Virus record (IMG/VR): IMGVR_UViG_3300033156_000724
Source of the DNA: an uncultured virus (IMG/VR IMGVR_UViG_3300033156_000724)
Lineage: Duplodnaviria; Heunggongvirae; Uroviricota; Caudoviricetes
Strand: one strand, 5' to 3'
Length of the DNA stretch: 64,000 bases
Part shown: positions 1 to 64,000 of the stretch, piece by piece
Layout of the letters: every line of letters starts with the position of its first letter
How positions within the stretch are numbered: the first letter of the stretch is position 1
Made by a program: the position numbers and the translations under genes
Notes under the pieces: model-generated
The model's database searches: none
Told to the model about the DNA's origin: nothing
What the model saw: the letters and a program-made list of their open reading frames with translations, nothing else

Positions 1-2
1 AA

Positions 3-533
3 TTGATGAAACTTCATATTGGAACAGGAAATACTTATCTCCCGGGTTGGGTTAATGTTGATATTTTCTCATTTGTAAAGGCTGATATTTATTCTAATGC
101 AATGAATCTTCCTTATGAAAGAGAAACGTTCGATTTGATTTACTCTAGTCATGTGTTGGAGCATTTTAATAGGCATATGATTCTGGCTGTGTTAACTCAT
201 TGGAGGGACCTGTTAATAGTTGGTGGGATTTTAAGAATAGCGGTTCCAGATTTTAGGGCAGTTTGTAAATATTATTTTAAAACTGATGATCTTCCCAGTC
301 TTATTGGATTATTATATGGCGGGCAGAACAATGTTTTGGATAAGCATTATATTATATTTGATGAAAAAACTCTTTCGGAGCATTTGCGAAAGGTTGGATT
401 TAAAAGCACGAAGTTGTGGGACTGGCGAACAACCGGTCATGCTCAGTATGATGATTATTCGCAGGCATATCTTCCTCACATGGACAAGGAGCACGGATTG
501 CATATGAGCTTAAATATGGAGGCAGTTAAATAA
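3..533 (+). CDS. Class I SAM-dependent methyltransferase (Methyltransf_11-like)
   Basis: LHIGTG motif I, GWVNVD, FDLIYSSHVLEH and GGILRIAVPD motifs. Confidence 0.8.
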   Translation: MMKLHIGTGNTYLPGWVNVDIFSFVKADIYSNAMNLPYERETFDLIYSSHVLEHFNRHMILAVLTHWRDLLIVGGILRIAVPDFRAVCKYYFKTDDLPSLIGLLYGGQNNVLDKHYIIFDEKTLSEHLRKVGFKSTKLWDWRTTGHAQYDDYSQAYLPHMDKEHGLHMSLNMEAVK

Positions 534-1759
534 TGTTATCATTCTATGATCATCCGATCAAAAATGATTATTTTACAGTAGTATATCGGTCTGAACTAAT
601 TAAATATTGCAGGAAGGTTGGAATTCCAATTAGTGAGATCGACGATTTTATGACTGTTAAAAATTCTATTGTTTTAACTCTTGGAGATAATTTAACTCCT
701 GAGATCATTGTTAGAATAAAAGAAAACAGCAACTTCCTTGTTGTGTTTGATATTAATGATCACTCTATTTTAACTGAAACATACAGTTATTCAGATGAAG
801 CAATGCTGATTGATTTAATATTCAAAGTGGGTGGAATTCAAAAAACTAAGGAGTCTTATAATGTTTGTATTGATAATGATTTAAATTATACTCGGGAGAA
901 GGCAGTGTTCCATAGTGGAGATTGGGGGAAATATTTTGATGTGGTAAGTGCAGGAAAAATTAGAAGTCTGCCATATCCTCCATGGGAGCTTGCTGTTGTT
1001 CAAAATGTTCCATGGGTAGAGAGGAAAAAACTGGCGTTAATTCGTGGCGGTCATCATTATTTGAGGGTTCATTTATTTTTACAGCTTCTTTCTATTGGTA
1101 TGTTGGATGGGAATTCAATATTTTCAAGTAATAAATATACATCGCAATTTTGCGATGATTGTAAAATGATTTTTAAAAATAATAAAAAAATTACATTTAA
1201 TTATCTCAATAAACATCCCGACATGTCGTGCCGTCTTAAAAATTGGGCAACAGGATTCAATGATTGTGGAAAATGGAATAATGGTTGTATCCCGAGATAT
1301 CTTGATTTGGCAAAATTGTTTCATGATAAATATGGAGGGTTTAAGCTTAGCGCAGTTGAAGATGCATTTTGTGGTTCTTTTGCTGATGCAAATTGGAGAG
1401 ATTCTATTCTTAATAGATATGTTTTTTATGGTGATTTCAAGTTGATTTTTTCAATATATGCTCCACCAAGATTTTGGGAAGCTGCTGAAGCTCATACAAT
1501 TAATTTGGTTCCAGAGAGAATGAATGACCAGGAGTTTTTTCCCCCGATGCAAGATGGAGTTCACTATATAACTTATAAAGAGGACTTTTCAGACCTGCGC
1601 GATGTGTGTAATATTAACAAAGAAAAATTTCAGTACATCACACATAATTGTTTTGAGTTGTATGATACATGGATAAATAAACAAGATATCCATAGAGTCT
1701 CGCCAAATTTATTAGCTTATATATTAAGTGAAATCGAGGCTGCGCATGGAAGTTTATGA
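533..1759 (+). CDS. Putative glycosyltransferase (GT-B-like C-terminus)
   Basis: C-terminal PRFWEAA...DGVHYITYKEDFSDL segment resembles GT-B/CgeB-type ends; lies between two methyltransferases. Confidence 0.5.
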   Translation: MLSFYDHPIKNDYFTVVYRSELIKYCRKVGIPISEIDDFMTVKNSIVLTLGDNLTPEIIVRIKENSNFLVVFDINDHSILTETYSYSDEAMLIDLIFKVGGIQKTKESYNVCIDNDLNYTREKAVFHSGDWGKYFDVVSAGKIRSLPYPPWELAVVQNVPWVERKKLALIRGGHHYLRVHLFLQLLSIGMLDGNSIFSSNKYTSQFCDDCKMIFKNNKKITFNYLNKHPDMSCRLKNWATGFNDCGKWNNGCIPRYLDLAKLFHDKYGGFKLSAVEDAFCGSFADANWRDSILNRYVFYGDFKLIFSIYAPPRFWEAAEAHTINLVPERMNDQEFFPPMQDGVHYITYKEDFSDLRDVCNINKEKFQYITHNCFELYDTWINKQDIHRVSPNLLAYILSEIEAAHGSL

Positions 1760-2369
1760 TTATGATTATTTCGAAAATGGCATTGAATCTGGGAAAAGCA
1801 ATTACAGTCGGTACCGATGGATACCAGAGCTAACAATTCCGATGGCCATGACAATAATTGATTATCTCGGAATAAGGCAGGAGCATACAGTATTAGATTT
1901 TGGTTGTTCAAAAGGATATCTTGTTAAAGCTATGCGGTGGCTTAATAGACAATGTTATGGAGTTGATATTAGTAAATACGCCATTAATAATTGTGATAAT
2001 GAAGTTGCCAAATATTTAAGTCATAATCTTGGCACTAGACGGTTCGATTTTTGCATAGCAAAAGATGTATTTGAACATATTGAACTTTCTGAACTTGGTT
2101 GTTTTTTAAAACAGTCCGTTGCAAAAAAATATTTTGTCATTATTCCGTTAGGTGAAAATGGCAAATACAGAGCCCCAGCAAATAATATGGATATAACTCA
2201 TATTAATTGTATGACAGAAAATGAGTGGATAGATTTTTTTTCAAAATATCTTGATGTTGATGAGTTTACATTTTGTGTTAATGGAATCAAGGATAATTAT
2301 TATAATAAATTTCCGGAAGCGCACGGTTTTTTTACTCTAAAAAATGGGGGAGGTTTAAATCATGATTAA
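1728..2369 (+). CDS. Class I SAM-dependent methyltransferase
   Basis: VLDFGCSKG motif I, YGVDIS, DVFEHI. Confidence 0.8.
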   Translation: MKSRLRMEVYDYDYFENGIESGKSNYSRYRWIPELTIPMAMTIIDYLGIRQEHTVLDFGCSKGYLVKAMRWLNRQCYGVDISKYAINNCDNEVAKYLSHNLGTRRFDFCIAKDVFEHIELSELGCFLKQSVAKKYFVIIPLGENGKYRAPANNMDITHINCMTENEWIDFFSKYLDVDEFTFCVNGIKDNYYNKFPEAHGFFTLKNGGGLNHD

Positions 2370-2760
2370 AATATCATTATTTTTGTTGAAATCTGGGGCA
2401 GAAAACGCTGATATTGAAGAAGCTGTAAGATCAGTTACAAATAAAAACGTTGTGCCTGTCTATTTTTATCATATAAATTCAATAAGCGAGATTAACGAAA
2501 TTGAAAAACAAACTGATTGGTTTGTTGTTATGTATGATAATGAAACTATTAGTCCAGGGTTAATGGATGTACTTTCAATATATTTAGAACACTCAAAACG
2601 AGATGCTCTTGTTTTATTTAAGAAAAAAAATTTAACGCTTACCAAGGCGCCAAGAGTGTTCAGGCGGCATATTGAATTGATGCCTGATAATCTACTACCA
2701 GTAGATACAACAACAGTATTTGAAGTAGTATTAGACGGATGGGTTAAGGAGCTGAGTTGA
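2362..2760 (+). CDS. Hypothetical protein, possibly a degenerate GT2-like fold
   Basis: TDWFVVMYDNE resembles the GT2 DW..LDxDE segment; start overlaps the upstream stop. Confidence 0.3.
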   Translation: MIKISLFLLKSGAENADIEEAVRSVTNKNVVPVYFYHINSISEINEIEKQTDWFVVMYDNETISPGLMDVLSIYLEHSKRDALVLFKKKNLTLTKAPRVFRRHIELMPDNLLPVDTTTVFEVVLDGWVKELS

Positions 2761-2951
2761 TGGATAAAATAAAGGTGGGAGATTGGGTTAGGGTATTCGG
2801 TGAGGGATATGACGCTTTCCAGGTTGAGTGGATTAATGGGGACATTGTTGGAGTAAATGGTGATGCTGAGTCACTATCAAAAGTTACAAAGCTTGATTTG
2901 AATAAATATGGCATTCATACATTTGTTCATCATATGTGGTATGAAAAATGA
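2757..2951 (+). CDS. Small hypothetical protein
   Basis: Translationally coupled ORF in the operon. Confidence 0.5.
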   Translation: MMDKIKVGDWVRVFGEGYDAFQVEWINGDIVGVNGDAESLSKVTKLDLNKYGIHTFVHHMWYEK

Positions 2952-3484
2952 TTCAATTACAATTTAATCCAGTAGATTACAGGCGGTATATGGGAGCATT
3001 AAACAGAATATTGTCTCGATCAAAAAGGATTGCAAATGAGTTGAATTATCGCAATGCCTTGAATTTTCATACCTTGCTGATTGATAATATTTATAATGCA
3101 GATGCTAAATATGGGTTTCCCGGGAATGCACCATATAATCATAGATATGCAGCATGGAAAAAATCATGGGGTAATTTTTGGGTATTATATGGAGATCTTG
3201 TTAATAACATCGTTAAGAAGAGAACAACGAATGGATGGGCTGTCGGTATTCCAAAAGGGAAAATGGATTCGGGTGGAAAATCATGGTTCGGTAAAACAAA
3301 AACTCATCCGGCGCCACTAGGTGAATCAAGAGAAATAGCAATGTACGCTTATTATTTGGAATACGGGAGAAAGGGCCAAAAACCAAGACCAATTGTTGGT
3401 CCGACTAGAACAGAATATGCTGAGAATGGTTGGCAAAAAACTGGTGTTAAGGTATTAAATAGCATAAAGATGCAGTGGAGATAA
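2948..3484 (+). CDS. Putative neck/tail-completion protein (HK97 gp10-like)
   Basis: YAYYLEYG...PRP motif; position upstream of the tail tube gene. Confidence 0.6.
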   Translation: MIQLQFNPVDYRRYMGALNRILSRSKRIANELNYRNALNFHTLLIDNIYNADAKYGFPGNAPYNHRYAAWKKSWGNFWVLYGDLVNNIVKKRTTNGWAVGIPKGKMDSGGKSWFGKTKTHPAPLGESREIAMYAYYLEYGRKGQKPRPIVGPTRTEYAENGWQKTGVKVLNSIKMQWR

Positions 3485-3485
3485 A

Positions 3486-3719
3486 ATGAAAGTCTTAAAC
3501 ATTCATCCTAAAGACGTTCATGTTGTAATTGAATTGTCATTAACGGAAATCGTTTATATTTTGGAGTACCTAAGTGTAAGTGTTGCAAACCCTGATAGAT
3601 CTGGATATGAGAAATTTAATGATGCCAAGGAATTTATAGAAAAAGATTTTTTCCCTGGACTCGACAAACTAACGGAGCACATTAATAATGAGTTTGGACC
3701 CGACAGCGCGCAGAGCTAA
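3486..3719 (+). CDS. Hypothetical protein
   Basis: Tightly packed ORF in the structural operon. Confidence 0.5.
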   Translation: MKVLNIHPKDVHVVIELSLTEIVYILEYLSVSVANPDRSGYEKFNDAKEFIEKDFFPGLDKLTEHINNEFGPDSAQS

Positions 3720-4149
3720 TATTAAAGATTCCGTAAAACGGTTTTTTCGCAGTACATATTCAGGAGAATTAACCTTTGATAAATCTTTATCTTCACCCGA
3801 TTTAATGAATACTAAAGCAGTAGATCGGTGGGTTAATATTGATATTGGGGAAGTTGACCGAGGTTACATAACAACAGTCTCTCTTGAAATAATGTGTGCA
3901 TCCAGAAAAGACCCAGAGGGGTTCAAGCTAGCACAATTAACTGACACTGTAATGGGGCTTATAACAGATACAACAATGTCAGATGGTATGAAGCGGATTC
4001 CGTTTTATCGTAGCATGATTACCGGTGAATGGCCGTTGTTGGGCGCTTTTGTCGTACAGGATGTTTTTGAATCAAAAGAAATGTATGCTCCCGATAATAC
4101 TAAATATATTATTTTATCTGCTATTTTAAAAACAGCATCAAAAATTTAG
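3688..4149 (+). CDS. Putative tail terminator protein
   Basis: 153 aa; synteny before the major tail protein. Confidence 0.45.
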   Translation: MSLDPTARRANIKDSVKRFFRSTYSGELTFDKSLSSPDLMNTKAVDRWVNIDIGEVDRGYITTVSLEIMCASRKDPEGFKLAQLTDTVMGLITDTTMSDGMKRIPFYRSMITGEWPLLGAFVVQDVFESKEMYAPDNTKYIILSAILKTASKI

Positions 4150-4157
4150 AGGCAGTT

Positions 4158-4421
4158 ATGAGTTCTAATTACGTTCATTGTTCGTTGTGTGGTAAGGTAC
4201 TCTTGGAACGTCAAGCAAATGGTTTGTGGCGGTTTATTTTTGGTCGAGATAAAATTCATGGATTTGCTGTTGTTGATATTCAAATTTATGGATCAATTAA
4301 AATGAGATGTTTAAGGCGCCGGTGTAGAGCGGAACATCCTAATCACTGGAATGTCTTTAATTTTTTCCCAAATCAGGAATTTCCTCAGTCGGCACTGCCG
4401 AATCAATCAACTTCTAGTTGA
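4158..4421 (+). CDS. Small zinc-ribbon protein (Mu Com-like)
   Basis: CSLCGKVL...IKMRCLRRRC cysteine pattern. Confidence 0.45.
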   Translation: MSSNYVHCSLCGKVLLERQANGLWRFIFGRDKIHGFAVVDIQIYGSIKMRCLRRRCRAEHPNHWNVFNFFPNQEFPQSALPNQSTSS

Positions 4422-4466
4422 ATCTTCGCCAATCAAGTTAAATCAATAAGAAGGAGGTGATATAGT

Positions 4467-5051
4467 ATGGCTCGTAAAGGACCTGTTACAAAAGATACGA
4501 CTACTATTGCGTTAGGGTTGGCTCAGATTCGTGTTCTTGAATCAGCTACAAATATAGCCAGTGTTGATGCTGTTGGTAGTAGTAGTGATTCGATTGGTTC
4601 TCTTGCAAGTACCAAGTTTACTGGTAGCGCTGAGTATTATAATTTGGAAGGTGGTTTTCCGTTAATTCCTGAGTTTACTACAGCAATCAGAGAAGCTGCT
4701 AGCATGGAGTGCTCGTGGCGTGAATTAACTCCGTTTAATGTAGCGATGTCTTATGGCATTGATCCTACTTCCGGGTATGATGCCGCTCATTCTGGGGAGG
4801 TTGCTCTTGGCGGTAGGGTTGCGCCTGCATATGTTCGTATGGAGGCATTATATACGTATCCAGATGGTACGAGTAAGATGCATATTATTTTCCCGAGAGC
4901 CCAGGTTAAGTCATCTCTTGAATTGGACCTTCAATCAGAAGATTCGGTTGCAGTGCCAGTGACATTTGAAGCGATGAACGCATCCAGTGATGTTTCTGGC
5001 GGCGATGCTGCATGGGATGATAAACCTTTGGGCAGAATTTATTGGGAATAA
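4467..5051 (+). CDS. Major tail tube protein
   Basis: Strong RBS AGGAGG; 194 aa beta-rich; precedes the chaperone and tape measure genes. Confidence 0.7.
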   Translation: MARKGPVTKDTTTIALGLAQIRVLESATNIASVDAVGSSSDSIGSLASTKFTGSAEYYNLEGGFPLIPEFTTAIREAASMECSWRELTPFNVAMSYGIDPTSGYDAAHSGEVALGGRVAPAYVRMEALYTYPDGTSKMHIIFPRAQVKSSLELDLQSEDSVAVPVTFEAMNASSDVSGGDAAWDDKPLGRIYWE

Positions 5052-5081
5052 CCTTTAACTAACCTGAAAAGGAGTATTATT

Positions 5082-5567
5082 ATGGCGGAGAATGATAGAC
5101 TTAATCCGCAGATTACGGAAATTGAAGTTGGCACACGTAATCTGCGGAGCATTACTGTTTACCCGATGTCTTTGGCCGATGAAAAACTTTTTGGAGACGT
5201 TATTCAAAAAGCGCTACAGAAATATTTTGATCAGAAAGTCGGTGAAGAGGAAGCTGAGATTGTTGGATTTGTTGATTTTTTATTTAAACTGATTGAAAAA
5301 AACCTTATTAAAATACTTAGTTTAATTACCGATGAAGATAACCCAGAGAAAACTCTTGAAGAAATGACCAATTTTCAGCTCAGTGAGCTTATAATGACTA
5401 TATATAAAGTAAACTTTGAGCAACCAGTAAAAAACGCCGAGAGCCTTCTCGACAAAGCGAAGAACTTACTGTTACGATCGAGGGGGCTATCACCACAGTC
5501 ATCGAGCGATATCCTCAATACGGACTTGACCACTTCTACAGACGAAGTTTCAAAGACGGAGGATTAA
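5082..5567 (+). CDS. Tail assembly chaperone (gpG-like)
   Basis: Between tail tube and tape measure; slippery heptamer A AAA AAC at 5429-5435. Confidence 0.75.
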   Translation: MAENDRLNPQITEIEVGTRNLRSITVYPMSLADEKLFGDVIQKALQKYFDQKVGEEEAEIVGFVDFLFKLIEKNLIKILSLITDEDNPEKTLEEMTNFQLSELIMTIYKVNFEQPVKNAESLLDKAKNLLLRSRGLSPQSSSDILNTDLTTSTDEVSKTED

Positions 5568-5857
5568 CCAGAAGTCAATTTTTAGTATTGTACGAAGAAA
5601 CTCAAAAAAGAGAAGAACTTCAAATGAAATTCATGGCTGCTATTCATGGCATTAATCTTGATGAGCAAAATGAATCATTAATCGCTCCTGCATCGTCGGA
5701 GATTGCTGGAACAAAAAAACAGTCTGGTGGTTTTATGTTTAAGGCCCCTGGAGCATATAGCAATATGACGCAAGAAGAAAAGGAAAGAGAGACGCAACGC
5801 ATGAAAGGAATGCATAAACAGTGGGCTCTAAATAAGGCAAAAGTAATGGGGACCTGA
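5429..5857 (+). CDS. -1 frameshift extension of the chaperone (gpGT-like), includes ORF 5588-5857
   Basis: The -1 frame is open from the slippery site (KKRREPSRQSEELTV...) into LYEETQKREE. Confidence 0.75.
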   Translation, partial: KKRREPSRQSEELTVTIEGAITTVIERYPQYGLDHFYRRSFKDGGLTRSQFLVLYEETQKREELQMKFMAAIHGINLDEQNESLIAPASSEIAGTKKQSGGFMFKAPGAYSNMTQEEKERETQRMKGMHKQWALNKAKVMGT

Positions 5858-5858
5858 T

Positions 5859-8800
5859 ATGGCTGATAAAACACTAACGCTTGGAACAGTCTTTACTGCT
5901 AATATTAGTAGTGTTACCGCTGCTATTGGAACATTGAGGAATGAAATGGCGCTCCTTAATAAAGGAATGACCAGTATTGGATCTCAAGCTTCAGGTGCGT
6001 CCAAAAAAGTTTCATCGATGACCAGTCAGCTAAGTAAGGCGAGCGCTGGTACAAAAAAATTAGGCAATGCTCAAGCATGGACTGGTAAACAGATAGGTAA
6101 AGTTACTGGAGCATGGGAAAAACTGAAATCAGCTATGAAAGTCACTGCGTCATATGGCCTTGCATCCATGGCTATTTATGGTATTTACCAAGCGCTGCAA
6201 TCAGGCATCACCGAAATTATCAACTTTGACCAGGGTCTTAAAAATCTGCAAGCTATTTCTGGCGCAACAGCAGCACAAGTAATGGTAATGGGTGACGCTA
6301 TCAAAAGCGTTGCTAAAGAAACCAAGTTTTCAACCGTTGAAGTTGCTGATGGAATGGTGTTACTTACTCAAGCTGGTTTTTCAGCCACCGAAGCCATGGC
6401 TGCTATAAGGTCTGTATCTTTATTAGCAACTGGTACCTTATCAAGCCTTCAGGTTACTTCTGATTTACTTACTACCACGATCAGGGCGTTTAGTCTTGAA
6501 GCCACGGAAGCTACTCGTGTAGCTGACGTCATGGCTAACGCCATTAATAAATCAAAATTAACAATTGATAAACTTAGAATATCCTTTAATTTTGTTGGTT
6601 CAGTAGCTGCTCAAACTGGTTTGTCTCTGGAACAGACAGCTGCATCAATGATGGTGCTTGCTAATAGTGGTTTACGGGCAAGCACAATTGGTACCGGGCT
6701 CAGGCAAGTGTTAGCTAGATTAATGGCTCCTACTGGTAAGCTCCGGGAAGCATTTGAACAACACAATATTGAATTAGCTAAGGTAAATCCACGATTAGTT
6801 GGGTTTGAAACAGCGATTAAAAACCTTCTCCCCGTCATGTGGGATAGCGAGAAAGGCGCTGTCAATATGGCAAAAGCATTCGCGCTTTTTGGTTTGCGAG
6901 GGTCCCAGGCTGCGGGGATACTTGTGAAGGCTTTTGCTGGATCTGAGTATGCGACCATGCTTGAAAAAGTATATGAGGTTGGTGCTTCGGAAGCAATGGC
7001 CGGTATTCAGGCAGAAGGTTTGGGTGTTAAACTTAAAAATTTGGCTGATAGATTTAAACTTGTGGCAGTTGCTTCAGGAGAAGCTGGCGTTGCTCATGCA
7101 ATTGGATTGCTGATAGATGTTCTTAGAAGCGCTGCTGGTTTAATGGAGGCATTTGCAAAGAATGTTGTTGGCTCCACACTTGTTGCATGGGGCGCATGGT
7201 CTCTTGTAATTGTTGGTATTATAAAAAGTTTTAGAGTTTTAAAGTCTGTTATGAAAAGTATTGCTGTGTGGACTGGATTTCGAGCAGCAATAGGTACTAT
7301 GATCTTTCAGTTTAAAATGCTGAATGCGACGCTTCTTGTTTCAAATAATTATGTTAGAGGATTAAAAGCTGCGTGGATGGCATTTACATCTATGATTGCA
7401 AATATGTCGGTAATGGGTAAACTTGTTTTGATCTTTGGATTGGCGGCAACGGCCATTGGTCTTTTATCGGGCAGAACTAAAAAATATATTGAAAAGCTTG
7501 CAAAAACTGTTGAAACAAACAGGGCGGCTATTGATTCAATCAGGCAGTATTCAGATTCGCTGGAAAACTTGAATGAAAAATTACAAAGGGGCGAGGATGT
7601 TACAGCTCAATATACTACTACAATTGAACGTCTAAAGAAGGATCATAAAGATTTGGCTTTGTATGTTGATTTTAACACTGCTAGTCATGAGCAACTTAAT
7701 CAGGCTATGATGGATATGCAGTGGGATAAATTCAATGCTGGCCTCGACGATTTAACTAAATTGGTTATTGCTCAGTCAGAACGTGTTGAACATCTTCGTA
7801 CAGTCTTTGCTAATCTTGATACAGATATTGCCCTTACTAGTCTTGGAATAGTGGGTCCTGATATAAAAGATGATGAGAATGTTGTTAAAAAAACATTTGA
7901 AACATGGGCCATGGGTCGGCAGGCATTGGTAGATTTAGCTAATACTCAACAATCATATATCGCGGCCATGGTATATTTTACAAAAATAGAAAAACAGAGC
8001 GCTGATGAAGCAAGAGAAAAGATCAAAATATATTTTGCAAAACACAATGCTATTGAAAAAGTAACGGATGCGCTCAATCAATTTAATAAAGCTCTTGAGA
8101 AATCATCAAAAATTGATCCTACTATAAACTTGAAAGATATTACAAAAGAATATGAATCATATTATAACACGCTCGACCTTCTTGGACAGGCGCATTTAGT
8201 TCAGGAAACAGCCAGCTCAATGTTGGCACAAAAACATCTTGAAGCTAATCTTCAGAAAAAAATAGGGACCCATAAAGATGCATGGAAAATTATTGGGGCT
8301 TTGATTGGAGAAAGTCAAGCCAAGATTTTGATGAAGCAAATAGATACCAACAAAAAAGAAAAAATGAGTGCAAGTGAATTAGTTGAATTTAAAAAAAGTG
8401 AGCTGAAAAAATATATTGATGCTGTTGAGGCCGCTTATGAAAAAAGTGTTGTGTCCGAGAAGGATTCATATAAAGATTCAATCGCTGTTATAAAAGAAAC
8501 ATCTGATACAAAACTCGCCAATGAAAAACTGACCACTATTCAGCGAAACAATATTATTGCGCAATCTCTTGCGAAAGAAAAGAAATTAACAGAAAAGCAC
8601 AACAAAACTCTTGAGGATATGGCGCAAAAGCATGAAGGCGTAATGATAGGCATTAAATCTGCCGGCGCTCAACTTGCAATTGATGATAAATCCGCAGATA
8701 TTGCTACATTAAAAGCAAAGAAAAAACAAGCGGATATGGAGATAGCTATTGAATTAAGCAAGAGTAAGGCAATTCTTGAGATTAAAAAACGGGCAAGCAT

Positions 8801-9944
8801 TGATGATATTGCTACGATGGAAGCAATCAACAAAGAGGAGCGTGATCTTGAATTACAGGCTATGAAAAAAAGCCTGAAAAACTATCAAGAATATTATGAA
8901 GACCTGAAAAAAACCGACAGTGTGTCTAAAACAGAGTTGCTTGCTGCTGCTCTTAAGCTTAACAAGATGATAGAAGCAGTAGAGGATAAAAAAACAAGCA
9001 ACATGAAAGACGATACAAAAGACCGGAATGTTGCAGAAAAAAAAGCTTTTGATGAAAGTCTTGCAAATACTCAACTATATTCAGATGAATGGGTAACCAT
9101 TATTAGGGAAATGTACTTGAAGGGGATGATAGGTCCTGCTGAATATAGAGATCAGATGACACAATATTTAGATGATCTTGCAGAGCAATGGAAGAAAGGT
9201 ATAGTTCCGGTAGAAGAATATTTGGCGGCTGTTAAGAAAGCGTTATTGGAAACAGCGATCAGTGAAGAAGATGCTAATGAAAGAAGAATAAGGGCAAACG
9301 GAACTTTTTGGGAAGCTTTAAAATGGGGATTTGAAAACAGTAAAACAGATCTTCTTTCCTGGCAGGATATTGTAATAGAGGTAGGACAAGGGTTCGTTAA
9401 ACAGTTTGCTAATAATGCAGCAGGCGCATTGATGGATTTTGTCGATGGGACGAAATCAGCAAAAGAAGCATTTCAAGATTTTGCGCGCAGCACGCTTCGG
9501 TGGATTGCTGAGTTGATAATCAAACTTACAATTATGAAGGCTCTGCAATCAATGGGTCTGGGTAGTAGCCTTGATGCTAGCGCCGGACTTGGAGCTGCTT
9601 GGGATACGGTTTCGTCGTGGGGCAGCGGCGGGATTATAGGAGTAACGCCCCAGCCTGTAAGAATTGTTAATCCCAATATATTTGCAAATGCTAAACACTA
9701 TCAAAGTGGTGGTATAATTGGCAATGAAGTTCCTATTATTGCTCATAAAAATGAGGGTATTTTCACTCCTGAACAAATGGCGGCAATGGGCGGCGGTCAA
9801 ACAACAGTAGAATTAACCAACGTTAATATAGTAGATGACAGAGCATTGTCGCAATTGTTATCAACATCAAAGGGCAAATCAGCGATGTTGAATTTTATTG
9901 GAGAAAACGCAACCATGGTTAAAAAAGTATTGGGGAGTCGCTAA
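5859..9944 (+). CDS. Tape measure protein (TP901 family-like)
   Basis: 1361 aa, Ala-rich helical; ETKFSTVEVADGM and ADVMANAINKS repeats; synteny. Confidence 0.92.
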   Translation: MADKTLTLGTVFTANISSVTAAIGTLRNEMALLNKGMTSIGSQASGASKKVSSMTSQLSKASAGTKKLGNAQAWTGKQIGKVTGAWEKLKSAMKVTASYGLASMAIYGIYQALQSGITEIINFDQGLKNLQAISGATAAQVMVMGDAIKSVAKETKFSTVEVADGMVLLTQAGFSATEAMAAIRSVSLLATGTLSSLQVTSDLLTTTIRAFSLEATEATRVADVMANAINKSKLTIDKLRISFNFVGSVAAQTGLSLEQTAASMMVLANSGLRASTIGTGLRQVLARLMAPTGKLREAFEQHNIELAKVNPRLVGFETAIKNLLPVMWDSEKGAVNMAKAFALFGLRGSQAAGILVKAFAGSEYATMLEKVYEVGASEAMAGIQAEGLGVKLKNLADRFKLVAVASGEAGVAHAIGLLIDVLRSAAGLMEAFAKNVVGSTLVAWGAWSLVIVGIIKSFRVLKSVMKSIAVWTGFRAAIGTMIFQFKMLNATLLVSNNYVRGLKAAWMAFTSMIANMSVMGKLVLIFGLAATAIGLLSGRTKKYIEKLAKTVETNRAAIDSIRQYSDSLENLNEKLQRGEDVTAQYTTTIERLKKDHKDLALYVDFNTASHEQLNQAMMDMQWDKFNAGLDDLTKLVIAQSERVEHLRTVFANLDTDIALTSLGIVGPDIKDDENVVKKTFETWAMGRQALVDLANTQQSYIAAMVYFTKIEKQSADEAREKIKIYFAKHNAIEKVTDALNQFNKALEKSSKIDPTINLKDITKEYESYYNTLDLLGQAHLVQETASSMLAQKHLEANLQKKIGTHKDAWKIIGALIGESQAKILMKQIDTNKKEKMSASELVEFKKSELKKYIDAVEAAYEKSVVSEKDSYKDSIAVIKETSDTKLANEKLTTIQRNNIIAQSLAKEKKLTEKHNKTLEDMAQKHEGVMIGIKSAGAQLAIDDKSADIATLKAKKKQADMEIAIELSKSKAILEIKKRASIDDIATMEAINKEERDLELQAMKKSLKNYQEYYEDLKKTDSVSKTELLAAALKLNKMIEAVEDKKTSNMKDDTKDRNVAEKKAFDESLANTQLYSDEWVTIIREMYLKGMIGPAEYRDQMTQYLDDLAEQWKKGIVPVEEYLAAVKKALLETAISEEDANERRIRANGTFWEALKWGFENSKTDLLSWQDIVIEVGQGFVKQFANNAAGALMDFVDGTKSAKEAFQDFARSTLRWIAELIIKLTIMKALQSMGLGSSLDASAGLGAAWDTVSSWGSGGIIGVTPQPVRIVNPNIFANAKHYQSGGIIGNEVPIIAHKNEGIFTPEQMAAMGGGQTTVELTNVNIVDDRALSQLLSTSKGKSAMLNFIGENATMVKKVLGSR

Positions 9945-10549
9945 TGTTTATTCTTGAACCGGCTGAAACATGCTGCGCATTCTTCCCTCGATGGGATAAT
10001 GACGTTATTTTAAAAAGACGGTTTGTTACTGTTATTGTTGCCGCTGAGGAAGGCGACGAACAAAGAAGCGGAATTCACCCCACGCCTGCTCATTCTTTGT
10101 CGTATAATTTAATTACCAGGAATATTGCTGAAACTACTTATTTAAAGAGAAGGTTTAACAAATATATTAATAAAGTATGGGCTGTGCCAGTATGGCCGTA
10201 CAATATGGAATTAACATCCGAGGCAACTGCAGGGTCGAACGTTTTAAATGTTAACAGCGCTTTTTACAGAGAGTTGGATAGTATTAGTTCAAATAATGAA
10301 TATGCAGATGTCATTTTGGTGGCTGATTATAAAACAACAGAGTCGGGGGAAATCGTGTCTTTTGATGAAACAAGCATTATACTAGCTCAACCTTTAAGTT
10401 CTACATGGAAACAAGGCTCTAAATTATATCCGCTAATGAAAGCAACTTTAAATTATGCCATTAATCTTGAATCTCTGACCCCTGATAACGCAAAGATAAA
10501 TTTTGAATTTCATGAGTCATTCAGGTCGATTGTCTCTGGTGAGGTGTGA
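9944..10549 (+). CDS. Tail tip / distal tail protein
   Basis: Directly follows the tape measure gene; GDEQR...WAVPVW motifs. Confidence 0.55.
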   Translation: MFILEPAETCCAFFPRWDNDVILKRRFVTVIVAAEEGDEQRSGIHPTPAHSLSYNLITRNIAETTYLKRRFNKYINKVWAVPVWPYNMELTSEATAGSNVLNVNSAFYRELDSISSNNEYADVILVADYKTTESGEIVSFDETSIILAQPLSSTWKQGSKLYPLMKATLNYAINLESLTPDNAKINFEFHESFRSIVSGEV

Positions 10550-12732
10550 TGTCTACTATAATTACATTTAGCATTGATCATACTAAAATTGACGCTACAT
10601 TAACAGATTTCCCAGTAATGATTAAACTGGATGATTTGAATGATGTTTGGGCTGAAATTGTTTCTAATAATGATCGGAAAAAGCTGAAAGTTAAAACTTC
10701 GCCCGGAGATGTAGAGTGCTATGTTGAAATAGAGCATTTCGATGTTAGCAGCAAAAAAGGTGTCCTGTGGACTAAAATACCTTCTATTTCAAGTTCGGCA
10801 GATACTAAGTTTACCCTTGAAGTTGGCTTGGTTTCGGATAACACATCTTATGTTGGTGATACCGGAGACGCTCCAGCAAAAGATGTATGGGATTCTAATT
10901 TTATTGGCGTTTGGCATATGGCTCAGGACCCGAACGGGGATGTTGCGGATGCCATAAAAGATTCAACAAGCAATAGCAATCACGGCACTCCAGCCGGATC
11001 TATGACTTCTGCTGATTTGATTGATGGGAAGATTGGCAAAGCAATTGATTTTGATGGGGGTGATGACGAGATAAATTGTGGAGTAGACGCATCATTGGAT
11101 CTTACAACAAATTTTACTTTGGAAGCCTCTATTAAAACAGACCATGATTGGGTTCCGTCTAATCAAAAATATTATAACATTCTTGCCAAACATAGTTTGT
11201 TTGCTTCCGGTACTTATGGACTGCGTATTTATGAAAGATCAACAAATTCTGAATTACATGTTCAGTGTGGAACACGCAATAGTGAGAGAGCATCAACTAC
11301 TTTAGCTTTGAAAGATGTATCATTTGCTAATGGTGTCTGGAATCATATAGTTGGGACCATGTTGGAAGCAGGAAAAATCAATCTTTTTATTAATGGTGTG
11401 GAAGATTGGGATGCCCAAGATGATGCTATAATTATAAACAATATTACAGGAGAACCACTAAAGATTGGATCATCTACTATTGAGGATGCTGCTGATTTAA
11501 GATGGAAAGATCAAATAGATGAAGTACGAATTTCAGATATTGCTCGTTCTGCTGCCTGGATAAAAGCTACATACTATAGTAATTGGGACATGCTTATTAC
11601 GATACCAGCTCCTGTAGCAGCATTCACATCGGACGAAACTGGTGGTGAGATTCCTTTAACTATTAACTTTACCGATCAAACAACCGGGGACGTGACTTCT
11701 TGGAGCTGGTCTTTCGGAGATGGTGGAGTTAGTGAGCTTCAAAATCCAAGTCATGAATACACTATTGCCGGCACATACACTGTCAGTCTCACCGTGACTA
11801 GCCCCGGTGGTGAAGACACGGAAACTAAGGTTGATTATATTACTGTTACGGCTCCCCCGGCGCCAGTGGCAGAGTTTACAACAGATGAAACCAGTGGGGT
11901 GGTTCCGCTCACAGTGAATTTTACCGATCAAACAACCGGAAATGTAACTTCTTGGAGCTGGTCTTTTGGAGATGGCGGAGTTAGTGAGCTTCAAAATCCA
12001 AGTCATACTTATTATGATGCTGGTGTATACACCGTTAGTCTTACCGCAACCGGCCCAGGTGGCTCTGATAAAGTCTCCAAAACCATAACAGCAATAGCAA
12101 CTGGTGATGTTGATGGTTTTGATACACTCAGGGGAAAATATATTTTCTCTAAGTTTCCTTATTGGTCATGGAATCCGCAAGAAGATTTTTACCATAAAAA
12201 TGATGCTTTTAATCCGATTGGTTTGTCCTTTGATGAAGAAATAGTTCAATACCCAAGGTATCAATCTGCATTCAGGCTTATTTATAATACCAAGGCACTA
12301 ATTAGTTTGATAAATAAATTCTTCGATTATCATTTAGGGCAATTAACAGCTTTATGGTTTCCATCATTTAAAAACGATTTTGTTCTGACATCCGATATCG
12401 GGGCGAGCGACACCATACTCAATATTGAAGATATAAAATACGATAATTTTTATCCGCAGACACCCGGAACAGGCCGCTACATCTTCATATACGTTAATGA
12501 CAACACATGGTTTGTGAGAAAGGTTATTGAAGCTCCGACATCAACATCCTTATTAATAGACAGAGCGCTTGAAATGAATATATCAGTATCACAAATTAAG
12601 ACGATTTCCATTTTGTATTTGGGTCGATTTAGTATCGATGAAATAGAATGGACATATATTACTCCTGATGTCGCTTATACTACATTGTATTTTGTTGAAC
12701 TACCAGAAGAATATGCAAATTTACCGTGGTGA
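10546..12732 (+). CDS. Tail protein with DUF2341-like, LamG-like and two PKD domains
   Basis: LTDFPV...LWTKIP; LamG WNHIVG and IDEVRIS; two SWSWSFGDG PKD repeats; C-terminal ~200 aa shared with the next gene. Confidence 0.8.
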   Translation: MMSTIITFSIDHTKIDATLTDFPVMIKLDDLNDVWAEIVSNNDRKKLKVKTSPGDVECYVEIEHFDVSSKKGVLWTKIPSISSSADTKFTLEVGLVSDNTSYVGDTGDAPAKDVWDSNFIGVWHMAQDPNGDVADAIKDSTSNSNHGTPAGSMTSADLIDGKIGKAIDFDGGDDEINCGVDASLDLTTNFTLEASIKTDHDWVPSNQKYYNILAKHSLFASGTYGLRIYERSTNSELHVQCGTRNSERASTTLALKDVSFANGVWNHIVGTMLEAGKINLFINGVEDWDAQDDAIIINNITGEPLKIGSSTIEDAADLRWKDQIDEVRISDIARSAAWIKATYYSNWDMLITIPAPVAAFTSDETGGEIPLTINFTDQTTGDVTSWSWSFGDGGVSELQNPSHEYTIAGTYTVSLTVTSPGGEDTETKVDYITVTAPPAPVAEFTTDETSGVVPLTVNFTDQTTGNVTSWSWSFGDGGVSELQNPSHTYYDAGVYTVSLTATGPGGSDKVSKTITAIATGDVDGFDTLRGKYIFSKFPYWSWNPQEDFYHKNDAFNPIGLSFDEEIVQYPRYQSAFRLIYNTKALISLINKFFDYHLGQLTALWFPSFKNDFVLTSDIGASDTILNIEDIKYDNFYPQTPGTGRYIFIYVNDNTWFVRKVIEAPTSTSLLIDRALEMNISVSQIKTISILYLGRFSIDEIEWTYITPDVAYTTLYFVELPEEYANLPW

Positions 12733-12738
12733 ATTATA

Positions 12739-14169
12739 ATGGGTTTTGTTGGAACCAAATGGAATTCTGCTGATAAAGCATCGGACATAACTCTATCTGA
12801 CGGTGATTTAACGGTTTCCGGTAACTCCAGTGGATTTGTTCGTACAGTAGATGGTAAATCCAGTGGTAAATGGTATTGGGAAATTACTATTTCTGCCAGA
12901 GGAGATTATGATAGCCCGAGAATTGGAATTGCTACAATAGGCGCTGATCGTGATGATGATCTTGGCAAGACTGATAGTTGGGTGTTTTATGGCTATGATG
13001 CTACTAAGTCTATAAGAATGACCAATTCAAATAGTTATTTTTATTGCGGCGGCATAAGTGTATCTGATATTATTGGAACTGCGCTTGATCTTGATGCAGG
13101 TAAAATTTGGTGGTCGATAAATGGAGTGTGGTGCGAAGGTGGAGATCCAGCCGCCGGGACTGGTGAAGCATATTCAGGTATCAGCGGAACTATTCATCCT
13201 GCTCACCAACCTGCTAGTCCATCTTCAACATGTACTGCTAATTTTGGAAATTCAGCATTAACATATTCACCTCCCTCCGGGTTTACTGCTGGTTTTGGCG
13301 AGGAAGTGCCTCCCCCTACAGCAGCGTTTACATCAGACAAAACCAGCGGTGAGATTCCGTTGACTATTAATTTTACAGACCAAACAACTGGAAATGTAAC
13401 TTCTTGGAGTTGGTCTTTTGGAGATGGCGGGGATAGCGAGCTTCAAAATCCAAGTTATGAATACACTAAAGTAGGTATATATACTGTTGTTCTTACAGCA
13501 ACTGGGCCTGGTGGCTCCAGCCAGGACTCAGGGACCATCACGGCGATGCCGGTTGGTATTAGCGGGTTTGGAACATATAGAGGGAAGCATATTTTTACTA
13601 AAATTCCTCACTGGTCCGAAAACCCGCAGGAAAACTTTTATCGCAAGGATGATGTTTTTGCTCCAATTGGTTTTTCATTTACTGAAGAGGTGGTTTCGTG
13701 TTCAAGATATAAAACCATGTTTAAATATAGTTGCCACATGAAATCTCATATCGCAGCGGTTAATGAATTCTTCGATTATCATTTGGGGCAATTAGTATCA
13801 CTATGGTTTCCATCATCTAAAAATGATTTTATTCTGACATCTGATATCGGGGCGACAGACACTACGCTTAATATTGAAGATGTTGAGTATAATGATTTCT
13901 ATTCGCAACTTTCAGGTACGGGGCACCATATTTTTATATATGTGAATGTTAATACCTGGTTTGCGAGAAAGATTGTCGGGGCTCCGACATCAACATCTTT
14001 GTTAATAGATGAAGCGCTTGGAGTAAACGTGCTAATGTCACAAGTTAAAATGATTTCCATCTTATATTTAGGTAGGTTTGATATGGATGAAATAGAATGG
14101 ACATACATCACTCCTGATGTTGCTTCTACCAAGCTAAGTTTTGTTGAATTACCGGAGGAATACGTATGA
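12739..14169 (+). CDS. Tail protein with SPRY-like and PKD domains
   Basis: SSGKWYWEI and IGTALDLDAGKIWW (SPRY); SWSWSFGDG (PKD); paralogous C-terminus. Confidence 0.8.
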   Translation: MGFVGTKWNSADKASDITLSDGDLTVSGNSSGFVRTVDGKSSGKWYWEITISARGDYDSPRIGIATIGADRDDDLGKTDSWVFYGYDATKSIRMTNSNSYFYCGGISVSDIIGTALDLDAGKIWWSINGVWCEGGDPAAGTGEAYSGISGTIHPAHQPASPSSTCTANFGNSALTYSPPSGFTAGFGEEVPPPTAAFTSDKTSGEIPLTINFTDQTTGNVTSWSWSFGDGGDSELQNPSYEYTKVGIYTVVLTATGPGGSSQDSGTITAMPVGISGFGTYRGKHIFTKIPHWSENPQENFYRKDDVFAPIGFSFTEEVVSCSRYKTMFKYSCHMKSHIAAVNEFFDYHLGQLVSLWFPSSKNDFILTSDIGATDTTLNIEDVEYNDFYSQLSGTGHHIFIYVNVNTWFARKIVGAPTSTSLLIDEALGVNVLMSQVKMISILYLGRFDMDEIEWTYITPDVASTKLSFVELPEEYV

Positions 14170-14993
14170 GAACATCACCATCGACCGACTATACAGGATA
14201 TGAGGAAGGATCAGAACGTCGGCCAGCGGAATTATACCATATCTGGAGAGGTGAAAGTAACTGGTATTATACCAGCGGCCGTAAAAATATTTCGTACGGT
14301 GGTAATACATACACCCATGCCCCTATTCAGAGAGGAGCAATTCAGCATGATTCCGAAATTAATGCGTCAACAGTCGATATTGATTGTGCCAGAATCATGC
14401 CTCCGTTAGATGAATATACAACGTACAATCTTGTGGATGTAATATGGATTACGGTTTATAATGTTTTCTGGAATCAAGATCCAATTGAAGCTATTCCAAT
14501 ATTCTCGGGTATGGTTGAAAAAACCACTAACCAGGGTCCAGCAACTCGCATGCATTGCGTGTCTCTGGAATATTTATTAAACAGAAACATCCCACGATAT
14601 CGGTATCAATCGGGCTGCAATCATACTCTCTACGGCGATCGTTGTGGTATAATAGAGGCAGACTATCAAACAACAGCGACAGTCGATGCAATAAGCACTA
14701 ATCAATTTACACTGACCCTTTCTGGCGCTACGTTTGAAAGCAATGCTTCACCGTATTATCTGTACGGGAATGTATATTTTGGGAGTCACTTACGCATGAT
14801 CGTCGGCCATACCGGTTTAACTATTACGATGAGATATGCAATCGAACCCCTGCAAGTTGGCGATGAAGTTCTGGTATCCGCAGGTTGCGACAAAACCAAA
14901 GAAACATGTTATACAAAATTTAATAACATCGATAATTTTTTTGGATTTCCGTATATTCAGTTTAAAAACCCAATTCTAAAGGCGGCAATGTGA
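14166..14993 (+). CDS. Tail hub protein (DUF2163/BR0599 family)
   Basis: CNHTLYGDRC...AGCDKTKETC..KFNN..NFFGFPYI motif. Confidence 0.85.
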   Translation: MRTSPSTDYTGYEEGSERRPAELYHIWRGESNWYYTSGRKNISYGGNTYTHAPIQRGAIQHDSEINASTVDIDCARIMPPLDEYTTYNLVDVIWITVYNVFWNQDPIEAIPIFSGMVEKTTNQGPATRMHCVSLEYLLNRNIPRYRYQSGCNHTLYGDRCGIIEADYQTTATVDAISTNQFTLTLSGATFESNASPYYLYGNVYFGSHLRMIVGHTGLTITMRYAIEPLQVGDEVLVSAGCDKTKETCYTKFNNIDNFFGFPYIQFKNPILKAAM

Positions 14994-15481
14994 TGCGTTG
15001 GTATTTTGAAGATATAAACAGGCAATTACGATTAAAGGCTATTATTGATTCATGGATAGGCACGCCATTTAGGCATAGATGCGCTGTTAAGGGCAAACAG
15101 GGCGGAGTGGACTGTATTCATTTTGTTGCTGAGGTTTTTAAGGAACTGGGCGTAATTCAAGATTATACTGTGCCTGAATATGAGCATGATTGGCATCTTC
15201 ATAAATCTGAGGAAAAATTACTCCGTAGCATTTTTAAATTTGCTGAGGCTCTAAAAGATAAAGGTTCTTTGAAAAATGTTGGGTTTAATGATCCGAAAAA
15301 CGGAGATATTATTATGTTTCAGTTTGGAAGAACTGTATCGCATGCTTCGATTTATTATGACAAACGCATTTATCAGTCCTTAACAGGCATGCGTGTTGAA
15401 CCAAGACCGTTCCATGATAAATCAACTGATTTTAGAAAAAAATATGAATTTAGAATTTTCGAAAGGATTACTACGCCATGA
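14990..15481 (+). CDS. NlpC/P60 tail-associated peptidase
   Basis: WIGTPFRH, GVDCIHFV, SHASIY. Confidence 0.85.
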   Translation: MMRWYFEDINRQLRLKAIIDSWIGTPFRHRCAVKGKQGGVDCIHFVAEVFKELGVIQDYTVPEYEHDWHLHKSEEKLLRSIFKFAEALKDKGSLKNVGFNDPKNGDIIMFQFGRTVSHASIYYDKRIYQSLTGMRVEPRPFHDKSTDFRKKYEFRIFERITTP

Positions 15482-16416
15482 GTGGTTTATGGGGAAATAT
15501 GGGGATAGCCACTATGATAGGAGCCGTAGCATTTTTTGCAAGTGGCGGTAATCCTTATGTTGGCATGTTAGCATTTACTTTAACGGCTGGCGTTATGTCA
15601 TACATAAATCCGGTTACTCCGGATATTGACTCCCCTGGCCAACCTGAGATCGGCGAGTTTAGAATATCATCAGCTACAGAGGGAGCTGTGATTCCCGATC
15701 TTCTTGGAACTACAAAATGCACCGGAAATATTTTTTATTATTTTGGTGAACGAGCTGTAGAGCAGACCGAAACAGCAGAAGGTGGAAAGGGGATGGGTAG
15801 CAGTCAAGAATATGTTACTGGATACAAATATTATTTATCATGGTGCATGGGGATGTGTTTAGGTCCTGTAGATACGCTATATTCAGTATATGCCGGCGAA
15901 GAATTAGTGTGGAATGGAGTTTTAGAAGTAAATGAATTTGGTTACGAAACCATCACTCTTGATAATTTAGGGTCCATGACTTTTTATTTTGGGACCGACA
16001 ATCAACCTGCAAATGATACTGTTGGTGAGTCTTTAATTGACCCTAACTTAAATCCAGCATATAGAGGGCTTTGTTATGCATTCTTTGATGATGTTTGTGT
16101 TGGGCGAACTCCAAGTTGTCCTGTTATGCGGTTTGTTTTAGGTAAAAGACCGAAGTTTGGATTTAATATTGATGAAGAAATTGGATTGGATTGTAATCCG
16201 GCTCATGCAATATGTCATATTCTTACTGATGAAATGTTGGTTGGTTTGGATGAAAGCATGGTAGATAATACTACGTTTTCTGATGTTGCTGATACTGCAT
16301 ACAATGAAGGTCGAGGTATCAGTTTATTAATGGACATGCAACAACCAGCAACTACATATATTGAATCTATATTAACCCATGTTGGAGGAATGTTAAGCAG
16401 TAGCGCTGACGATTAA
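15478..16416 (+). CDS. Central tail / host-specificity protein, N-terminal piece
   Basis: EGAVIPDLLGT, GYKYYLS, PAYRGLC and NPAHAI motifs. Confidence 0.75.
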   Translation: MSGLWGNMGIATMIGAVAFFASGGNPYVGMLAFTLTAGVMSYINPVTPDIDSPGQPEIGEFRISSATEGAVIPDLLGTTKCTGNIFYYFGERAVEQTETAEGGKGMGSSQEYVTGYKYYLSWCMGMCLGPVDTLYSVYAGEELVWNGVLEVNEFGYETITLDNLGSMTFYFGTDNQPANDTVGESLIDPNLNPAYRGLCYAFFDDVCVGRTPSCPVMRFVLGKRPKFGFNIDEEIGLDCNPAHAICHILTDEMLVGLDESMVDNTTFSDVADTAYNEGRGISLLMDMQQPATTYIESILTHVGGMLSSSADD

Positions 16417-16418
16417 TT

Positions 16419-16886
16419 ATGGCACATTCATTTAAACTTTCTTTGTTGCGCGGAACAATCAGCTTGGATGATATTCCGGATGTTCCGGATAAGGCATTAA
16501 CAGGGCCGCCAACAATTTCACGAGCATCGCTGATAAAATGTATTAATGATGTCAGATTAAATTTTGCATTGAGAGTAAATACATATATGTCAGGAGAAAT
16601 TGTTGATCCTCTCGAATGGGATTATGAAGAAAGTGATAAGTCTATTAATCCAGGCGAATCATGCAATATTGCTGTAATTGGAGATGGCACTCCATTTATG
16701 TGGGAAATTAAAGCTGACGGGTTTTTCCTCGATGCTGACCACTTAACGCAATCAGGAGAAACCACAGAGGTATCAAGGACTCTCTATTGCGATGAAAATG
16801 CTTATGGGTCATGCGCTATTAAAGTCACTGACACTAACGGTTTAAATACTTTTGGATATGTAACCTGCACGAAAGATTGGATATGA
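16419..16886 (+). CDS. Central tail protein middle piece, variant A
   Basis: N-terminus SFKLSLLR...INDVRLNF is paralogous to 18256-19578. Confidence 0.55.
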   Translation: MAHSFKLSLLRGTISLDDIPDVPDKALTGPPTISRASLIKCINDVRLNFALRVNTYMSGEIVDPLEWDYEESDKSINPGESCNIAVIGDGTPFMWEIKADGFFLDADHLTQSGETTEVSRTLYCDENAYGSCAIKVTDTNGLNTFGYVTCTKDWI

Positions 16887-18253
16887 ATATTAGAGAAGCG
16901 GTAGTAATGTCTGAAGACACCGCAAGCAAACAAGCAGTGGGTGTTAATCATAAATCTGTTCGATTTATGATGTTTACAAATGTTCAGAATGCTCAGTGGG
17001 CGGCGGACAGGATAATATCTGAAAGTTCGTATCCACTGGCTACTGTTGCGTTTGAAAGCAATAGGAAATTATTTCGATATCTACCAGGCGATGTCGTAAA
17101 ATTAACTTATAGCAGATACTCAGAAAGTATTATTTGTAGAATAACAAACATCCATGAAGAAGATTTATTAACAGGCAAAATTATTGTATCCGCCATAGAA
17201 GACGCAAATTATGCTGGAAGACTGCCTATTAGCGGAACTTCACCTGTTTCAGATGACCCACCGGACCCCGTTGCCGTAGTCCCGTTAACTCATTTCGGAA
17301 TTATGGAAGCGCCATATGCTGTCTGCGGAGATGATATTCAGATAATCGTAACCGCTGCCAGAGAGGTTGGTGTTGAAGTCGGATATTTATTATACATGTC
17401 TCTGGATGGATCTACATATACTGAAATCAAGAATGTTCATAAATTTGCAACACACGGAGTTTTGGCATCTGAGTATCCCGCAGAAACTAATATTATAGAT
17501 GACGATACGGGTTTTGATATTACTGTAACCATGGATTCAAGTTTTTTACAAAGTTGCTCCAGAAATCAATTATTTACAGCCACGAATATGGCAATCCTTG
17601 GTGAAGAAATTATTACGTTTCAAACTGTTACTCCTTATGGGGTTGACAATAAATATAAAATAGAAGGTATTTATAGGATGAGGTTTGGAACTCGTCAAGT
17701 TACTCACAACATCGGGGAGGACTTTTATTTTGTTGGCACAAGCAAATATGAGGTTGTGGAGAACGTTGAATTTAATATGGGTACTACTTTATATTTTAAA
17801 GTAGTCCCGTATTCAACAACTACATCGGGGAGTATTGCTGATGCTGAGGCAGAAGAAATCACTTTTACCGGATTCGCAAGAGAGCCCTACGATCCGACTA
17901 ATTTAACCGTGAATGATGTGGCTGTTAATCCGTCATACACCACCGATTGTGATCTTGCATGGAATCCAAGAGTAAGAGGTGTTGGCGCAGGGCTTGAGAA
18001 CCCGGATTATTATACCGATGAAGAAGATGTATGGGAAGGATTATTTGAAGTGCAAGTTTATGTTTCGGATGCGCTGGTAAGAACCGTAACTGATATTGAC
18101 AATGATCATTTTATATACACTGAAGCTATGAATATATCTGATAACGGAAGTTTAGCTAGTAAGATTGATTTTAAGCTTAGGAATTATATTGATGCGGGCG
18201 GTGGACAGATTTTTTATTCTGACTGGGTATTAATAACCGCTATAAAGGTATAG
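16877..18253 (+). CDS. Central tail / host-specificity protein, C-terminal piece
   Basis: YLPGDVVKL, EAPY, EIITFQ...IYRMRFGT motifs; FN3-like end. Confidence 0.7.
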   Translation: MDMNIREAVVMSEDTASKQAVGVNHKSVRFMMFTNVQNAQWAADRIISESSYPLATVAFESNRKLFRYLPGDVVKLTYSRYSESIICRITNIHEEDLLTGKIIVSAIEDANYAGRLPISGTSPVSDDPPDPVAVVPLTHFGIMEAPYAVCGDDIQIIVTAAREVGVEVGYLLYMSLDGSTYTEIKNVHKFATHGVLASEYPAETNIIDDDTGFDITVTMDSSFLQSCSRNQLFTATNMAILGEEIITFQTVTPYGVDNKYKIEGIYRMRFGTRQVTHNIGEDFYFVGTSKYEVVENVEFNMGTTLYFKVVPYSTTTSGSIADAEAEEITFTGFAREPYDPTNLTVNDVAVNPSYTTDCDLAWNPRVRGVGAGLENPDYYTDEEDVWEGLFEVQVYVSDALVRTVTDIDNDHFIYTEAMNISDNGSLASKIDFKLRNYIDAGGGQIFYSDWVLITAIKV

Positions 18254-18255
18254 GA

Positions 18256-19578
18256 ATGGCAACATCATTTAAATTAAAACTTTTCAGAGATGATATTAAT
18301 ATTGAGGATATCCCTGAAATATCTAATGACAACGCAATTATAGGCGCTCCGTCATTTAAAAGAGACCAGGCAAGTAATATTAATGATGTTCGAGTCAATT
18401 ATAGTCATGCAGACCCATGCCCTGAATCTAACATCATATTTGTTGCTACAGGGGGCGGGACAGTGTGTACCTTTGAAATAGGAGATTATTCCCATAATGT
18501 AGGCACTATACTTGACAGCGTTGAGTATGACGTTTATTCGCAAGCTGGATATGAAGCTTCGAAATTTAGTCAAATTATTCATGCATCTGGTAATATTTAT
18601 GTAATTGTTTACCGTAGCAGAAATGCCTATAATTACATCCAAACGTTACATATAGGTGACGGGACAAACGATGACAAAGGTATTATTACTCTGATCGAGG
18701 ATTTGCGCATAGCTGATTGTGCTTATTCTGGTGGAGTAATCAAAACTTCTCCTGGTCATTTTACAACTCCGTATGCTATTCGTTACGGATCACTACAATA
18801 TTGTACATTTACAATTGATGATGACGGCGCAATTGCTAATAATAGTGTATCAAATATTTGGCCCAACGGAGCTACTGGACAGGTTCTTCCCGGAGCTATG
18901 TGCTGCGATAAACTTTTTTTCTCCGGGCCGGAGCCAGATCATTGGGTGCCAGGCGCTTTATGTATATGTGATTTACCACCAATTTGGTATTTAGCAGGTG
19001 AGCCGCCTACTTGGCATTTAAGATACGAAGAAATTGAACCAATAGATACTGCATTATATGGCAGGATGGTAGAGGTTGATAGTCGTACCAATCTTGGGGA
19101 TATAAAAGTTTTATATTATAAAAGGCTTGACCCAACTCGTTTCACTATGACTATCCCTGGTTATGACAAAATAGATATTGAAACATCAATCGATGTTGAT
19201 CCTTATTATGCCAGTGCACTTAGTTTGGAAGGTTATCCAAAAATTGCAGTTGCGTATACTGTATCTGGATATTACCCTCTACGATTAAAAACTTATTATG
19301 TATATGTAACGCAAGTTAGCGGATTTTGGGTAGCCCAATTAATATCATCCGATTCCAAAACTTTTCCTCCTGAGGATTCAGGATTTAGTTCTATGCAAAC
19401 AGTTATAACACATAAAAACAGGGATAAATATTTAATCGGAGTTGGTCGCTATGTTCATACTATCAGGATAAAGAATGACGGAACAATAGGTGATCCTCTT
19501 AATACAATAGATTTCGGTAGTATTATCAGCTTAAATCATATTCTTAAAATAGAGCTGCCTGAAATACCAGAGGAGTAA
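18256..19578 (+). CDS. Central tail protein middle piece, variant B, with a long putative receptor-binding extension
   Basis: N-terminus SFKLKLFRDD...INDVRVNY followed by ~380 aa of unique beta-rich sequence. Confidence 0.55.
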   Translation: MATSFKLKLFRDDINIEDIPEISNDNAIIGAPSFKRDQASNINDVRVNYSHADPCPESNIIFVATGGGTVCTFEIGDYSHNVGTILDSVEYDVYSQAGYEASKFSQIIHASGNIYVIVYRSRNAYNYIQTLHIGDGTNDDKGIITLIEDLRIADCAYSGGVIKTSPGHFTTPYAIRYGSLQYCTFTIDDDGAIANNSVSNIWPNGATGQVLPGAMCCDKLFFSGPEPDHWVPGALCICDLPPIWYLAGEPPTWHLRYEEIEPIDTALYGRMVEVDSRTNLGDIKVLYYKRLDPTRFTMTIPGYDKIDIETSIDVDPYYASALSLEGYPKIAVAYTVSGYYPLRLKTYYVYVTQVSGFWVAQLISSDSKTFPPEDSGFSSMQTVITHKNRDKYLIGVGRYVHTIRIKNDGTIGDPLNTIDFGSIISLNHILKIELPEIPEE

Positions 19579-19581
19579 TAT

Positions 19582-20025
19582 ATGGCAACGGACAAGTACG
19601 GACTAGTAACAGTTGATTTTGGAACAACAGGCTGGAACGGAATTCTTAAAACTTCCATCGAACAAATTGATGCGTATATGCAAACATATGCCAGGTTCAA
19701 GGTTGGTCCTGCTGCATCAATAGCGCCGTATAAACCGGTATGTTTGCAAGATGGCGTATGGGAGCTTGCCAAAGAAGGCACAAACCAGATGCCTGTTGTT
19801 GGTATTTCCATAGAACCTTCGACAAAAACCAGTGGGGAGTATTTGCGTGCTCAAAGAGCCGGCTTAGTCACCAATACTGACTGGTCGTGGAACCCTCCAT
19901 CTGGGGAAATATGGTGCAATTCAGACGGAGATCTGGTGCAAAATATTTCTGGTGAAGAATGGATGACTCGCCAGGCACGAGTTGGATGTGTGCATAGCGC
20001 TACAAAAATATTCGTGCAGCTATGA
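19582..20025 (+). CDS. Putative small virion/tail protein
   Basis: End of the tail operon; beta-rich. Confidence 0.4.
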   Translation: MATDKYGLVTVDFGTTGWNGILKTSIEQIDAYMQTYARFKVGPAASIAPYKPVCLQDGVWELAKEGTNQMPVVGISIEPSTKTSGEYLRAQRAGLVTNTDWSWNPPSGEIWCNSDGDLVQNISGEEWMTRQARVGCVHSATKIFVQL

Positions 20026-20369
20026 TTGTGAATGACTTAAATTTGGTAATAGAAGCTTTGGTTGAATTCAAAGAACAAACCGATGCCGGCAACGCTAATA
20101 TTGATGGATGTCCTTTTAGTCTTATGGAAAACTTTACCAAAAGTGGTTATGTAGGTCCGTTCTGGAAGTGCAGCGTATGTAGATTTCTGTTCCCAGAAAT
20201 CAGAACAAATAATATTTATGCCACAGAGGGGTGCCCGTGTCAGAAATTGGGTTGTGATTATGTTAGAAACATTGTCTATGAGTTTCTATATGACATTGAT
20301 ATTCTTCATCAATATCAGATTGCTTGTTCAGATAATGTTGAGCACACAAAAACCGGTTGCCTTTCATAA
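20022..20369 (+). CDS. Cys-rich hypothetical protein
   Basis: ATGA-coupled to the previous gene; last + strand gene of the operon. Confidence 0.45.
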   Translation: MIVNDLNLVIEALVEFKEQTDAGNANIDGCPFSLMENFTKSGYVGPFWKCSVCRFLFPEIRTNNIYATEGCPCQKLGCDYVRNIVYEFLYDIDILHQYQIACSDNVEHTKTGCLS

Positions 20370-20565
20370 CCTGATTTTTACATCCTGGAACACTGCATAT
20401 TTTACGGGTTTTTTTATGATCGTGGTATCTTAATTTAATTTCATTGTATCGACATTCAATGCAACAATATTTTTGATTGCTCTGCTTGGGAATAAAGATT
20501 GTATCGCAATTTCTAGCTGCGCATATTTTCGATGTTGGAGACATTTTGTTATCCTTTATTTCCAT
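20263..20565 (-). CDS. Zinc-finger hypothetical protein
   Basis: CAARNC, YCCIEC and CSVPGC motifs. Confidence 0.55.
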   Translation of the reverse strand: MEIKDNKMSPTSKICAARNCDTIFIPKQSNQKYCCIECRYNEIKLRYHDHKKTRKICSVPGCKNQVMKGNRFLCAQHYLNKQSDIDEEYQCHIETHRQCF

Positions 20566-20879
20566 GGTGATTTTCTTTTTTCAAACTTGGGACATTGATA
20601 GCACTTCATATCTTCACCACCATGTTTGGTTAATGCAGCCTTACTCAGGCAATCATGATAGTGAATGCACAATTCTGATGCATAAATCCTGGCTTTAGTA
20701 TTTAGCGCTACACTCGTTATTTTTGTTTTTTTGCGTGTTAATTGATGATTCTGCCTTCTTAATTCTGCGCATTTAATACATCGACCGAACTTTTTATATC
20801 GCAAACTTTTGCCGGTATTTTTATAATCGTGACCATGAACACATAACTTACCCAAATATTTATTGTCATCAATTTTCAT
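20556..20879 (-). CDS. Cys-rich hypothetical protein
   Basis: YLGKLCVHGH...CIKC. Confidence 0.55.
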   Translation of the reverse strand: MKIDDNKYLGKLCVHGHDYKNTGKSLRYKKFGRCIKCAELRRQNHQLTRKKTKITSVALNTKARIYASELCIHYHDCLSKAALTKHGGEDMKCYQCPKFEKRKSPWK

Positions 20880-21258
20880 TTTTTTTGTATATACCCTTTT
20901 CTTTAATCAGATAATCATTCACCATATCAAATCGAATTTTTTCATCGGTATCGCAAATCATGTCGAGCAGCGTGGCCCACCTATTAGCAACTGCGAACCG
21001 TTTTCGTTCTTCGGACAAAGTGTTTTGAAGCATATGGATTGTTGTATTTAAAGTTTCGGTTCTAAGTTTCAATACCTTGGTTGCTTTTTTATGATCAGGC
21101 ATACTTATAAATACAGAGTAAATCCCGATGCAACAAAAACCCAATATCGCTACGATAGTTGCCAGAATTGCAGCATTCGCAATGAATGTAATTCGTTTTT
21201 TGTAAGTCTCAGCTCTTGTTAAATAGCTCATATTATCATCTCCTTTTCGGCCATTCAA
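20869..21258 (-). CDS. Membrane-anchored hypothetical protein
   Basis: One hydrophobic segment followed by a coiled coil. Confidence 0.5.
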   Translation of the reverse strand: MNGRKGDDNMSYLTRAETYKKRITFIANAAILATIVAILGFCCIGIYSVFISMPDHKKATKVLKLRTETLNTTIHMLQNTLSEERKRFAVANRWATLLDMICDTDEKIRFDMVNDYLIKEKGIYKKNEN

Positions 21259-23296
21259 AATATGTTGCCGGGCACCCTGATGGAGGTAGTGCCGGCGAGC
21301 ATAATATTAATGTTTCGCGGCTTCTGGTAACTGCAACATAAAACATTCTACGTATTGCATCTTGATTATTTTTTTCCATATATGCCGCCCTGCTAAGATC
21401 CGGAAATACAACAACACAGTCTGCCTCTCCCCCTTTCACCGAATGGACAGTTCCAATAATAAGTTTCGGTTTTTTGCGCAAAGTATCAGCTCCACAATAT
21501 TTAAGAACAGACATAGGATAATTTAAACTATTCATCCTGGATTTTACAACGTTATTTTTAAGCCATTGTATATCTCTGCTTAATGCAGCATTAACAGCAG
21601 CTGGCGATAATATATCATTAAGAACTTCACGAGTAGTGTGAAGACCCATTGCATGTTCATCAACCGCCTTTTCCAAAACTGCTAAAGCTTTCTTTCCTTT
21701 TTTCTTGATCAGGCCGGTTTCTCCAACTTTAATAAACCTGGCCCACTTTAAAAATTGCGGAACACTCCAATAAGCATCATCAGATTTATCAAGAAAATTT
21801 ATAAGTAAATTGATAGAGGATACTCCGTTTTGTCTGTAGAATGGATTCCAATCATATCTTTGCAATCGATATGGATTATGAAATGGGATACCCTTAGCTC
21901 GTAATAAGTGCTTTAACGGTTCAAGCATATAGGAACATGATGCCAAAAACATAACATTTTTATCTTGTTTTATATATTGAAGAGCAAGCTCCAAAACTCC
22001 ATCTGGAGCTTTGAAATTATCATTATGATAAATAACTTCACCAGGAACCGGATCAAGATTATCATCCATGCGAGCCCTATATTCTTTTGGTTCCCTGATA
22101 GTAACTTTTGAGATTATTTTATTGGCAACCTTTAAAACCGTTTCTGGAACTCTCCAACTTTGTTTTAATACCGTTTTAAATTCTTTTGATATGGGCGGAT
22201 TAATAAGAGATTTAACATCAGCGCCTATCCATTCATATAATGTTTGATCATCATCAGCGCACATAACAAACCACTCCATCGCTGCGCCCCATGATCTGAT
22301 CAGTTTAAATTGCACTGGTGTGAAGTCTTGGGCTTCATCTAAAAACATAACAGCAGGATTATTAGGAGCAATTGGAAACTCCTCGATTGCATTTTCAATT
22401 AAATCTTCAAAATCAACAACATTAAGTTCTTTTTTGAATCCATCCCATGCTTTCTTAAAACTTCTAAGGCTAACCCTCCATGTACTTTCTGGAATCATCT
22501 TGGCTTTCAAAATCTGGATTTCAGACAAAACTTTATCACCGTTATTTTGTGGATTAAAACAATCATCATATTCATCTGCTGACTTCCCGCTCCCTGATAA
22601 TAACCAACGAGGATTTTCAGTATTCCATTCTTTAATATGCTTAATTGCAAGGTCCGGCTGGCCAAACGCTCGATAACATAAACTATGAAGAGTGCCTACG
22701 TTTCGTTCATCAACCTTAATATCCCTAGAAGCAATTTCTTTGGCCGCTGCCCTGGTAAATGATGCAACCATAACTTTATCATGACCGTATTTTTCAATTG
22801 CTCGGGGAACATGCCGGCGGGCTAGTACTCGGGTTTTGCCTGTGTTATGAACAATGAATTCATTAGCTACATAATTATGATACGGAGAAGCCATCGCCAC
22901 AGCAAAGGTCGGTCCTTTACCAACATACTCAATGCGTTTAATGGTATCTTTAGCAGGAAAAACACATCCATCATAAACATTAACAACACTCCCGGGTTTT
23001 AAATTGGCTAACTCAACAAATTCACCCGGAGTTTTAAATGGATGATCTATCGTTGTTGTTATTGATCTGCCGGATATTGTAGTTGTTTTATATAATTTTT
23101 GAATTTTGCTGTATGAAATATATAAAATATCATGGGGTCCGATTAACTCACCCTGCAATGATAATAACTGTTTAGGAATAGTCATACAGTTAATTTTAAA
23201 GTATGCCATTTCTATTGTATATGGTCTTCCGCTGATATTTAAAATAGTATCAACAGCCAAACATCCTGGCGGACCGAATATACGGTATTCTTTCAT
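21236..23296 (-). CDS. UvrD/Rep-like SF1 helicase containing a mini-intein
   Basis: Split Walker A GPPG|TGKT, SFTRAAA, DEAQD, DDDQ, TVHSVKGGE, YVAVTRS. Confidence 0.9.
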   Translation of the reverse strand: MKEYRIFGPPGCLAVDTILNISGRPYTIEMAYFKINCMTIPKQLLSLQGELIGPHDILYISYSKIQKLYKTTTISGRSITTTIDHPFKTPGEFVELANLKPGSVVNVYDGCVFPAKDTIKRIEYVGKGPTFAVAMASPYHNYVANEFIVHNTGKTRVLARRHVPRAIEKYGHDKVMVASFTRAAAKEIASRDIKVDERNVGTLHSLCYRAFGQPDLAIKHIKEWNTENPRWLLSGSGKSADEYDDCFNPQNNGDKVLSEIQILKAKMIPESTWRVSLRSFKKAWDGFKKELNVVDFEDLIENAIEEFPIAPNNPAVMFLDEAQDFTPVQFKLIRSWGAAMEWFVMCADDDQTLYEWIGADVKSLINPPISKEFKTVLKQSWRVPETVLKVANKIISKVTIREPKEYRARMDDNLDPVPGEVIYHNDNFKAPDGVLELALQYIKQDKNVMFLASCSYMLEPLKHLLRAKGIPFHNPYRLQRYDWNPFYRQNGVSSINLLINFLDKSDDAYWSVPQFLKWARFIKVGETGLIKKKGKKALAVLEKAVDEHAMGLHTTREVLNDILSPAAVNAALSRDIQWLKNNVVKSRMNSLNYPMSVLKYCGADTLRKKPKLIIGTVHSVKGGEADCVVVFPDLSRAAYMEKNNQDAIRRMFYVAVTRSRETLILCSPALPPSGCPATYFEWPKRR
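22844..23263 (-). mobile_element. Mini-intein (Hint only, 140 aa)
   Basis: Starts CLAVDT, has block B TIDHPF, ends NEFIVHN followed by Thr; no endonuclease domain. Confidence 0.9.
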
Positions 23297-23307
23297 AATG
23301 CTTCAAC

Positions 23308-25461
23308 CTATTTAAGTGGCAATTCAATTTGTTTTTCCTGAACAGACACGGTATATTTCTCTGATTTCAGCTTGGGTTCTGGGTAGAACTCCAAGCTTGG
23401 TGTAATTTCGACCTGTTCGTTGTTGCCATCTAGGTTCAGTTTGATTGTCAAATTTAGATCATAGCCACTTTTCTCAAAAGCTGTAGCGATGTTCTGATGA
23501 TAATTATTAATTAGATTTGCCACTTCTTTTAAAATTTGTTCAATTGTTCTGTCTAAGTTCATGGTTTTCCTCCTCCAATTTCTGTGCCCGTGCTTTCCAT
23601 ATTCTCAATTCCTGTCTTAATTTTAACAACTCAGCTGCTCGATTGCCTATTGTCGCAGCATGATGAATGCCGTAACCGGCAAAAACGATAATCAAAATAG
23701 AGAAAAATGATATTACTATTACCATTATGTCATGGGTTCCCGGCATTTAGACCTCCTTCGCATCCAGAAGACACTCCTCTTCTAATTCTGCGTACATAGT
23801 TTCATAAACATAGTTAGCCATAGCCAGCGGTAAATCAATATTCTGAAATTGTATTTTATTTATCTCCGCCCGCTCTCTACACGGTTCTTCGTGCCTCGAC
23901 CCCGGAATTTCCGGCGCAATCTCATAAAAAACCCTGACCGGAATCTTGATTTCTGTATCAATATAATTCTGCACCATTATTCCCCCCCCAATTTAATTTT
24001 TATCCTCTTTGATCATCTTGTTTAGCTCATCAATGAGCTTTTTTGGTGTCCTGGCACTCCGACACCCTTCTTCTATTTTGATTTTTCTTGTTCGCTTTCT
24101 TTGTTTTTTAATTCGTGCTCCCATATTGTTCATCCTCCTTAAAATAAAATATCCATTACATCAGCGGCGCTCCTGGTGGTATGCTTGTGATCTAAGGAAG
24201 TAATTTCTTTCCTCATAGCAAAAACAACATCACCAAAAGCTTCTATTATTGTTTCTGCAGTAGTGCTATCTGCCGCCATTGCCATAGCACGCCACTTAAT
24301 AAATTTTTCGACTACATCGTCAGAAGCAATAACCATCATATTCAATCCGATTCTTTGCAATTTAATAGCCATTGCTTTCACTTTCCCCTGATTTAATTTC
24401 GAGGATGCAAGCATGTCCATAACCACACCAATAAACTCTGAATACAGCTCTACCTTTTTAGTCTGTGTCATAAATTTCTCCTTTCTTCTTTAATTAGCGA
24501 ACTCCTTCTTCACTATACCATTTCACAAATGTATCTAAGTCCAATCCTTCAACCTCAATCTCCCCAACATCAACAAGCAATGTTGCTGTTGCCCACTCAC
24601 CTTTCATTAAATTGATTTTGACTCCCCGCACTACATTCGAGATATCTATGCCAGTCTCCATATGCTCAACTTTTACATGATCTGATATTGCCACAAACGG
24701 GTGGCTATCAGCAGCCGGCTTCAGTGTTATCTTCAATCCCATACAACCTCCTTACAACTAACGAGAAAATTACTCGCTCTTTTTAGTCATGTGAATTTCA
24801 TAAATGACGGTTCTTCCAACCTTCATGCTCCAAAACTCTGTGATGTTGAATGAAAAAGTTTCATTATCTTAGCTTTGGCCTTATAGTATAGGTTTTCCCT
24901 ATATTACATATAGGGGATGTCTGATTACTAAGGAAATATTCGAATATCCTCATTAGATTTCCTCTTTTTTAATTGATAATTTAGCTGTCGTTTAATAACA
25001 TGCAATGGCCAAAAAGGTTTACCACATTCGTCGCAGCTTATCGAAGCCAACAATCCCGAATGCGCGACACCACAATGGGGACATACTATCGCTCCATGTG
25101 GAAGAATAGCCTGGTATGATTGTTCAGGTGATTGTTTTGATATTTCTGTTTTATCATCACCATTTTCGGTCCCGCTTGATGCACCATCTTTATAGGCACG
25201 CAACAGAGGTTCGGCTGTTTGAAAACTGTTAATCGCTCGAATATTATAAAGACCATATTTCACGCAATACCGCTCGCCAGGACCAACATATTCGCCGCAT
25301 TCCGAACATGGCCCACCTTCAGCCTCAATTTTGAACTCAAGAAGCTCGTGCCAAATAGCACAAGCATCGCATGGATTATCATTCAGTCCCCTGCCTCCGC
25401 ATGAACAATAATTATTGATAATGTTCATTAGCTGGTCTTCGCTTATTATTATCTTATACAT
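23308..25461 (-). CDS. Run of small hypothetical ORFs (23308-23562, 23540-23746, 23747-23977, 24139-24471, 24494-24742, 24928-25461)
   Basis: Co-oriented and tightly packed, mostly with GGAG-type RBS. Confidence 0.55.
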
Positions 25462-25468
25462 TTATACC

Positions 25469-25528
25469 TCCTATCGTTTTTAGTTGGTCTGCACTACTTT
25501 TTGGCGTTAGAGTCCAACGTTGTTGCCA
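25469..25528 (-). repeat. Degenerate attC-like site
   Basis: Similar to the 26279/29091 family (ctttttggcgttagagtc); cores eroded. Confidence 0.5.
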
Positions 25529-25738
25529 CAAACCATTCACGCCACACTTCAGTTATCTGCCAGAACATAGCTCTAATATTTGTAAATATCATGCGAGCAT
25601 TCTTACGTTTGTAATGTTTTACAGCCGACATAAAAAAAGCCAGCGCACCATTGATGTGAAACCACACCAGGAAGTATTTAGCTTTAGGATTTCTCGACAT
25701 TTTCCTAAACACAAGATAATATGTTTTAGTGATAAGAT

Positions 25739-25834
25739 TCATAATGTCTGAACTCACCAGTGGGCAGGAAACTCAAAATGTCGATTTACTCCGATAGCCG
25801 ACCCTGCCCATCTGCGTGCAGCGCCTGGTTATCA
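25739..25834 (-). repeat. Long attC-like site
   Basis: tcataat...tgggcagg/cctgccca inner stem...ggttatc. Confidence 0.7.
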
Positions 25835-26033
25835 AAATATCGTTTTTCAGTTTTCTATTTTGCAATTTTCAATGTCTGATATGGTCCTATGCCAATGTCG
25901 GAATCATAATACATCGGATAAATATACCATCCGTCTGATTCTCGGCATATCCCGCCATATTTCAGATGCGTATACCATCCAGATTCTTCTTTTCTCCATT
26001 CAAAATGACTGCCACTCATAATCTAAATTCCTT

Positions 26034-26091
26034 TTATAACCACATTAGTTTAGCAGGCGGCTATTCGCTCCGCTGGAACGCTTTGTTATGC
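26034..26091 (-). repeat. attC site
   Basis: ttataac...gttatgc, 58 bp imperfect palindrome. Confidence 0.8.
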
Positions 26092-26278
26092 TATCCTCTC
26101 AATCGCCTTAGCTAACGGCAACCATTTCGATACACGTCCCCCACATTTGGCGCATATATATCCGTGATCGTCTGTATACACTTTTCCATATTTTTTACAT
26201 GCGGGGTTGTCCAGGTTGCAATACCTGCCTCCAGGCTTCTCAAATTTTATTTTGTTTTTTTTTCATTTTTTCCTCAAA

Positions 26279-26339
26279 GCATAAAACTTAGCTGACCTGC
26301 GGCTGCTTTTTACCATCAGAGTCGAGCAACTGGTTGTGC
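26279..26339 (-). repeat. attC site
   Basis: gcataaaac ttagctgacc...gtcgagcaactg gttgtgc; ORF 26288-26548 reads into it (HNQLLDSD). Confidence 0.8.
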
Positions 26340-27194
26340 TGTATATGTATATTATCTTCCAAATCCAAGCCACATTTCTTGCAGGAATTGTCAATTCCAT
26401 TATTTACATAGTAATGGGCAAAGGTTTTTTCGAGCAAGCTTATCCTTTTCTCGTTTTTTGTTGGTGTGTCAGGATAGCAAACATGACAAGAAACTTTATA
26501 TTCTGTCCCGCATTTTTTACATATTACACCCATAATTACTCCTTTCACTCGTCGGCCGCCACATTGTTTATAAAAGTTTAAGCTCGTTCGGCCATACTAG
26601 GCATTTATGATTCCCCATATTATATCTTACATCTGGCTTTATATCAGTGTAAATAATATATGCAGCTACATGCTTACTATCTATTGATGATTTTATTATT
26701 TTTTCTACTGTAGCATTACCCAAATAATCATGGACAACCCTATCACCAATTTTAAACTTTTCCGCTTTTTTCATTTTTTTCTTTAAGTTTAGCAATTACA
26801 AGGCCAACGGCATAATCATTAACCCATCTGGGGTCATCCATGAATGCCATGACTGTCGCTCGGTCACGATTAAGATCATACAAAATCCCCTCGGCAGGTT
26901 GTTTTATAAACTCCTCTATGTCTGCCTCTTTTGGTCCGTCCAATGTCATAAAAACAATTTTACCTTCTTTTTCTTTTTGAAGGACCAACTCTTTTAATTT
27001 CTCTTTATCAGTCATGGTTCATCCCCTTATCGCTATCAATTTAACTGAAGAAATATCCTTCACTTTACATGTACAGCTTTGTTGTTTTAAAGAATAAGCG
27101 TCTTCCGCTTGGTTCCATGCCCATGATTGGGCAGGTGGAATCTTAGCTCTTTTACAATATTTCATTTTCCATCGCCATTTGTACATATTTACCC

Positions 27195-27245
27195 CTCTAA
27201 TCAGCCGCCGTGCTCTTTTCGGTCAGCTGCATTGCTTGATTATGC
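27195..27245 (-). repeat. Truncated attC-like site
   Basis: cagccg...cggtcagctgcattgcttgattatgc. Confidence 0.6.
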
Positions 27246-27423
27246 TTTTTAGCAGAAAACCTATGAATATAAGTATCGCCTCCAGTATATGTTATCCTAC
27301 AATCTTCTCTTCGATCTCTGTGCATTGCCCTATGACGTGTAATTCCAAGATAGTGAAAACTTTTTTTACAGGTATGGCAATAACAATTTTTAAACCTCGT
27401 CACTTTCATTTTACCCTTTTGAA

Positions 27424-27478
27424 GCATAACAGATTAAGTCAGCAACGTTTTTCAATCTGCCAGGACAACTGATTATCT
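27424..27478 (-). repeat. attC-like site
   Basis: gcataac...gtcagca/tgccaggac...attatct. Confidence 0.65.
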
Positions 27479-27727
27479 GTCTCATCTTTCACCAATTCTG
27501 GTTTACCGATAAAAAGTGCTGCACTTCTAAAAGCATCAAAACATTGATCATGTACGCCGTCTTCGTCATTGGCCCAAATAATGATTCCTTTCAATAATGC
27601 TTCAATATGGTTTTTAGCTTCTTGTTCCACATTGTAGTGTGGACAGTTAGGGTGATGTTGTGTAAGTAACAACACATTATCACGTGCCCAATTTTTACAT
27701 TCGCAATCTATCATATTGCTCCTTCCC

Positions 27728-27849
27728 CGATAACGATTGAATTAAGCGATACGCCCACAAATCGGGGATACCAAATCATAGCCAAGCGGATCGGGCTTCA
27801 TGTCTTTGCAGCACGGATTTCTCACATCTGCTTTAACGGGTTGGTATCG
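27728..27849 (-). repeat. Long attC-like site
   Basis: cgataac gattgaattaagc...gctttaacgggtt ggtatcg. Confidence 0.6.
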
Positions 27850-28092
27850 CCAACCCGTTTGTGTTTGATACCAATCACACATTCTTGTGTTCCCATAACA
27901 GCGCATGCAAAACTTAGAGTCTATGCCATTGCATATTGGACAACCCTTTTTCCTTTTGTCTTCTGATAATGATTTCATTTTTTACCTGTTTGTTTTTTTT
28001 GTTATACTGTTTTTATATTTTTAAAACTTCTCGCATAAGGCCATGTTTTTCACATATTTCTCGGCACCTTAAAAAATGAGTGGTTAAGTCCA

Positions 28093-28440
28093 TCATTTCT
28101 GTAGCACCATTTCTGTAGCACGGCCGCCTGTAATTTCTTTTGATGTTTTTATTAACATCGCAAGCGTTTCAACAAAATCCTTATTATGCACTTTTTTGCC
28201 AGCTATTAATGCTCCTTCCAACGGCTCTTTATAATCCCGTCCACTGAACACAGGGGTTATACCCGATGTTCTTTGTTGCCAAAGACGGTTAGCTTCCATG
28301 CCGTCTTTTGATATTGGCCCTTGCGCGCCGCATGAAACACATTTTATTGCTTTCCACGGTTTGCCTTTTGTTGTTGATAAAAGTGTTAGTTTCAGATTCT
28401 CGGTTTCTCCGCAAAAAGGACATTTTACCAAATGATCCAC
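28093..28440 (-). CDS. Lar-family (restriction alleviation-like) zinc-ribbon protein reading through an eroded attC
   Basis: KCPFCG...IKCVSCGAQGP...ANRLWQQR; internal ttccaac...gttatac at 28216-28262. Confidence 0.65.
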   Translation of the reverse strand: MDHLVKCPFCGETENLKLTLLSTTKGKPWKAIKCVSCGAQGPISKDGMEANRLWQQRTSGITPVFSGRDYKEPLEGALIAGKKVHNKDFVETLAMLIKTSKEITGGRATEMVLQK

Positions 28441-28457
28441 TTTTTATTTCCTCCAGG

Positions 28458-28516
28458 ATATAATATACTTAGATTAGCCGCCCATTCTTTGAGTCAGATA
28501 GATTTACTTGTTAGTT
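28458..28516 (-). repeat. attC site
   Basis: atataat...gttagtt, 59 bp. Confidence 0.65.
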
Positions 28517-28667
28517 TTTTTGCTTCTTTATAATCATGCCGTAGGCCCACACATCGAACCGTGCCTTTTTGATCTTCTATATATTTTCTTTGGCGATGAG
28601 AATAATCCCCGTAAATCATTTTTCTTATTTTTTTTGATTTCTTGCCATTCATCTTTGTCTCCTTAAA

Positions 28668-28718
28668 AACTAACGTTTAATTAAGCAGCTTTTGTCTGCC
28701 TGAATTTCTTGGTTATGT
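28668..28718 (-). repeat. attC site
   Basis: aactaac...aattaagcag/ctgcctgaatt...gttatgt. Confidence 0.8.
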
Positions 28719-28794
28719 GTCGCCCCCACTCTGGAATCAAACCAGTAGGCTGAAGACTAGGACAGCCAGCCCGCCCATCAGGGATCAGGAGGGC
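28719..28794 (-). ncRNA. ORF-less cassette with tRNA-like fold
   Basis: Minus strand: GCCCUC/GGGGGC terminal stem, CUGG-UUUGAUU-CCAG T-like arm, GGCUG/CAGCC stem; bounded by two attC sites. Confidence 0.4.
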
Positions 28795-28854
28795 ACATAA
28801 CACTAAACTGAGCCGCCGAAGTTTTTATTGATCGCCCCCAGTGACTTGTTGGAA
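28795..28854 (-). repeat. attC site
   Basis: acataac...gttggaa, 60 bp. Confidence 0.8.
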
Positions 28855-29090
28855 GGAAATTTTTGGTATATTAATTTCCTTTATAGTTTTTTTTGCTAAA
28901 TCGATTTCATAAAGATGACCAACATAACTTTCTGGCTCAAAATTAGAAACCGACTGTTCTCTTTCCCAAAGTAAAATTGCTGCCTGTTTTGGCGATGAAA
29001 CAACTTTTTGAGTTACTGGCATATTTTTTATGCCAGTAAAATAATGAGACATTAAAATAATAAATAATAGTATTTTCATAACAAATTTCC

Positions 29091-29151
29091 TTCCAACAAT
29101 TTAGCTGACCGATGCTACTTTTTGGTGTCAGAATCTAGCAGCTTGTTATCT
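29091..29151 (-). repeat. attC site
   Basis: ttccaac aatttagctgacc...tctagcagctt gttatct. Confidence 0.8.
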
Positions 29152-30842
29152 GTCTTCGGTATTTTTACTGTGGGCATAGGAATTCGTGGACATTTAATAG
29201 CTGGTTCCTTGTAATTACATCCCCATCGAACACAATGAGAAGAGCCAAAAATGTCAGCAGTGTCAAAATATAGCCGATGCCCAAAAATTTTACATAATAT
29301 ATTCACAACAAACTCCTTTATGTATGAATCAGCGTTGAGTGTTCATCCGCCGGACCGGCTTGTTAAGTGTTTTATAATTATTAAGTAAAACTGTTGAACA
29401 TTTTGTGCCACGTTGAACACTCGATTGCACGGTAACACCCTCAACAGCTAAATCCCTATCTCGAATAGAGGCTAAAATATGCTCTAATGTCGCGGATATT
29501 ATTAAGGTTCCGTCATTATGGACAAGTTCCGCATAGATGGTATTTGGTCTCAGCTGACCATGTTCGTTTCCATCCATTCTAATATTTTGTAAATGATATA
29601 TTTCCATTTTTTTCTTCTTTCTTTGATTCCGGTGCTATGATTTTAGAATAACGAATATAATTCTCATCAATATTCACTTCCACTATTATAAAACCTGGAA
29701 TAGTAGTTTGAATTATTTTTTTTATCATAGCAGTCTTATCAGTTGACTTTGATCCACTTATTGAGACTGTAATAGTTTTTTCCCAAATATCTTGATTGAT
29801 AATCATAAATTTTGCTTCTATATAATTCAATAGATCCTGAACATCTTTGTTTGGCATGTCCAATTTGGGATTTATTTCTTTTATGTATTCAAAAAAATCA
29901 CGCCTGTCTTCTTCTGTTAAAAAATTCATATTTCCCCCTTTTCCGCTATCCCGACAACATGGAAATCAGCAATCTTCTATCTTTGGTTTTGGCAGATTTC
30001 CAACATTATCTAATTCGGCGGCCAGCTTATGAAAATAAATTGCACACATATCACCGTAATCATCAACAGGACTGCCGTCCTCGTCAAGAATATTACTAAA
30101 TTCTTCCGGGTTTTCGGAGTATCTCCTTGCCCATTCGTTAAAAATAATAGCCATTCTTTTGTGAGTAATGCTTGTTGTTGGTGGTGCCTTTGGCGCATCG
30201 GGCTTTACCGCGTTTGCTGGTCTTACATTACTTGCTTTTTTCATAGTGATTACCTCCAACGATTATTTATTATTAGATTCCCAGTGAGTCACTTCAACAT
30301 AAGCCTCGTCATGTGTATCAATATCCCACATAGGCTTTCCAATTACATCATTCATCCCTAAAAACTCCGCTTCAATTTCTTCTGTAGAAGAAACACTTCC
30401 AAACCGCCAATAATTTACACGGCACCGTGTTTTTTGACCAACGCTGGGCAACTTTTCTTCAACTGAAATCATAATATATCCCTCCGATATTTACCTTTTT
30501 TGTTATATTTTATCCCAAAGCTCATCAGGCAGTCATATATTATTGTCTTTTTTTTCAAAAGCGCTCCCAGCAGTAAAAACAAGCTCAATTTCCTGATCTT
30601 CAATAGACCTTAGAAAGGCTATAGTTTTATATCCTTCTTCTTGCGCTTCAATTTCTCCAGGTAAAATATTTCTATATCGTTCAATTAGATTATCTTTCAT
30701 TTTTACTTTCATACTACCCTCTCTTCAGGATAGATATCTTTTCGTTTCCACTTTTATTGCGCCGTAAAAGTTTACGTGTCATTATATCTTTCCGTCGTAT
30801 GCTTTTTGGCGGCGCCACCTCACATACACGCCGGCTTAAGAA

Positions 30843-30900
30843 GACTAACGTAGAGTTGGAGCTGTAAGCATAACGAATCAGCTGAAACGGTTTGTTATAA
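30843..30900 (-). repeat. attC site
   Basis: gactaac...gagctg/cagctg...gttataa. Confidence 0.75.
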
Positions 30901-31106
30901 ACCCTCATAACGCCAAGGATTCTGTAAACAAATTTGCCACCGACCACCGTTTTTAATTATATTTAACGCTGCTTCTTTAGTTTTTGGATTGTGCTTCAAT
31001 CCTTTAACACTATCAAATCTGTCCAATTTACAATTTATGCCCCTATTAGTATTTATTGGGCCAGAACAAAATTTCTTACAAGGTATCATAATAGCCCCCT
31101 TTGGGT

Positions 31107-31186
31107 TTATAACGTTAAACTGACTTGATCATTTGCAATTTCCGAATTATAATATGCTTGTTATGTGCAAATGTAATTTGTTATGC
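31107..31186 (-). repeat. attC-like site
   Basis: ttataac...catttgca/tgcaaatg...gttatgc. Confidence 0.7.
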
Positions 31187-31315
31187 GGTGTTGACCCTGG
31201 ATCATATTTTTTATTCAACGTTTTCGTGCTGTAGGTAGCATTGACATTATAATGAATGCTCTTACCGATATTTTCATATCAGACCTTCACACTTCCAGCG
31301 ATTTCAAAGAAAGCC

Positions 31316-31362
31316 GCATAACGTTTGCCTTCACCTGACCAGACCGAAAAACTTTGTTATCC
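31316..31362 (-). repeat. Truncated attC-like site
   Basis: gcataac...gttatcc; ccgcataac is complementary to gttatgcgg at 31180. Confidence 0.6.
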
Positions 31363-32017
31363 ACCTGTTAATTTACTGCTGCATCATATCCCCCTGTATA
31401 AATTAACAGAGTCTTCTAAGAACAATCGAACCAGTCGGTGTTTCGTCCCCTGCGGAAGAGTTGTCTTTATTGCGGAAAAAATTTTATTTGCATCTTCATT
31501 GTACAGGGTTTGTGCTTCTTCCAAAGTGTCCGTTTGTGGTAAGTCTGTGTTTATTTCAATCACTATCCCATTGATAGATTCCTCTTTTCTTATCGGGTCT
31601 GCTTTATGTACAATAATTGTATGGTTCATAATTCCTCCGTAAAATAACAATTTTACCTTTTCCCAGTCAGTACACGTCTCAGTATCCTCATGCACATCTT
31701 TTTTGTGCAGTTCACACCATTTCCATTCACCCAACGGGTCGAGTTCGTGGTGTCTATCGCTGCAATGTTTACAATTATTGCAAAACTCTTTCATGTCATA
31801 ACCGCCCGCATCACAGGCTTATCCTATGTGTGTTGCTACTGCCTGATCTGTAATTTAAAATTTTGCGCCGGCATCCTAAAAAGATTTTCAAACATACCTT
31901 GATTTTCAACATCTTTGGGCCATTTCTGAAAATATACCTGTCCTTTTTTGATCATATGTACATGAATAGCTATGCTGTTTCTCTCAATTACCATTCCTGG
32001 TTTTATATTAATCATTT

Positions 32018-32404
32018 TCATTGTAGGCCCCTAACGTCTGGACTCACGGGCGGTGGTCTTTTGCCATCCCCTGGCTTGTTATGTATTTTGCGTAGCATTA
32101 ATTCAAGCCTCGATAACGCATTCCATGCTAAGTGCGCTTGATGCAATAACCCAGAATCTTTGTCTTGATCCTCATGGCGTTCAGCGAGAAGATGACGCCA
32201 GAGTGCGTCTGTGTATCGAATAAAGCCATTCTCTACGCTTTGCCACCCGCCACGAGAGTATTTAATTGCTCCAAAAGTCCCTACTTTGGCAACCTCCGTT
32301 AAGGCTAAAGAAAAATCAGAAAGAACACCTGCAAGGACTTTACCAGCATCCAGCTTTGCGCCTTGTTCGTGTTGATTTAAACCATTTGGATCTTGTTCAT
32401 GCAT
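32018..32404 (-). CDS. dATP/dGTP diphosphohydrolase domain protein (DUF5664-like)
   Basis: GAKLDAGK, FGAIKY..GGW, YTDALWRH, DSGLLH.AHLAWNAL. Confidence 0.8.
   Translation of the reverse strand: MHEQDPNGLNQHEQGAKLDAGKVLAGVLSDFSLALTEVAKVGTFGAIKYSRGGWQSVENGFIRYTDALWRHLLAERHEDQDKDSGLLHQAHLAWNALSRLELMLRKIHNKPGDGKRPPPVSPDVRGLQ
32029..32084 (-). repeat. attC site
   Basis: ccctaac...gttatgt, overlapping the gene 3' end (HNKPGDG). Confidence 0.7.
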
Positions 32405-32418
32405 ATTGTTCCTTTATG

Positions 32419-32479
32419 GTATAACGGTTAAGCTGACTTGCCGCTGCTTTTTGTCGTCAAGTCCAGCGGCTTGTTAGCT
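32419..32479 (-). repeat. Canonical attC site
   Basis: Minus strand AGCTAAC-AAGCC-GCTGGAC...GTCAGC-TTAACC-GTTATAC; L'' is one base longer than L' (extrahelical G). Confidence 0.9.
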
Positions 32480-32648
32480 GCTTTAACCAATGTTTGCATA
32501 TCTTGCTCAATATCTCTTAAGGCAAATACAATTGCAATCCAACCGCAAACAAGCCTTAAAGCCGGGCCATCAAACTCAAACTTCCATCCGCCATATTTCC
32601 CGACACAAAAATAAAAAGTAAACCCATTCATTTTTTATCCTTTCAGCC

Positions 32649-32784
32649 AGCTAACGTCCTAATAACCTGCATGTAGGGCTTGCACACCCCTTAAAAGAGC
32701 ACTCCCACCCATCTTCCCCTGGCAATTATCGACTCTTACCGACAAGCCGACCCTACGCGTCAGAGTTTGTTTGATTGATTATAC
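32649..32784 (-). repeat. Long attC-like element, copy 1 of 3
   Basis: agctaac...gtagggcttg...caagccgaccctac...attatac; near-identical to 33020-33108 and similar to 36296-36382. Confidence 0.75.
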
Positions 32785-33019
32785 GTTTCTGCTTCATCAA
32801 CCCCCGGATCATCTTCTTGACATCATCCATACAGTCTATGTTGAACACACAGCGAGACGATGGCCAAAAGCAGTATTGACGCCATGCTCCATACCACTTG
32901 ATTTGCCCAAGCACGAGACCGGAAGACTTCGATAAAATATTCCATATTTCGGTTTTGCCGGTTTCTCCAACTTTATCAAATTCCATGTAACGGCTTTCAA
33001 TCATGTTCCCTCCTTAGAA

Positions 33020-33108
33020 ATATAACGTCCTAATAACTTGCATGTAGGGCTTGCACACCCCTTAAAAGAGCCCTCCCACCCGTCATCCCCTGGCAATTAT
33101 CGACTCTT
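33020..33108 (-). repeat. Long attC-like element, copy 2 (one arm lost)
   Basis: taacgtcctaataac.tgcatgtagggcttgcacaccccttaaaagagc...ggcaattatcgactctt shared with copy 1. Confidence 0.75.
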
Positions 33109-33262
33109 CCTCAACCTGAACGGTCACGGAAATCGTCAGAGTGTGTGTTTGTGTGCACACTGGACACTTCACATGTTTAATTACTTCCAAACCGAAGCAG
33201 GGCTTAATTTCGACTTCAAAACCCTGCATGCATCTGCCGCATGGGATGATTATTTTATACAC
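33083..33262 (-). CDS. Small zinc-ribbon protein (59 aa, not in the ORF track)
   Basis: GGAGG RBS and GTG start; MYKIIIPCGRC...KCPVCTQ. Confidence 0.55.
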   Translation of the reverse strand: MYKIIIPCGRCMQGFEVEIKPCFGLEVIKHVKCPVCTQTHTLTISVTVQVEEESIIARG

Positions 33263-33560
33263 CTACGCCTCCATTTGTTCACGAATTTTGGGATGAGCAA
33301 CTTTTAAGTGTCAAGTTAAGTACCTAATTACCCTCTATATTGTTATACAAACATATTGCCAAACAAAACCAAAGTACAACAACAAACCAATCACAAACAG
33401 CACTTAAATCTTTTTCAAGCAAATTTATAACAAGATTAGTAAGAGTTATAAATACACATAAAATAATTGCAGATATATATATATTCATATTTTTAAACTT
33501 CTCTGTAAAAAGTTGTGCAGTAGCTGCCTTAAACTCCGTTGTAAGGATTTATTAGCATTC

Positions 33561-34211
33561 CTACCTAAAATCTTTTGCTTTGATTTTGGCAATGACCCGT
33601 TCTCCTCTTCGATTAAACAATTCAACTTTTGGACGCATAACAAGCCCTTCAGGTAACATTTTTCGTAACTTCGATTCGTACCCACCTTTGACCATTGCAA
33701 CACCTTCAAGCAACGTGCCCTCACCAATAACGGGTACTGTCTTAATCATAAGCTTCTCACCGATATCCTTAACGTTGTGATGTTCAAGCCACATACCATT
33801 AATATTCACATCGAAAAGGATAAAACTAACGCCGTTTGAAATGTAATTGCCACCACCTTTTTGGATTTTGGCTCCATAACCTTCACCATACAAACATAAT
33901 GGAGGCAACTCATTAGTTATGAAGATTTCAGGATAAAAAAGTGCAGCAAGTTTATCAAGGAGGAATTTTGGAATATCTGCCCGGTCTGTTTTCCCGGCGA
34001 AAGTAACGTGTTCACCGTTCCACTTCACACGGATATTCGTGCCATCTACTTTCTCGGTAAATATCCATATATTATTCTTGAGATAGTCGAACTCAGGCTT
34101 TGCAAATTGACCTTCCAGTAATGTTTTATGCTTCGTCGCAGGATCACGTAAATATACTGTTTGAATTTTATGATACTCTTTCATTTTGTAATTTCTCCAT
34201 TTGTCAACCAC
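33561..34211 (-). CDS. RNA ligase (Rnl2-like nucleotidyltransferase)
   Basis: Motif I EKVDGTN, YGEGYG, FILFDV, EGLVMRP, AKIK. Confidence 0.85.
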   Translation of the reverse strand: MVDKWRNYKMKEYHKIQTVYLRDPATKHKTLLEGQFAKPEFDYLKNNIWIFTEKVDGTNIRVKWNGEHVTFAGKTDRADIPKFLLDKLAALFYPEIFITNELPPLCLYGEGYGAKIQKGGGNYISNGVSFILFDVNINGMWLEHHNVKDIGEKLMIKTVPVIGEGTLLEGVAMVKGGYESKLRKMLPEGLVMRPKVELFNRRGERVIAKIKAKDFR

Positions 34212-34213
34212 AA

Positions 34214-34684
34214 TTATTTATACAGTATCTCGGTCATTTCTTCATCTGCTGATTTTTTTATCTTTTCCACTCTTTCCTTTAACAACATCTTGGTTTTTTG
34301 TTGTTCTTTTTCATAAATTTCAGCAATTATTTCTTCCTCTGCTAATTTTTCTATCTTTTCCACTCTCGCCTTTAACATTCCTTCTAATAAAATTAGATAA
34401 TTGATAGAATAGCCGATCTTTTTGTCAATCATTGCGTCTGTTAACTTCTCAGGCGAACGATCTGACATTTCAACTAAATCTAACACTGAAACAATATGTT
34501 CTACCCACATACCGACCAGGGCTTTTTCTGGTGTCGTGTCTAATATTCTCGCCGCAATGTTAAAATTATGGTATCTATCACAACCCATCGCATATTCTTT
34601 AGCCTTTTCTGATAATACAGACCGGATTGATTCTATTCGGTCATCCACTATTTCATCAAACTGTGTATCGTATTTCATAAACAC
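34214..34684 (-). CDS. Phage nucleotide-modification-associated (MazG-like fold) protein
   Basis: LSEKAKEYA...DRYHNF...INYLILL. Confidence 0.5.
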   Translation of the reverse strand: MFMKYDTQFDEIVDDRIESIRSVLSEKAKEYAMGCDRYHNFNIAARILDTTPEKALVGMWVEHIVSVLDLVEMSDRSPEKLTDAMIDKKIGYSINYLILLEGMLKARVEKIEKLAEEEIIAEIYEKEQQKTKMLLKERVEKIKKSADEEMTEILYK

Positions 34685-34685
34685 C

Positions 34686-34761
34686 TCCTAACGCAAAGTT
34701 CACTTATCGGAAAGCCGACAAGGATAGTTTTTTGCCGTCAGAGTCGAGCGACTGATTATGC
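34686..34761 (-). repeat. attC site (possibly hybrid)
   Basis: tcctaac...gccgtcagagtcgagcgactg attatgc. Confidence 0.7.
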
Positions 34762-34959
34762 TGTTCCAATACCTTGATTCGCTTCTGTAGCAACATGTTT
34801 TCAGCTTCGAGATTGTTTATTTTAGCTTGTTGTTCATGCCGCTCATTTATTTCCATCTGTCGAGAAATCCATTCACATTCTTTAGGATTAAAACAATCTC
34901 TACCAATTACACCTCCACAACTGTTACATATCATAATCATTTCTCCTTTCCCCAAAAAG

Positions 34960-35014
34960 ACATAATATCTAAGCTGAACCACCGGTATCAGTCGGCTCAA
35001 GCGGCTGGTTAGAT
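34960..35014 (-). repeat. attC site
   Basis: acataat atctaagctga...ctcaagcggctg gttagat. Confidence 0.85.
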
Positions 35015-35226
35015 TTCATCCCCATAATCCTGCATATCACGTTCCCGTTCGGCTAATATGCATTGACTCACATGATAGGAATTATGAAGCTCCGCAAGTA
35101 GCCAATCGGGGGTATATTTAGGATTCACCCTCTTAAGAATTCTTTCAATACTATCTACAACAGATTTTGCCTGAGTCCGATGATACTTTCTTGCTGACTT
35201 TGCTCCCAAAATAACCTCCTTTAAAA

Positions 35227-35286
35227 ATCTAACGTCTTAGCTGACCTGCGGCGACTTTTGGCGTCCGCTCAAGCGGCTGGTTATAT
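35227..35286 (-). repeat. Canonical attC site
   Basis: atctaac gtcttagctga...ggcgac tttt ggcgtcc...tcaagcggctg gttatat. Confidence 0.9.
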
Positions 35287-35817
35287 AGGTAAGTTCACTG
35301 TTGATTTAACTTCATTACCCCAAACATCCCAGCCATCTCGCACTTGCCGTGCAAAGATATCGGCTCTATTCTCAGCTAAAGATTTTATCATCTCATAAAA
35401 TTTATTTGGTTTTTGGGAATGCTTAATATTTGGTGCTGAAAAAGCTAAAGGGATTAACGGTCGTTTTGGCCATAAATCAGGTTTTTCCTTATATCCAACC
35501 AATATGAATTCAACATTCCATCTAAAACCAAACAATGGCATCCCTGCAGATTTACCATAAGTTTTTTTCCATACACCTGTAACAAGGTGACTAAACCCCC
35601 ATGTCTCTAATACCTCTTTAGCATCAAAGAGATGCTTTTGGGTAGCCCACAAGAATAACCAACAATTGTCATCTGCAATACTATCTATAGGCAATGATTT
35701 GATTTGTTCTATGCTCATAGTTTTGTAATCCATTGTCACCTGTTTTGGCCGTACCTTGCGTGTAAGCTTCTTTACTGGCCAGGGAGGATCAACAACAATT
35801 AATCCATATTTTTTCAT
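35281..35817 (-). CDS. MT-A70 family adenine methyltransferase
   Basis: VDPPW, LFLWAT, HSQKP, DIFARQ.RDGWDVWGNE; stop codon lies inside the attC R'' core; start taken at MKKYG. Confidence 0.88.
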   Translation of the reverse strand: MKKYGLIVVDPPWPVKKLTRKVRPKQVTMDYKTMSIEQIKSLPIDSIADDNCWLFLWATQKHLFDAKEVLETWGFSHLVTGVWKKTYGKSAGMPLFGFRWNVEFILVGYKEKPDLWPKRPLIPLAFSAPNIKHSQKPNKFYEMIKSLAENRADIFARQVRDGWDVWGNEVKSTVNLPI

Positions 35818-35839
35818 AAGGTCTCCTATACGAAATGCC

Positions 35840-35897
35840 ATATAACATTTAGTTTAACAGGCAAGCTTTTCCGCTCTGCTGCAATGACTGGTTATAT
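35840..35897 (-). repeat. attC site
   Basis: atataac atttagtttaacagg...gttatat; similar to the 26034 site. Confidence 0.8.
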
Positions 35898-35956
35898 TTT
35901 TCCACTTCAAAATAGCTCTGCAATAGTTGCACACTTTATCCCCTCTACGTTTAGAT

Positions 35957-36015
35957 GAATAATATAAAGCTAACTTGTGCTGTCTTTTGGCGTCAAGTTG
36001 AGCGACTTGTTAGCA
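35957..36015 (-). repeat. attC site
   Basis: aagctaacttg...caagttgagcgactt gttagca; ORF ends ANKSLNLTPK. Confidence 0.8.
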
Positions 36016-36295
36016 ATTTTTGTGAGATCATCTAACACAGATAAATCATTATTTAGAAAGCGCGTGATTATGGTGGCAGGATCAATAGTACAACTATGTA
36101 CTAATTTATCGCTATTGCAATAAGGACAACTTGTCTTATGATCAAAATACGAAGCATGCCATTTTTTACAAGAACGGCAGCAATAGACAAAGGTTACGTG
36201 CATACTATAGTTATATTTCAATTTCATCCTAATAATCCTTTATGGTTATATTAATGATTTGGAAAACTTGAAAACTTCCACAACACCTCCTCCAA

Positions 36296-36382
36296 TAAGG
36301 TTTGCACACCCCTCAGAAAGGCACTCCCACCTGTCTTCCCCTGGCAATTACTGGACCCTACCGACAGCCCAACCCTATACAG
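36296..36382 (-). repeat. Long attC-like element, copy 3 (diverged, array-proximal)
   Basis: ttgcacacccct...cactcccacc..tcttcccctggcaatta...accgaca..c.accct. Confidence 0.65.
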
Positions 36383-36398
36383 TATTCTTTGATTTTAA

Positions 36399-36800
36399 TT
36401 ATAATTTCTCCAAAAAATTAAACTCCTTTAGATTGCTTGAGCAACAATCAATTAGCTCCTGTGTTGTTACAATCCCTCCATCTATACATTTCACCAAATC
36501 TTTTTTTGTTATTCGTTTACCGTATTTATTATAGTTTGCATATATAGTTTGTTTGGATTCAGAAATTCCGAAGTGCTCCCGAATTTCACGCTGTTTCCAT
36601 CTACCTTTTGTTAGCTTAATCATTGCTCTTAATCGTTCTCCTACAAACTTAGTAATTTTTATAAATAGCTCTTCTTTTTCAGAGTCCAGCATTTTCTCTG
36701 GATTTTTCATCATCATGCTCCTCGCTTGGCTGTGGCCCGATTTCTCTGGGAACCCGAAACGCAGAACGTGATGTTCTTTCATGGTTATCAAGAACAACAT
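36399..36800 (-). CDS. Hypothetical protein, possibly HTH (true start probably near 36716)
   Basis: KQREIREHFGISESK HTH-like segment. Confidence 0.45.
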   Translation of the reverse strand: MLFLITMKEHHVLRFGFPEKSGHSQARSMMMKNPEKMLDSEKEELFIKITKFVGERLRAMIKLTKGRWKQREIREHFGISESKQTIYANYNKYGKRITKKDLVKCIDGGIVTTQELIDCCSSNLKEFNFLEKL

Positions 36801-38412
36801 TAAACTTCTGATTTATACATCCCAACCTTCTAATCAAGGTTCCCAATTGTCTTTGTCGTATGTCAGCACCCTTTTTTATTTTAGTCCATAATGAAAAATT
36901 ATCTAAAAATATATACCAACACCCATTATGTATAAACGGCTGCTTATCAATAACAGCCTCATCTAATGTAAGCTTGTTGGAGCTTTCCAGATAATCTTCT
37001 ATCCAATATTTAACCACTCCCTTATCACTAACTTCCTCCCCTATTTCTCGAACATTTTCTTCTGCTAATATTAACAACTGTTGAATATGATTATCCCATT
37101 CTTTTGGTTTAAACCGGGTAATAATTTTACCTGTTGTAGCTGCAATTTTATTTCTAAACTGAGGTTGTGATGTAAAATGTTGGATTTTTAAGGTGATTTC
37201 TTCTACCTTGCCGTTATATTCAATATGAATTACATAATCCGGGTCTTCAGATAAATATTTCTCAATCTTAATAATCTTAACTCCCATCCGGATACTTACA
37301 TCTTTACGTAATTTTTCTGATGGGCTATCTTCTTCAGATGGATTTAATTCCTCAGATAATTGAAGATTTTTAATGTCCTGCTGAATTTCAAATGATTCGG
37401 AAATTGCGTCGTCTCTTGCATTGATAATTGTACGAGCATAATATTGAGTATTATTAAATTTTAGATCATGACCATGATATTCACGATGGGCTATTAAAAG
37501 ATCAACTATTTCTTGCGGTTTCCATTTTGCTCTGGCTGCAAACCCAGCCAGCGCCATATCGTAACCACTTGGGCTAGTATCATTTAAATCTCCTTGCCTC
37601 TGATTTTCCCATGTTGCCTGAAACTTTCCGAATATTGCCCACAACTGCGCGAACTTGGCTGGCGGCGGCTGGCGATTTTTTGCAAGAATAAATCTTTTGC
37701 CAGCCAGATTGATTTTACTCGAATCGGTTGAGCGGTTATCGTTTGTATCGTCAGGCAAAAATTCCTCAAGATCACCAGGATTATACCTCAGATCGTTAAA
37801 TTCTATTATTTTAACAATAACAGGATCTTTCTTGCAATTATAACTCTCCGGGGGCCGTAAGATTCTAACGAGATCTTGGACACTATCAATGCTCCATCCT
37901 TGTTGCATTGCAATAGTGTGAAAACAAAGTTTGATACGACGCAAAAACTTCATTGCACTGATACGATCTTCAGGAGTCTTGAGTTCCCACATTTCTTTGA
38001 ACACCCAATATGCCTGAAGGCCATGCCCAGAATGCACAACCACAGTTGGGTCAAACCCATGACCGTGGATAACGCTCATAGCGTCGTCTAATGTAGGCGG
38101 ATATCTTTTGCTTTTATGATGACCACAAGTTCCAAAATCAATATCAGCAAAGACAGCCGGCAATGCTATTACCGGCCTGCCCTTGCTTTCATCAAGATGA
38201 CAACGTTGATCTTTTTTGTATTTTTTACCCGATAAACCAACCTGAAAATATTGATCTCTCTTTGGGTTTTTTAAAATAAAATCAACAGCCTGATCGATAT
38301 CAGGCGTCCAAAAAGAACTGCCACCCCTTTTCTTCCCGGGTCTCCATATTAACAGGTGTGATCCATCAGGCTTATCATCATAAAGCAACCTGAAAAAATC
38401 ACAAAGATTCAT
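36679..38412 (-). CDS. RepB-type DNA primase / replication protein
   Basis: FADIDF, VVHSGHGLQAYW, RILRPPESYN. Confidence 0.8.
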   Translation of the reverse strand: MNLCDFFRLLYDDKPDGSHLLIWRPGKKRGGSSFWTPDIDQAVDFILKNPKRDQYFQVGLSGKKYKKDQRCHLDESKGRPVIALPAVFADIDFGTCGHHKSKRYPPTLDDAMSVIHGHGFDPTVVVHSGHGLQAYWVFKEMWELKTPEDRISAMKFLRRIKLCFHTIAMQQGWSIDSVQDLVRILRPPESYNCKKDPVIVKIIEFNDLRYNPGDLEEFLPDDTNDNRSTDSSKINLAGKRFILAKNRQPPPAKFAQLWAIFGKFQATWENQRQGDLNDTSPSGYDMALAGFAARAKWKPQEIVDLLIAHREYHGHDLKFNNTQYYARTIINARDDAISESFEIQQDIKNLQLSEELNPSEEDSPSEKLRKDVSIRMGVKIIKIEKYLSEDPDYVIHIEYNGKVEEITLKIQHFTSQPQFRNKIAATTGKIITRFKPKEWDNHIQQLLILAEENVREIGEEVSDKGVVKYWIEDYLESSNKLTLDEAVIDKQPFIHNGCWYIFLDNFSLWTKIKKGADIRQRQLGTLIRRLGCINQKFNVVLDNHERTSRSAFRVPREIGPQPSEEHDDEKSRENAGL

Positions 38413-38413
38413 A

Positions 38414-39139
38414 TCAGGCGCCAGTATCTTGTGTTAAATCATTTACAATCTCTTCAGCAGTCGCCTGAAGCATCGGAGCAATTTTTTCAGAATACTCTTT
38501 CCAGAAACCAGGATTCGGCACTGGCCCTGCTACACTGAATTTTGCTTTAGAAAACTTAACACCATCAGCATTCTTGTCTGGCTCCAACTCAATCCTGGTG
38601 ATTCTCTCATAAAAATTAATGCCATTGGAAGCAAGTCGTAGTAAATATTTCTTAGCTGAATTCAAACTTGTAGGTGGAAGATTTATCACATACGGAAGAG
38701 CCGCGTCCGGCATCACGATAAAAATAAACCTTCTTTCCCGGCAAGCCTGAGACCTGGTATTTGGAGCACTCCCAAATTCAGATAATGGACATTGCAAACA
38801 TAGTCCACCGGGCTCTCCTCTGCCGTGTATAAGATCCACAGATACACAGTCAGGGGGTGCACCCCCTCCAGATTCATCGTATGATATTGACCAATACACC
38901 CGTGCCGTAGCAGTATATACGATAATGCCCTCAATATGTTTGGCATCTTTCTCGCCGTCGATAGTATCATAAGTCCATATTTTCCCACCCCCGGCAGGTA
39001 TGCTAATTTTATCCAAATCCAACGGATTGATCTTAACATTTCCGAGATTTGCCTTGATGATTGAGGTAATATCAACGTTCATGGTTACTGCCGCATACTC
39101 CGTGGCTTCTGTTGCCACAACTACTTCTCTTTTTTCCAT
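38414..39139 (-). CDS. Putative ssDNA-binding protein
   Basis: PDCVSVD...CLQCPLSEFGS...ACRE, LPPTS; acidic tail; replication context. Confidence 0.55.
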   Translation of the reverse strand: MEKREVVVATEATEYAAVTMNVDITSIIKANLGNVKINPLDLDKISIPAGGGKIWTYDTIDGEKDAKHIEGIIVYTATARVYWSISYDESGGGAPPDCVSVDLIHGRGEPGGLCLQCPLSEFGSAPNTRSQACRERRFIFIVMPDAALPYVINLPPTSLNSAKKYLLRLASNGINFYERITRIELEPDKNADGVKFSKAKFSVAGPVPNPGFWKEYSEKIAPMLQATAEEIVNDLTQDTGA

Positions 39140-39154
39140 GTCCCATCCTCCGTG

Positions 39155-39562
39155 TTATTTGGTTCTGATTAAATTAAACTTCTCCGATGGTTCAATAACC
39201 TTAATTAAATGTGGGGGAAGCGAATCCCCCGCTCTTTCCACCTCTCTCACATATGCCGCAAACGCATTGGCGTTATAGTTTTCCTTGAGAAAGTCTTCAG
39301 CAATACCGTCCTCTTTCATGGCTCGTATCACATCGACACGGGTTTTACCATCCTTAAACTTAGGCCATATTTGAGATCGAACATACAAAGTTCCAAGACC
39401 ATCTAATGTCATTTTGCTCACGCCTGCCATCGACATCTGCTCCAACAATATTTGTTCCACCTTCGCTTTTGTGTTTTTAATTGATTTGATCTGTGCCTCA
39501 AGATCTTTTTGTTTTTTATCCAGTTCAGCGTACTGAACCATCATTGCTATATCAACGGTCAT
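39155..39562 (-). CDS. Coiled-coil phage replication-region protein
   Basis: N-terminal coiled coil, GTLYVRS; synteny. Confidence 0.5.
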   Translation of the reverse strand: MTVDIAMMVQYAELDKKQKDLEAQIKSIKNTKAKVEQILLEQMSMAGVSKMTLDGLGTLYVRSQIWPKFKDGKTRVDVIRAMKEDGIAEDFLKENYNANAFAAYVREVERAGDSLPPHLIKVIEPSEKFNLIRTK

Positions 39563-39614
39563 ATTATACCCCTCTTTATAATAAATTGATGCTGTTAATG
39601 GATTCTTGCTTTAT

Positions 39615-41015
39615 TCACGATGTCCTTAATTGCGTTAATACATATTCCACAACGGCCTTTTTCTTGGATAGGCTGTTATACACATCGGTATCAACAGTAC
39701 CCTCGGCCAATAAATGATAATATGTTACCGGGGTGGTTTGACCAGGCCTATCGACTCTTGCAAGAGATTGTTCATAATCTCTAAGACTATATCCAGTAGA
39801 AAAATAAATACAATATCGAGCCCTTGTCAGGTCAATCCCAACACTACCTGACTTAATAATCTGACTTACAATAGTATTAAATTTACCATCTTTCCATTCT
39901 TTTAGTTGCTTTATCTGCCCGGATAATTCTGCGGCCGGACGACCCATTTTCTCAGATAGTTTTTTAATTCGCTGGATCTCATTAGTAAATCGTGCGAAAA
40001 TAACAATCGGTTCATCAATAGGCAAATCTTCAAATATATCTGCAAGAACATTCAATTTTGCATTGCAAATAATTTTTGATTCCCCACTATCTAATTTAAC
40101 AAAACCACCAGTTATCTGCCCAAGTCTAAGTAGCTTAACAAGAACATTAGCCGCTGTAATTTTATCCCCAATTTCATCAAGCCACGCAACAAACTCAACC
40201 TTCAAACTATTATAAATCTTTTGCGCTTCTCTTGAAAGCCGGCACGTCCGTATCTCGTGCATAACCGATGGAAGATCAAGGACATCATTCTTCTTAACGC
40301 GGTGTGCTCTCGTATAAAATATGGCCCTTAGTTCCTCCTCTCGTTGATAACCGACAACTTTTTTGAAGTCACCCATGTCCTTTATAATAGCATATCGATT
40401 TCTAAACTGTGTGAAATTTTTATTATATATATTAAAGTTCATAAATCTGAATTGACCATAAATATCTAATGGCGTATCCATGGGGGTACCGGTTAAACAT
40501 AGTCTGAATTTTGCTCTCCCTAATTTTGCGATCTGATAATTAAACCACGAGGTTTTTGATCTAGGTGACGCTAATCGGTGAGATTCATCAGCAATAACCA
40601 TATCCCACATAGTTGATAGAATAACACCCTTGTTTATAATTCTATTCTTTTTATTATAATCAGGCCCCAACCCAGGGCGCCAAGCTGATTCATAATTAAC
40701 AATAACAGCCAACCTGTGTGAGGTGATGCGTTGCAATTCCAAAGCACTGCTAAGAATTTGAGCTTTTTTCTTAACACTACCTTTGTTTAATACCAAACAC
40801 TTCCATTTTTCTTTTGAGTGTTTTGCGAATTGCTCCGGCCAAACATCCATAACAGATACCGGGCATTGAATTAATATTTTTCGGGCTTCTTTTCTGTTAG
40901 CCAATTCGATAGCTTCATAAGTTTTCCCACACCCCATATCGTGGGCAAACATGAACTCTGTAAACGGCATAGCCATCCTAATGGCTTCTTCCTGGTGTTC
41001 CCATGTTTGTGTCAA
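39615..41015 (-). CDS. SNF2-like SF2 helicase
   Basis: DMGCGKT, VIADESH, LTGTP, QSLARVDRPGQ. Confidence 0.9.
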   Translation of the reverse strand: MTQTWEHQEEAIRMAMPFTEFMFAHDMGCGKTYEAIELANRKEARKILIQCPVSVMDVWPEQFAKHSKEKWKCLVLNKGSVKKKAQILSSALELQRITSHRLAVIVNYESAWRPGLGPDYNKKNRIINKGVILSTMWDMVIADESHRLASPRSKTSWFNYQIAKLGRAKFRLCLTGTPMDTPLDIYGQFRFMNFNIYNKNFTQFRNRYAIIKDMGDFKKVVGYQREEELRAIFYTRAHRVKKNDVLDLPSVMHEIRTCRLSREAQKIYNSLKVEFVAWLDEIGDKITAANVLVKLLRLGQITGGFVKLDSGESKIICNAKLNVLADIFEDLPIDEPIVIFARFTNEIQRIKKLSEKMGRPAAELSGQIKQLKEWKDGKFNTIVSQIIKSGSVGIDLTRARYCIYFSTGYSLRDYEQSLARVDRPGQTTPVTYYHLLAEGTVDTDVYNSLSKKKAVVEYVLTQLRTS

Positions 41016-41032
41016 AATATATACTCCCCCAC

Positions 41033-41290
41033 TTATTTATTGACAAATTCAACGAGCACCGATCCGTCTTCCTTTATTAAATTATTCTCGCTGAGTAATG
41101 TTTTGGTGAGCAAGTCACCAACATTGATATATCCATCCGACTCTTTAAAAATAATCAATGCAGTAAGCAAGCTCGGGACTTTTTCTTTTTTTTTTAACCT
41201 CGAAATATACGACGGGTGTCGCCTTATCTTATTAGCGAAATCCACATTTTTCATCCTCACCTCGTCTAAGTAATTCTGAATACTCATCAT
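41033..41290 (-). CDS. Cro-like HTH regulator
   Basis: NVDFANKIRRHPSYISRL...PSL; divergent from 41408. Confidence 0.65.
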   Translation of the reverse strand: MMSIQNYLDEVRMKNVDFANKIRRHPSYISRLKKKEKVPSLLTALIIFKESDGYINVGDLLTKTLLSENNLIKEDGSVLVEFVNK

Positions 41291-41340
41291 ATTTTCATCC
41301 TTTCTGATTTTTCGATGAGGATATATTATTTTTGATACAT

Positions 41341-41360
41341 AGTCAAGAAATTTCTTGACT
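41341..41360. promoter_or_regulatory. Palindromic operator / divergent -35 boxes
   Basis: agtcaagaaatttcttgact is a perfect palindrome with TTGACT on both strands between divergent genes. Confidence 0.65.
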
Positions 41361-41407
41361 AATATGCATTTTTATTTAATAAGTATGAAAAATACCACGG
41401 AGGACCA

Positions 41408-41650
41408 ATGAAAAAAATTAAAGGCATTTCATTGTCGATATCAGACGAAGAAGTTTCATATAATCCAGGATATATTATCAGGGATTCGCCATTTATTCTT
41501 ATTCAAGAATTTGTCAATGGGAATTCATCTCTGCGCGATGAGATTATTAATCTTATTAAAAAAATCCCAGATCCAAACAAACATGAAACTTATATTGGTA
41601 AAAAAGAACTCAAACTTCTAAAACAAGCATGGAGAAAAATTGATGGGTAA
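41408..41650 (+). CDS. Hypothetical protein
   Basis: GGAGG RBS; first gene of a short + strand unit. Confidence 0.5.
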   Translation: MKKIKGISLSISDEEVSYNPGYIIRDSPFILIQEFVNGNSSLRDEIINLIKKIPDPNKHETYIGKKELKLLKQAWRKIDG

Positions 41651-42240
41651 AATATTTTGGTTCGATACAGAAACTACGGGGCTTAACCCTGCGATCCACG
41701 GAATCACAGAGCTGTCAGCCCTAATTGAGATCGACGGAAACATAGTTGAAGAATTAACTTATTATATTAAACCTCATGACAAGGCTGAGATTGATACAAC
41801 GGCCATAGAAGTACAAGGCAAAACGCTGGATGAAATTTACCAGCGCGGTGAAAACGAAAGAACCGTGTATTTAAATCTTAAAAAAAAGCTTGCCAAATAT
41901 GTTAATAAATTTAACAAAACAGATAAGTTTGTACAAGCAGGTTATAATACAAACTTCGATGATGGATTCCTCCGTGAATTATTTGCCCGCAACAATGATA
42001 AATATTATGGTAGATAAATATTATGGTAGTTGGTTTATAAATGCAAGAATCGACGTTTTAACCCTAGTTGCCATAGCCTGCTCAATCCATAAATATCCAG
42101 TCAATAATTTCAAACTTACTACAATAAGCAATTATTATGAAATTCCATTAAATGCCCACAGAACTCTAGACGATATCGTGGCTACCAGAACATTATATAA
42201 CATTTTAATAAAGGAGATTAAAGATGGGTGTCCGCATTAG
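41640..42240 (+). pseudogene. DnaQ-like DEDD 3'-5' exonuclease, frameshifted by a 16-bp tandem duplication
   Basis: FDTETTG, AGYNTNFD, then H.TLDDI in another frame; gataaatattatggta repeated at 41997-42028. Confidence 0.8.
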
Positions 42241-42525
42241 TGAAGATTCAATAGTTAAAGCCAGCATAAAATGGCTGAAATCACTACCCAATTGTAAAGC
42301 CAGAAAACGAAGAGGTGGTATATCAAACAGGGGCGAACCTGATACGAAATAGAGATCAAAGCTCCAGGAAACTCACCAACTAAACATCAAGAAGTTCTAT
42401 TAGAAGAATGGAAAAACACTGGCGCCATTGCCGGAGTATCGTATTGTCTCGATGACACCAAAGAAATTATACACGCTGGGCTGCGCCGCTCAGTGCCTTT
42501 CGATGCTCCGAAACCCATTTCTTAA
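42224..42525 (+). pseudogene. VRR-NUC-like nuclease with internal deletion/frameshift
   Basis: SEDSIV...RGEPD, then EIEIKAPGNSPTKHQ...W in a shifted frame. Confidence 0.6.
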
Positions 42526-42766
42526 CCTTTTCTTTGCTCCCCCAACATTTGCTTGGAGCATAGTTATACAAAAAGTGTACGTAAGCCGGAATATTTAACA
42601 TATTTTCCTTATCAGCATATCCAACAGCATTGCTTAAATCGTTCTCAAAAACCGCTGTAAGAAAGTTACCGGCCGGGACACCCTTCTCAATATAACGTAC
42701 CAAAGAAGGCCGCATTCTTTTCGGAATTTCGTAGACAACACCAGTATAAACAAATTTAAACTTCAT
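42467..42766 (-). CDS. Conserved-looking phage hypothetical protein
   Basis: GNFLTAVFENDL...APSKCWGS. Confidence 0.6.
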   Translation of the reverse strand: MKFKFVYTGVVYEIPKRMRPSLVRYIEKGVPAGNFLTAVFENDLSNAVGYADKENMLNIPAYVHFLYNYAPSKCWGSKEKVKKWVSEHRKALSGAAQRV

Positions 42767-43682
42767 CTTCTACCCCCTTTTGCCTTTTCCCCCACCACAT
42801 TGATTGGTTCACCCTGCGCTGCAACATCTTAGCAGTTGGATGAATGTAAAAGCGTTGAATTGTTGAGGGTGTATCCCCCAACAGGAACGCAATATCCATA
42901 ATACTCATACCACCCTCATAGTGCAGCCATGTCGCTACATAATGTCTGAAGGCATGAGGCCCACGACCGTCGGCGCCGCGTTTAAGTCCAAGATCAATCA
43001 GCATAATATCAACTAGCGCCTTAATCGCTCTAACAGACGGAAATAAAACTATATCCTTTACAGTAGCAGGAAATAGTTTATATCTTATTGTCATTGTTCT
43101 CATTCTGATATATTCTGATAATATATCCTTGGTCCTATCAGAAAAAAAGACCGAACGAGGTTCAGTCTTTGAGTCACTAATAAATACAGTATTTTCATCG
43201 AGGTTGATATCGTTTAATCGAATGCGACTTATTTCTTTACACCTTGCGCCGGTATCAATCAAGAGGTTCACGATTACTTGATTTCTAATCCAGTTCTGAG
43301 CTTTTGGAAACGTATAGTTCCTGCATGCTTCAATTTCTTCATCAGTAAACCATCGTTTTGCAGCCCTGATTTTTGCCGCTTTCTTATCAGCGTACTGAAT
43401 TCGATACCGATACTTACTTTCAAAATTCAAAGATGCTCTGAAAAATATCCTCAGAATGGTCAGATATAGTTGAATTGTCTTACCTGAACATCCGGTATCT
43501 TTTAAATGCTTAACATAATGTTCAACAAGATAATCTATTTCAACACCGTAAGATTCAACATGATTGCAATAATCCGCGAATCTTTGAAGGGCTTTCCGAT
43601 ATGACATCCTTGTGGCAGGTGCCAAATGTTTACGCGTTTTCAAAAAACCCTCCATTTTTTTGTGGTGCGCGTACCATTTCAC
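42756..43682 (-). CDS. Tyrosine recombinase (XerC/D-sized)
   Basis: DTGARCKE (R), DSKT (K), HAFRH, LLGD, QRFY (Y); GTG start at 43682 after AGGAGG. Confidence 0.9.
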   Translation of the reverse strand: MKWYAHHKKMEGFLKTRKHLAPATRMSYRKALQRFADYCNHVESYGVEIDYLVEHYVKHLKDTGCSGKTIQLYLTILRIFFRASLNFESKYRYRIQYADKKAAKIRAAKRWFTDEEIEACRNYTFPKAQNWIRNQVIVNLLIDTGARCKEISRIRLNDINLDENTVFISDSKTEPRSVFFSDRTKDILSEYIRMRTMTIRYKLFPATVKDIVLFPSVRAIKALVDIMLIDLGLKRGADGRGPHAFRHYVATWLHYEGGMSIMDIAFLLGDTPSTIQRFYIHPTAKMLQRRVNQSMWWGKRQKGVEDEV

Positions 43683-44353
43683 ACTGCTCCACCTCCTATT
43701 TTTACTACAGTATCGGGGTCCGGGCAAATATATCCGTCATAAACCCAAATTTCTTTTCTGGAAAAAACAAAACAATAAACTTGATCGCTCCAGTCTTGCG
43801 CAATCAGATTAATTGCTCTGTAGTCCGGCGAATAAGCATTATGTTTATTTGCTAATTCAACCAAGAGCTTATTACTTTCAGCATGGAATTTATTCCCCCT
43901 TTCCCAAATCTTATCACCCTCAGCCAAAAGCTTATTAGCCTCCATCCAAAGCTCATTTCCCCTATTCCAAAGCTTATCACTTTTCGCCCAAAGCTTGTCC
44001 CCTTCAAGCAAAAACTTGTTACTTTTAGATAGAAATCTTTTTTCGTTATTACCTTTAATTATAAGCCTGTTTCCTTCAGCTTGAAGTTTATTTATTTCAG
44101 CTAAGATTTCGTTTCTTTCAATCCAGAGATTACTACCTTTGTCCCAAAACTTACTTGCTTCATCCCAGCATTCGTTCTCCCTATCCAAAAACTTATTTGC
44201 TTTATCCCACAACTTAAAACTATAGGACGATTCGTCAAATATCTTTTCTGCCAAAGCAATAGCCTGTTTTTCGTTTATGGCTGCTACTCCAACATATATA
44301 CCAGATGCTTCTTTCATAATTTTGTCTCCCCGCGCCGTTGTTTGATTAAACAT
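43679..44353 (-). CDS. Heptad-repeat Trp-rich protein
   Basis: Repeating KLWxxGN / KFWDKGS 7-aa units. Confidence 0.6.
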   Translation of the reverse strand: MFNQTTARGDKIMKEASGIYVGVAAINEKQAIALAEKIFDESSYSFKLWDKANKFLDRENECWDEASKFWDKGSNLWIERNEILAEINKLQAEGNRLIIKGNNEKRFLSKSNKFLLEGDKLWAKSDKLWNRGNELWMEANKLLAEGDKIWERGNKFHAESNKLLVELANKHNAYSPDYRAINLIAQDWSDQVYCFVFSRKEIWVYDGYICPDPDTVVKIGGGAV

Positions 44354-44466
44354 TCTCTATGCCCAAACAAGCTGTGACACTTTCCCCACACACCTCACAC
44401 GGGGCGTGTCTTGCAGAACCTGCCCCCGTTGAAAATAGCTCATATCGGTACATAACTATTCTCTCC

Positions 44467-47400
44467 TTAATCCCGAATTTTAATCCGTAGTTTTTGCACG
44501 GCCCGCGGCTGCATTCCCTTAAACACACACCCGGGGTCGATGCCCAAAGCTTGTGTAAAATTAGCCAGCTTCAAAGCACACATCGGGCATACTTTCACAT
44601 CGGGAGTATATTCCTGGGTGTTCGGATCAATCCGCGAGCTACAGAAATAACAGCCCCCGGCAGCTTCTTCATAGATATTATCTATTTGATCAAATATAAT
44701 CAAATCCTCATCATCGTCATCTAAACTTATTAGACCCAACCCAATTCTTACCTCCAACATTACACAGGTCAGTGCATACATAATAATCCGCGCGGCAACA
44801 TCATCAGGAATGCTGTTGATAGCCCTAATACCATCACTGCTCCAATCTGCTTTTCTGGCCTTTAAAATAGATGTTAAATCAATTACTGACACAATCCCCT
44901 CTCTTCCATTGTCTTCTTTCCAATATTCCCATTATCTCAAGAAAACCATCCGGCCCCAGTATTTTAAATATCTCCATAGCAGTTGACAAATCAACGCCGT
45001 ATTCTTCAGCCACAGACGTAACATAATTAATTATTTGTTTTTTTGTCATCATATTATTCTCCTATAATTGAATCCTCCAGCCAGTCAATCATAACCGGCT
45101 GAACATCTGCTGGAGCACAGTCTATTGTGCGCCAGACTTCTTCCTCTATAGCTTCATCGCTGACACATTCATTTCGTGCCGCAAGTCCCTCGAAAAATTC
45201 GGGCTCGAACTCCCTAAGAAATTCGGCCAGACGCCCGGCCCTTTTTTCTATCACTTCATCTATTAGTTGGTTAATCATAAGTGCCCCCTCCCTGCATGGG
45301 CCGGATGTTATTAGTTGATCATTTAAAACAATCGGCTGTTTGAATTTTATGTTGTGCCATAACAGCGGCGGTATTTGCGCTGATAATAACGCCAACAGGG
45401 CTATTAATCTCATACAAAATTGATGTCGTCGGGAACTGAAGAACCCCCAAACCAGTGCTTAAAGCTTTTTCTGTTTTCAGCTCACCCCGTGCCCCCATAA
45501 TGCCAGCTCGTACACCTGCCATATAAGCATCTGCAATTGCAGATTCTATATCACCTTTTTTGTAACTTCTAAGATTAAAAACTGTTTTTGGATTCATGCT
45601 CCCACCTTCCCCGGCTGTGCCAGATTATTTCAGAATTTCAACAAGGTCGTCCAATTCATCTATGTTGAGATCCTTTCCCAGCCAGTGTTCAATATCTACC
45701 ACCAACTCGGAAAAATCTTCCATTTCATGGAGTTTGGGGAGATATGAACTTCCCCCATCGGCGGTTATCCGGCCTGAATGATTTTCAAGCCCAAAGTAAG
45801 ATTCTGTGTGTCTCATGATTTTTTTTCCTCCCCCAGTCTATGCCGATGTTAATATTTCCGCAGATATGCTGCCCACCAACGGCGGCATATTCGTTCAAAA
45901 TCTTCCTGATCATCACACGTAGTCCCTATTGTAGACCCCAATAGGGAGCCAGAATCACAAATTTGCTGGCCTAATGTACCTGGTTTCCCATTGAGATCAA
46001 CATAGACATAATATGGCCCGGGCCGTGAAAATGTAACAGGACCGCATTTTTTACTGTTTATCGTGAATTCCATAATCTTGTTCCTTTCCCAGCCTGCGCC
46101 GGTTTGTTAAATATTAAGTGCTTTATTCAGCATTCCATCTCTATATCCATTTGCCATTTTGACGGTACCCCAACCGTAAAAGTGGGATCTTGGGTCTGCT
46201 TTATATCCCTCTTTTCGAGCTGGTTCTACCATGTTAAGTGCTTCTTGATGAGTTTTAAATGGCCCTGCTACAATATTAAAATGATCACCATCGATTATTG
46301 ACACGTAAAAACATTCCGTGTCTGTCCAGTTACCTCTTTGCATTATTATATCCCCTATGTTTTGTTGTTATTAATAAATAACAATTTGTTTCACTGTCAT
46401 CATATCTTGTGCCCAAACAATGGCACGAGGTGCGTTAAAAATAATCCAATTATTCGGAATATCTACTGGTCTCTGCCCAATGATATAAATTTTTTTTGTT
46501 TTCATATTAATACCTTTTTCTTTTACAACCAGTCACCATATTTTTCGATGATATGCATCGGATTTTTACATATCTCCCATTCAGCATCCGGCTCTAATTC
46601 AGATGTTGTTTCAAATTTAACAAAATCATTGCCGCTATCATGCCGTAACATAATTATATCATGATAGTTACCGCCGTTATTGTGCCGTATCATGGAACCA
46701 CAATCGCATGGTTCACAGATGCATAATTTGCCAGTTCCCCGGTAGTTTTTTTGCGCTTTTGCGACTTTGTTTTTTCTTACACTCGGTAGCAAATGCATTG
46801 CACCCTCCTTTTTGTTGTTTATAGTTTTGTGCTTACAATCATAGCAGTTATAGAATCATCACATACCTGGTATGCTATGCTCGGAAGCCGGTCTAAAACG
46901 TAACCAGTTTTAATTTTCTTCTGCAATGTTTCAATAATATTATTGATGGACTGTTCTTTGGGATTATACCCGGTTAGAATTGCATTTGACACGTCTCTTT
47001 TTTGTGTTCGTGGGTTCATGTAACTAATTTTTACTGCAATAGCTTGCATGTTGTTACCTCCTTAGTTATTATTTCGTCTCTCAATTTCAGCCAACAAATC
47101 ATCAGTCGAAAATTTAGCCAACGGATTGCTGCCGGCACCAACGGGGACATAATCCGGGACGTTAATGCGTTTTCCCTTATTTTCTGCGATTTGTGCAGCG
47201 AGTTTGTATCTATCTGTGCGCAATGCACGCGGGTCATTGTTATTTTCCCATTGTTCAACCAACCAACACGCCAGACAGTCCATGCCTGCGGCACGTGCAA
47301 CCTGCGCATCTCTGCTGGAACTTTTGCCGTAGAGTTGCATTTCGCCAACGTGTCCACAACCCCATTCTGTTTTTGTCCATGCCATTTTGTTACCTCCTGC

Positions 47401-50400
47401 TTACTTTATATTTTTCTTCCTTAAATTTTCCCCAATGTCTGCCCCTCTCAGGTGCGCTTCTCTCAAGTTTTCCTTATCCCTATTTGAGTCAGTAAACTCT
47501 TTGACTGTTTTTAATCCCCCATAAAAATACTGCTCACCATTGTTATAAAACGAATCATAAACTGCCTCACCATTATTATTATGAAAGGCGACCGTACCTA
47601 CCAGAAAACCGTAGTCTCTCATAATTCGAGGCGGCACAACTTCAAGGAAATAAAAATATATTTCATCGTTGATCTCATCTTCTGGGTTTACATACTTTCC
47701 GAAATCGCCACCTTGTTTTTTCCATCCATTAAGAGTTTTCATGTATCCTCCTTTCCCAGCTATTGATGGATCGTTGTGTTTGCCAGTTTCGATATCATTT
47801 TCGACGTTTTCCTGGCCATAATAAACTCATTTAATCCAATTTGATAAGCAACGGGATCACCTTTTTCTAATAAAAAGCTATAATCCTCAATTCCTGCCCT
47901 TCCTATCTCATCAAGATAATTATTATATAACTTCTTAATTTCCTCTTCATCCATTTTATTATCTCCTTTTCCCCGTTAAACCGAGTAATTAAAATGAAAA
48001 CTTATCTTAAATATTTTTTAATAATTACAAGTCGAGTATTGTCAGATTTTTTACATTTTTTATCCCTGCCTTTAAAAATAATATCAGCCAGCTCTAAAAT
48101 ACCATCCACAGTACCACCGGGAGAATCAATGTCTAATACAATACTAGTTATATAATCATGTATAATAATAACATCCTTCTTCTTCATAATATACTTCCTA
48201 ATCTTTTATAGTGTCAGGTTTACACAAGATTGACTCACATTCAGCATCAAACCTAATTGATGGCTTGTTTTATTATACTTAATCTGCTGTTGGACGTGCA
48301 AACTCGTGATAATCGGCTCGGTTCCCAACCATGATTTTATACCAGCCGATTCCTTTTTGTGTCGGGTGCTGACGTTTCATGTGTCGCAATGTTGGATTAT
48401 AAGCATAAATCTTTTTTCCGTTAAACCGGATCTCCCGGCTATATATATAATGAGAGTCAACGATCTTTTGCATTCCGGTACGTATTTCAACGTTTTTTTT
48501 CGGTACTGATTTTACCGGAATCATGGCAACATCGCCATTGCGCAATATCGTACCAAGCTGTTCCGGTTTTATACCCCATATCCACGCCCTGGCTGCTTGA
48601 ACAACATAATCAATTGAATCATCTTTTTTTATAGCAGCGTGAACCATATGAGCACTGATCGGGTGTGCAAAGGGGTTGCCATTTTCGTTATATCCGATCA
48701 TAAAATAATTTTTTCGGATATTTGCATATCCGTTGGCATACCGTTTTTCATATTGCCGAACCTGGACAACGTACAATTTTTCCCGATGATCAATACCGTA
48801 AACATCAACATTGATGGATGAGCCCCGGCCTTTTCTATCGAATTCGGCGCCAGATTCCCAACCGCCATGTTCGTCAAATCCCTGGGATTCAATCGCTAAA
48901 ATACAGTTTCGAGCGGCCTCATAATGATCCTGAGATTCTTTATCAACAGGTGGGATGATTTGACCATAAAAACCACGTTCATATTGTTTCATAATTTTTT
49001 TCCTTCCCCGGCCTGGACCGGAACCTATGATTAATAAATGTTACCGATAATTGTATTAAATACTAAATGGCTTTCATCCAATAGATACGGCGGAACCTCT
49101 CTATTTGCAGCGATCCAACGATTAATTTCATTTTGTATTCTGTTATAGCGTTGACAATCCAATTTTGTTAATATTTTGCCGTTATATGCTCTATATCCTG
49201 GCGTTAATGTTTTTCGTGGTTTCATGTTATTATCTCCTAAAAGGAAGGCTTCAAGGTTTCTGTAAGCGGAACGCCTTTACCTTTTCTTGCGTTCTCAAAG
49301 GCTTCCTCGATCGTTTTCCCCCAATAAATGCTGTCCTCTGCACCTTCGCCAGGAGTAAACCAGCCCCGTGTTGTTGTTTTACCCTTTGCTTCTCCTCTTA
49401 ATATAGTCCGATTACCCTGAAGCGGCTTAATGCCAACTTCTTCTAATCGTTTGCGAGCCCACCTTTCAGGGTTTATCAAATCAAGTTCCGCAAAAACGGG
49501 TTGATCAAACAGTGGAGCTGCTGGCTTAGACATAGTAAACATGATTTCCCCTTTCCCGGATTGTGCCAGTGTTATTTTTGTGTAGTTTTTTGTTTGCGTG
49601 TCAATGTGAAAACTTCCCCCCAGTCCCTGACACTCCATCCAGACAGGTTGGCATATCGGCGAAAATTTTTTTCTGTTGTGAAAATTTCATTTTTATGCAC
49701 ATCCCAGCCGTGCTGTTGTGCATTTTGTTTCATGTTACCCAAATTTCCGAATGTTTCATTGTAAATCCGTTGAAATTCATTTTGTTTCATGATTTCCCCC
49801 ATGTTTTAGGATTTCCATTTTCCCGAGTAATTAAAATGAAAACTCATTTTGAATCTTCTTGAACAATTCCAAGTCAAATGTTGCTGGTGGCTTTTCCCCA
49901 TTTTCTACATTTGTCCAGTCCAGTTTATCAAGTTGTTTGACGGCACGATATAACTGCTCGATTGTTGCCGTTAGAATAATAGCAACCCCAGTAGGGATAT
50001 GAGTTAAGGTTTTATATTTTTTATATTTCTCTTTATTAGTTATAAAATCATGTATGGCAAAAATGCCTTTACATTTTGCATCAACAACCTTCTCCCCATC
50101 ATGTGTTTGGATAGTGATTTTAGTATTTACCCATTTCATGATTTCCCCTTTCCCGGCTTGGACCGGAATTAATTGGCCGGCCCCGCCAAAGCGGGGCAGT
50201 TGTTTAGATCTCCAATTTCGCAATGTAATTAGCAACAATATCCGAGTCACAGTCGCGTTCATTGGTGATTAACCATTTAGCCGCAAATTCATCGCTGACC
50301 AATTCCCATGTCTCAGTAGTACCAGGGTACTGACTCCATGAATTCAACACCCATTTACCGAAATGGGTCCTATAGAGTCCCTCATGATCAGTTTTTCGAT

Positions 50401-50479
50401 CCCAGCCTTCATCGAAAAACTCAGCTTTATCTTTATCAAACCATCTTCCGCTATCATCCGTTAGCGCGATTCTTTTCAT
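44467..50479 (-). CDS. Cluster of ~20 small early hypothetical genes
   Basis: Co-oriented short ORFs with strong RBSs; several preceded by a shared hairpin+RBS motif. Confidence 0.6.
45276..50172 (-). repeat. Dispersed intergenic motif YYGGYNYRNNCNGG-G(A/G)-rich RBS-ATG, at least 7 copies
   Basis: Copies near 45280, 45600, 45820, 46080, 49000, 49545 and 50140; partial copy near 47745. Confidence 0.7.
48002..48187 (-). pseudogene. Fragment of an S49/SppA-like protease
   Basis: SIVLDIDSPGGTVDG motif only; the downstream catalytic Ser region is absent. Confidence 0.55.
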
Positions 50480-50491
50480 ACTTCCCCCTTT

Positions 50492-51718
50492 CTAACATCT
50501 CACACCCATAACTATGGACCGAAAATCTCCATCACTGAAGAATACAGGCTTTTCCTGATTAGTGATTCCGATCTTGACTGTTTTTCCCACATGGTTGAGC
50601 GTCTTTTTAATACAAGCGGCGTCCATAAAAATTTGCACCTCTGGGCTCACAGACCCCTCTTTAAACGGAAGCCTGCATTTCTGGTATTCGCCCTTGTCAT
50701 AATCAGCGGCTTTTATACTTAGGTGCCCGTTAAATACAAACTCCGCAAGCTCACTGATCAGCAATACCTGGTCTACAGACGCTTTTAAAACTTCGCCATC
50801 CACGATAATTTCATTTTCGCTCTTGGCTTCCAGGATGCCGATATATGACGGAAAATCTACATCGACATTACGGAATATAACGCTTAGGTTGTCGCGGGAA
50901 AACATAACATGTGCGTTGTTGTGTGCAACGCTTATTGTATAATCGTCTGCTCCCGCCATCTTCCCCAAAACCCGCAAACCGCGGGCTTTTAATGTCAGAT
51001 TATCCTGACACTTAAACTTCAACGCTTGCACATGTAGACCTGCCCCATCAGTGGCAACCATCTGCTGCTCTTTCGAATCAAACAAAACCACCTGATAATG
51101 AGGTCTGCACTCTCCCAAATTACACCTATCGGCTACACTCGCCAATGACTTCGCCGATACGTGCCCCACGTTATCCCATCCGTGAATTTCCGGTATAATT
51201 GGAAATTCCTCCGGATTTTCCAGTGGAATTTTCCTGAAATGTTCTCCAACTGACAACATATCCATCTCTGGCTGGAGTTCTATTGTCTCACCTTTTTCTG
51301 AAGAAACGATTTTTAGAAGCAATCCCGGATTAATCAGAAAACTTTCTTCTGTCTTTATTTTGGATAAACGGTTCTCTTCTGTTTGAGCGGATGCTGCAGA
51401 AGCCTCAAAAATTGCTCTGACCATATCTTTTTTCTTTTTTCCAGCCAAAACCCCTGCATATTCACATAAATTCCTCAGCTGGGGAACTGTCAGCTCGGCG
51501 AGATCTTCTTCAATGGGATGAATCACAGTATTATTGATATCCCGCTGATAATCTCCCAGACAAATGGAAACCTCGGCGAAAGTGCTCAAATCCGTGGCCT
51601 GAATTTTTTGGCCCGGGCCATCAATATATACGTTTTTAGTAATTGGAAACGAACTTCCATCTGTAAAACCCTTGATTGTTTTTAGAGCTTTAATTAACTC
51701 AAGTCTATCTGCTTTCAT
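50492..51718 (-). CDS. DNA polymerase III beta-clamp-like protein with an inserted HeH/SAP-like domain
   Basis: IQATDL, PEEFP, MVATDG..L, VDFPSY, terminal IVMGVR; insert LAELTVPQLRNLCE...KKKDMVRAI; start taken at MKADR after AGGAGG. Confidence 0.7.
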   Translation of the reverse strand: MKADRLELIKALKTIKGFTDGSSFPITKNVYIDGPGQKIQATDLSTFAEVSICLGDYQRDINNTVIHPIEEDLAELTVPQLRNLCEYAGVLAGKKKKDMVRAIFEASAASAQTEENRLSKIKTEESFLINPGLLLKIVSSEKGETIELQPEMDMLSVGEHFRKIPLENPEEFPIIPEIHGWDNVGHVSAKSLASVADRCNLGECRPHYQVVLFDSKEQQMVATDGAGLHVQALKFKCQDNLTLKARGLRVLGKMAGADDYTISVAHNNAHVMFSRDNLSVIFRNVDVDFPSYIGILEAKSENEIIVDGEVLKASVDQVLLISELAEFVFNGHLSIKAADYDKGEYQKCRLPFKEGSVSPEVQIFMDAACIKKTLNHVGKTVKIGITNQEKPVFFSDGDFRSIVMGVRC

Positions 51719-51722
51719 ATAT

Positions 51723-52181
51723 TTACCTCCTTGTTTGTATACCGGCGAGACTGCCGGCGTCACTATTTGCACCTACAATTACATGATCATGCATAGATGC
51801 CCCTATCACATCTGTTGCTATTGATATTAGTTTCGTTATCATCACATCTTCCTTGGAAGGCGCTGGGTCACCAGATGGATGGTTATGGCTACACACAATC
51901 CCTGTGGCTTGCGTTGCTATAATTTTCTTAACGATTTCTCGTGGATATACGGCAGCGTTGCCAATAGTACCTGTGAACATCTTAGTGATATCCAAAATCT
52001 TGGTTTTAGTATCCATAAATATAACCCAAAATTGCTCCACATCCGGCTCGGCTGCCATCAGTGGCTTCATCGTATTAAAAACTTCTTTCGATGTTCTTAT
52101 GGTTTCGCCGCGGGTATTTTCTTTCACCATGTTAGCGAACTTACCCGTGACTAAGTCACGGTAAAACCGTTTTTTGTTCAT
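51723..52181 (-). CDS. radC: RadC/JAB (MPN) domain protein
   Basis: EQFWVIFMD, GTIGNAAVYPREI, HNHPSGDPAPSKED, DHVIVG. Confidence 0.88.
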   Translation of the reverse strand: MNKKRFYRDLVTGKFANMVKENTRGETIRTSKEVFNTMKPLMAAEPDVEQFWVIFMDTKTKILDITKMFTGTIGNAAVYPREIVKKIIATQATGIVCSHNHPSGDPAPSKEDVMITKLISIATDVIGASMHDHVIVGANSDAGSLAGIQTRR

Positions 52182-52243
52182 TATTTTCCTCCAGTAAGTG
52201 CAGCCAGCCTATGGCTGGGCTGGCTGCTGTGAAGACACAGGGG

Positions 52244-52426
52244 CTATTTTTTATAAATATTCAAACCCATAATAGCGTCGGTGCCTTCTATGGGCTTGTT
52301 CCCCTTTGTGCTGGCTATAATTGTTGTTTTGCCAGACTTGGACTTCCCGAAATCTTTTGCAAGATCAACTTCGATGATTAATTTTGTACCTTTTACTGTT
52401 GATTTCACATTCATCATGGTTTTCAC
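52244..52426 (-). CDS. Small basic hypothetical protein
   Basis: AGGAGG RBS; SKSGKTTIIAST.GN. Confidence 0.65.
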   Translation of the reverse strand: MKTMMNVKSTVKGTKLIIEVDLAKDFGKSKSGKTTIIASTKGNKPIEGTDAIMGLNIYKK

Positions 52427-52584
52427 CTCCTTTTTTTCTTGACATTGATTATTCCGTGATATATTCTCTCATTATGAAACTTCAAACATTCCAAGACGAA
52501 ATTCACAAGGAGTCAAACAACACCCCGCAAAGTAGTAAAAAACGCCAAAATGTTGACGTTTAGTCAATCCTTCTAACTTACCGA

Positions 52585-52905
52585 AATAACTCAATGAGTA
52601 AGATGAGTAAGAGTGAGTAAGAACTTTTTGAAAGTTCTTACTCATGCATAACCTCTTGATATTATTAGAAAAAACACCCACTTTTTTTCAAACCTAAAAA
52701 AGAAGTTACTCACACTTAACCTTCAGATATCCTTGGGAAAAATCGCAAAAAATCGCAAATGAGTAACTTAATAGAGGAATTTTTGTCGAAATTTTGCTAG
52801 AGTAAGATACTCTCTTACTCATGAATGATTTCAATAGGTTACGTGATGAAGTGTCTTACTCTTATATACTCATCTTACTCATTGAATAATTTCAGTGAGT
52901 TATAA
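52585..52905. repeat. Cluster of direct and inverted GAGTAA(G) motifs with a ~35-bp inverted repeat
   Basis: tcaatgagtaagatgagta (~52591) versus tactcatcttactcattga (~52867); many further ttactc/gagtaa copies. Confidence 0.7.
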
Positions 52906-53343
52906 GTTTTTTGGTCGGTTTTAGTGAGCGTACGCTCACTATAGAAAAAAAACGTAAAAAAAATTTCCGAAAGGGGTCAGATCTACGCTTAGTGTGAACT
53001 TTGACTAGTTTCGGCGGTTTTTTTTCACATAAAGGATAGTCATCGGCGTTTTGATTTGCGTCTCGGTCGTTTTTTAGAACTCAAAAATTACATCTTCCCT
53101 ATATATAGGAAAATTCTGTGAAATGTAATAATTTCAGGGGGTTAGATAAATTGTTTAGGTGACACTTCTCGAAAATAGCAGTAATTACAACAGGTTGTGT
53201 TTTAATTTATAGATTTTTTCGAGCATTCCGTTGCTTGAAAGAATAAATTTATCCAGTTTGGTTAATTGATTTGGTTTTTTATTGAGCAAACTGAAATATT
53301 GGTTCTCGATGTAGTCCATAATAATCCTCCTAATGGTGATCAA

Positions 53344-53403
53344 ACCGGGCGGGGAAACAATTCCCCCGTCCGGTGATAGAGCCGAGTGAGCAACAACTCG
53401 GCG
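53344..53403 (-). terminator. Tandem GC-rich hairpins downstream of the parB-like gene
   Basis: accgggcgggga...tcccccgtccggt and gccgagt...actcggc. Confidence 0.5.
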
Positions 53404-53414
53404 GAGGGCCGATG

Positions 53415-54335
53415 TTAAATTACGGCTGATTTTTCTCTGGCTTTGAAGGCTTTTAGTTCTGCTAGAAGTTTATTGGCGATTTTTTCCATGGTTTTGGCGG
53501 TTTTTTCAATTTGTTCTGTTTTTGCTGCATTTGCAGCGATTAATAATTCTGTTTTACTGGTTAATAGCGGTGAACTTGCTACCGTTGTCATACATTTAAA
53601 TATTTTTCCAAACAGGACCCTGGCGTCCTTCTTTTCTTTCCCAGTGGTCGTTCGTAGGGCTTGTGAAAATACGTCGAGCTGCATTGTAGCAGTGACGTAT
53701 GCTCTGATTTTTGTGAGCATTGCATCGCTTGTTTTGCCGTTGACGCACCACTCATATGCGTGTATATGTTGCCGGGCTGGCAGGCTCGCAATTTTTCGCG
53801 CCACAACTTTCGGTAATTTCCCGGAATCCCACGCTGCTTTGATATTCGCAGGCAGCGTAAGAATCGGCAAATCTGCCTTAATTGTTTCTGCGGAAATGCC
53901 AAAGGCTTTGGCACATTCTTCCACTGAAAAATTTTCTAACAGTCTGGAAATACTTTCCAGTGTTTCCAATGGACCCATCTCTAACCGCATTACATTATCC
54001 ATTATTTGGTTCTTTAGGATTTCCCCCGATTCCGTGAAGTCTCGGACGATGCAATCGACAGTGAACTCACCATCATCATAAGACCATCCGTGTTTTGGCT
54101 TCCCGTCCCAATATTCTTTAATGAATAGGAATGAGGTCCACCTACATTCTCCATTGATAATGATGAAACCTCCATCATCAGGATTTTCTCTAACGATGAT
54201 TGGATTGTTCAATCCTTCATTAGCGATACTTTCTGCTAATGCCCTTAGATGGGCTTCGGGTTTGTTTTTTCTTGGCTGATTTGGGTCTGGCACTAAGTCA
54301 GATATTTTAATTTTTTCCATGGGATTGCCCTCCAT
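53415..54335 (-). CDS. ParB/Srx N-terminal domain protein
   Basis: PDPNQPRK, LAESIANEGLNNPIIVR, IINGECRW, followed by an HTH. Confidence 0.85.
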   Translation of the reverse strand: MEGNPMEKIKISDLVPDPNQPRKNKPEAHLRALAESIANEGLNNPIIVRENPDDGGFIIINGECRWTSFLFIKEYWDGKPKHGWSYDDGEFTVDCIVRDFTESGEILKNQIMDNVMRLEMGPLETLESISRLLENFSVEECAKAFGISAETIKADLPILTLPANIKAAWDSGKLPKVVARKIASLPARQHIHAYEWCVNGKTSDAMLTKIRAYVTATMQLDVFSQALRTTTGKEKKDARVLFGKIFKCMTTVASSPLLTSKTELLIAANAAKTEQIEKTAKTMEKIANKLLAELKAFKAREKSAVI

Positions 54336-55232
54336 AGTTGAATTATGGTTTTCTTATGAAAACCGATGGCGGGCAAAACTTTCGTCATCGCTTTCCATAG
54401 ATAGGGCAGATTTTCCTATGGTTTTTTTCTTAAAGCAGGCCGGCAATGAACCGGCCTGCAAAGAGGTTGAAATTAAGACTGATATTTTCCAGACAATACT
54501 TAAGATGGTGGGGATGAATATATTTTCCAAGCCCTTCTGCTTAGGTTAACTTCCTGCCCATTATGCCCGGCTCGAATAACAACACCTTTAGCTTTATCGG
54601 CGCTCGGGTACACAAAATATATTCAACCCGGATGTTACCATCCAGTATGTGACCGGAAAATCCAGCCGCTTACGATTGACCCCATAAGCGAGGCCCCGCC
54701 TTTTAAAATGTTGTGGGATCATTGAGGGTCTTTCGCCCACAGTCAGCACGGTATTAATGTGCAACTGGTTAGGCATGATAAGCCTAACCCCGTTAATGTG
54801 ATAGGCACACAGTCCGCTGTTTTGGGTCAGAGGACAACCACCTCGTCGCAAGAAACCCATAAAAAACAGAGTTCCTTCCAGGGCAAGCCCGACGTTGCTA
54901 TACCCATCTCACTTCTGCCATATAATGGCCAATATTATCCGTATTCCAGGCTCCTAACAACATGATATCGCAAGACAATTCATCGTTAGGCATATTCATA
55001 AGGTTAGCATCATGGCCAGTGTTCCGGCTCCGCTGTCTTACATCCCAGTCCCGAGTGACACGCCAGCCTAATAAAAATCAATTACAGGCGGGCTAATATC
55101 GAAAATATGGGGACTTCGGCCATATAGTCGATATCTTAGTCATACAAATTACAAACCTGAATATGGGCAGGTTAGAGCCTATTCAGTGCGTGATTTGTAC
55201 TGGCTGATAAATCATAGATGTCTAAGACAGAT

Positions 55233-55362
55233 ATCCAAGATGTCTATCCAAGATATCTATCCAAGATATCTATCCAAGATATCTATCCAAGATATCTATC
55301 CAAGATATCTATCCAAGATGTCTATCCAAGATGTCTATCCAAGATGTCTATCCAAGATGTCT
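55233..55362. repeat. 13-bp tandem repeat (ATCCAAGATRTCT) x10
   Basis: Counted directly; only one position varies (A/G). Confidence 0.95.
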
Positions 55363-55545
55363 ATAACATCTATTTTTTTTGAATTCACAAAAATTAAAAA
55401 ACTTTTTTTGCTTCTCACAAACATAGACGGAAAAACCTATTTTTTTACCAATTTTTTTTAATCTTTTTTACTTTTAATTTTTAGTCGAATGAAATCAATA
55501 GGTTATGGCAGAAAAAAAAATAAATAAAAAAAACGAAAAAAAAGC

Positions 55546-55574
55546 TTGACATCCAGTCAATTAATGTATATAAT
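55546..55574 (+). promoter_or_regulatory. Consensus sigma70 promoter with UP element and overlapping palindrome
   Basis: TTGACA-17 bp-TATAAT; A-tract upstream; TTGAC-N5-GTCAA palindrome; IHF-consensus AATCAAtaggTTA at 55493-55505. Confidence 0.85.
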
Positions 55575-55633
55575 ATTATATATGGTAAAAATATTTAATA
55601 TTATCAACCATCTATAAAAAAGGGGGGCATGAC

Positions 55634-56572
55634 ATGAAGGCGAAAAAATACTATCAGTACGATGAAAAAGGCAATGGAGCGCAAATCACAGACACGCAAA
55701 CCATTGAAATTCTTAGACTTTACGAAAAAAAGATAAGAAACGCCAGTCCACTAAAACAAGCGGTCTTACAAGAAACTGCAATAAAATTAATGAGTTATAA
55801 TAACATCGGGGAGGGAAAAATAGAAAACCTTTGGAACAAAATCGAACGGAATACTACAGTTGATAAGTGGCGCAACAGCGAAAAAGATAATCATATCACG
55901 GAGTTGTGGGATGATTATACTGCTGAGCAGCGGTTTACACTGGGGTATTGCGACTATCGCGATATTGTGCAGTATATATGTAGTAGATTGACAAATGCGG
56001 AATGCCAAATATTTGCGCAGTATCACGTTGCGGGAAAAAAACAAGATGTTGTTGCTAAAAAAATGGGGGTATCACAACAAACGATATCCAATCATATCAG
56101 GAGGTTGAACGCCAAATTACATAGAATGAAAATTAAAGAGCTGTACAGGATAGATTATGTTGCGCCTGTCAATCGTGATAAGAAAATGCCCCAATATCGT
56201 GATGCTAAACCAGTTGATGCTGCCCCCGTTCAGCGTGAACAGGGACCATGGCGGGGGAAGGTGTGTTATATATATAGTATGCCAGTCAGCCAAAAGAAAA
56301 AGTATGAAAACAGACAGGTCAAATATGTTGCTCCAAAAAAAGTCCATAACATGGAGCAACTCCCAGACAATTTTGTGCCGACCGAATATTTTGCGCCAAC
56401 ACGCCCAAAGTCGGAATATGATTGTATTGACATCACTCCAGTTGTCTACGGCAAACGTGGCGTTAGGTATGTTGTGAGAAAAAGATCGATATCGTTTCAG
56501 GGTGATTTGAATAACAGATATGGCGCGTGTTACAATTACGGCAAAATGAGTCGATTCTACCAGACACCATAA
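55634..56572 (+). CDS. Sigma-70 region 4-like HTH protein (putative late regulator)
   Basis: LTNAECQIF...KKQDVVAKKMGVSQQTISNHIRR. Confidence 0.65.
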   Translation: MKAKKYYQYDEKGNGAQITDTQTIEILRLYEKKIRNASPLKQAVLQETAIKLMSYNNIGEGKIENLWNKIERNTTVDKWRNSEKDNHITELWDDYTAEQRFTLGYCDYRDIVQYICSRLTNAECQIFAQYHVAGKKQDVVAKKMGVSQQTISNHIRRLNAKLHRMKIKELYRIDYVAPVNRDKKMPQYRDAKPVDAAPVQREQGPWRGKVCYIYSMPVSQKKKYENRQVKYVAPKKVHNMEQLPDNFVPTEYFAPTRPKSEYDCIDITPVVYGKRGVRYVVRKRSISFQGDLNNRYGACYNYGKMSRFYQTP

Positions 56573-56580
56573 TATAATAT

Positions 56581-56619
56581 ATAAGGTGATATGCTTCTGC
56601 ATATCACCTTATTTTTTTT
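56581..56619 (+). terminator. Rho-independent terminator
   Basis: 14-bp perfect stem ataaggtgatatgc/gcatatcaccttat followed by a T-tract. Confidence 0.9.
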
Positions 56620-56679
56620 GAGCACCTTATTAGTAATGATTACTATTAGCGTTTACGGCTTTCAGTGCACCTGTCACTA

Positions 56680-56867
56680 TTTGTTATACTAATAGTCATA
56701 CTATTAGTCATACCGTCCGTCATACCGTCCGTCATACCATTTGTCATACCATTAGTCATACCGTCTGTCATACTATTTATCATACCGTTTTGTCATACTA
56801 TCTATCATACCATTTTGTCATACCATTTTGTCATACCATTTTGTCATACTATTTATCATACCATTAG
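56680..56867. repeat. Degenerate 12/13-bp tandem repeat (RTCATACYRTYW), about 15 units
   Basis: Repeated gtcataccgtcc / gtcataccattt / atcataccatta. Confidence 0.85.
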
Positions 56868-57238
56868 TGGTGACGGCCTGTTATATCTGATATCGGGTTT
56901 TCCGATAACCTTATTAGTAATGGTTACTATTAGCATATCAGTATTATTACGTTCTGTAACCGACACGGGATAGGTAAAAACGCAATCATTTCAAGGACTT
57001 ACGGGCTAATAATTAAAGTAACACTTCACTGGGTGCCCTCACTGGATATGCTGCGCAAGTATCTGTAATTATTGAATAAATATAATTGACCTCCCCCCTG
57101 CCCGATTCTTAGACCTTCCCCCCCCTGTAATTTGGCTGGTGGGTCCTGCCCGCAAGTTTTTTGCACTTTTTCCGGCGTGAAAGCTCCTTTTTTTATAAAC
57201 TCCTTGACTTAATAACAATTTACATGTTATTTTTAATT

Positions 57239-57772
57239 ATGGGAAAAAACATAGTTCCGAAAACCCTGATACAGGATGCCAAAATTTGGGATAAACTTCG
57301 CAAATGTAACGGCATTGATTGTCGTTTTGCCTCGATATGCCCTCACAGATGCGCCAAGACAATTCCCCAACCGGGGGCGGTGTGTCTTGTGGAGAGTCAT
57401 TATATTACTGCCAATCTTGACCCCATGTTAAAATTAATTGACCGATCGAAAGATCCGTTTGTAATGCAATGGATTGGGATGCACTTAGTTCCTTTATATT
57501 TAGATTTGGTTCAACTAAAATTAGAAAAACTATTATTAGAAGAAATAGTGTATAAGGACGGGAAAGGTCAGATCAGAGTTCATCCAATTTTTGATGAAAT
57601 AAGGAAGACCCACAGGGAGATTTTTACCGTGTGGAAGACCTCCGGCCTACGCGCAATAGCGGATTCATGCGGTTTTTTTAAACCTCCTGTTGATTTAAGT
57701 TTAGATTTCGGTGATTCTGATAGTTATGAAGAAATGCAGGGGGACTTCGATAATTATGATGGCGAATCATAA
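57239..57772 (+). CDS. Putative terminase small subunit
   Basis: Upstream of the large terminase; G.IRVHPIF motif; ATG at 57239 after a TTGACT promoter-like sequence. Confidence 0.55.
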   Translation: MGKNIVPKTLIQDAKIWDKLRKCNGIDCRFASICPHRCAKTIPQPGAVCLVESHYITANLDPMLKLIDRSKDPFVMQWIGMHLVPLYLDLVQLKLEKLLLEEIVYKDGKGQIRVHPIFDEIRKTHREIFTVWKTSGLRAIADSCGFFKPPVDLSLDFGDSDSYEEMQGDFDNYDGES

Positions 57773-57976
57773 ATGTTATCAGGGAAAATTCTAAATATAA
57801 AATGGGCAGGCATGTGGCATGTGCAAATAGAGGGTGTAAGAAAGGTTTTTAATACTGAGTATGCCATGAATACATGGTTGTGTTATATTTTTAAGAAGGT
57901 CAAAGACCCTGAGAAGAAAAAACTATTATCAAGAGACATGTCTTTAATAATAAAGAATGAAGAGAAAACCGAATAA
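57773..57976 (+). CDS. Hypothetical protein
   Basis: Fills the gap between the terminase genes. Confidence 0.5.
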   Translation: MLSGKILNIKWAGMWHVQIEGVRKVFNTEYAMNTWLCYIFKKVKDPEKKKLLSRDMSLIIKNEEKTE

Positions 57977-59897
57977 ATATATTGGTTACCGCAAGGGCGG
58001 AGATGGGTTTATAAAATGGGCCGAGGATAATGTGTGGGTTTCTATCTATCCTGTTGGTCGTGAATTTTCCGTATGGGTGCCACTTGGGTCTGAGGGCAAT
58101 GGAAATATATGCTCAAAAACCAATGAGTCATACCATACTATGTGGGTTAAAGTACACCCCGAGACCGGCAGGTCGTATAGTGGGATGTGGAAGAATCAAA
58201 AAGCGGTTTTACGCCAGGCTCTTGAAATGAATGCTGGTAAGTTTCGATATCGGCTTATAATTTTTTGTTGGCCGAGAGGCGAGGGAAAGTCATTATTAGC
58301 GGTATTATTGCAATTATGGAAGTGGTTTTGTTGGCCTCGGCAAGACATTAAGTTTTGCGCTAATAGTAAAGATCAGACAGATCATGCACATCTAAGCATC
58401 GCAAAGGAAATAATTTTAAATTCACCGAACCTGTTAAAAATAGTTGGGAAAAAAAATATTTTAGAACATGAGATACGGAGGCGCAACAATTATGGGCATC
58501 TTGTGAGCAAGATTGAAATTATAACTACGTCGAGCGGTTTATTTTCTAATATTAATGGATATGCATTTTCTGAAATATTTGAATTAAAGAACAAGATATT
58601 TTGGGAAAAGGTTGATGGAAACATTAGAAACATTCCTAACGCATTTGGGGTATTAGATTCAACAGTGTCGTCGAAAGATCATTTATTATATACACTGTAT
58701 GACGGATTTATGAAGGGCGCTGATCCCTTAACTTTTTTTTCATATCGGTGCAGCGCTGGATTGGATTATAAGGATTTTTGGCACCCGAATCAGACCCAAG
58801 CCCAGTTAGATTCGTACAAGGCTAAGCAACCGCTAACGTACGCCAAACAATTTAAGAATGTGTGGTCCGCTGGTGGCGAAAGAATTTTTTCAGCCGAGCA
58901 GGTTGATGCAGTGAATTATATTGGTGCAGAGGGGACTGTGAATCATAGTCGTGTTATTGAATTAATACAGCGCAAATCTCAGATTATTGATAGTAAAGAT
59001 AATTTTAGTAAGGATGGCGCCAGGGGGTTATTTGTAGATCACTCCATGGAATTAGAGCAGATAGATTCGTTATTATGGTCTGTGGATGATGTTTACCAAT
59101 TAGCGTTAACACATACGGGGTCTGTAATGGCTTCGAGCAATGCACTGGATATTTTGGGAGATATGTTTGATACTGAGTGGGCTGTGATTGCTGGTGTTGA
59201 TAGGGCGCAGCCATTTAAGAAAAGAACCGGGGCAAGAACCATATATATAGTTTTGGCAAAGGGTTTGCCGGGTAGTCGGAGTAACCCGGATATTGGGATA
59301 CACATCGCTGATGACTCAAGCAGCGACAATGTTAAAGGTTCTGAATATATGATTCGTGGTCCGGCATATGTATATTTTTATTTACATGTTGCGGATATTA
59401 TTGATCATTCATTAGAGGGGTTAAAGGCTGAAATTTTAATGACCCATGATGAATTTGGTGGGATTGACAGTATTGGTTCTGAGTCGTGGGGTGTATTTGA
59501 TATGGCGGCATGGGCGGAGACGTTGGATATAAAAACAAATTTATGGGTTCCGACTTATGCGAGGCAGTTGGGAGCATTCACAGAATTGTTTACTTTGGTT
59601 GACGACGGTCGGATAAAAAGTCCGACTGTTTTTATTCCTGGAGCGAGGGGCGACGATATTTTAATTGAGGAATTGCGTTATTTTGATCACGATGAGGATA
59701 TTCGATGGTTTGGTAGTCCAGAAAAAAACGCGAGGCAGGGAGTACAAGACGATGTGATGTATGCTTCTGGGTGGGCGATCTATGGTGGTAGGGAATTAAC
59801 GGTTCACGATTTCAGACCGAGGATAAAAAATTTATTTTTAGGCACTATTATTCAGCCAGATGGTTTATTAGGTAATTATTTTGTTGACATAAAATAA
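57957..59897 (+). CDS. terL: Terminase large subunit
   Basis: PRGEGKS Walker A, ANSKDQ, AFSE Walker-B-like, AGVD nuclease, QDDVMYA. Confidence 0.85.
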   Translation: MKRKPNKYIGYRKGGDGFIKWAEDNVWVSIYPVGREFSVWVPLGSEGNGNICSKTNESYHTMWVKVHPETGRSYSGMWKNQKAVLRQALEMNAGKFRYRLIIFCWPRGEGKSLLAVLLQLWKWFCWPRQDIKFCANSKDQTDHAHLSIAKEIILNSPNLLKIVGKKNILEHEIRRRNNYGHLVSKIEIITTSSGLFSNINGYAFSEIFELKNKIFWEKVDGNIRNIPNAFGVLDSTVSSKDHLLYTLYDGFMKGADPLTFFSYRCSAGLDYKDFWHPNQTQAQLDSYKAKQPLTYAKQFKNVWSAGGERIFSAEQVDAVNYIGAEGTVNHSRVIELIQRKSQIIDSKDNFSKDGARGLFVDHSMELEQIDSLLWSVDDVYQLALTHTGSVMASSNALDILGDMFDTEWAVIAGVDRAQPFKKRTGARTIYIVLAKGLPGSRSNPDIGIHIADDSSSDNVKGSEYMIRGPAYVYFYLHVADIIDHSLEGLKAEILMTHDEFGGIDSIGSESWGVFDMAAWAETLDIKTNLWVPTYARQLGAFTELFTLVDDGRIKSPTVFIPGARGDDILIEELRYFDHDEDIRWFGSPEKNARQGVQDDVMYASGWAIYGGRELTVHDFRPRIKNLFLGTIIQPDGLLGNYFVDIK

Positions 59898-59978
59898 TTG
59901 GCATGGTATTTTTTAATAAAATTTATTTTAATGATACAAGATTGACACCATGCCCCCACAGCTCCGGTGTTTCCGAGG

Positions 59979-60012
59979 AAAGTCGAGTCTCGCTGAGGCT
60001 CGACTTTTTTTG
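59979..60012 (+). terminator. Intrinsic terminator-like hairpin upstream of the portal gene
   Basis: aaagtcgagtctc-gct-gaggctcgacttt followed by a T-tract. Confidence 0.75.
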
Positions 60013-60030
60013 TTAATGAGTAGAGGTATA

Positions 60031-61620
60031 ATGGATTTTAAAGATATTCAGGAAAAAATTTTAGCGATTCCGGATGAAGTATTTATGCACTTACAGGCTT
60101 CGATGCCGTGGCAGCCGGGTGTTTTGTATGATTATACTAAAACCGACGTTGATGGTTGTCCGGCCGGTAGTTCTGATATTAAAGAGGAAGATTCTGTTGA
60201 TCGGGAATATTTACAGAATGAGTGTTGGAGATTATTTAACAAAAATCCGCAGGTAAGGACATCTGTTCGTGGCGTTGCCGGTAGAATAACAGGCATGGGG
60301 TTTGAACCTACCTCTGAAATAATTAAAATTCAGGATGTTTTAAGAGAAATTGAGTATGATCCAAGGAACAGATTATATAATTATTGGTCAAAATATGTTG
60401 TTAGGGCATTAATTGAGGGTGAGTTGTTTTTAATTCTTACTTGTCACAAAGACGGTTTTATAGAAGTTGATTTTTTAGACCCGAGTCAGATAGACACATC
60501 CAAGGGTGATGAATCTTCGGGTATTATTTTTCATCCTACCAAGAAATTATTTCCACTATTTTATTGTATTCGGTCAAATTCCGTTACTCAGCAAATTCCG
60601 AGTATTAACATCGCCAGATATCCTGATTTGTTACAATTACTATCTGATAATCAATGGTACCGTAAAGAAGAAACGGCTCAGTCCCGGAGCGATGATATAA
60701 AATTCAAGAAAATTGGAGGGTTTTATCGGTTTATTGTTATGTGGGACCGCGGTTTTATGACTCGAAGAACAGTAAGTTATTTAAGAACTGTTTTAGAGTG
60801 GTTAAATCATTATGAATTATTAAAAAAATTTGAGATTGATCATAAAAAATCATGCGGGGCATATGCCTGGGAGATATCGTTTGAGGATGTGAAATCATTC
60901 AAACTATGGGTTAGTATGACTGACGATGAGCGGAAAAAAACTGCTTTGATGCAGCCGATAATTCCAGGGAGCAAGATATTTTTACCTCCGGGGATGACCC
61001 TAACAGCCAAAAGCCCGAACTTACCGAAAATAAGTGGGCAGGACACGGATGTGATGGAGATGGCTGTGTCTGGGTTGAACGAGGCATCGGATGTTACAAC
61101 GGGGACCGTGAAAGGCACATACGCTAGTGTGAAGGCTACCAGGGGGCCGATGAGTGATCGAACATCTGACGAGGTTGCTGATTTTGATAGATTTTATAAG
61201 TATGATTTTTGGGGTTCAGTATTTTTTTTAAAGAATATTTTAGACGGATTCCCTAAATTTTTTGAGGTTGAGGAGGCCGTGAGATTTGAAAACGGAAAAG
61301 AAATTTTTGAAAAAGTTAAAAAGGCCCCGCAATTTTTAATAGATGTTCAGTATCCGATTTCGGAAACTCTGGATTTAGATGAAAGAACCAAGGCTGTTTT
61401 AGGGGTGAAGCATGGTCCGTTATCAGAGACCGTGGGTGTTCCGCCGAGCAAGGCTGCTAAAATGATAGGAATAGGTGGATATGGCCGGAACCGATTACAG
61501 AAAGCAACAGAGGATAAAAAATATCCGAAATTAATTTATGCCGATGGTATGGACCCGGAAACAAAGCAAGAAAAGGCTGAGGGTGAATTGACCAAGGAGG
61601 ATAACGATGAAAAAGATTAG
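60031..61620 (+). CDS. Portal protein
   Basis: Follows terL; ~530 aa; ALIEGELFL, LEWL..Y and GTYAS motifs; start taken at MDFKD. Confidence 0.75.
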   Translation: MDFKDIQEKILAIPDEVFMHLQASMPWQPGVLYDYTKTDVDGCPAGSSDIKEEDSVDREYLQNECWRLFNKNPQVRTSVRGVAGRITGMGFEPTSEIIKIQDVLREIEYDPRNRLYNYWSKYVVRALIEGELFLILTCHKDGFIEVDFLDPSQIDTSKGDESSGIIFHPTKKLFPLFYCIRSNSVTQQIPSINIARYPDLLQLLSDNQWYRKEETAQSRSDDIKFKKIGGFYRFIVMWDRGFMTRRTVSYLRTVLEWLNHYELLKKFEIDHKKSCGAYAWEISFEDVKSFKLWVSMTDDERKKTALMQPIIPGSKIFLPPGMTLTAKSPNLPKISGQDTDVMEMAVSGLNEASDVTTGTVKGTYASVKATRGPMSDRTSDEVADFDRFYKYDFWGSVFFLKNILDGFPKFFEVEEAVRFENGKEIFEKVKKAPQFLIDVQYPISETLDLDERTKAVLGVKHGPLSETVGVPPSKAAKMIGIGGYGRNRLQKATEDKKYPKLIYADGMDPETKQEKAEGELTKEDNDEKD

Positions 61621-62074
61621 TTTAATAATTGTAATTTTATGTTTTATGGTATTGCCGGCACACGCAGCGTGGACAGTGGCTACGACTGTGACTGCTAACG
61701 CTGCTCACTATATAAAATTTAAAGTGGTGTGCACATCTGATGGTGATGCTTTGGCGGCCACGGATTTACATGCTGAATTTGCTGAACAAGTATCATCGAG
61801 ATTTGTGCAGGGTTTAACTGTATTATTATTGAAGGTTGTGCCTGGTACTGACACTGTTATTCCAAATACTACAATAAATATTACACTTACCGATGAAGAG
61901 GGGGATGAATTGTGGTCTGATACTGGTATATCCAAAGATGCTGCTACTTGGCATAATTTGGCGAAAGATATTGGTGCATATTTGCCAATATTGGATAAAT
62001 TTTATTTAGCCATGAATGATATTGGAGATGACGGTGATCAAGTAACATTGTATTTTTGTTGTTGGATTGAATAA
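61607..62074 (+). CDS. Hypothetical protein with Sec-type signal peptide
   Basis: MKKISLIIVILCFMVLPAHA|A. Confidence 0.65.
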   Translation: MKKISLIIVILCFMVLPAHAAWTVATTVTANAAHYIKFKVVCTSDGDALAATDLHAEFAEQVSSRFVQGLTVLLLKVVPGTDTVIPNTTINITLTDEEGDELWSDTGISKDAATWHNLAKDIGAYLPILDKFYLAMNDIGDDGDQVTLYFCCWIE

Positions 62075-62086
62075 AAGGGGTTTATT

Positions 62087-64000
62087 ATGTTAAAAAAATT
62101 GTATTTATTAGTGATATTGGTATTTTTTGCGGGATATGCATGGGCATTTCCGGCTCCGGCTCCGGCGCCGAGTGATATTCCTTATGATGCTTCAACATGG
62201 GATAATAATTCTCTCGCCGCGACCAAAAATGCTATCAGAGATAAAATTGAATCAATGGGAGGGAGTAGTGGTTTTAAACTTGACCAAAATGTTGAAACAC
62301 TGGCTGCCGCAAAAACACTTACGACCAGTGATAAAGCTATTCAAAAATTAGATCCCGACGGAAGTGATCGGGATGTTGTGCTACCTGCAACATTCTGGAT
62401 TTATAATACTGCTAATGGCGCTGGTGAGGATTTGATTGTTAAAGATGATTCACCGGCCACTATTGTAAGTCTTGGCCCAGGCATGGGTATGATGTTTTCA
62501 TGTGATGGAACATCTTGGGTTGCCTTGGATGATGAAGGGATTGTTTATGATGCCGTGGCAGATACGGTTAGTGTAGGGTCTTTGACTGCTACCAAATTAA
62601 GTATTACTAATACATCCGAACCAGCTCTATTGATTTCAATGACTTCCATTACAGGAACTGACAATCAGGCAATTGATGTTGTTGGTGGGGAAGCTTTGGG
62701 AGCTGAAGAGCACTGGACAGGTATTAGAGTTAAACCAAGCGACCTTGACCCTACTGGGGCTGATACAAGAATCAGAGGTATTGCTTCTAATTTGAGTGGC
62801 GTTGACGTGTCAAACATTCCTGAAAGCATGGAGGCTTTGAGGCTTGTTATGCCTGATGGTAGAACTCTCACAGGGGCCGCAAGATCAGCTTGTGATGCAT
62901 TAGCAATTCAAGATGGTGATGTCAATCATTTTTTTGCAGTACCAGATACAGCAGCATCAACTTTTTCAGCATATGATTTAATATTTGATTCAGAATTGTT
63001 GAGTGCCAGCTCAGGTATTCATGGATTTAGTGTGTAGTGCCAGCTCAGGTATTCATGGATTTAGTGTGTCTACTTCCAATGGTGCTCCCAGTGGCGGTAT
63101 TGCTGCTTTGGCTGCGGGTACTTATGTAGATCCTATCCATCAACACATTGGGACTTATTCGACTCCAGACCAGACAACTCCTGATGCCTATGCTGGGCAT
63201 ACAAGTGATGGTGGAACTACGTGGATAGACGGTCTGGATGGAAATGAAATATTTGAGAAAAATGGTGATATAGTTTGGATTGGATCGGCAACAACTTTTT
63301 CAGAGATTGAAGTTATTATGTCCTCTGAAGCAACCAAGCAAATTGGACTCACTTTTCAGTACTCAACGGGAGCATCAACATGGTCATCGGTTTTTAATGT
63401 TGATGACGATACAGATGGATTTCAGCGGTCAGGCCATATTAGCTGGGCAGCAGGTAGTCTTGCCGGTTGGTCCGCATTAGGTGATCCTGGGGTTGGTGAT
63501 TCAGCGGCTGGATATTGGATTAAAATTACAAGAATTTCTGGTCCTGATCCAGGTACGCCTACACCAACAACCATGAAAACAGGAGCGATTGTATTATATA
63601 AGTGGGATAAGGATGGTAATTTAGCTGTTAATGATGTGCAGGCTGGTACTGCTGATTTGACTGGAATTACCGATGGCAATATACCTTATATGGGCGGGTC
63701 AGGATTTGCAGATAGTCCGCTGAGCAGAACAGGTACTAATACACTTCAGCTTAACGATAGAATTGACCTAACTGACGGCACAGACACCGCAATAATCAAG
63801 CATGTCCAAGAACCAGGGCTTGGTGGTCGTCTAACACTCGGCCTGGATGAAACAGCTCGAACAATAGTGATATGTGATGCAGGGGATGTGGATACTGATT
63901 TTGGGTTGGATGTAAGAAACAGTCCATCTTTACATCTTTTCTCTGGTAGTGGTGGATCACAATACACAAGACAGGACTATACTGGTTACCATACATGGGC
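62087..64000 (+). CDS. Large beta-rich protein with signal peptide, interrupted by a 34-bp tandem duplication; runs off the window
   Basis: MLKKLYLLVILVFFAGYAWA; duplicate at 63002-63035/63036-63069; removing one copy continues ...GFSVSTSNGAPSGG. Confidence 0.65.

Follow-up and report, generated by a model that had tools for sequence, protein, structure and literature searches.

A probable integron-type cassette array without an integrase gene in the replication and accessory arm of a siphovirus-like phage

How does a phage genome come to carry a long run of small genes separated by sites that resemble the attC sites of integrons, and which recombinase would have put them there? The question is raised by an uncultured virus of the Caudoviricetes (IMG/VR record IMGVR_UViG_3300033156_000724), of which we analysed a stretch of 64,000 nucleotides, hereafter called the window. 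Our analysis makes it very likely that the phage does carry, in the region in question, a real cassette array of the integron type. As to its origin, we regard it as reasonably probable that this is a genuine cassette array without integrase (CALIN) in the replication and accessory arm of a siphovirus-like phage, and that it was assembled piecemeal by the integron integrase (IntI) of the host.

The array and its place in the phage genome

The array occupies positions 25478-36353 on the minus strand, about 11 kb of one phage genome, and comprises 33 small ORFs in one orientation together with up to 23 attC-type sites. The ORFs encode 43-216 amino acids and lie between 25494 and 36227; they were taken from the ORF tables, and the choice among overlapping frames is ours. 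Upstream, the array is flanked by a primase/polymerase-like gene (36679-38412, minus strand; PHROG 2478, "DNA polymerase/primase") and downstream by a gene for a UvrD-like helicase (21236-23296, minus strand) that is interrupted by a mini-intein at 22847-23263. The original prediction of small co-oriented ORFs between a primase and a UvrD helicase gene, punctuated by attC-like sites, is thus borne out, including the identity of both flanking genes. Its figure of about 25 sites is an upper one, made by eye: our recount by eye gives 23, and 15-17 have the support of a covariance model. The sites measure 41-96 nt rather than the 50-135 nt that had been claimed. ORF ends do read into the sites as described (C-termini ..NKPLDLTTKSSGKSA, ..NQLLDSDGKKQPQVS, ..NKSLNLTPKDSTS and ..NQAMQLTEKSTAAD), and at 14 of the 23 sites the stop codon lies inside the site.

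Two related genomes carry the flanking genes without the array. Their primases are 72% (L001) and 69% (L061) identical to that of the window, and the gap between primase and UvrD genes amounts to only 3 nt and 132 nt, respectively, as compared to 13.4 kb in the window. Thus, the region is an insertion relative to these two relatives. Another record (G001) carries the same array with six small indels as the sole difference, the independence of the two samples being uncertain.

The recognisable cargo looks like a collection of phage counter-defence and nucleic-acid genes: it includes a predicted MT-A70 DNA methyltransferase (35281-35841; Pfam PF05063, 2.5e-28; PHROG 359), a homologue of which is a cassette in another viral array (L025, 3598-4161), an RNA ligase (33561-34211; PF09414, 4.9e-17; PHROG 548), a dATP/dGTP pyrophosphohydrolase-like protein (32018-32404; PF18909, 6.3e-22; PHROGs 5033 and 801) and, as a weak match, a Lar-like restriction alleviation protein (28093-28440; PF14354, 27.9 bits with a cut-off of 28.6; PHROG 599, 3.5e-5), all encoded on the minus strand. 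A further match among the cargo is to phrog_6802. Moreover, two array genes have phage relatives outside arrays: 34214-34684, with a relative in L055, and 31384-31794, the second half of which has one in L001. In a consensus scan, matches resembling promoters and terminators were about as frequent as in shuffled sequences. Read-through from the replication operon, as originally proposed, may be the way in which the genes are expressed; their expression is, like the functions of their products, something that we infer.

Site architecture, bacterial counterparts and cassette boundaries

Two covariance models were applied to the sites. Model R1, with six window sites and three sites of other viral contigs as seeds, gave 11 window matches at E<=0.02, six of them its own seeds, all on the minus strand and within 25478-36015. 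The seeds of model R2 were ten attC sites exclusively from contigs of Desulfobacteraceae metagenome-assembled genomes and none from the window; the two source genomes encode true integron integrases, with five IntI genes above the TIGR02249 cut-off (372-442 bits). R2 gave 15 window matches at E<=0.056, again all on the minus strand and within 25739-36015, although the bacterial seeds had been located with the phage-derived R1 and the reciprocal test is therefore not fully independent. Two marginal matches (E 1.1 and 1.6) fall in the same region and on the same strand, and the remaining eight of the 25 listed matches (E 3.3-8.9) are dispersed over both strands. R2 also matches 26 of 26 genomes of the candidate host family at E<=1e-4, and its bacterial sites have compensatory changes in six of nine stem pairs. 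In one contig (L042), a truncated intI gene is followed by cassettes whose sites are found by R1 (31.4 and 29.3 bits) and which have the same boundary signature as described below. The window sites are of the same kind as the attC sites of bacterial arrays that adjoin integron integrase genes, and from the site type alone the host probably belongs to the sulfate-reducing Desulfobacteraceae.

The best site, A5 (32419-32479), has the order R'', 5 nt, L'' (GCTGGAC), L' (GTCAGC), 6 nt, R' and scores 62.5 bits with R2 (E 1.6e-12) and 73.9 bits as a seed of R1; none of 200 shuffles reached its DNA fold of -12.5 kcal/mol. Next comes A2 (35227-35286; 49.5 bits), behind the MT-A70 gene, and these two sites, on which the model had been proposed as a check, are indeed the top two R2 matches. 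The R' box of A2, GTTAGAT, complements the R'' box of the next site, ATCTAAC, in a run of 6 nt beyond the core. They are followed by A6 (26281-26339; 42.1 bits, E 1.7e-7), by A7 (29091-29151; 33.4 bits), which has a run of 9 and is followed by a cassette start that can pair with the next R'' along 17 nt (inverted repeat I12, 100% over its length), and by A1 (35957-36015; 32.1 bits, E 4.9e-5), in which R' is degenerate with ATT for GTT. A1b (35840-35897; R2 29.9 bits, R1 24.2 bits as a non-seed) has an upstream unit without ORF, and C1 (32029-32084; 29.1 bits, E 2.7e-4) lies inside the dNTP pyrophosphohydrolase gene, at its 3' end. The lower-scoring R2 matches are S20 (28795-28854; 28.6 bits, R1 31.3 bits as a non-seed), A9 (27187-27245; 24.4 bits, E 0.004; R'' AAT, R' degenerate), A4 (34686-34761; 23.8 bits, E 0.0055), S29 (25739-25834; 23.7 bits), the longest site with 96 nt, S28 (26034-26091; 22.3 bits, E 0.013), A3 (34960-35014; 22.0 bits, E 0.015), S14 (31316-31362; 21.0 bits, E 0.027), whose R', GTTATGCGG, can pair with the R'' of the site that follows in a run of 6, and A11 (28668-28718; 19.7 bits, E 0.056) with runs of 5 and 7, one per side. 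The marginal matches are C2 (30843-30900; 14.5 bits, E 1.1), whose R'' is complementary to the R' before it for 8 nt outside the core, and A12 (31107-31187; 13.8 bits, E 1.6 for 31107-31166) with runs of 6 and 8, one per side. By eye, we add S22 (28458-28516; R' ATT; R1 13.1 bits, E 1; run of 7 with the preceding R'), S13 (31796-31838), which has no model support, and three copies of a B-type 83-nt repeat (D1): B3 (32649-32731), also without model support, the 3' end of which, GTTAGCTG, complements the R'' of A5, as well as B2 (33020-33102) and B1 (36278-36353; the first array unit), both recognised by eye only. The last site, A8 (25478-25518; R1 19.2 bits, E 0.02), is truncated and covers model positions 13-54 only. 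All of these sites are on the minus strand, and the array combines at least two types of site, A and B.

Alignment of the A-type sites shows a constant arrangement R''-5 nt-L''...L'-6 nt-R', with one bulged base in L''; L-box pairing is preserved in 8-9 of nine rows, and the sequence is conserved including the loop. The AAC core is present in 15 and the GTT core in 13 of the 17 model-defined sites; four lack GTT. The RYYYAAC...GTTRRRY ends that had been described hold for part of these sites: within one mismatch, RYYYAAC is found in 10 and GTTRRRY in 11 of the 17. In the class 1 paradigm, a bulged G is on the bottom strand. Here, the bulged L'' base is on the coding strand and varies in identity (G, C, T or A); for 32419-32479, the predicted R''-L''-L'-R' layout stands, but the bulged G is on the coding (top) strand, corresponding to C on the bottom strand. 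The term "imperfect palindromes" was generous: folded as single-stranded DNA, only two of 20 sites exceed their dinucleotide shuffles in stability (z -3.5 for 32419-32479, z -2.0 for 25739-25834), the other sites having z values from -0.97 to +1.41. Since only these two out-fold their shuffles, many sites look decayed and the array partly fossil, and most sites may no longer work as folded substrates. This decayed look of most sites had escaped the original prediction.

A second line of evidence comes from the cassette boundaries. As a measure we took how far the R' after one site can pair, outside the GTT/AAC core, with the R'' of the following site, i. e. how far the first bases of a cassette can pair with the R'' of its own downstream site. 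At least 5 nt of complementarity were found in seven of 20 adjacent pairs, in none of the 21 own-site (abutting) pairs and in two of 400 other pairings, and not one of 100000 permutations matched the observed complementarity sum. When a site is closed with the start of its own cassette, the fold gains 2.6-9.3 kcal/mol in 8 of 17 sites. The cassette boundaries therefore bear the hybrid-R' signature of G|TT-type recombination. In other viral arrays (L020, L025) the signature is weak, with a longest run of 4 nt over seven adjacent pairs. Together with the match to bacterial sites and the insertion relative to two relatives, the signature supports the idea of an integron-format cassette array.

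The same site type occurs in other viral records, with six sites in G004, four in G005 and two in G003, and in G005 the MT-A70 cassette adjoins different neighbours. In a contig from a marine-sediment metagenome (X1), the cassette starting at 35233 is joined to another upstream site at 28478, within S22; the shorter side of this joint measures 83 nt, and position 35233 is exactly the G of GTTAGAT, the R' of 35227-35286. Another marine-sediment contig breaks one base outside 32419-32479. Several further metagenome joints have short sides (20-36 nt) in repeats and count for little.

The recombinase and the origin of the array

The window holds no integron integrase: its sole tyrosine recombinase (42756-43727, minus strand) scores 41.9 bits with TIGR02249, the integron integrase model with a cut-off of 265. 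The alignment covers the N-terminal half only, and the protein has no net insertion as compared to XerD (273 residues align to 272). We therefore reject it as an IntI and regard it as Xer-like. In the five viral records searched, including the near-identical G001, no protein reached the TIGR02249 cut-off.

The nature of the sites, their co-orientation, the boundary signature, the missing integrase and the fact that relatives lack the array can be regarded as established here; the identity of the enzyme and the place and time of assembly are what we infer from them. The unit of the array would be a promoter-less small gene (no gene in two cases) with a terminal attC-type site. Such units would have been added singly by an IntI-type tyrosine recombinase that cuts G|TT in the R' box, and it is because of this cut that the start of a cassette would pair with the R'' of its own downstream site. 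Most likely, this enzyme was an integron integrase of the host that worked in trans on the DNA of the phage; this fits the evidence, since several full IntI genes occur in the candidate host family together with sites of this type. Cassettes may have been inserted at attC sites already present in the phage or at secondary GTT sites; this would leave resident phage genes between cassettes, which would explain the multi-ORF stretches without a site. After assembly, many sites would have decayed.

Alternatively, a ready-made piece of a bacterial integron array might have been captured by one illegitimate-recombination event and might since be decaying, no longer recombined. We consider this unlikely, even though it would account for the weak folding of most sites and for a phage without IntI. 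Also in its favour, the boundary signature would survive the capture of a bacterial array en bloc, being inherited with the block, and gives no proof of assembly in the phage, and temperate Vibrio phages with captured fragments of chromosomal integrons are described in the available parts of a published survey (PMC9892861). Single capture is at odds with the phage-type cargo (methyltransferase, RNA ligase, dNTP pyrophosphohydrolase, Lar-like protein and phrog_6802, as matched in PHROG), with the relationship of two array genes to phage genes outside arrays, with a GC content (0.382) like that of the rest of the phage (0.383-0.392), with the mixture of A and B site types and with the other cassette neighbours in metagenome contigs. 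A weak argument in the same direction is that three cassette proteins have no relative in the 26 host-family genomes, among which we found no cassette shared between phage and host. It is also conceivable that the Xer-like protein of the phage is a non-canonical cassette recombinase that built the array without IntI. Among NCBIfam models it scores highest with NF040815 (XerA/"integron integrase", 109 bits), it has a SAM_4 N-terminal domain, and a homologue with 61% identity is encoded in G005 about 1.5 kb from a three-site array. We nevertheless judge this role highly unlikely: an attC match lies within 10 kb at only one of 15 viral loci encoding a homologue, G002 has the recombinase and no site, the complete, terminally repeated genome G003 has sites and no tyrosine recombinase at all, and in the window the gene is 6.4 kb away from the array. 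These findings add to the poor TIGR02249 match and the lack of a net insertion; with a ParB gene in the same window (53415-54335), an enzyme of dimer resolution or lysogeny would be the simpler reading.

The location of the repeats at gene ends, the conservation of the A-type sequence including the loop, and weak folds that would suit a duplex protein-binding site could also be expected of phage regulatory elements between cistrons, for example terminators or sites of RNA processing or protein binding. This explanation is very improbable: it leaves unexplained why the unit start pairs with the distal box of the same unit and not with the site next to it, and why the same sites occur beside intI in bacterial arrays; the interval 20000-55000 gave no match to an Rfam family at E<=1, and terminator-like matches number 15 as compared to 11.3 +/- 3.3 in shuffles. 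Finally, the metagenomic source and repeats that invite mis-joins might suggest an assembly chimera of the phage with a chromosomal integron of the host. To this idea we give next to no credence: phage genes flank both sides of the array in one window, the same junctions are present in G001 (perhaps not an independent sample), the cargo is phage-type, the composition is even along the window, and two false joins would be required.

Relation to known cassette arrays

Phage attC clusters are already in print, a fact that the original prediction had missed, and the novelty of the locus is thus below that assumed. In the accessible sections of that work (Qi, Rajabal, Ghaly, Tetu, Gillings 2023, PMC9892861), integron parts are reported for 21 of 10,705 phage genomes, IntI1 recombined five of six tested phage-borne attC sites, and rows of supplementary Table S1 list two or three predicted sites per phage. 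Those CALINs share with the present array the co-oriented attC cassettes in a phage without integron integrase and DNA methyltransferases in the cargo. The array described here differs by its 15 model-supported and 23 by-eye sites in 11 kb of one genome and by a boundary signature that is shown statistically; the Desulfobacteraceae do not appear among the hosts named in those sections. Going by these sections, the array is unusually large among known phage CALINs, and its kind has been published. Integrase-mediated insertion of cassettes outside att sites, which a preprint describes in its available parts for bacterial genomes (bioRxiv 10.1101/2022.09.11.507474), would be a possible route for a host IntI to place the first cassette in a phage without attI.

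The chromosomal integrons of the Desulfobacteraceae (G007, G008) have the site layout of the phage array and resemble it in the loop sequence, their family shares the hybrid-R' signature (L042), and models built from either set find the other. In contrast to the phage array, they adjoin intI genes or fragments, their stems are well kept with compensatory changes whereas those of the phage are weaker, and they carry bacterial-type cargo (an acyltransferase, a dehydrogenase and ankyrin-repeat proteins) rather than phage-type cargo. In T4-type phages, small genes are shuffled by PeSL (promoter-early stem-loop) modules, which carry a promoter and act through homologous recombination. As in the array of the window, repeated stem-loop elements flank small accessory genes of the phage and mark the points of exchange; the sites described here are set apart from PeSLs by the R and L boxes, the G|TT hybrid signature and the match to bacterial integron sites.

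A cassette array in the replication arm of a tailed phage

The gene content identifies the window as the genome of a tailed phage, with a uniform GC content along its length. The genes for structural proteins (tail tube, tape measure, baseplate hub and PKD-domain tail proteins) are located on the plus strand at 4.4-20 kb, and the minus strand carries a replication and accessory arm (20.5-54 kb) that encodes a UvrD helicase (21236-23296), a primase/polymerase-like protein (36679-38412), an SNF2 helicase, a DnaN-like protein (50492-51772), ParB (53415-54335) and an Xer-like tyrosine recombinase (42756-43727). The presence of ParB, the DnaN-like protein and the Xer-like recombinase in one window suggests a possible plasmid-like prophage lifestyle. 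A megablast search with 36400-46400 retrieved nothing from the GenBank phage collection. The UvrD gene harbors a mini-intein (22847-23263, minus strand) that cuts the P-loop of the helicase (GPPG/C...139 aa...VHN/TGKT), a motif that is unbroken (GPPGTGKT) in the related loci L001 and L061.

Between the helicase and primase genes, we counted 33 minus-strand ORFs of 43-216 amino acids (25494-36227). Many of them terminate in or right before an element of 41-96 nt that, read on the minus strand, starts with xxxTAAC and ends with GTTAxxx. The ORF ends that the original prediction had quoted as reading into these elements are all present, and the upstream ORF has its stop codon within the site in 14 of 23 cases. 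Several ORFs in a row can also lack a site, e.g. in 29329-30712 and 26568-27186; such stretches fit resident phage genes between inserted cassettes. A scan for consensus promoters gave 71 matches, close to the level in shuffled sequences (56.6 +/- 8.1).

In the clearest group of sites (A-type), the alignment reveals the order R'' box, 5 nt, GCTNGAC, a loop with CAAAAAG, GTCAGC, 6 nt, and R' box. The pairing of GCT-GAC with GTCAGC (columns 14-20 with 45-50 of alignment A1) is retained in eight to nine of the nine rows and leaves one base bulged. A second inverted pair (L''/L') and unequal spacers (5 nt versus 6 nt) are therefore present, as required of attC sites. The attC paradigm was our comparison for the bulged base and the unequal L-R spacers; the bulged L-box base is found on the coding strand and is of variable identity. 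The outer ends had been described as RYYYAAC and GTTRRRY, and this inverse arrangement of core boxes is borne out: Among the 17 model-defined sites, AAC is found in 15 and GTT in 13, and the 7-mer consensus is matched with at most one mismatch by R'' in 10 and by R' in 11 sites. GTTRRRY is the R' consensus in section 3.4 of PMC9892861. A rigid scan of the 20-54 kb arm, for which AAC...GTT and a 6-bp L pair free of mismatches were required, returned 17 candidates, mostly chance matches, and the site at 32419-32479 was the only real one. In addition, an 86-nt repeat is present in three copies (32652-32737, 33023-33108, 36274-36359; two of them with 95% and 63% identity to the reference copy). 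Its coding strand is rich in G, it has neither a fold nor a match in Rfam, and its copies occupy the position expected for attC; the end of one copy is an R' that pairs with the R'' of the next cassette.

Sites shared with integrons of the Desulfobacteraceae

A covariance model built from six window sites and three other viral sites (R1) detected five window sites beyond its seeds at E<=0.02, giving 11 in total at that level, all on the minus strand between 25478 and 36015; being seeded partly with window sites, this model is not independent of the window. Rfam had no match at E<=1 across 20000-55000. A pattern scan of viral contigs yielded 27 loci, three with real sites and 24 with chance matches in unrelated genes. 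The search for bacterial counterparts, a pattern scan with one genome per species, resulted in three contigs: two from Desulfobacteraceae MAGs and one of 3.9 kb labelled as an archaeon. The two MAGs (G007 and G008) encode five integron integrases that score 372-442 bits with TIGR02249, the family model of IntI, above a cut-off that was reached in none of 14 control genomes. At one locus of G007 (L042), a truncated intI gene is located on one strand and the cassettes on the other, which is the textbook order of an integron, and R1 scores the 3' sites of these cassettes with 31.4 and 29.3 bits. The site type is present at E<=1e-4 in all 26 genomes of this family. Another Desulfobacteraceae contig (L032) contains two cassettes that share a repeat of about 150 nt (7140-7290 and 8825-8975) and, between attC sites, an N-terminal integrase fragment of 144 amino acids (8208-8642) with a SAM_4 domain and the integron integrase as its best family match.

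Ten aligned bacterial sites show compensatory changes in six of nine stem pairs. The covariance model made from these ten sites alone (R2) finds 15 window sites at E<=0.056 within 10.3 kb and two marginal ones; because the bacterial sites were originally found via the phage-derived R1, this reciprocal test is not fully independent. All 17 sites are on the minus strand between 25739 and 36015, at the coordinates that had been drawn by eye, and the other eight R2 matches listed (E 3.3-8.9) are spread over both strands. The original prediction was to fall if the covariance model failed even on 32419-32479 and 35227-35286: These two sites are the best two matches of R2. As the term is used in PMC9892861, a CALIN is defined by at least two close attC sites with no integron integrase nearby. 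The window has 15 sites in 10.3 kb and no IntI, and it lacks the adjoining intI gene of a complete integron. We are highly confident that this is a genuine integron-type cassette array, a CALIN, residing in a phage.

A signature of stepwise joining, and probable partial decay

The crossover in integron arrays takes place between G and TT of R', and what follows that G is already part of the next cassette and complements the R'' of that cassette. As a measure of this signature, we determined the complementary run beyond the GTT/AAC core for 21 sites drawn by structure. For the 20 adjacent pairs, the runs to the next site were 0, 2, 4, 6, 3, 1, 2, 5, 2, 0, 2, 6, 8, 1, 9, 5, 7, 0, 0 and 2 nt. Thus, runs of at least 5 nt occur in seven of 20 adjacent pairs, in none of the 21 sites with themselves (maximum 4 nt), and in two of 400 other pairings, and the observed sum of adjacent runs was matched by none of 100,000 permutations. 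By this measure, the bases after the G of R' do pair with the R'' of the next cassette, and the array bears a clear signature of site-specific joining in steps. One of the signature pairs is a perfect 17-nt inverted repeat (28846-28862 and 29083-29099). In two other viral arrays (L020 and L025), the longest run was 4 nt in seven adjacent pairs, between which sites were possibly missed.

The array looks partly decayed, judging from weak folds, degenerate GTT cores and lost stem pairs. As they stand in the array, two of 20 sites fold better than shuffled sequences, 32419-32479 (z -3.5) and 25739-25834 (z -2.0). If each site is folded as DNA with the start of its own cassette (n=17), eight gain 2.6-9.3 kcal/mol, three gain 1.1-1.4 kcal/mol, five are unchanged, and one is worse. 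The GTT is replaced by ATT in three and by GGT in one of the model-defined sites, and the A-type sites of the window have fewer stem pairs than cleaner copies at the loci L004, L020 and L030.

A comparison with relatives reveals both the same array and its absence. The viral record G001 shares 96% of the sampled words of the window and is 99% identical over the region; it is the same phage, with six small indels, no substitution over 14 kb and no difference in cassettes. Among the indels (24385, 28094-28107, 28261-28262, 28544-28559, 30727 and 36450-36453) are a tandemly duplicated 14-nt segment, located where the Lar-like ORF ends, and a stretch of 53 nt that only G001 has. The stop of the primase gene and the start of the UvrD gene are 13.4 kb apart in the window, as compared to 3 nt in the 92-kb record L001 (primase 72% identical) and 132 nt in L061 (69%). 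Relative to L001 (7066-16498), the replication segment with SNF2, primase and UvrD (window 36679-41297 and 21236-23296) is inverted with respect to 41408-42483 and the Xer-like recombinase gene, which is located at one end of the rearranged block. Smaller co-oriented arrays with the same site type are present in two further viral records, G004 (six sites in 4 kb) and G005 (three sites and one elsewhere). In G005, an MT-A70 cassette (33.5% identity, 191 amino acids) lies between two sites and adjoins a relative of the window ORF 34704-35000, in an order unlike that of the window.

Most likely, the array was built piecemeal by host integron integrases and has since partly decayed; this is our preferred reading, held with moderate confidence. 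It is also conceivable, if rather doubtful, that the array is still working, i.e. that host integron integrases insert, excise and reorder cassettes in the phage DNA during plasmid-like lysogeny, the latter being proposed because ParB and an Xer-like resolvase are present. Coverage by sequencing runs is limited: Just two cover the stretch, as contigs, with shares of 0.07 and 0.05. The contigs of these marine metagenome runs match parts of the region with 85-99% identity. One joint links 28478, in the site 28458-28516, with the G of GTTAGAT at 35233, and 11 other letters stand between the two (shorter side 83 nt). A 1214-nt contig of run X2 breaks at 32418, one base outside the site 32419-32479, and resumes at 24759; the same contig has a joint at 31660/27831 within ORFs and off any site, which counts against our reading. 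Joints with sides of 20-36 nt (22415/35464, 24163/35889, 29621/36401, 36005/29142, 34759/35967 and others) are in or near repeats and were set aside.

Recombining enzyme, cargo, and comparison with known phage arrays

IntI is marked by an extra domain that is inserted in the catalytic part and missing in Xer recombinases. The sole tyrosine recombinase of the window (42756-43727) scores 41.9 bits with TIGR02249 versus a cut-off of 265, and the match is confined to the N-terminal half (residues 31-209). Among family models, XerA fits it best with 109 bits, below the cut-off of 220, its closest solved relative is XerA with no IntI structure matched, and its residues 31-303 can be aligned without net insertion to 15-286 of XerD (1a0p). 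As a candidate IntI, it was rejected on both the family cut-off and the inserted domain, and none of the five viral records exceeds the TIGR02249 cut-off. Homologues are rare (17 proteins, mostly 277-309 amino acids), and only one of 15 viral loci that encode one has an attC match within 10 kb; moreover, the viral record G002 has the recombinase and no sites, and the complete genome G003, which ends in terminal repeats, has sites and lacks any tyrosine recombinase. The low IntI score, the single locus and the mismatch in G002 and G003 make the phage enzyme an unlikely cassette recombinase. A host IntI acting in trans would be the simplest reading.

The recognizable cargo consists of an MT-A70 methyltransferase, an RNA ligase, a dATP/dGTP pyrophosphohydrolase-like protein and a phrog_6802 protein, with weak matches to a Lar-like protein, DUF551 and DUF1660. 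By its family matches this cargo is phage-like, and the methyltransferase, the Lar-like protein and the RNA ligase look like phage counter-defence. For two genes of the array, relatives exist in other phages, where they are not part of an array. Searches with the proteins encoded by 32428-32631, 26288-26548 and 35970-36227 found none of them in the 26 genomes of the candidate host family, the Desulfobacteraceae; as these genomes are incomplete, the result does not show absence. Since the cargo is phage-like, has such relatives outside arrays and does not differ in GC, we favor an array put together in phage lineages over one captured from bacteria in a single event; this is not proven, because the boundary signature would survive capture. 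The ORF 31384-31794 (minus strand) is an apparent in-frame fusion whose second half is homologous to a separate L001 gene (13908-14150); no attC is present behind the latter, and the window copy is followed by the site 31316-31362. The ORF 34214-34684 contains a 49-nt direct repeat (34236-34284 and 34329-34377, 90% identical, 93 nt apart) that results in an internal protein repeat.

Integrons are regarded as bacterial gene-capture devices. In the phage window studied here, cassettes make up a sixth of the sequence, and the site type is common to this array and the integrons of one bacterial family. If the array still works, phages of the lineage would keep genes for counter-defence and accessory functions as integron cassettes and exchange them among themselves and with host integrons, and integron integrases would shape phage as well as bacterial genomes. 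Cassettes could then travel through phages and perhaps even arise in them, a point relevant to cassette origin, and as both carriers and source, phages would mirror the bacterial integrons in which anti-phage defence is stored. A concrete test set is provided by one site that looks intact, a series of sites in graded states of decay and the "empty" locus in two relatives. Reports of attC clusters in phages date back no further than 2023: According to Qi et al. (PMC9892861), 10,705 phage genomes contained three complete integrons, one In0 element and 17 CALINs, and IntI1 recombined five of six phage attC sites tested. Cassette insertion outside att sites driven by the integrase is reported in a preprint (bioRxiv 10.1101/2022.09.11.507474). 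We found no report in the literature of a phage array this large or in this host group, and such a report may exist. The phages in the examined rows of Table S1 of Qi et al. have two to three sites each; the window array is larger than these, and the largest phage-borne one among those that we found described.

Follow-up and report, generated by a model that had tools for sequence, protein, structure and literature searches.

An attC array without an integron integrase in the replication module of an uncultivated tailed phage, with cargo that includes candidate counter-restriction genes

The accessory island and its genes

The window, meaning the whole 64,000-nucleotide stretch analysed here, comes from an uncultivated tailed phage, identified as such by its tape measure, tail, terminase-like and replication genes. 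Its replication module contains a 13.4-kb island, of which at least 10.5 kb is split into units by 13 co-oriented attC-like sites (Table 1). In L001, the only related phage recovered, the homologues of the flanking primase (72% identity) and helicase (67%) overlap directly (11686–11689). Only one of 38 ORFs queried from the primase–helicase interval (31384–31794) has an L001 homologue. The complete 92-kb record of L001, the closest relative phage, gave no match to the site model R1 described below. The interval considered here in detail, 28093–35817, begins at the Lar-like ORF's stop codon and ends at the second ATG in the MT-A70 ORF, and every gene within it is on the minus strand.

Table 1. 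Features of the island, its flanks and the phage recombinase (bit scores are given against the model cut-off where there is one).
Feature	Position	Strand	Details
Accessory island	23297..36678	−	13.4 kb, about 41 small ORFs between primase-polymerase and UvrD-type helicase
Primase-polymerase	36679–38412		Island flank, replication module
UvrD-type helicase	21236–23296		Island flank, replication module
Xer-like tyrosine recombinase	42756..43727	−	TIGR02249 41.9 bits vs 265
MT-A70 N6-adenine methyltransferase	35281..35841	−	PF05063 99.6 bits vs 23.9; probable start 35817
66-aa ORF	35009..35209	−	Single-gene cassette between a3 and a4
CxxC and coiled-coil ORF	34704..35000	−	Cassette between a4 and a5; own-pairing 3/4
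156-aa phage protein	34214..34684	−	phrog_6802, PHROG E 5.4e-29
RNA ligase, nucleotidyltransferase domain only	33561..34211	−	PF09414 63 bits vs 27; probable start 34184
dGTP_diPhyd_N (formerly DUF5664)	32018..32404	−	PF18909 77.8 bits vs 27; MazG/MazZ-like NTP pyrophosphohydrolase domain
DUF551 ORF	30263–30472	−	Weak, 19.7 vs 22
DUF1660 ORF	29115–29306	−	22.8 bits vs 21.4
Lar-like zinc-ribbon protein, 115 aa	28093..28440	−	PF14354 27.9 bits vs 28.6, sub-threshold
attC-like a1	35956..36015	−	R1 47.5 bits, E 1.3e-13; 3' of 85-aa zinc-ribbon ORF 35970–36227
attC-like a2	35839..35897	−	R1 27.3 bits, E 2.6e-6; directly upstream of MT-A70
attC-like a3	35226..35286	−	R1 55.9 bits, E 1.2e-16; R'' box contains MT-A70 stop TAA
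attC-like a4	34959..35014	−	R1 37.3 bits, E 6.5e-10; R' core mutated to ATT
attC-like a5	34685..34761	−	R1 36.9 bits, E 8.9e-10; R'' core mutated to AAT
86-nt G-rich repeat D2, copy b	33023..33108	−	Terminates in R'-type box GTTATAT
86-nt repeat D2, copy a	32652..32737	−	Terminates in R' box GTTAGCT, start of 67-aa cassette
attC-like a6	32418..32479	−	R1 67.7 bits, E 6.2e-21; overlaps 3' end of 67-aa ORF 32428–32631
attC-like a7, diverged	32028..32084	−	R1 21.1 bits, E 4.7e-4; within 3' end of dGTP_diPhyd_N ORF
attC remnant a8, 34 nt	30867..30900	−	R1 16.8 bits, E 0.018
attC-like a9	29090..29151	−	R1 48.3 bits, E 6.5e-14; overlaps 3' end of DUF1660 ORF
attC-like a10	28794..28854	−	R1 29.2 bits, E 5.5e-7; 3' of 84-aa ORF 28825–29079
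Weak attC-like a11	28667..28718	−	R1 E 0.8 only; ends unit of about 130 nt
attC-like a12	26278..26339	−	R1 67 bits, E 1.2e-20; R' core TTT; outside 28093–35817
attC-like a13, with insertion	25738..25834	−	R1 26 bits, E 8.1e-6; R' core ATT
Truncated attC-like a14	25477..25519	−	R1 19.9 bits, E 1.3e-3; model positions 12–55 only

A previous reading of the letters alone (the sequence-only reading) had named MT-A70, Rnl2-type RNA ligase and DUF5664-like genes here, and Pfam confirmed all three above cut-off. The MT-A70 gene, a single-gene cassette between a2 and a3, matches the full 172-position PF05063 profile, with DPPW read in VVDPPWP, and was also recovered by PADLOC (MTase_II, E 6.7e-39) and by a PDB match to the MT-A70 family. 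The ligase matches phrog_548 over profile positions 2–233 of 341, and its KVDGTN motif can be read directly; a PDB sequence search gave no match. It sits in a multi-gene interval with no attC bounding either side. The dGTP_diPhyd_N gene is a single-gene cassette between a6 and a7. Among its 28 viral homologues, the match stops at or before query residue 118 of 128 in 27 and at residue 121 in the other, and the tail beyond these matches is encoded by a7. The three families are typical of phages, with relatives confirmed in IMG/VR (159 for MT-A70, 23 for the ligase and 28 for dGTP_diPhyd_N).

The Lar-like zinc-ribbon protein matches phrog_599 (E 3.5e-5) but is sub-threshold as Lar, with PF14354 just below cut-off and NCBIfam anti_R_Lar (34.3 versus 39.6) also below it. 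The gene lies within a multi-gene interval and has no recognised attC directly 3'. Paired CxxC motifs are present in the translations of 28093–28440, 31384–31794, 33083–33262 and 34704–35000, and several small CxxC proteins lie where zinc-ribbon proteins had been reported; most of the zinc-ribbon ORFs are in longer intervals, whose internal sites were lost or never there. ORF 34704..35000 encodes 98 aa, or 78 aa from an ATG at 34940. The Atlas feature matches of the 156-aa protein are viral clusters, one of them (at 0.91) with DUF1599 on 13% of members; a MazG/DUF1599-like identity is possible, as a lead only. At the thresholds used, 18 of the 24 ORFs scanned in 28093–35817 had no Pfam or PHROG family, so the recognisable cargo is a minority of the genes, comprising the MT-A70, ligase, dGTP_diPhyd_N, Lar-like, DUF1660 and phrog_6802 (34214–34684) ORFs.

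The attC-like sites

The covariance model R1, built from the 60-nt repeat of the island, was run on both strands of the whole window with filters off. There were 13 matches at E ≤ 0.018, all on the minus strand and all within 25477–36015. No copy was found elsewhere in the window at this threshold, the next best match having E 0.22. On the minus strand of the island there are 19 copies of the motif CGTTA[GT] (3.6 ± 1.9 in 200 shuffles), against a single copy on the plus strand, and 11 of TAAC[AC]AG (2.1 ± 1.3 in shuffles). Both the AAC and GTT cores are kept in seven sites; in the other six a core is mutated or lost or the site is truncated. The R box of a2, ATATAAC/GTTATAT, is a perfect 7-bp pair. 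In a1, R'' is TGCTAAC and the model-aligned R' is a degenerate ATTATTC, with an internal alternative GTTAGCT; the 85-aa ORF at this site has a 64% homologue in contig L025, likewise trailed by an attC. The unit closed by a11 contains no credible gene, just a 40-aa ORF (28681–28803). The RNA fold of the D2 repeat was not better than that of shuffles.

The island repeat is a real attC type, as judged from attC geometry, compensatory pair changes, junction complementarity and position beside integron integrase genes. In the fold of the copy in contig L005, a 7-bp R box is followed by an unpaired spacer of 5/6 nt, then by an L stem whose three bulges all lie on the 5' arm, and lastly by a terminal loop. 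Across 55 sites, in an alignment that was fitted to the model and so leans towards structure, 84.6% of cells were paired versus 72.6 ± 0.9 in shuffles (0 of 500 reached 84.6%), with double-sided changes in 146 cells versus 59; slid controls gave 27–39% paired. The covariation signal was absent from a first alignment of 22 near-identical copies. As single-stranded DNA the window copies fold weakly (z +0.7 to −2.5), with −11.2 kcal/mol and z −2.5 for a6.

Of 30 consecutive junctions, 11 show perfect complementarity between the R'' of a site and the R' remainder with which that site's own cassette begins (mean 2.2, maximum 9 in 20,000 permutations), while only 3 of 30 show it between R'' and its own adjacent R'. 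Such a G|TT own-pairing signature is found specifically where an integrase has made the junction. In the window it is perfect at 3 of 10 model-called junctions and at two more read by eye. Complementarity extends to all four variable positions between the MT-A70 cassette start GTTATAT and a3 R'' (ATATAAC), between the 66-aa cassette start GTTAGAT and a4 R'' (ATCTAAC), and between GTTGGAA and a10 R'' (TTCCAAC); by eye, it is also 4/4 for a6 R'' (AGCTAAC) with the cassette start GTTAGCT in D2 copy a, and for a11 R'' (ACATAAC) with a10 R' (GTTATGT). The 13 co-oriented sites, the family's place beside intI and these junctions together bear out the claim that the genes belong to a cassette array.

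Source of the site family

In four bacterial genomes (G154, G156, G045 and G143), sites of the R1 family flank intI on its cassette side, and in another (G002, contig C41) they adjoin an intI remnant; R1 detected no sites beside the three intact intI genes of G002. The family was present in 57 of 151 sampled Desulfobacterales-order genomes, compared with 1 of 101 in an archaeal phylum. The window's site family is thus one used by integrons of Desulfobacterales-order bacteria. Bacterial contigs with this family carry toxin–antitoxin, DUF4145, DruA and type IIG-like methylase genes.

No integron integrase is present in the window, and the array is therefore a phage-borne CALIN (an attC cluster without an integron integrase nearby), of a kind described before by Qi et al. 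(2023). The phage's Xer-like tyrosine recombinase was considered as an integron integrase and rejected, since it fails the TIGR02249 integron-integrase model, matching only profile positions 10–179; against a Desulfobacteraceae IntI it scored 28.9 bits by BLASTP. Tyrosine recombinases also occur in an attC-free relative (G008), and four other attC-bearing phage records, one of them 100% complete, have none.

Interpretation of the array

We favour, with a probability of roughly 0.7, the reading that 28093–35817 lies inside a CALIN that was built in a tailed phage by a host integrase, is now mostly fixed, and carries cargo that is in part counter-restriction. A host integron integrase would have worked in trans on attC DNA folded as single strands, inserting circular cassettes one by one with crossover at G|TT. 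The cassettes would be read by the leftward transcription common to the flanking replication genes, each probably with a ribosome-binding site of its own immediately 3' of the R' box. MT-A70, as a DNA adenine methylase, would hide restriction sites from cleavage; it is likely to serve in counter-restriction, and the Lar-like gene plausibly does so too. A counter-defence reading of the cargo is plausible because other phage contigs carry Acb2/Tad1 (66 bits; PDB Acb2 homologue, E 1.1e-4), Lar (38 bits, above threshold), Dam and N6_N4 methylase genes flanked by this attC family. With 18 of 24 ORFs lacking a family, however, 'counter-defence' rests on two to four genes. The further suggestion that the ligase counters anticodon nucleases is weakened, because no end-healing kinase–phosphatase partner was found among the ORFs scanned (outside the island, those of at least 120 aa). 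Overall, the observation made in the sequence-only reading is confirmed and its interpretation partly supported.

It is rather unlikely that the cargo is instead ordinary early-gene or nucleotide-metabolism equipment, serving replication, host takeover or DNA/RNA maintenance in an incidental cassette format. This would suit the location inside the replication module, the many ORFs with no family match, the sub-threshold Lar score and the PADLOC result, which yielded nothing in the cargo beyond the methylase. The dGTP_diPhyd_N and ligase domains, the latter without its healing partner in the scanned ORFs, are likewise nucleic-acid enzymes without a proven anti-defence role. However, anti-restriction is an established function of orphan phage methylases and of Lar, and the sister arrays add a Lar above threshold, Acb2/Tad1 and two further methylases. 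That phage cassettes may serve anti-restriction has already been proposed, in section 3.4 of Qi et al. (PMC9892861).

It is unlikely that the array is a counter-defence library under active shuffling, with cassettes that integron integrases exchange among phages and with attC sites that became attached to genes of phage origin. The seven sites that keep both cores speak for it, as does, weakly, a metagenome contig that continues into different DNA from position 35233, the G in the a3 R' box, and so places the 66-aa cassette in another context (one contig, depth 5). In addition, the 85-aa cassette is found together with its attC among different neighbours in a second array, and contigs L019 and L024 differ by exactly an N6_N4-methylase cassette. 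The junction in the latter pair, however, falls within about 50 identical bases, only 65 nt from a contig end, and homologous recombination or an assembly artefact fits the difference as well. In one metagenome contig that differs from the window by a single 3.8-kb segment, the breakpoints (27831|31660) fall within ORFs and not at attC sites. Relatives of the cargo are abundant in attC-free viral contigs, and none of 131 viral homologue loci carried the R1 family (0 matches in 622 kb). This fits attachment of attC to phage genes, and also capture of phage genes into cassettes elsewhere. In 283 kb of sampled arrays from the host order, there was a homologue for just one of the 41 island proteins. 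'Shuffleable', as the array had been called, is not supported by six decayed sites of 13, weak folds, the missing integron integrase and a second assembly of the same phage with no cassette-level difference. With roughly half of its sites decayed, the array today is probably closer to a fixed accessory region that was assembled from cassettes than to an actively shuffled library.

Recombination hot spots have been proposed for modular shuffling in T4-type phages, and the repeats could in principle be the phage's own intergenic elements (terminators, regulatory hairpins or such hot spots) that resemble attC by chance, at gene ends just before ribosome-binding sites, conserved in sequence and not in fold, and with no integron integrase in the window; this very improbable reading is largely refuted by the arrays of the same family next to intI in bacterial chromosomes, the integrase-specific G|TT own-pairing, the absence of the repeats from the closest relative phage, and terminator-like sites that are not enriched in the island (17 versus 12.5 ± 3.6).

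Comparison with known systems

In phage T4, the Pnkp–Rnl1 tRNA repair pathway counters the PrrC anticodon nuclease; we know of no proven counter-defence role for Rnl2 itself. The window's ligase shares with T4 Rnl2 the covalent nucleotidyltransferase domain of the family (PF09414) but is without the C-terminal domain, phrog_548 positions 234–341 being unmatched. Unlike the Pnkp–Rnl1 pathway, it has no end-healing kinase–phosphatase in the scanned ORFs.

The closest counterparts of the array are the 17 phage CALINs, with a minimum of two sites each, described by Qi, Rajabal, Ghaly, Tetu and Gillings (Front Microbiol 2023, PMC9892861), who report phage attC sites recombined by IntI1. As described there, these are, like the window's array, attC arrays without intI, in temperate and virulent phages, with mostly co-oriented cassettes and DNA methyltransferase cargo suggested to aid against host defence. 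The window has 13 model-called sites over 10.5 kb, the two sites of that study being a minimum. The window's array also differs from the CALINs as described in that paper in interrupting a replication module, in a site family traceable to the integrons of one bacterial order and in its many decayed sites, and MT-A70 is not among the three methylase families listed there.

The AntiDefenseFinder survey (PMC11370490) counts integrons among the places of anti-defence genes in bacteria. Its anti-defence islands resemble the window in that small anti-defence genes cluster in phage accessory regions; the integron cassettes in the part of the survey drawn on here are in bacterial genomes, and attC arrays inside phages are not described in that part. 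Sedentary chromosomal integrons are described in a preprint as stores of anti-phage defence cassettes (bioRxiv 10.1101/2024.07.02.601686). On that description they share with the window the recombination platform, attC-bounded promoterless single-gene units and a cargo tied to phage–bacterium conflict. They are chromosomal, lie beside intI and Pc and carry defence genes, whereas the window's array is viral, has no integrase and carries candidate counter-defence genes.

The island and its phage setting

The window is organised as a tailed phage, and the island occupies the minus strand between its helicase and primase genes. A second IMG/VR record of 59.8 kb (G001) is the same phage, with 99.3-100% identity and differences consisting of small indels only. 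Among GenBank phages nothing similar was found, either by megablast of the region or by tblastn of the terminase-like protein. A search with the primase returned one relative (L001, from record G008), 72% identical. In this relative the primase gene and a homologue of the helicase gene (67%) directly overlap; in the window the same two genes are 13.4 kb apart. Only one of the 38 queried ORFs between primase and helicase has a homologue in the L001 locus, and the complete 92-kb record of the relative contains no copy of the repeat described below. The GC content of the island is 38.2%, compared with 38.9% for the remaining phage and 37-49% for host arrays, and base composition is thus uninformative about the island's origin. 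No tRNA genes or Rfam families were found in the window or island (ARAGORN; Rfam, including a scan of 23000-37000 at E ≤ 1).

Main features of the phage and positions of the D2 repeat
Feature	Coordinates	Strand	Basis
Tape measure, tail-assembly, baseplate-hub and tail proteins	1-20000	+	gene annotation
UvrD-type helicase	21236-23296	-	gene annotation
SNF2 helicase, RadC, ParB	within minus-strand block 21000-54000	-	gene annotation
D2 repeat (86 nt, G-rich, four G-runs)	32652-32737, 33023-33108, 36274-36359	-	three copies
Primase-polymerase	36679-38412	-	gene annotation
Xer-like tyrosine recombinase	42756-43727	-	gene annotation
Terminase-like protein	among genes from 57957 onwards	+	gene annotation

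Two further repeats lie outside the island. A 13-bp unit (ATCCAAGATATCT-like) is repeated in tandem about 14 times at 55201-55390, next to ParB (53415-54335) and a LuxR/sigma-like ORF (55634-56572). This location points to a partition site or iterons, and so possibly a plasmid-like prophage lifestyle, which, if true, would mean long co-residence with a host integrase. A 53-nt inverted repeat (52570-52622 and 52854-52906, 81% complementary, 231-nt spacer) lies upstream of the RadC/processivity-factor block.

The repeat as an integron recombination site

A repeat of about 60 nt stands at many gene ends of the island, and several ORFs run into it and terminate within it. Cleaner copies were found in four IMG/VR contigs, 17 metagenome loci and two MAG contigs. 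The copy at L005 folds as a textbook attC, the recombination site of integron cassettes, with a 7-bp R box (ATATAAC/GTTATAT), an unpaired spacer of 5/6 nt, a terminal loop, and a stem with three bulged bases, every one on the 5' arm. A covariance model, R1, was built from 22 copies with this structure, and the whole window was scanned on both strands with filters off. At E ≤ 0.018 R1 had 13 matches, every one of them between 25477 and 36015 on the minus strand, and the next best match had an E of 0.22. As a check of specificity, the phage DNA surrounding 131 cargo homologues (622 kb) was scanned with R1 and gave no match. The model replaced our own attC scanners: a strict R-box/L-box rule recovered a6 alone, and a constrained-energy scan was unspecific. 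The site consensus is yTAAC...GTTAk, with R'' (..AAC) and R' (GTT..) as inverse core boxes, and these box motifs are enriched about 5-fold on the island's minus strand in a strand-specific manner.

Support for the folded structure came from covariation. Across 55 sites drawn from 23 sources, standard pairs make up 84.6% of pair cells, and compensatory changes occur in 11 of 13 inner-stem pairs, beyond all 500 shuffles and all slid controls, in an alignment that was fitted to R1 and so leans towards structure. An earlier set of 22 near-identical copies gave no covariation signal.

The second line of evidence is the junctions. The integrase crosses over at G|TT, so that each cassette begins with the R' remainder of its own attC. 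At 11 of 30 consecutive junctions, R'' complements the preceding junction at 4/4 variable bases (own-pairing); permutation gave a mean of 2.2 and a maximum of 9, and none of 20,000 permutations reached 11. Complementarity of R'' to the adjacent R' was found at only 3 of the 30.

The third is the company that the repeat keeps. Among 151 sampled genomes of the host order, Desulfobacterales, 57 have R1 matches, compared with 1 of 101 genomes of an archaeal phylum. In four of five genomes examined (G154, G156, G045 and G143), R1 sites lie on the cassette side of an integron integrase gene (intI) matching TIGR02249, as arrays in the first three and as a single site in G143; the intI of G154 is split and below the TIGR02249 cut-off. 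A Desulfobacteraceae MAG with one clean repeat copy (G002) has three intact intI above the cut-off.

The fourth is the absence of a link to a phage recombinase. The window has a single tyrosine recombinase, whose TIGR02249 score of 41.9 bits falls short of the 265-bit cut-off, and it fails as an integron integrase. Tyrosine recombinases are also present in the attC-free relative of the window, and are absent from four other attC-bearing phage records, one of them 100% complete. These four tests agree, and on the sequence evidence the repeat is taken to be an integron site.

Neither the window nor the near-identical record G001 contains an IntI, and no complete integron, with intI, attI and Pc at the array head, is present; the head abuts the phage primase region. 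The array is a CALIN, a cluster of attC sites lacking an integron integrase: it has 13 co-oriented sites on the minus strand, with no integrase gene nearby.

In a contig of G002 (L153, contig C41, 1067-2671) an intI remnant, with residues 1-54 fused to 295-316, faces two cassettes ending in R1 sites; this is a decayed integron. In G156 (L210, contig C38), the attC array follows intI downstream and shares its strand, unlike the usual divergent layout. An archaeal MAG (L006, from G003) has three copies of the attC family on small contigs, with none in 100 other genomes of its phylum; mis-binning and transfer are both possible. One strong copy lies on a 45-kb metagenome contig of 26% GC (L032), which has a large-phage-like look and encodes Rpb1-/Rpb2-like RNA polymerase domains, a DNA ligase and exonucleases.

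Condition of the attC sites

The sites of the window are partly decayed. Both AAC and GTT are kept in 7 of 13, and 6 of 13 have a mutated core or are truncated; as single strands, these copies mostly fold no better than shuffles. Own-pairing is perfect at 3 of 10 junctions, those of the MT-A70, 66-aa and 84-aa cassettes. Two further cases were read by eye, in a unit of about 130 nt between a10 and a11 and in a 67-aa cassette starting at the R' box that ends D2a, a copy of the D2 repeat.

Two of the D2 copies share 95% identity and have R'-type boxes at their ends (GTTAGCT and GTTATAT), each after a ACTCTGACG motif resembling an attC core; the third, at the array head, has no such box. D2 could represent a long form of attC or have inserted into such sites. 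The stretch at 28690-28825 on the minus strand has a cloverleaf-like fold with a T-arm-like hairpin (CTGGTTTGATTCCAG), its closing stem formed by the R' box of a10 and the R'' box of a11. It was not called as a tRNA by ARAGORN, and its fold z-score is +0.5. Neither D2 nor this stretch was accepted as a structured RNA, since neither folds better than shuffles, and D2 has no Rfam match. We read 28690-28825 as a cassette without a credible gene, its sole ORF being 40 aa (28681-28803).

Cargo of the array

The region 28093-35817 runs from the stop of the Lar-like ORF to the second ATG of the MT-A70 ORF, with all genes on the minus strand. The observation made there by the sequence-only reading is confirmed. 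Four families, MT-A70, the RNA-ligase nucleotidyltransferase, dGTP_diPhyd_N and DUF1660, are clear, and several of the small ORFs carry paired CxxC motifs. For 18 of the 24 ORFs in the region there are no family matches.

The methylase covers positions 1-172 of 172 in PF05063 (99.6 bits), has DPPW in its translation and matches MT-A70/METTL3 entries of the PDB (E 5e-14); by sequence it is a complete adenine methylase, and it is the single gene between a2 and a3. An orphan methylase is an established route by which phages escape restriction. PADLOC matched the methylase and no other defence protein.

The ligase had been proposed as an Rnl2-like RNA ligase, one of a set of families that can plausibly counter anticodon nucleases or restriction. 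Its nucleotidyltransferase domain is well supported (PF09414, 63 bits against 27), with the lysine motif KxDG present as KVDGTN. The protein has 207-216 aa, its phrog_548 match is limited to profile positions 2-233 of 341, and the Rnl2-specific C-terminal domain is absent from that profile alignment. No polynucleotide kinase-phosphatase or other end-healing partner was found among the 85 ORFs scanned with Pfam (26 + 43 + 16; outside the island, those of 120 aa or more). With a nucleotidyltransferase domain only and no end-healing enzyme in this set, repair of anticodon-nuclease damage is not supported as proposed. The ligase gene shares a 2.2-kb interval with five other ORFs.

The proposed dATP/dGTP diphosphohydrolase is the single gene between a6 and a7 and matches PF18909 over residues 13-106 (77.8 bits against 27). 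A full-length MazZ-like enzyme was not found, the protein having one domain only (phrog_801 positions 92-190 of 476). The pathway partners of MazZ-like dATP/dGTP diphosphohydrolases are 2-aminoadenine genes; no adenylosuccinate-synthetase-like ORF was found among the same 85 ORFs. The protein is best described as a predicted MazG-like nucleotide pyrophosphohydrolase domain. Matches to 27 of its 28 viral homologues do not extend past query residue 118 of 128, and the remaining one stops at residue 121; site a7, which is diverged, encodes the C-terminal tail. A search of PDB sequences gave no match for this protein or the ligase. A 156-aa protein matching phrog_6802 is possibly another MazG-like domain, a lead only.

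The Lar-like protein scores just below the two curated cut-offs (Pfam 27.9 against 28.6; NCBIfam 34.3 against 39.6) and matches PHROG 599 at E 3.5e-5, with only the N-terminal 58 of its 115 residues aligned. With it as query, no Lar relatives were found in IMG/VR. Its gene shares a 2.4-kb interval with eight others.

Best support for a counter-defence theme comes from sister arrays in other phage-like contigs, as judged from predicted functions. On a metagenome contig of this kind (L022:3642-3851), the gene of an Acb2/Tad1 hairpin protein (66 bits against 27; PDB Acb2 homologue, E 1.1e-4) is a cassette by itself: it has an attC of this family on either side, and own-pairing is 4/4. The Acb2/Tad1 hairpin is an anti-CBASS/anti-Thoeris sponge family. 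On L019 (7989-9388), N6_N4 methylase and Dam cassettes are in tandem with an attC at the end of each, and on L004 a Lar protein above the cut-off and DUF551 are in cassettes with this attC family. Other sister-array cargo includes DUF1660-like and PAPS-reductase ORFs. In bacterial or archaeal MAG contigs the same attC family accompanies a toxin-antitoxin pair, DUF4145, DruA and a large N6 methylase. In all, a counter-restriction role is credible for a few cassettes, as a prediction from sequence.

Origin and possible movement of the cassettes

The sequence-only reading had also suggested that attC sites were attached to phage genes. The attC family was found at 0 of 131 viral loci with homologues of MT-A70, the ligase or dGTP_diPhyd_N. 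Within the host order, homologues of MT-A70 were present in 9 of 151 genomes, with identities of 36% or less, and 1 of 10 such loci has an attC nearby. When 41 island proteins were compared with 283 kb of sampled host arrays, MT-A70 alone matched (33% identity). Together, these results argue against the cargo's closest homologues being mostly cassettes of host chromosomal integrons. The nearest relatives of MT-A70, 62-82% identical, are in metagenome protein clusters without usable names or context.

The 85-aa cassette recurs on L025 with 64% identity, its own attC and different neighbours. Compared with L019, L024 is missing exactly one cassette, that of the N6_N4 methylase. The joint falls inside the repeat, among some 50 identical bases and close to a contig end, and either homologous recombination or assembly could account for the difference. 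Logan contigs of two runs contain 6-7% of sampled words, and their depths and uncovered parts are no evidence. In one Logan contig the 66-aa cassette is fused to different DNA of the island, the joint being at 35233, which is the G of an R' box; this is only a hint of cassette movement. A contig from a marine metagenome run, about 91% identical, joins 27831|31660 and so skips 3.8 kb (27832-31659), including the Lar-like gene; its breakpoints are inside two zinc-ribbon ORFs, away from attC sites. Joints at 34759|35967 and 36005|29142, in repeat copies and with short sides, were set aside.

Discussion

The interpretation that the cassettes form a shuffleable counter-defence library of the phage is partly supported by these results. 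A broader reading is that phages of integron-rich anaerobes plug into the integrons of their hosts, with one attC family and integrase set moving defence cassettes among chromosomes and counter-defence cassettes (methylases, Lar, the Acb2/Tad1 sponge) among phages. We hold this tentatively, at a probability of about 0.3. If true, integrons would serve both parties to the arms race as a common means of exchange, and phage genes would be among the sources of new cassettes.

The window's element is a large phage-borne array of integron cassettes, partly decayed and of a kind already published. Arrays of attC in phages were first reported in 2023 from a small isolate set, and that report describes 17 phage CALINs with five methylase cassettes, recombination of phage attC by IntI1, and the suggestion that phage cassettes help to overcome host defence (Qi et al. 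2023, PMC9892861). Full-text searches brought up no paper whose title or start of abstract describes so large an array in a phage or a cassette for Acb2/Tad1, the supplements of Qi et al. aside. To the 2023 reports the present analysis adds a large array tied to the integrons of one bacterial order, and a junction signature of integrase-made insertions. A further addition is that, in other phage contigs, the window's site family flanks three kinds of DNA methylase as well as Acb2/Tad1, an anti-defence family that has been validated.

An AntiDefenseFinder survey places integrons among the carriers of anti-defence genes (PMC11370490), and chromosomal integrons have been described as defence stores (bioRxiv 10.1101/2024.07.02.601686). 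If active, the array would be a viral mirror image of these defence 'biobanks' in chromosomal integrons, and it supplies concrete cassettes and sites with which to test if integrons serve phages too.

Follow-up and report, generated by a model that had tools for sequence, protein, structure and literature searches.

The complementarity of the two ends of a gene cassette is a long-known feature of integrons and is not new, the start of a cassette being reportedly complementary to its own inverse core in work attributed to Hall, Brookes and Stokes in 1991 and to Stokes et al. in 1997. The attC sites of integrons are described as combining RYYYAAC and GTTRRRY cores with an L''/L' helix whose '' arm bears an extrahelical base, with spacers left unpaired and a loop that varies (PMC5027507). 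Clusters of two or more attC sites that share a strand, are separated by less than 4 kb and have no integron integrase nearby are defined as CALINs (Cury et al. 2016, PMC4889954). Integrase-free attC clusters with methyltransferase cassettes have also been described in phages, where an anti-defence role was suggested and five phage attC sites were recognised and recombined in vivo by IntI1; Table S1 of that study includes 14 phages with 2-3 predicted sites (Qi et al. 2023, PMC9892861). On the bacterial side, sedentary chromosomal integrons have been presented as stores of cassettes for defence against phages (bioRxiv 10.1101/2024.07.02.601686).

The locus described here resembles integron arrays in all of the attC features named above and in having one open reading frame (ORF) and one site per cassette. 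It lies in a 64,000-nucleotide stretch of DNA from an uncultured tailed virus (the window, to which all positions refer) and occupies 25469..36393 on the minus strand, as delimited by a covariance model (R1) and a table of sites. The array has the features of a CALIN; its carrier is a phage, whereas CALIN carriers are bacterial replicons in the portion of the survey consulted, which also reports more than 10 sites in only 6.6% of bacterial CALINs, compared with roughly 20-26 here (PMC4889954). Unlike the phages in the accessible part of Qi et al. 2023, this one holds about two dozen sites between core replication genes; the 16-site case given there is a prophage with a fragment of a host integron, and neither an own-end footprint nor an attC family shared across viral contigs is reported in that part (PMC9892861). 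With sedentary integrons the locus shares a long array, small and mostly unknown cassettes and a place in phage-bacterium conflict, but those integrons belong to bacteria and have IntI and attI, whereas the window has a phage carrier and counter-defence-like cargo (10.1101/2024.07.02.601686). Compared with integrons, the array is without IntI, attI and Pc, and many of its cores are mutated; its bulged base can be C, G, T or A, where integron attC sites mostly have G on the bottom strand, and the pairing of a cassette's own ends reaches 15 nt, past the 7-nt integron core. We regard the array as very probably a phage-borne, integron-type cassette array without integrase (CALIN), with the end pairing as a footprint of recombination at G|TT. 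Phage-borne CALINs are a kind already published in 2023, mostly with 2-3 sites, of which this array is a large new member, and the phage setting is what the present analysis adds to the original prediction.

Setting and gene content

The window is a phage genome, with tape-measure, tail and PKD-fibre genes at 1-20 kb and primase, helicase and SNF2 genes on the minus strand (Pfam, PHROG); no match to the cassette phage was found among GenBank phages. The array lies in the early/replication gene block, between an upstream core gene for a 577-aa primase/polymerase-like protein (36679..38412, minus strand; phrog_2478), which has 72% identity to its counterpart in the relative L001, and a downstream core gene for a UvrD-like helicase (21236..23296, minus strand; Pfam). 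In this relative (L001/G007; 92,469 bp, rated 100% complete), the two flanking genes are joined directly, the helicase gene overlapping the stop codon of the homolog of the 577-aa gene; the whole array block is absent, and a search for attC sites there gave 0 matches.

Approximately 40 small minus-strand ORFs are split into cassettes by the sites of the array, which comprise 20 model-supported sites, three long attC-like elements and three half-site remnants. The attC sites are all on the minus strand, in the same orientation as the genes. Between 25.4 and 36.0 kb, R1 gave 12 matches with E<0.05 and 8 weaker ones, all 20 on the minus strand, and the best match elsewhere in the window has E=0.53. 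Six ORFs of the array have phage-typical Pfam or PHROG matches, including a DUF1660 protein and one assigned to an unnamed PHROG. The recognisable cargo among them, all on the minus strand, comprises an MT-A70 family DNA methyltransferase (35281..35841, 186 aa; PF05063, 2.5e-28; phrog_359), an RNA ligase (33561..34211, 216 aa; PF09414, 4.9e-17; phrog_548) encoded within a four-ORF stretch without internal attC sites, a dNTP pyrophosphohydrolase with a dATP/dGTP diphosphohydrolase N-terminal domain (32018..32404, 128 aa; PF18909, 6.3e-22; phrog_5033 and phrog_801) and a Lar-like restriction-alleviation protein (28093..28440, 115 aa; phrog_599) whose match to PF14354 (2.9e-06) falls just under the cut-off. 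Such cargo may serve the phage, and expression of the cassettes would come from read-through with the early genes, which share their orientation.

Architecture and inventory of the sites

In a site, R'' ends in AAC and is separated by a 5-nt spacer from L'', which carries a single bulged base; a loop that varies follows, and then a 3' half made of L', a 6-nt spacer and the G of R'. A cassette runs from TTRRRY and a ribosome-binding site through one or a few small ORFs to its closing attC site. The covariance model was built on 23 sites, nine from the window and 14 from other viral contigs. Its AAC/GTT cores are paired in 93% of cells, and the 6-bp L helix shows compensatory changes in four of six pairs (15 cells), a level matched by 0 of 500 shuffles; slid registers of this helix pair in 10-40% of cells, and the covariation check of the 23-site model found zero compensatory change in the rival register. 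The bulged base lies on the 5' arm of the inner helix, which is kept by compensatory changes. These are canonical integron attC sites. In bacterial loci with true integron integrases, R1 gave 14 matches at 11 of 80 loci, all of them upstream of intI and divergent from it.

Small gene modules bounded by short, recombination-prone sites also include the pdif (Xer) modules of Acinetobacter plasmids and the promoter-stem-loop cassettes of T4-type phages; half-sites specific to a module can move along with it. Unlike the sites in the window, pdif sites (28-bp Xer sites) and promoter-stem-loop elements (promoter hairpins) have neither the AAC...GTT hairpin geometry nor the single-strand bulge. Regulatory repeats do occur in phage early regions, and several R' boxes hold a Shine-Dalgarno sequence (for example GTTGGAAGGAAATTT and GTTAGGTGAC) that pairing could mask. 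On this reading the elements would not be recombination sites at all: they would be intergenic hairpins with a regulatory role, acting as terminators, RNase III sites or promoter-stem-loop cassettes, or else the inverted ends would pair in the mRNA and cover the ribosome-binding site. We give this reading next to no likelihood: terminator-like and promoter-like sites are not enriched, terminator-like hairpins numbering 13 against 10.5 expected, and do not coincide with array sites; the fixed AAC/GTT, the 5- and 6-nt spacers and the bulged, covarying L helix are integron geometry as described in the part of PMC5027507 consulted; and the same model matches sites beside true IntI genes. The original prediction had likewise set terminators and REP elements aside, which is further borne out by most single arrayed sites folding no better than shuffles.

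The sites that follow are all on the minus strand, with R1 scores in bits. The first of the array, site Q (36278..36393), is of the long type and was recognised visually and through its homology with sites J and K; it was missed by R1, its R'' is degenerate and ends in AAG, and its R' (GTTGTGG) was placed by hand. Site P (35957..36015; 48.0) has a degenerate R' (ATTATTC), and the R' of site O (35840..35897; 43.8), GTTATAT, opens the MT-A70 cassette, whose attC is site N (35227..35286; 69.7); the R' of N, GTTAGATTT, in turn opens the next cassette. Core changes are seen in site M (34960..35014; 31.7), where R' reads ATTATGT (G to A), and in site L (34686..34761; 25.3), where R'' ends in AAT and not AAC. 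Two further long-type sites are K (33020..33153), a 95% repeat of J over 86 nt that is probably defective or recombinant because its 5' arm mismatches its 3' arm, and J itself (32649..32775), which has a 55-nt G-rich core and opens the next cassette with its R', GTTAGCTG.

Site I (32419..32479; 66.7) has fold z-scores of -3.5 and -2.8, and site H (32029..32084; 40.8) is the attC behind the dATP/dGTP diphosphohydrolase gene. Site G (31316..31362) is short (47 nt) and weak (10.2), and its R', GTTATGCGG, opens a mini-cassette of 20 codons. Site F (31107..31186; 13.8 over 31107-31166) has candidate R'' cores at 31160 and 31180, the outer having been chosen by hand. Beyond site E (30843..30900; 31.5), half-site D (29340..29368; nhmmer partial match 29343-29365) has R'' and L'' only, the 3' half being absent. 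There follow site C (29091..29151; 51.7), the attC of the DUF1660 cassette, and sites B (28795..28854; 45.2), A (28668..28718; 15.9) and Z (28458..28516; 18.9), the last with a degenerate R' (ATTATAT). The distal part, defined by R1 matches (25469..27478), is more decayed and contains sites S7 (27424-27478; 12.9), S6 (27186-27245; 14.1), S4 (26279-26339; 53.7), S3 (26034-26091; 13.5), S2 (25739-25834; 16.0) and S1 (25469-25528; 9.1, partial) as well as half-site X (~26545-26575); an R' remnant, Y, lies just beyond it (27728-27734). Across the site table the terminal AAC of R'' is kept in 21 of 25 cases and the initial GTT of R' in 17 of 24, and in two stretches of 4-6 ORFs no site lies between the ORFs. 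With these site-free stretches and the three half-sites, a large part of the array is decaying and may be inert. Together with the mutated cores and the poor folding of most arrayed sites, these features count against the integron-type reading of the array.

Pairing of the cassette ends

The original prediction held that the core opening each cassette is the reverse complement of the core closing that same cassette and differs between cassettes. All eight pairs that it quoted lie where it placed them and are exact reverse complements, with recomputed lengths of 10 nt (28665/28510), 8 nt (28794/28712 and 32648/32473), 11 nt (31103/30894), 9 nt (31314/31180 and 35225/35008) and 7 nt (35840/35280); the pair 29085/28848, quoted as 13 nt, extends to 15. 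To place these against chance pairing we used a table of 26 sites and remnants (19 from the covariance model, 7 by hand), in which 22 cassettes were testable because the table holds their start, supplied by R' of the site upstream, as well as the R'' that closes them. Each pairing was scored by how many bases in a row are identical once past the conserved G, with a cut at six or more. Such runs were found in 10 of the 22 own pairings. Pairing a start with the R'' of another cassette gave them in 17 of 555 combinations, and pairing within single arrayed sites in 1 of 23, the mean runs of the three groups being 5.50, 2.95 and 2.87, respectively; neither the observed total nor the count was reached in any of 100,000 permutations (p<1e-5). 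The end pairing is thus cassette-specific and not a product of chance. Naming each pair by its upstream and closing sites, runs were 14 for C>B (the longest of all), 10 for F>E, 9 for A>Z, 8 for N>M and S7>S6, 7 for J>I, B>A and S4>S3, and 6 for O>N, while G>F gave 8 with the outer R'' of site F and 5 with the inner.

The outer R'' of site F had been picked with its pairing already known. A blind repeat was restricted to the 19 full-length model matches with ends set mechanically from match coordinates and adjacency taken as found; it uses the inner R'' of site F and counts that pair as negative. Own pairings again exceeded wrong ones at a run of six or more (8/18 versus 16/343, permutation p ~1e-5). 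The original prediction named only positive cases: extension beyond the conserved 4-5 bases is present in 10 of the 22 cassettes and absent in the other 12 (absent in 10 of 18 in the blind test). The end test gives the same pairs in both orientations and so does not tell the top strand; the strand call is made from the model matches and from where the bulged base sits.

Folding after circularisation in silico at G|TT, the check put forward with the prediction, gave a mean of -8.25 kcal/mol against -5.95 for the arrayed sites (Wilcoxon p=0.0006) and -6.37 for the same sites joined to the starts of other cassettes (p=0.009); in 5 of 20 cassettes the own start folds better than all 23 other starts. 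Three cases with a mutated first base and extended pairing are informative, and in two of them (S7>S6 and S4>S3, the exception being M>L) base 2, rather than base 1, is where the match begins, which a cut after the G would predict. The arrayed sites are hybrids of neighbouring cassettes: pairing within a site does not exceed the random level, and the stem is restored by the cassette's own start.

The proposed circular cassettes and recombination at G|TT are supported, the ends pairing as that model predicts. A cassette would travel as a circle, cut and rejoined between the G and TT of R', so that the opening TTRRRY(+) of an integrated cassette would be the partner of its own closing R'', and any R' standing in the array would be a hybrid formed with the following cassette; the ends would therefore be complementary pairwise and differ between cassettes. 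Own-end pairing is also found in other arrays of the same attC family (23 of 54 adjacent versus 154 of 2862 wrong pairs). The footprint records recombination at some time and is silent on whether it took place in the phage or is ongoing.

Recombinase, origin and movement of cassettes

A profile search of the window found no integron integrase. Its sole tyrosine recombinase (42756..43727, minus strand) is Xer-like and was rejected as an integron integrase, scoring 41.9 bits against TIGR02249 (cut-off 265) over positions 10-179 of 315 only, with XerA, XerC-like and XerD proteins as its best solved relatives. That this enzyme is the cassette recombinase, and the locus an integrase-domain-free integron of phage origin, could be argued from the lack of any other recombinase in the window, from its location 6 kb upstream on the strand that carries the array, and from its best family match, the XerA/integron-integrase model (109 bits, cut-off 220). 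We consider this very improbable in view of the low integron-integrase score and of a full-length ortholog (50% identity) kept in G007, where there is no attC in 92 kb; moreover, of the seven other viral loci with this attC family, a single one has a tyrosine recombinase within 10 kb when ORFs of 230 aa or more are considered, and it is unrelated. The recombinase may instead be an integron integrase of the host cell acting in trans during infection, on an array that would have begun with an insertion at a secondary site and later grown by attC x attC recombination; we lean slightly towards such a putative host integrase still acting on the array. A bacterial reservoir is shown solely by the looser model matches and by metagenome contig L283, in which an IntI N-terminus (296.8 bits, cut-off 265) stands beside an attC that exactly matches the phage pattern.

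The missing integrase, the many mutated cores and the half-sites would suit another origin, in which a segment of a bacterial chromosomal integron was taken up en bloc by illegitimate recombination or imprecise excision and has been inert since, its ends a fossil of recombination in the bacterium. A Vibrio anguillarum prophage with 16 attC of its host's integron is a precedent in the section of Qi et al. 2023 that treats it (PMC9892861). No cassette-level difference separates the window from the near-identical record G001, which also favours this origin and counts against the main reading. We nevertheless judge it unlikely, though not far-fetched. The cargo that can be recognised is of phage type, the cassettes run in the direction of the early genes and the G+C of the array agrees with that of the remaining phage; among the records compared, the nearest to the window is a viral contig, with 96% of words shared, which fits the phage setting. 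In addition, the same attC family occurs in the replication modules of at least seven other viral contigs, one of them with terminal repeats and rated complete, as against a single genome contig with the exact pattern among 185,579 bacterial species genomes.

Variant adjacency also speaks against en bloc uptake and for a phage-borne array whose cassettes recombine. In the public run X1, one contig has a different cassette preceding the cassette that starts at site N, and base 35233, where the break falls exactly, is the G in the R' of site N; the joint is a single low-depth contig aligned at 90% likeness, and none of the six loose ends listed for this comparison lies at an attC core. The ORF of the site P cassette (35970-36227) has a 64%-identical homolog with attC that occurs twice in the metagenome array L272, with neighbours that differ from those in the window, and one of these copies opens with GTTAGCAA right after an attC, complementary to its own R'', TTGCTAAC.

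Layout and surroundings of the attC array

An unfiltered search of the whole window with R1, a covariance model of the attC sites, returned 12 matches at E<0.05 and 8 weaker ones, all on the minus strand between 25.4 and 36.0 kb, while every one of the 11 matches found elsewhere or on the plus strand had E >= 0.53. A profile built from 12 hand-picked sites was confined within the window to ~25.7-36.0 kb and to a single orientation. Three long attC-like elements (J, K and Q) and three remnants (D, X and Y) were placed by eye, and the partial match S1 was positioned. Cury et al. (2016, PMC4889954) describe a CALIN as a cluster of two or more attC sites that share a strand, lie within 4 kb and lack an integron integrase. 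The widest spacing between the 20 minus-strand R1 matches is ~2.2 kb (site L to site I), and the array, with sites as called by R1, is a CALIN under this definition because no integron integrase accompanies the sites.

The array is phage-borne, lying inside the phage genome and not in flanking host DNA, with tail and replication genes on both sides. Pfam and PHROGs searches identified a tape-measure protein, tail proteins and PKD-fibre proteins on the plus strand at 1-20 kb, and a UvrD-like helicase, an SNF2 helicase, a primase/polymerase-like protein, a sliding-clamp-like protein, RadC and ParB on the minus strand. Site Q, the first in the array, comes after a gene overlapping the primase-like gene, and no recognisable site precedes it; the strongest core decay is at the low-coordinate (distal) end. 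Small minus-strand ORFs lie between paired ends with a ribosome-binding site just inside each higher-coordinate end, and the stretches at 29.4-30.8 kb and 33.2-34.7 kb each hold 4-6 ORFs and no internal site. Within the S4-S3 cassette, a nine-T run (A9 on the coding strand) at 26255-26266, right after a minus-strand ATG, breaks one apparent small ORF into two frames.

Window positions 22,843-36,749 lack a counterpart in a related phage record, L001/G007 (92,469 bp, rated 100% complete, DNA identity about 66%), in which an R1 search gave no attC match at E <= 0.01. In this record the stop of the 577-aa gene homolog overlaps the start of the helicase gene. Because the flanking genes adjoin in this attC-free genome, the array is an accessory block occupying a variable spot between core genes. 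Repeating the search for relatives with an alignment as the query returned L001 again and no other record, and among GenBank phages neither the array, searched as DNA, nor the 646-aa ORF at 57957-59897, searched as protein, had a match. A module of an RNase T-like exonuclease and a tyrosine recombinase (window 41400-44700) lies inverted and on the other side of the helicase at L001 14150-17120, and has thus been rearranged between the two genomes.

The closest record, the IMG/VR viral contig G001, has 96% of sampled words in common with the window and carries the same sites, and differs over 57 kb only by small indels and one substitution. The indels (for example at 3032, 22770, 24386, 28094, 28261, 28544, 30728, 36450 and 41997) are 2-52 bp long, in most cases a length not divisible by three, and include several tandem duplications; they are either assembly noise or unusual microdiversity. 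An apparent lack of sites A and Z in G001 was dismissed after direct alignment, in which the differences were small indels and the cassettes were the same. A 14-nt direct repeat, CATTTCTGTAGCAC, occurs twice at 28080-28107 in the 114-nt spacer behind the Lar-like gene, and one copy is absent from both G001 and the public sequencing run X1.

Site architecture and the pairing of cassette ends

An alignment of 23 sites, 9 from the window and 14 resembling them in other viral contigs, yielded, on the gene-sense (minus) strand, the consensus ATAAC-CAGCC-GCTnGAC...(loop)...GTCAGC-TnAAnC-GTTAG. RNAalifold returned no structure on the first MAFFT alignment, and the structure was then set by hand and tested. 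The order of R'' core (AAC end), 5-nt spacer, L'' plus one extra base, variable loop, L', 6-nt spacer and R' (GTT start) corresponds to integron attC geometry as laid out by Nivina et al. (2016, PMC5027507). Paired cells make up 93% of the AAC/GTT columns in the 23 aligned sites, and the outer inverted cores RYYYAAC and GTTRRRY are present. Counted from the site table, 21 of 25 R'' cores in the window have the AAC end and 17 of 24 R' cores the GTT start, the remainder being single-base variants (AAT, AAG, ATT, TTT, GTA and GAT).

The L''/L' helix is 6 bp long with an extrahelical base at alignment column 16, and 91% of its cells are paired, against 10-40% in slid-register controls. Compensatory changes occur at 4 of the 6 pairs (15 cells), and the covariation score was reached by 0 of 500 shuffles; an alternative register through the second GAC had zero compensatory change. 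Since the bulged base sits on the 5' arm of the minus strand, that strand is the top strand, matching cassettes with ORFs on it. Naive hairpin scans (AAC...GTT free fold, arm-only fold, anchored alignment and gapless inner helix) could not separate the sites from background. Of 6 short arrayed sites, each folded on two strands, just 1 did better than shuffles; S2 folded at a z of about -2, which J did not reach. Rfam at gathering thresholds had no match anywhere in the window.

The long elements at 32649-32775, 33020-33153 and 36278-36393 (minus strand) have in common a G-rich core of 55 nt that reads GGGG..GGG..GGG..GGGG in the gene sense, a possible quadruplex motif. As single strands these elements fold poorly. 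This long-type core pattern had no exact match in IMG/VR, and the 5' arm of site K is mismatched to its own 3' arm.

The original prediction held that the core opening each cassette is the reverse complement of the core closing it, and quoted eight end pairs. On reading positions 28,000-36,500, all eight were found in place as exact reverse complements of 10, 8, 13 (extendable to 15), 11, 9, 8, 9 and 7 nt. To score pairing across the array, 16 bases from the R' of the upstream site were compared with the reverse complement of the cassette's own R'' and its flank; this comparison is blind to strand, as both orientations predict the same pairs. A run of at least 6 after the G was present in 10 of 22 own pairings (mean run 5.50), compared with 17 of 555 pairings to another cassette's R'' (mean 2.95) and 1 of 23 pairings within one arrayed site (mean 2.87), and in 100,000 permutations neither the observed total nor the observed count was ever reached. 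Shuffled pairings are thus not equally long. The prediction that the complementarity is specific to each cassette stands for those 10 cassettes and does not extend to the other 12, in which nothing matches past the conserved bases. The outer R'' of site F had been picked knowing the answer and 7 sites had been hand-placed; we therefore repeated the test blind on 19 full-length model matches with mechanically assigned ends, and 8 of 18 own pairings again had such runs against 16 of 343 others (p about 1e-5).

The start of a cassette (TTRRRY...) is accordingly complementary to its own R'', and the arrayed R' boxes are hybrids with the crossover at G|TT. In extended pairings with a mutated first base, the match sets in at base 2 for S7>S6 (the cassette opened by R' of S7 and closed by R'' of S6) and for S4>S3, and takes in base 1 for M>L; the base-2 starts lend weak support to a cut after the G. 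Folding followed the same pattern: sites circularised in silico had a mean of -8.25 kcal/mol, better than both the arrayed sites (-5.95 kcal/mol, p=0.0006) and joins to foreign starts (-6.37 kcal/mol, p=0.009). Rebuilding the sites gains 2.3 kcal/mol on average, and in 5 of 20 cassettes the own start was unmatched by any foreign start.

A reading of the elements as regulatory hairpins is very unlikely. Terminator-like sites were counted 13 times, for an expectation of 10.5, and promoter-like sites 68 times, for an expectation of 51.8 +/- 8.1; neither kind coincides with the attC sites, so terminators do not account for them, as the original prediction had anticipated. Own-end complementarity and the G|TT crossover were reportedly described by Hall et al. 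in 1991 and Stokes et al. in 1997; these are textbook integron biology, and the pairing by itself therefore adds nothing new. Our literature search did not find an explicit statement of the own-end rule, which is usable as a cheap, alignment-free check that a suspected cassette array is real.

Recombinases, related sites and evidence of cassette movement

Action of the phage's own recombinase on the sites is unlikely. The sole tyrosine recombinase of the window (42756-43727) is Xer-like, with XerA, an XerC-like protein and XerD as the closest solved structures; it scores 41.9 bits against the integron-integrase model (cut-off 265), aligning to model positions 10-179 only, and has a full-length, 50% identical ortholog in the attC-free relative. 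The window does not encode an IntI with its specific extra domain and hence holds no complete integron, with no intI to which an attI site and a Pc promoter could be anchored. No integron integrase above the cut-off turned up when G001 and four further viral records with attC sites were searched in six frames. At 7 viral loci with the attC family, ORFs of 230 aa or more within 10 kb include a tyrosine recombinase at L242 only, and that one is neither IntI nor related to the recombinase of the window. This viral contig carries a reverse transcriptase (RVT_1) and the unrelated recombinase, at 1124-2077 and 3981-5039, a few kb from its array. A host integrase supplied in trans would be the most economical mechanism, and experiments have shown that IntI1 recognises other attC sites from phages (PMC9892861).

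A strict subfamily pattern matched 7 viral contigs, 34 stretches of metagenome and a single bacterial genome contig, and R1 detects arrays in many of these loci. Adjacent pairs there had runs of at least 6 in 23 of 54 distinct own pairings and in 154 of 2862 wrong pairings (p<1e-5). The strict pattern had been substituted for a looser one, AGCTGAC...AGCRRCTKGTTR, for which no fetched bacterial locus among the matches listed passed the profile.

Positions 1-825 of metagenome contig L283 encode the N-terminal part (275 aa) of a true integron integrase (296.8 bits, cut-off 265), divergent from a cassette whose attC (1396-1459) fits the phage pattern. Relatives of this integrase at 55-88% identity are found in MAGs and genomes labelled Desulfobacterota, Nitrospinota, Methylococcales, Verrucomicrobiota and others, and R1 located 14 sites in 11 of 80 loci with integrases of this type, all upstream of and divergent from intI. 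The phage sites therefore belong to a family used by real integrons. The ORF of the L283 cassette is inverted relative to its own attC.

Movement of individual cassettes was assessed from two sources. The ORF at 35970-36227 has a 64%-identical homolog with its own attC among different neighbours in the metagenome array L272. A second, truncated copy in L272 starts with GTTAGCAAGGAG right after an attC, and GTTAGCAAGGAG is the exact complement of the R'' TTGCTAAC of this ORF family; in the window the start of the cassette has decayed to ATTAGGA. Sequencing run X1 holds, as contigs, 8% of sampled words, and its uncovered parts are uninformative. One X1 contig follows the window up to base 35233, which is exactly the G of R' at site N, and continues after 11 other letters at 28478 inside site Z; in it, therefore, the site-Z cassette and not the methyltransferase cassette precedes the cassette starting at site N. 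This joint, in a single contig at depth 5 with 83 letters on the shorter side and 90% likeness, fits a cassette-precise rearrangement. Further X1 joints are 34759>35967 (31 letters) and 36005>29142 (36 letters); those with fewer than 30 letters on one side (24163>35889, 24243>37132 and 29621>36401) were ignored, and none of the six loose ends listed for X1 falls at an attC core. The main alternative, that a bacterial array was captured en bloc and is now inert, we regard as rather doubtful; if true, it would alter the place where the footprint arose and not the meaning of the footprint.

Cargo and a possible phage cassette pool

The block comprises about 40 minus-strand ORFs. Pfam or PHROG matches were obtained for a Lar-like restriction-alleviation protein, a DUF1660 protein, a dATP/dGTP diphosphohydrolase-domain protein, an RNA ligase, an unnamed PHROG family and an MT-A70 DNA methyltransferase; the other scanned ORFs of the block matched no family at the thresholds used, save for a weak sub-threshold zinc-ribbon match. 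Judged from these assignments, the mix would fit a role in phage counter-defence and takeover, in line with what Qi et al. proposed for cassettes encoding methyltransferases (PMC9892861), and some 35 cassette ORFs that lack annotation are candidates for anti-defence genes.

In their 2023 screen of 10,705 phage genomes, Qi et al. report 17 CALINs, with 2-3 sites per phage in rows of the supplement and a 16-site case that is a prophage with host integron DNA (PMC9892861). A search of later literature on phage attC arrays and anti-defence turned up nothing closer. Phage-borne integron parts were thus already known, and of the attC arrays seen in phages the present one is among the largest. It lies between core replication genes, is absent from the relative and has methyltransferase, anti-restriction, RNA-repair and nucleotide-metabolism genes aboard. 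Together with the attC family in several other viral contigs, it supports the 2023 proposal that phages participate in the integron cassette economy, and suggests that they use this economy to stock counter-defence genes.

A broader possibility, which we put forward tentatively, is that phages keep and trade an attC cassette pool of their own: a phage-adapted family, often with a ribosome-binding site inside an extended R' box, spread across unrelated phages as early-gene banks of counter-defence and takeover genes and shuffled by the infected host's integron integrase. Such a pool, if real, would mirror bacterial integrons in their role as anti-phage defence banks.

A 16-nt start, GTTAGGTGACTTATG, and its matching R'', GTCACCTAAC, are common to cassettes at L241 2725-2900, L245 1912-2150 (both attC-bearing viral contigs) and L280 344-510, and the start places a Shine-Dalgarno sequence and an ATG inside the extended R' box. 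These are not one simple shared cassette, because their interiors are unrelated and do not align. A second attC subfamily, CACGCAGATGGGCAGGG ... CCTGCCCACTGGTGAGTTCA, occurs at window 25739-25834 and at 526-659 of L245, an unrelated viral contig, and its presence in two unrelated viral genomes points to a common cassette pool.

Follow-up and report, generated by a model that had tools for sequence, protein, structure and literature searches.

A tiny GC-rich cassette without a gene in the attC-type array of a tailed phage

In T4-like phages the small accessory genes of the hyperplastic region are organized as modules bounded by promoter-early stem-loops (PeSL), with a repeated intergenic structure between them that is thought to promote their shuffling. 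In integrons the cassettes pass through a circular form, and their classic signature is that the start of the cassette is complementary to the R'' box of its own attC, with the crossover at G|TT. ORF-less cassettes have been described in integrons, and in the part of the literature drawn on here some of these have promoters (those of the Treponema-type oral integrons) and others encode regulatory RNAs (those of Xanthomonas) (PMC8876359); ORF-less, non-coding integron gene cassettes are also dealt with in the portion of PMC6557892 that we used. Clusters of attC sites without an integron integrase (CALINs) have been described in phage genomes by Qi et al. 2023 (PMC9892861), and in the sections of that article used here the box G|TTRRRY is quoted and folded single strands are given as the acting form of attC-type sites, whereas ORF-less cassettes are not mentioned in its section 3.4. 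ORF-less cassettes and phage attC clusters are both already published. The element described here is a 74-nt GC-rich stretch that lies, with no gene of its own, in a phage array of this general kind.

The window, by which we mean the whole stretch of 64,000 nt that was analysed, comes from a marine tailed phage. As far as about 20 kb the plus strand carries genes for a tape-measure protein, a PKD-domain protein and other tail proteins, and a long block of minus-strand genes from 20 to 54 kb codes for a UvrD-like helicase, a SNF2 helicase, a tyrosine recombinase, ParB, a sliding-clamp-like protein and a DNA polymerase/primase-like protein. After the ParB gene, at 53344-53414, the intergenic DNA is GC-rich (63%) and contains two inverted repeats that can form hairpins; this stretch may be a terminator or a parS-like site. 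Between about 36.7 kb and 23.3 kb the minus strand carries small genes that are separated from one another by a repeated motif of 51-80 nt, the consensus of which is yTAAC-MAG-yCGCT..GACGCCAAAAAG..GGTCAGCTAAG-AC-GTTAG. The positions of this array and of the other features are given in Table 1. The sites of the array were identified with a home-made family model together with the rule that R'' pairs with the start of its own cassette; the model was made from 17 sites, namely 10 from the window, 6 from the viral contig L013 and 1 from the viral contig L012, and both flanks of the element were excluded from it. Between 23000 and 37000 there are 13 sites with E<1e-3 and 19 with E<0.05, every one of them on the minus strand, and with default filters the model found no sites elsewhere in the window. 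The cargo of the array includes an MT-A70 methyltransferase, a dATP/dGTP diphosphohydrolase-like protein, a Lar-like protein, DUF551 and DUF1660 proteins, and also an RNA ligase, which the initial annotation had correctly placed in the same array as the element.

Table 1. Positions of the element, its flanking sites and other features; positions are those of the window unless a contig is named
Feature	Position	Strand	Details
Cassette array holding the element	23297..36678	-	between DNA polymerase/primase-like gene and UvrD-like helicase gene
Cassette of the element	28801 (G|TTATGTG) -> 28674 (G|TTAG)	-	74 nt cargo + CACATAAC + ~51-nt divergent attC-like site; ~127 nt
GC-rich cargo, 74 nt	28720..28793	-	0.61 G+C; cloverleaf-like minimum-energy fold
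R'-type box GTTATGTG	28794..28801	-	closes upstream attC-like site, opens cassette; predicted crossover G|TT
R''-type box CACATAAC	28712..28719	-	first part of the cassette's own attC-like site
Upstream attC-like site of 84-aa ORF cassette	28795..28852	-	26.4-26.5 bits, E 1.2e-7 to 8.9e-7
Downstream attC-like site, divergent	28668..28718	-	8.7 bits, E 0.045 (weak); GTTAG at end
84-aa ORF, preceding cassette	28825..29079	-	no family match
52-aa basic ORF, following cassette	28494..28652	-	cassette start GTTAGTTTTT (28674)
Second ORF-less cassette, AT-rich, 143 nt	31180-31322	-	GTTATGCGG/CCGCATAAC bounds (9 bp), then 80-nt attC-like site
ORF-less unit, ~165 nt, in another phage's array	L013 ~7038-7202	-	GTTATACCCC/GGGGTGTAAC bounds, 9/10 complementary
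D1 copies, window	32652-32737, 33023-33108, 36274-36359		
D1 copies, other phages	L013 ~9960-10100; L012 ~4050-4170		
MT-A70 gene	35281-35841		array cargo
RNA ligase gene	33561..34211	-	PF09414, E 4.9e-17; phrog_548, E 1.6e-18
Xer-like tyrosine recombinase	42756..43727	-	sole recombinase seen in window; 6 kb upstream of array

That the units of this array behave as cassettes is suggested by their ends. A unit begins with GTT and 5-12 further bases that can pair with the AAC-ending box of its own 3' site, and in all ten cassettes that were delineated R'' fits the start of its own cassette better than it fits the R' that follows, the summed scores being 86 and 52 of 100, respectively, although seven of the ten were chosen by that complementarity and the score for the own start is biased to that extent. 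In the three consecutive units around the element the arms formed by the own start and R'' are 15, 8 and 10 bp long. Generic GTT...AAC terminal complementarity of at least 8 bp is not above chance (16 compared to 10.3 +/- 3.1, and 19 in control stretches), and only chained pairs that are placed at boundaries and have arms of 8-15 bp count as evidence. As single strands the sites fold only moderately, which limits how far the array can be called an integron. When they were folded as single-stranded DNA in their array context folding was weak, and the z values ranged from +1.7 to -1.8 in nine out of ten, the site at 32473 being the other one with -3.7/-4.0; when each site was folded along with its own R' five out of ten had z < -2.9 on both strands, which is partly so by construction. 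A mobile array is further supported by the findings that in a related phage, whose helicase is 67% identical, there is no array and the polymerase/primase-like gene adjoins the helicase gene, and that the same family of sites is found between unrelated genes in L013 and L012, which are otherwise unrelated viral contigs. In addition, a contig from the marine metagenome run X1 departs from the window at 29322, right where an attC-like site has its last base, and beyond that point it has GTTAGGAGG, a new start codon and a different gene; the other seven loose X1 ends among those listed are within genes or just ahead of a gene start. The break at 29322 lies at the predicted crossover and is a difference between related phages at the level of the cassette. 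An attC word from the array found L013 alone again in viral contigs and had 0 matches in species genomes, and a 17-mer common to two sites of the window had 0 matches.

The only recombinase seen in the window is Xer-like. It scores 109 bits with NF040815, for which the cut-off is 220, and 41.9 bits with the integron integrase model TIGR02249, for which the cut-off is 265 and which it matches over the N-terminal half only, and its best solved relatives in the PDB are XerA, a XerC-like protein and XerD. No IntI adjoins the array as it would in a complete integron. Since the recombinase is only Xer-like and there is no integron integrase, the array is best described as an attC-type cluster without IntI, that is, as CALIN-like.

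The RNA that was quoted in the initial annotation is the minus strand from 28794 to 28718 in every one of its 77 letters. It was described as GC-rich in an AT-rich setting and this is so, because its G+C content is 0.61 whereas the mean of the window is 0.387; only 0.09% of the 76-nt windows within the 64 kb equal it, and most of the other top windows are genic. There is no paralogue of the GC-rich cargo within the window. It was also described as a unit of its own between two attC sites, and this too was borne out. The upstream site is complete: it covers model positions 5-62 of 64, terminates in GTTATGT, and its R'' region pairs with the start of its own cassette at 29083-29099 across 15-17 bp. 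Its score was obtained with a model, R2, that was trained without both of the flanking sites. The downstream site is weak but, with model R2 and filters off, it is aligned on the right strand and at full length (positions 3-62 of 64), and when it is folded with its own R' as single-stranded DNA it gives -8.1/-8.3 kcal/mol with z of -3.8/-3.7. The start of the cassette, GTTATGTG, is complementary to CACATAAC in a run of 8 and at 9 of 10 positions, whereas CACATAAC pairs with the R' that follows at only 6 of 10. Thus, as in integron cassettes, there are core sites of the GTTRRRY type, GTTATGTG at this start and GTTAGTT at the next one, with a 3' attC-like site in the order R''...R', and R'' is complementary to the start of its own cassette. 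In the cassette that follows, the complementarity of own start and R'' is 10/10. Since GTTATGTG ends the upstream site and CACATAAC opens the downstream one, the 74 nt between them make up the cargo of a cassette in its own right, about 127 nt long.

These boundaries also bear on whether the element could be the inner, variable part of one long attC site, which is the least probable of the readings considered here. The family of sites does include long variants, of about 115-150 nt, whose centre is GC-rich and conserved, as D1 shows. However, the site upstream of the element is complete alone and ends in its R' GTTATGT, the unit downstream of it is full-length and starts with its own R'', and GTTATGTG...CACATAAC are in the order R' then R'', which is the opposite of the order R'' then R' in an attC. 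The 3' end of the element and the upstream site have TGGGGGCGA in common, and the alignment of the two scores 26 compared to 21.6 +/- 3.7 for shuffles, which is not significant.

D1 itself is a conserved, GC-rich module of non-coding sequence in which TAATTGCCAGGGGA and AGGGGTGTGCAA are invariant, and it has no Rfam match. It is present in five copies across three phages, one of them at the head of the array, and it lies within the long attC-like variant and ends right at the GTT box. It has a long-range stem, ACGTGTAGGGT/ACCCTACACG, in which there is one compensatory change between L013 and L012. A separate observation on the sites is that seven ORFs, with ends at 35970, 34704, 32428, 29115, 27197, 26288 and 25494, run into an attC-like site and have the common C-terminal tail N-[KQ]-x-L-[DN]-x-[DT]-x-K-[KS]. 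All four CTN Leu codons are used among the copies, and selection may have acted on the peptide in addition to the DNA site.

The element had been called ORF-less. The sole open frame is one of 40 codons, from 28803 to 28684, which begins with a GTG that overlaps the preceding site and has no Shine-Dalgarno sequence, whereas in the neighbouring genes AAGGAG-type sites are found 6-9 nt ahead of the start codons. That this frame codes for protein now or did so recently, or that it is the remnant of a repeat protein, is highly unlikely in our estimate, but the points on both sides need to be given. The frame is open across the whole element, and when it was compared by HMMER with 1.84 billion proteins there were 3 matches with E of 1e-7 to 1.3e-6. 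The best of these is a PKD/DUF285 protein whose 24-aa repeats (GC.GLTG.IPEWG.NIT) resemble GCPSLQPTGLIPEWGRHIT, a motif that occurs nowhere else in the six-frame translations of all sequences examined. On the other hand, the three matches belong to three families of repeat proteins that are unrelated to one another, and in each of them 3-8 stretches are matched. The scores are sums over repeats that are not independent, and the best single stretch has about 25 bits, which is not significant at the size of the database. The R'' box and the attC-like site code for one portion of the match (I-T-x-x-F), and the preceding site supplies the GTG start. There was no Pfam match at E<=10, a word-based search of longer proteins was empty, the codon-position periodicity of G+C was not significant (p 0.24), and two of the three differences that the X1 contig has in the element alter a residue, the W included. 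The similarity of the 40-aa frame to repeat proteins is a weak lead.

The stems that had been named in the initial annotation are those of the minimum-energy fold of the 77-mer, which has -29.0 kcal/mol. In this fold 8 pairs, interrupted by one bulge, form the closing stem, which encloses a CCC/GGG hairpin, a GGCUG/CAGCC arm, and a CUGG/CCAG arm with the loop UUUGAUU. Its stability is ordinary, as z is -0.43 for the core and 61 of 200 dinucleotide shuffles fold equally well; once the flanks are included z is -0.98 to -1.5. The cloverleaf topology, taken as three branches closed by a single stem of 5 bp or more, appeared in 16 of 1000 dinucleotide shuffles, in a count that was made post hoc. 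A tRNA has an anticodon loop of 7 nt, G18G19 in the D-loop, U54-U55-C56 in the T-loop and a T stem of 5 bp. The element has instead an anticodon-like loop of 14 nt, a D-like stem of 3 bp whose UGAU loop is without GG, a U at the position of C56, a T stem of 4 bp, and no CCA.

The suggestion that the element is a tRNA, or a tRNA mimic or decoy, did not hold up, because it fails ARAGORN at default, Rfam and these consensus features. ARAGORN at default called 0 genes in the window. When its thresholds were lowered to 80% it called a 'tRNA-?(ag)' at 28722-28791 with an anticodon loop of 6 nt and an 'anticodon' of two letters, but this call was gone at 85% and 90%, and since there are 27 such calls in the 64 kb, most of them within genes, it is noise. 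With Rfam nothing reached the gathering scores, and in a search of the 700 nt at 28400-29100 nothing was found on the element at E<=10, tRNA models included. Any Rfam family as an identity for the element, be it a ribozyme, a CRISPR repeat or an sRNA, was therefore rejected as there was no covariance-model match. The idea of a mimic of a CRISPR repeat (RNA anti-CRISPR) was dropped too, since in this search the element matched nothing in Rfam. We consider it very unlikely that the cassette carries a tRNA-like mimic or decoy, for example one that draws off a host anticodon nuclease with the RNA ligase as its partner in tRNA repair. What speaks for it, apart from the call at 80%, is the cloverleaf with a T-like loop of 7 nt between bases that are like G53 and C61, and an RNA ligase within the array. 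The ligase, however, is 4.8 kb and many cassettes away in an array that is shuffled and its proximity therefore has no weight, and the 3' half of the element has no match in 185,579 species genomes. In a limited full-text literature search no paper was found that has an integron gene cassette and a tRNA-like RNA together.

Homologues with compensatory changes were looked for and none was found, as beyond a near-identical viral record and one X1 contig no homologue was found. The viral record, of 59.8 kb, is 99-100% identical with the element unchanged and is not independent. These searches relied on blastn with a single phage collection and on exact matching of words 18-26 bases long, and relatives of less than about 90% identity could have escaped them. 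By blastn neither 28000-29500 nor 28700-28815 had a match in 50,697 phage records. In viral contigs a 26-mer of the element had 0 exact matches, and of its 18-mers one had 4 matches and a second had 1, all of them by chance, the four being so judged because their flanks are unrelated. A 20-mer had 2 chance matches in metagenome contigs, and a 25-mer with two degenerate letters had 0 matches in the 185,579 species genomes. A covariance model of the cloverleaf found the element alone in 138,984 bases, made up of the window and 9 loci, and no loci related via the neighbouring 115-aa protein were found.

Over 28600-28856 the X1 contig is 98.4% identical to the window, with 4 differences in 257 nt, three of which are inside the element. 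On the minus strand U28728C is in a bulge, A28732G turns a U-A pair of the T-like stem into U-G so that pairing is kept, and U28756G falls in the long loop or else disrupts a G-U pair in the inner helix. A sequence with two of these differences folds as before, but in one with all three the anticodon-like arm is rearranged, and there is no compensatory change among them. The other X1 contigs are mostly 90-95% identical or lower; in the bands of 99 and above, 95-99, 90-95 and under 90 there are 1, 4, 9 and 7, respectively. Small parts of the window are present in two DNA sequencing runs, in which a part that lacks cover does not count as evidence, and among the runs listed none of RNA contains it.

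The same data bear on a possible but rather doubtful alternative, which is that the element is a structured RNA other than a tRNA that acts in cis in a polycistronic early transcript. It would then be a four-way junction with a closing stem of 14 bp between two ORFs, and it could be a processing site, a barrier that affects stability, or a small RNA that is released by processing. In favour of this the element is a GC-rich island within AT-rich non-coding sequence, the four-way junction is the minimum-energy RNA fold with a topology that few shuffles reach, the closing stem and two of the three hairpins persist in the X1 variant, and the region is well conserved in X1. There are also other conserved non-coding modules in these arrays, namely D1 in three phages, and for Xanthomonas ORF-less integron cassettes that encode regulatory RNAs have been reported, in the part of PMC8876359 referred to above. 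Against it, the folding energy is no better than that of shuffles, no Rfam family is matched, the element is a singleton in the homologue searches, and the variant with three differences rearranges the anticodon-like arm. Furthermore, when both strands were scanned for sigma-70-like promoters and for terminators no promoter-like or terminator-like site was found in or beside the element.

A role at the level of DNA is a good deal less probable. The folded single strand of the entire cassette could modulate recombination at neighbouring sites, or it could be a site for protein binding or for priming in a replication module. As single-stranded DNA the 136-nt cassette folds with -18.6 and -17.6 kcal/mol on the two strands, and the array is located between polymerase/primase-like and helicase genes. 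It is as folded single strands that attC-type sites act, according to the sections of PMC9892861 used here. But the z of these folds is unremarkable (about -1.4), there is no repeated binding motif, and there is no other copy.

That the cassette has these boundaries, that it lacks a gene and that no tRNA or Rfam signal is present are plain observations. In our best reading the element is the cargo of a tiny ORF-less cassette in a CALIN-like attC-type array of a phage and not a tRNA gene. Our first choice for the nature of this cargo, which we hold tentatively and at somewhat below even odds, is passenger or relic DNA. The unit of about 127 nt would have been inserted by site-specific recombination at G|TT sites as its neighbours were, and it would be transcribed only within the long minus-strand early transcript. 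The cargo itself would have no role in trans, and it may be a relic of foreign sequence richer in GC or filler that was brought in with its attC site. The cloverleaf would be a by-product of three short inverted repeats in GC-rich DNA, closed by the R'/R'' complementarity that is common to the array. The ordinary stability of the fold, the lack of a second copy in the 138,984 bases and the presence of other ORF-less units are all consistent with passenger DNA. Several points argue the other way. Phages have compact genomes, and in one with 39% G+C a stretch with 61% should decay unless it is recent or selected; the cloverleaf topology is rare in shuffles; the identity of the region in X1 exceeds that of most of that run's contigs; A28732G retains pairing in a short stem; and a relic made by internal deletion should retain a ribosome-binding site after R', and none is present. 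A functional and mobile RNA module is improbable in our judgement, although somewhat less so than a role of the DNA itself. The sole payload of the cassette would in that case be a compact four-way-junction RNA, tRNA-like enough for RNase P or for a defence protein that targets tRNA, and it would be shuffled by way of attC among marine phages beside anti-defence genes such as those for the methyltransferase, the Lar-like protein and the RNA ligase.

Two other units in these arrays have no ORF. The cassette at 31180-31322 is within a stretch of 436 nt that has no ORF of at least 42 codons on the minus strand, and sigma-70-like hexamers are found near it on both strands. The unit at about 7038-7202 of L013 has internal inverted repeats and no similarity to the element at 28720-28793.

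Should the cargo prove to be a working RNA, no payload of RNA alone would have been described before from a phage cassette array, and it would follow that attC-type recombination carries non-coding functions from phage to phage. On present evidence the element is no new RNA but a minor curiosity, which documents that tiny cassettes without genes are found in such phage arrays just as they are in bacterial integrons. Of greater value is the surrounding array, with its long series of attC-like sites that all run in one direction in a phage replication module without IntI.

Compared to a tRNA, the element has in common that its 77 nt can be drawn as a cloverleaf of four arms with a 7-nt loop on a short stem beside the closing stem, but unlike a tRNA it fails the ARAGORN and Rfam models. 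The array resembles PeSL modules in that small accessory genes are separated by a repeated intergenic structure. Unlike in PeSL modules, its repeats have the inverted AAC...GTT core of attC and the 5' end of a unit pairs with its own 3' site, which points to site-specific and not homologous recombination. The likeness to ORF-less integron cassettes is closer, as the element too has no ORF, has an attC-type site at its 3' end, and is in an array of gene cassettes that are otherwise promoterless. It differs from these in being phage-borne, in being much smaller (about 127 nt with its site), in being GC-rich with no sigma-70-like promoter on either strand, and in having no integron integrase near it. 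Finally, like the phage CALINs in the sections of PMC9892861 used here, the array has several attC-type sites in the same orientation between small accessory genes and a methyltransferase among its cargo, and unlike them it is long, with 13 strong and 19 total site matches over 13.4 kb.
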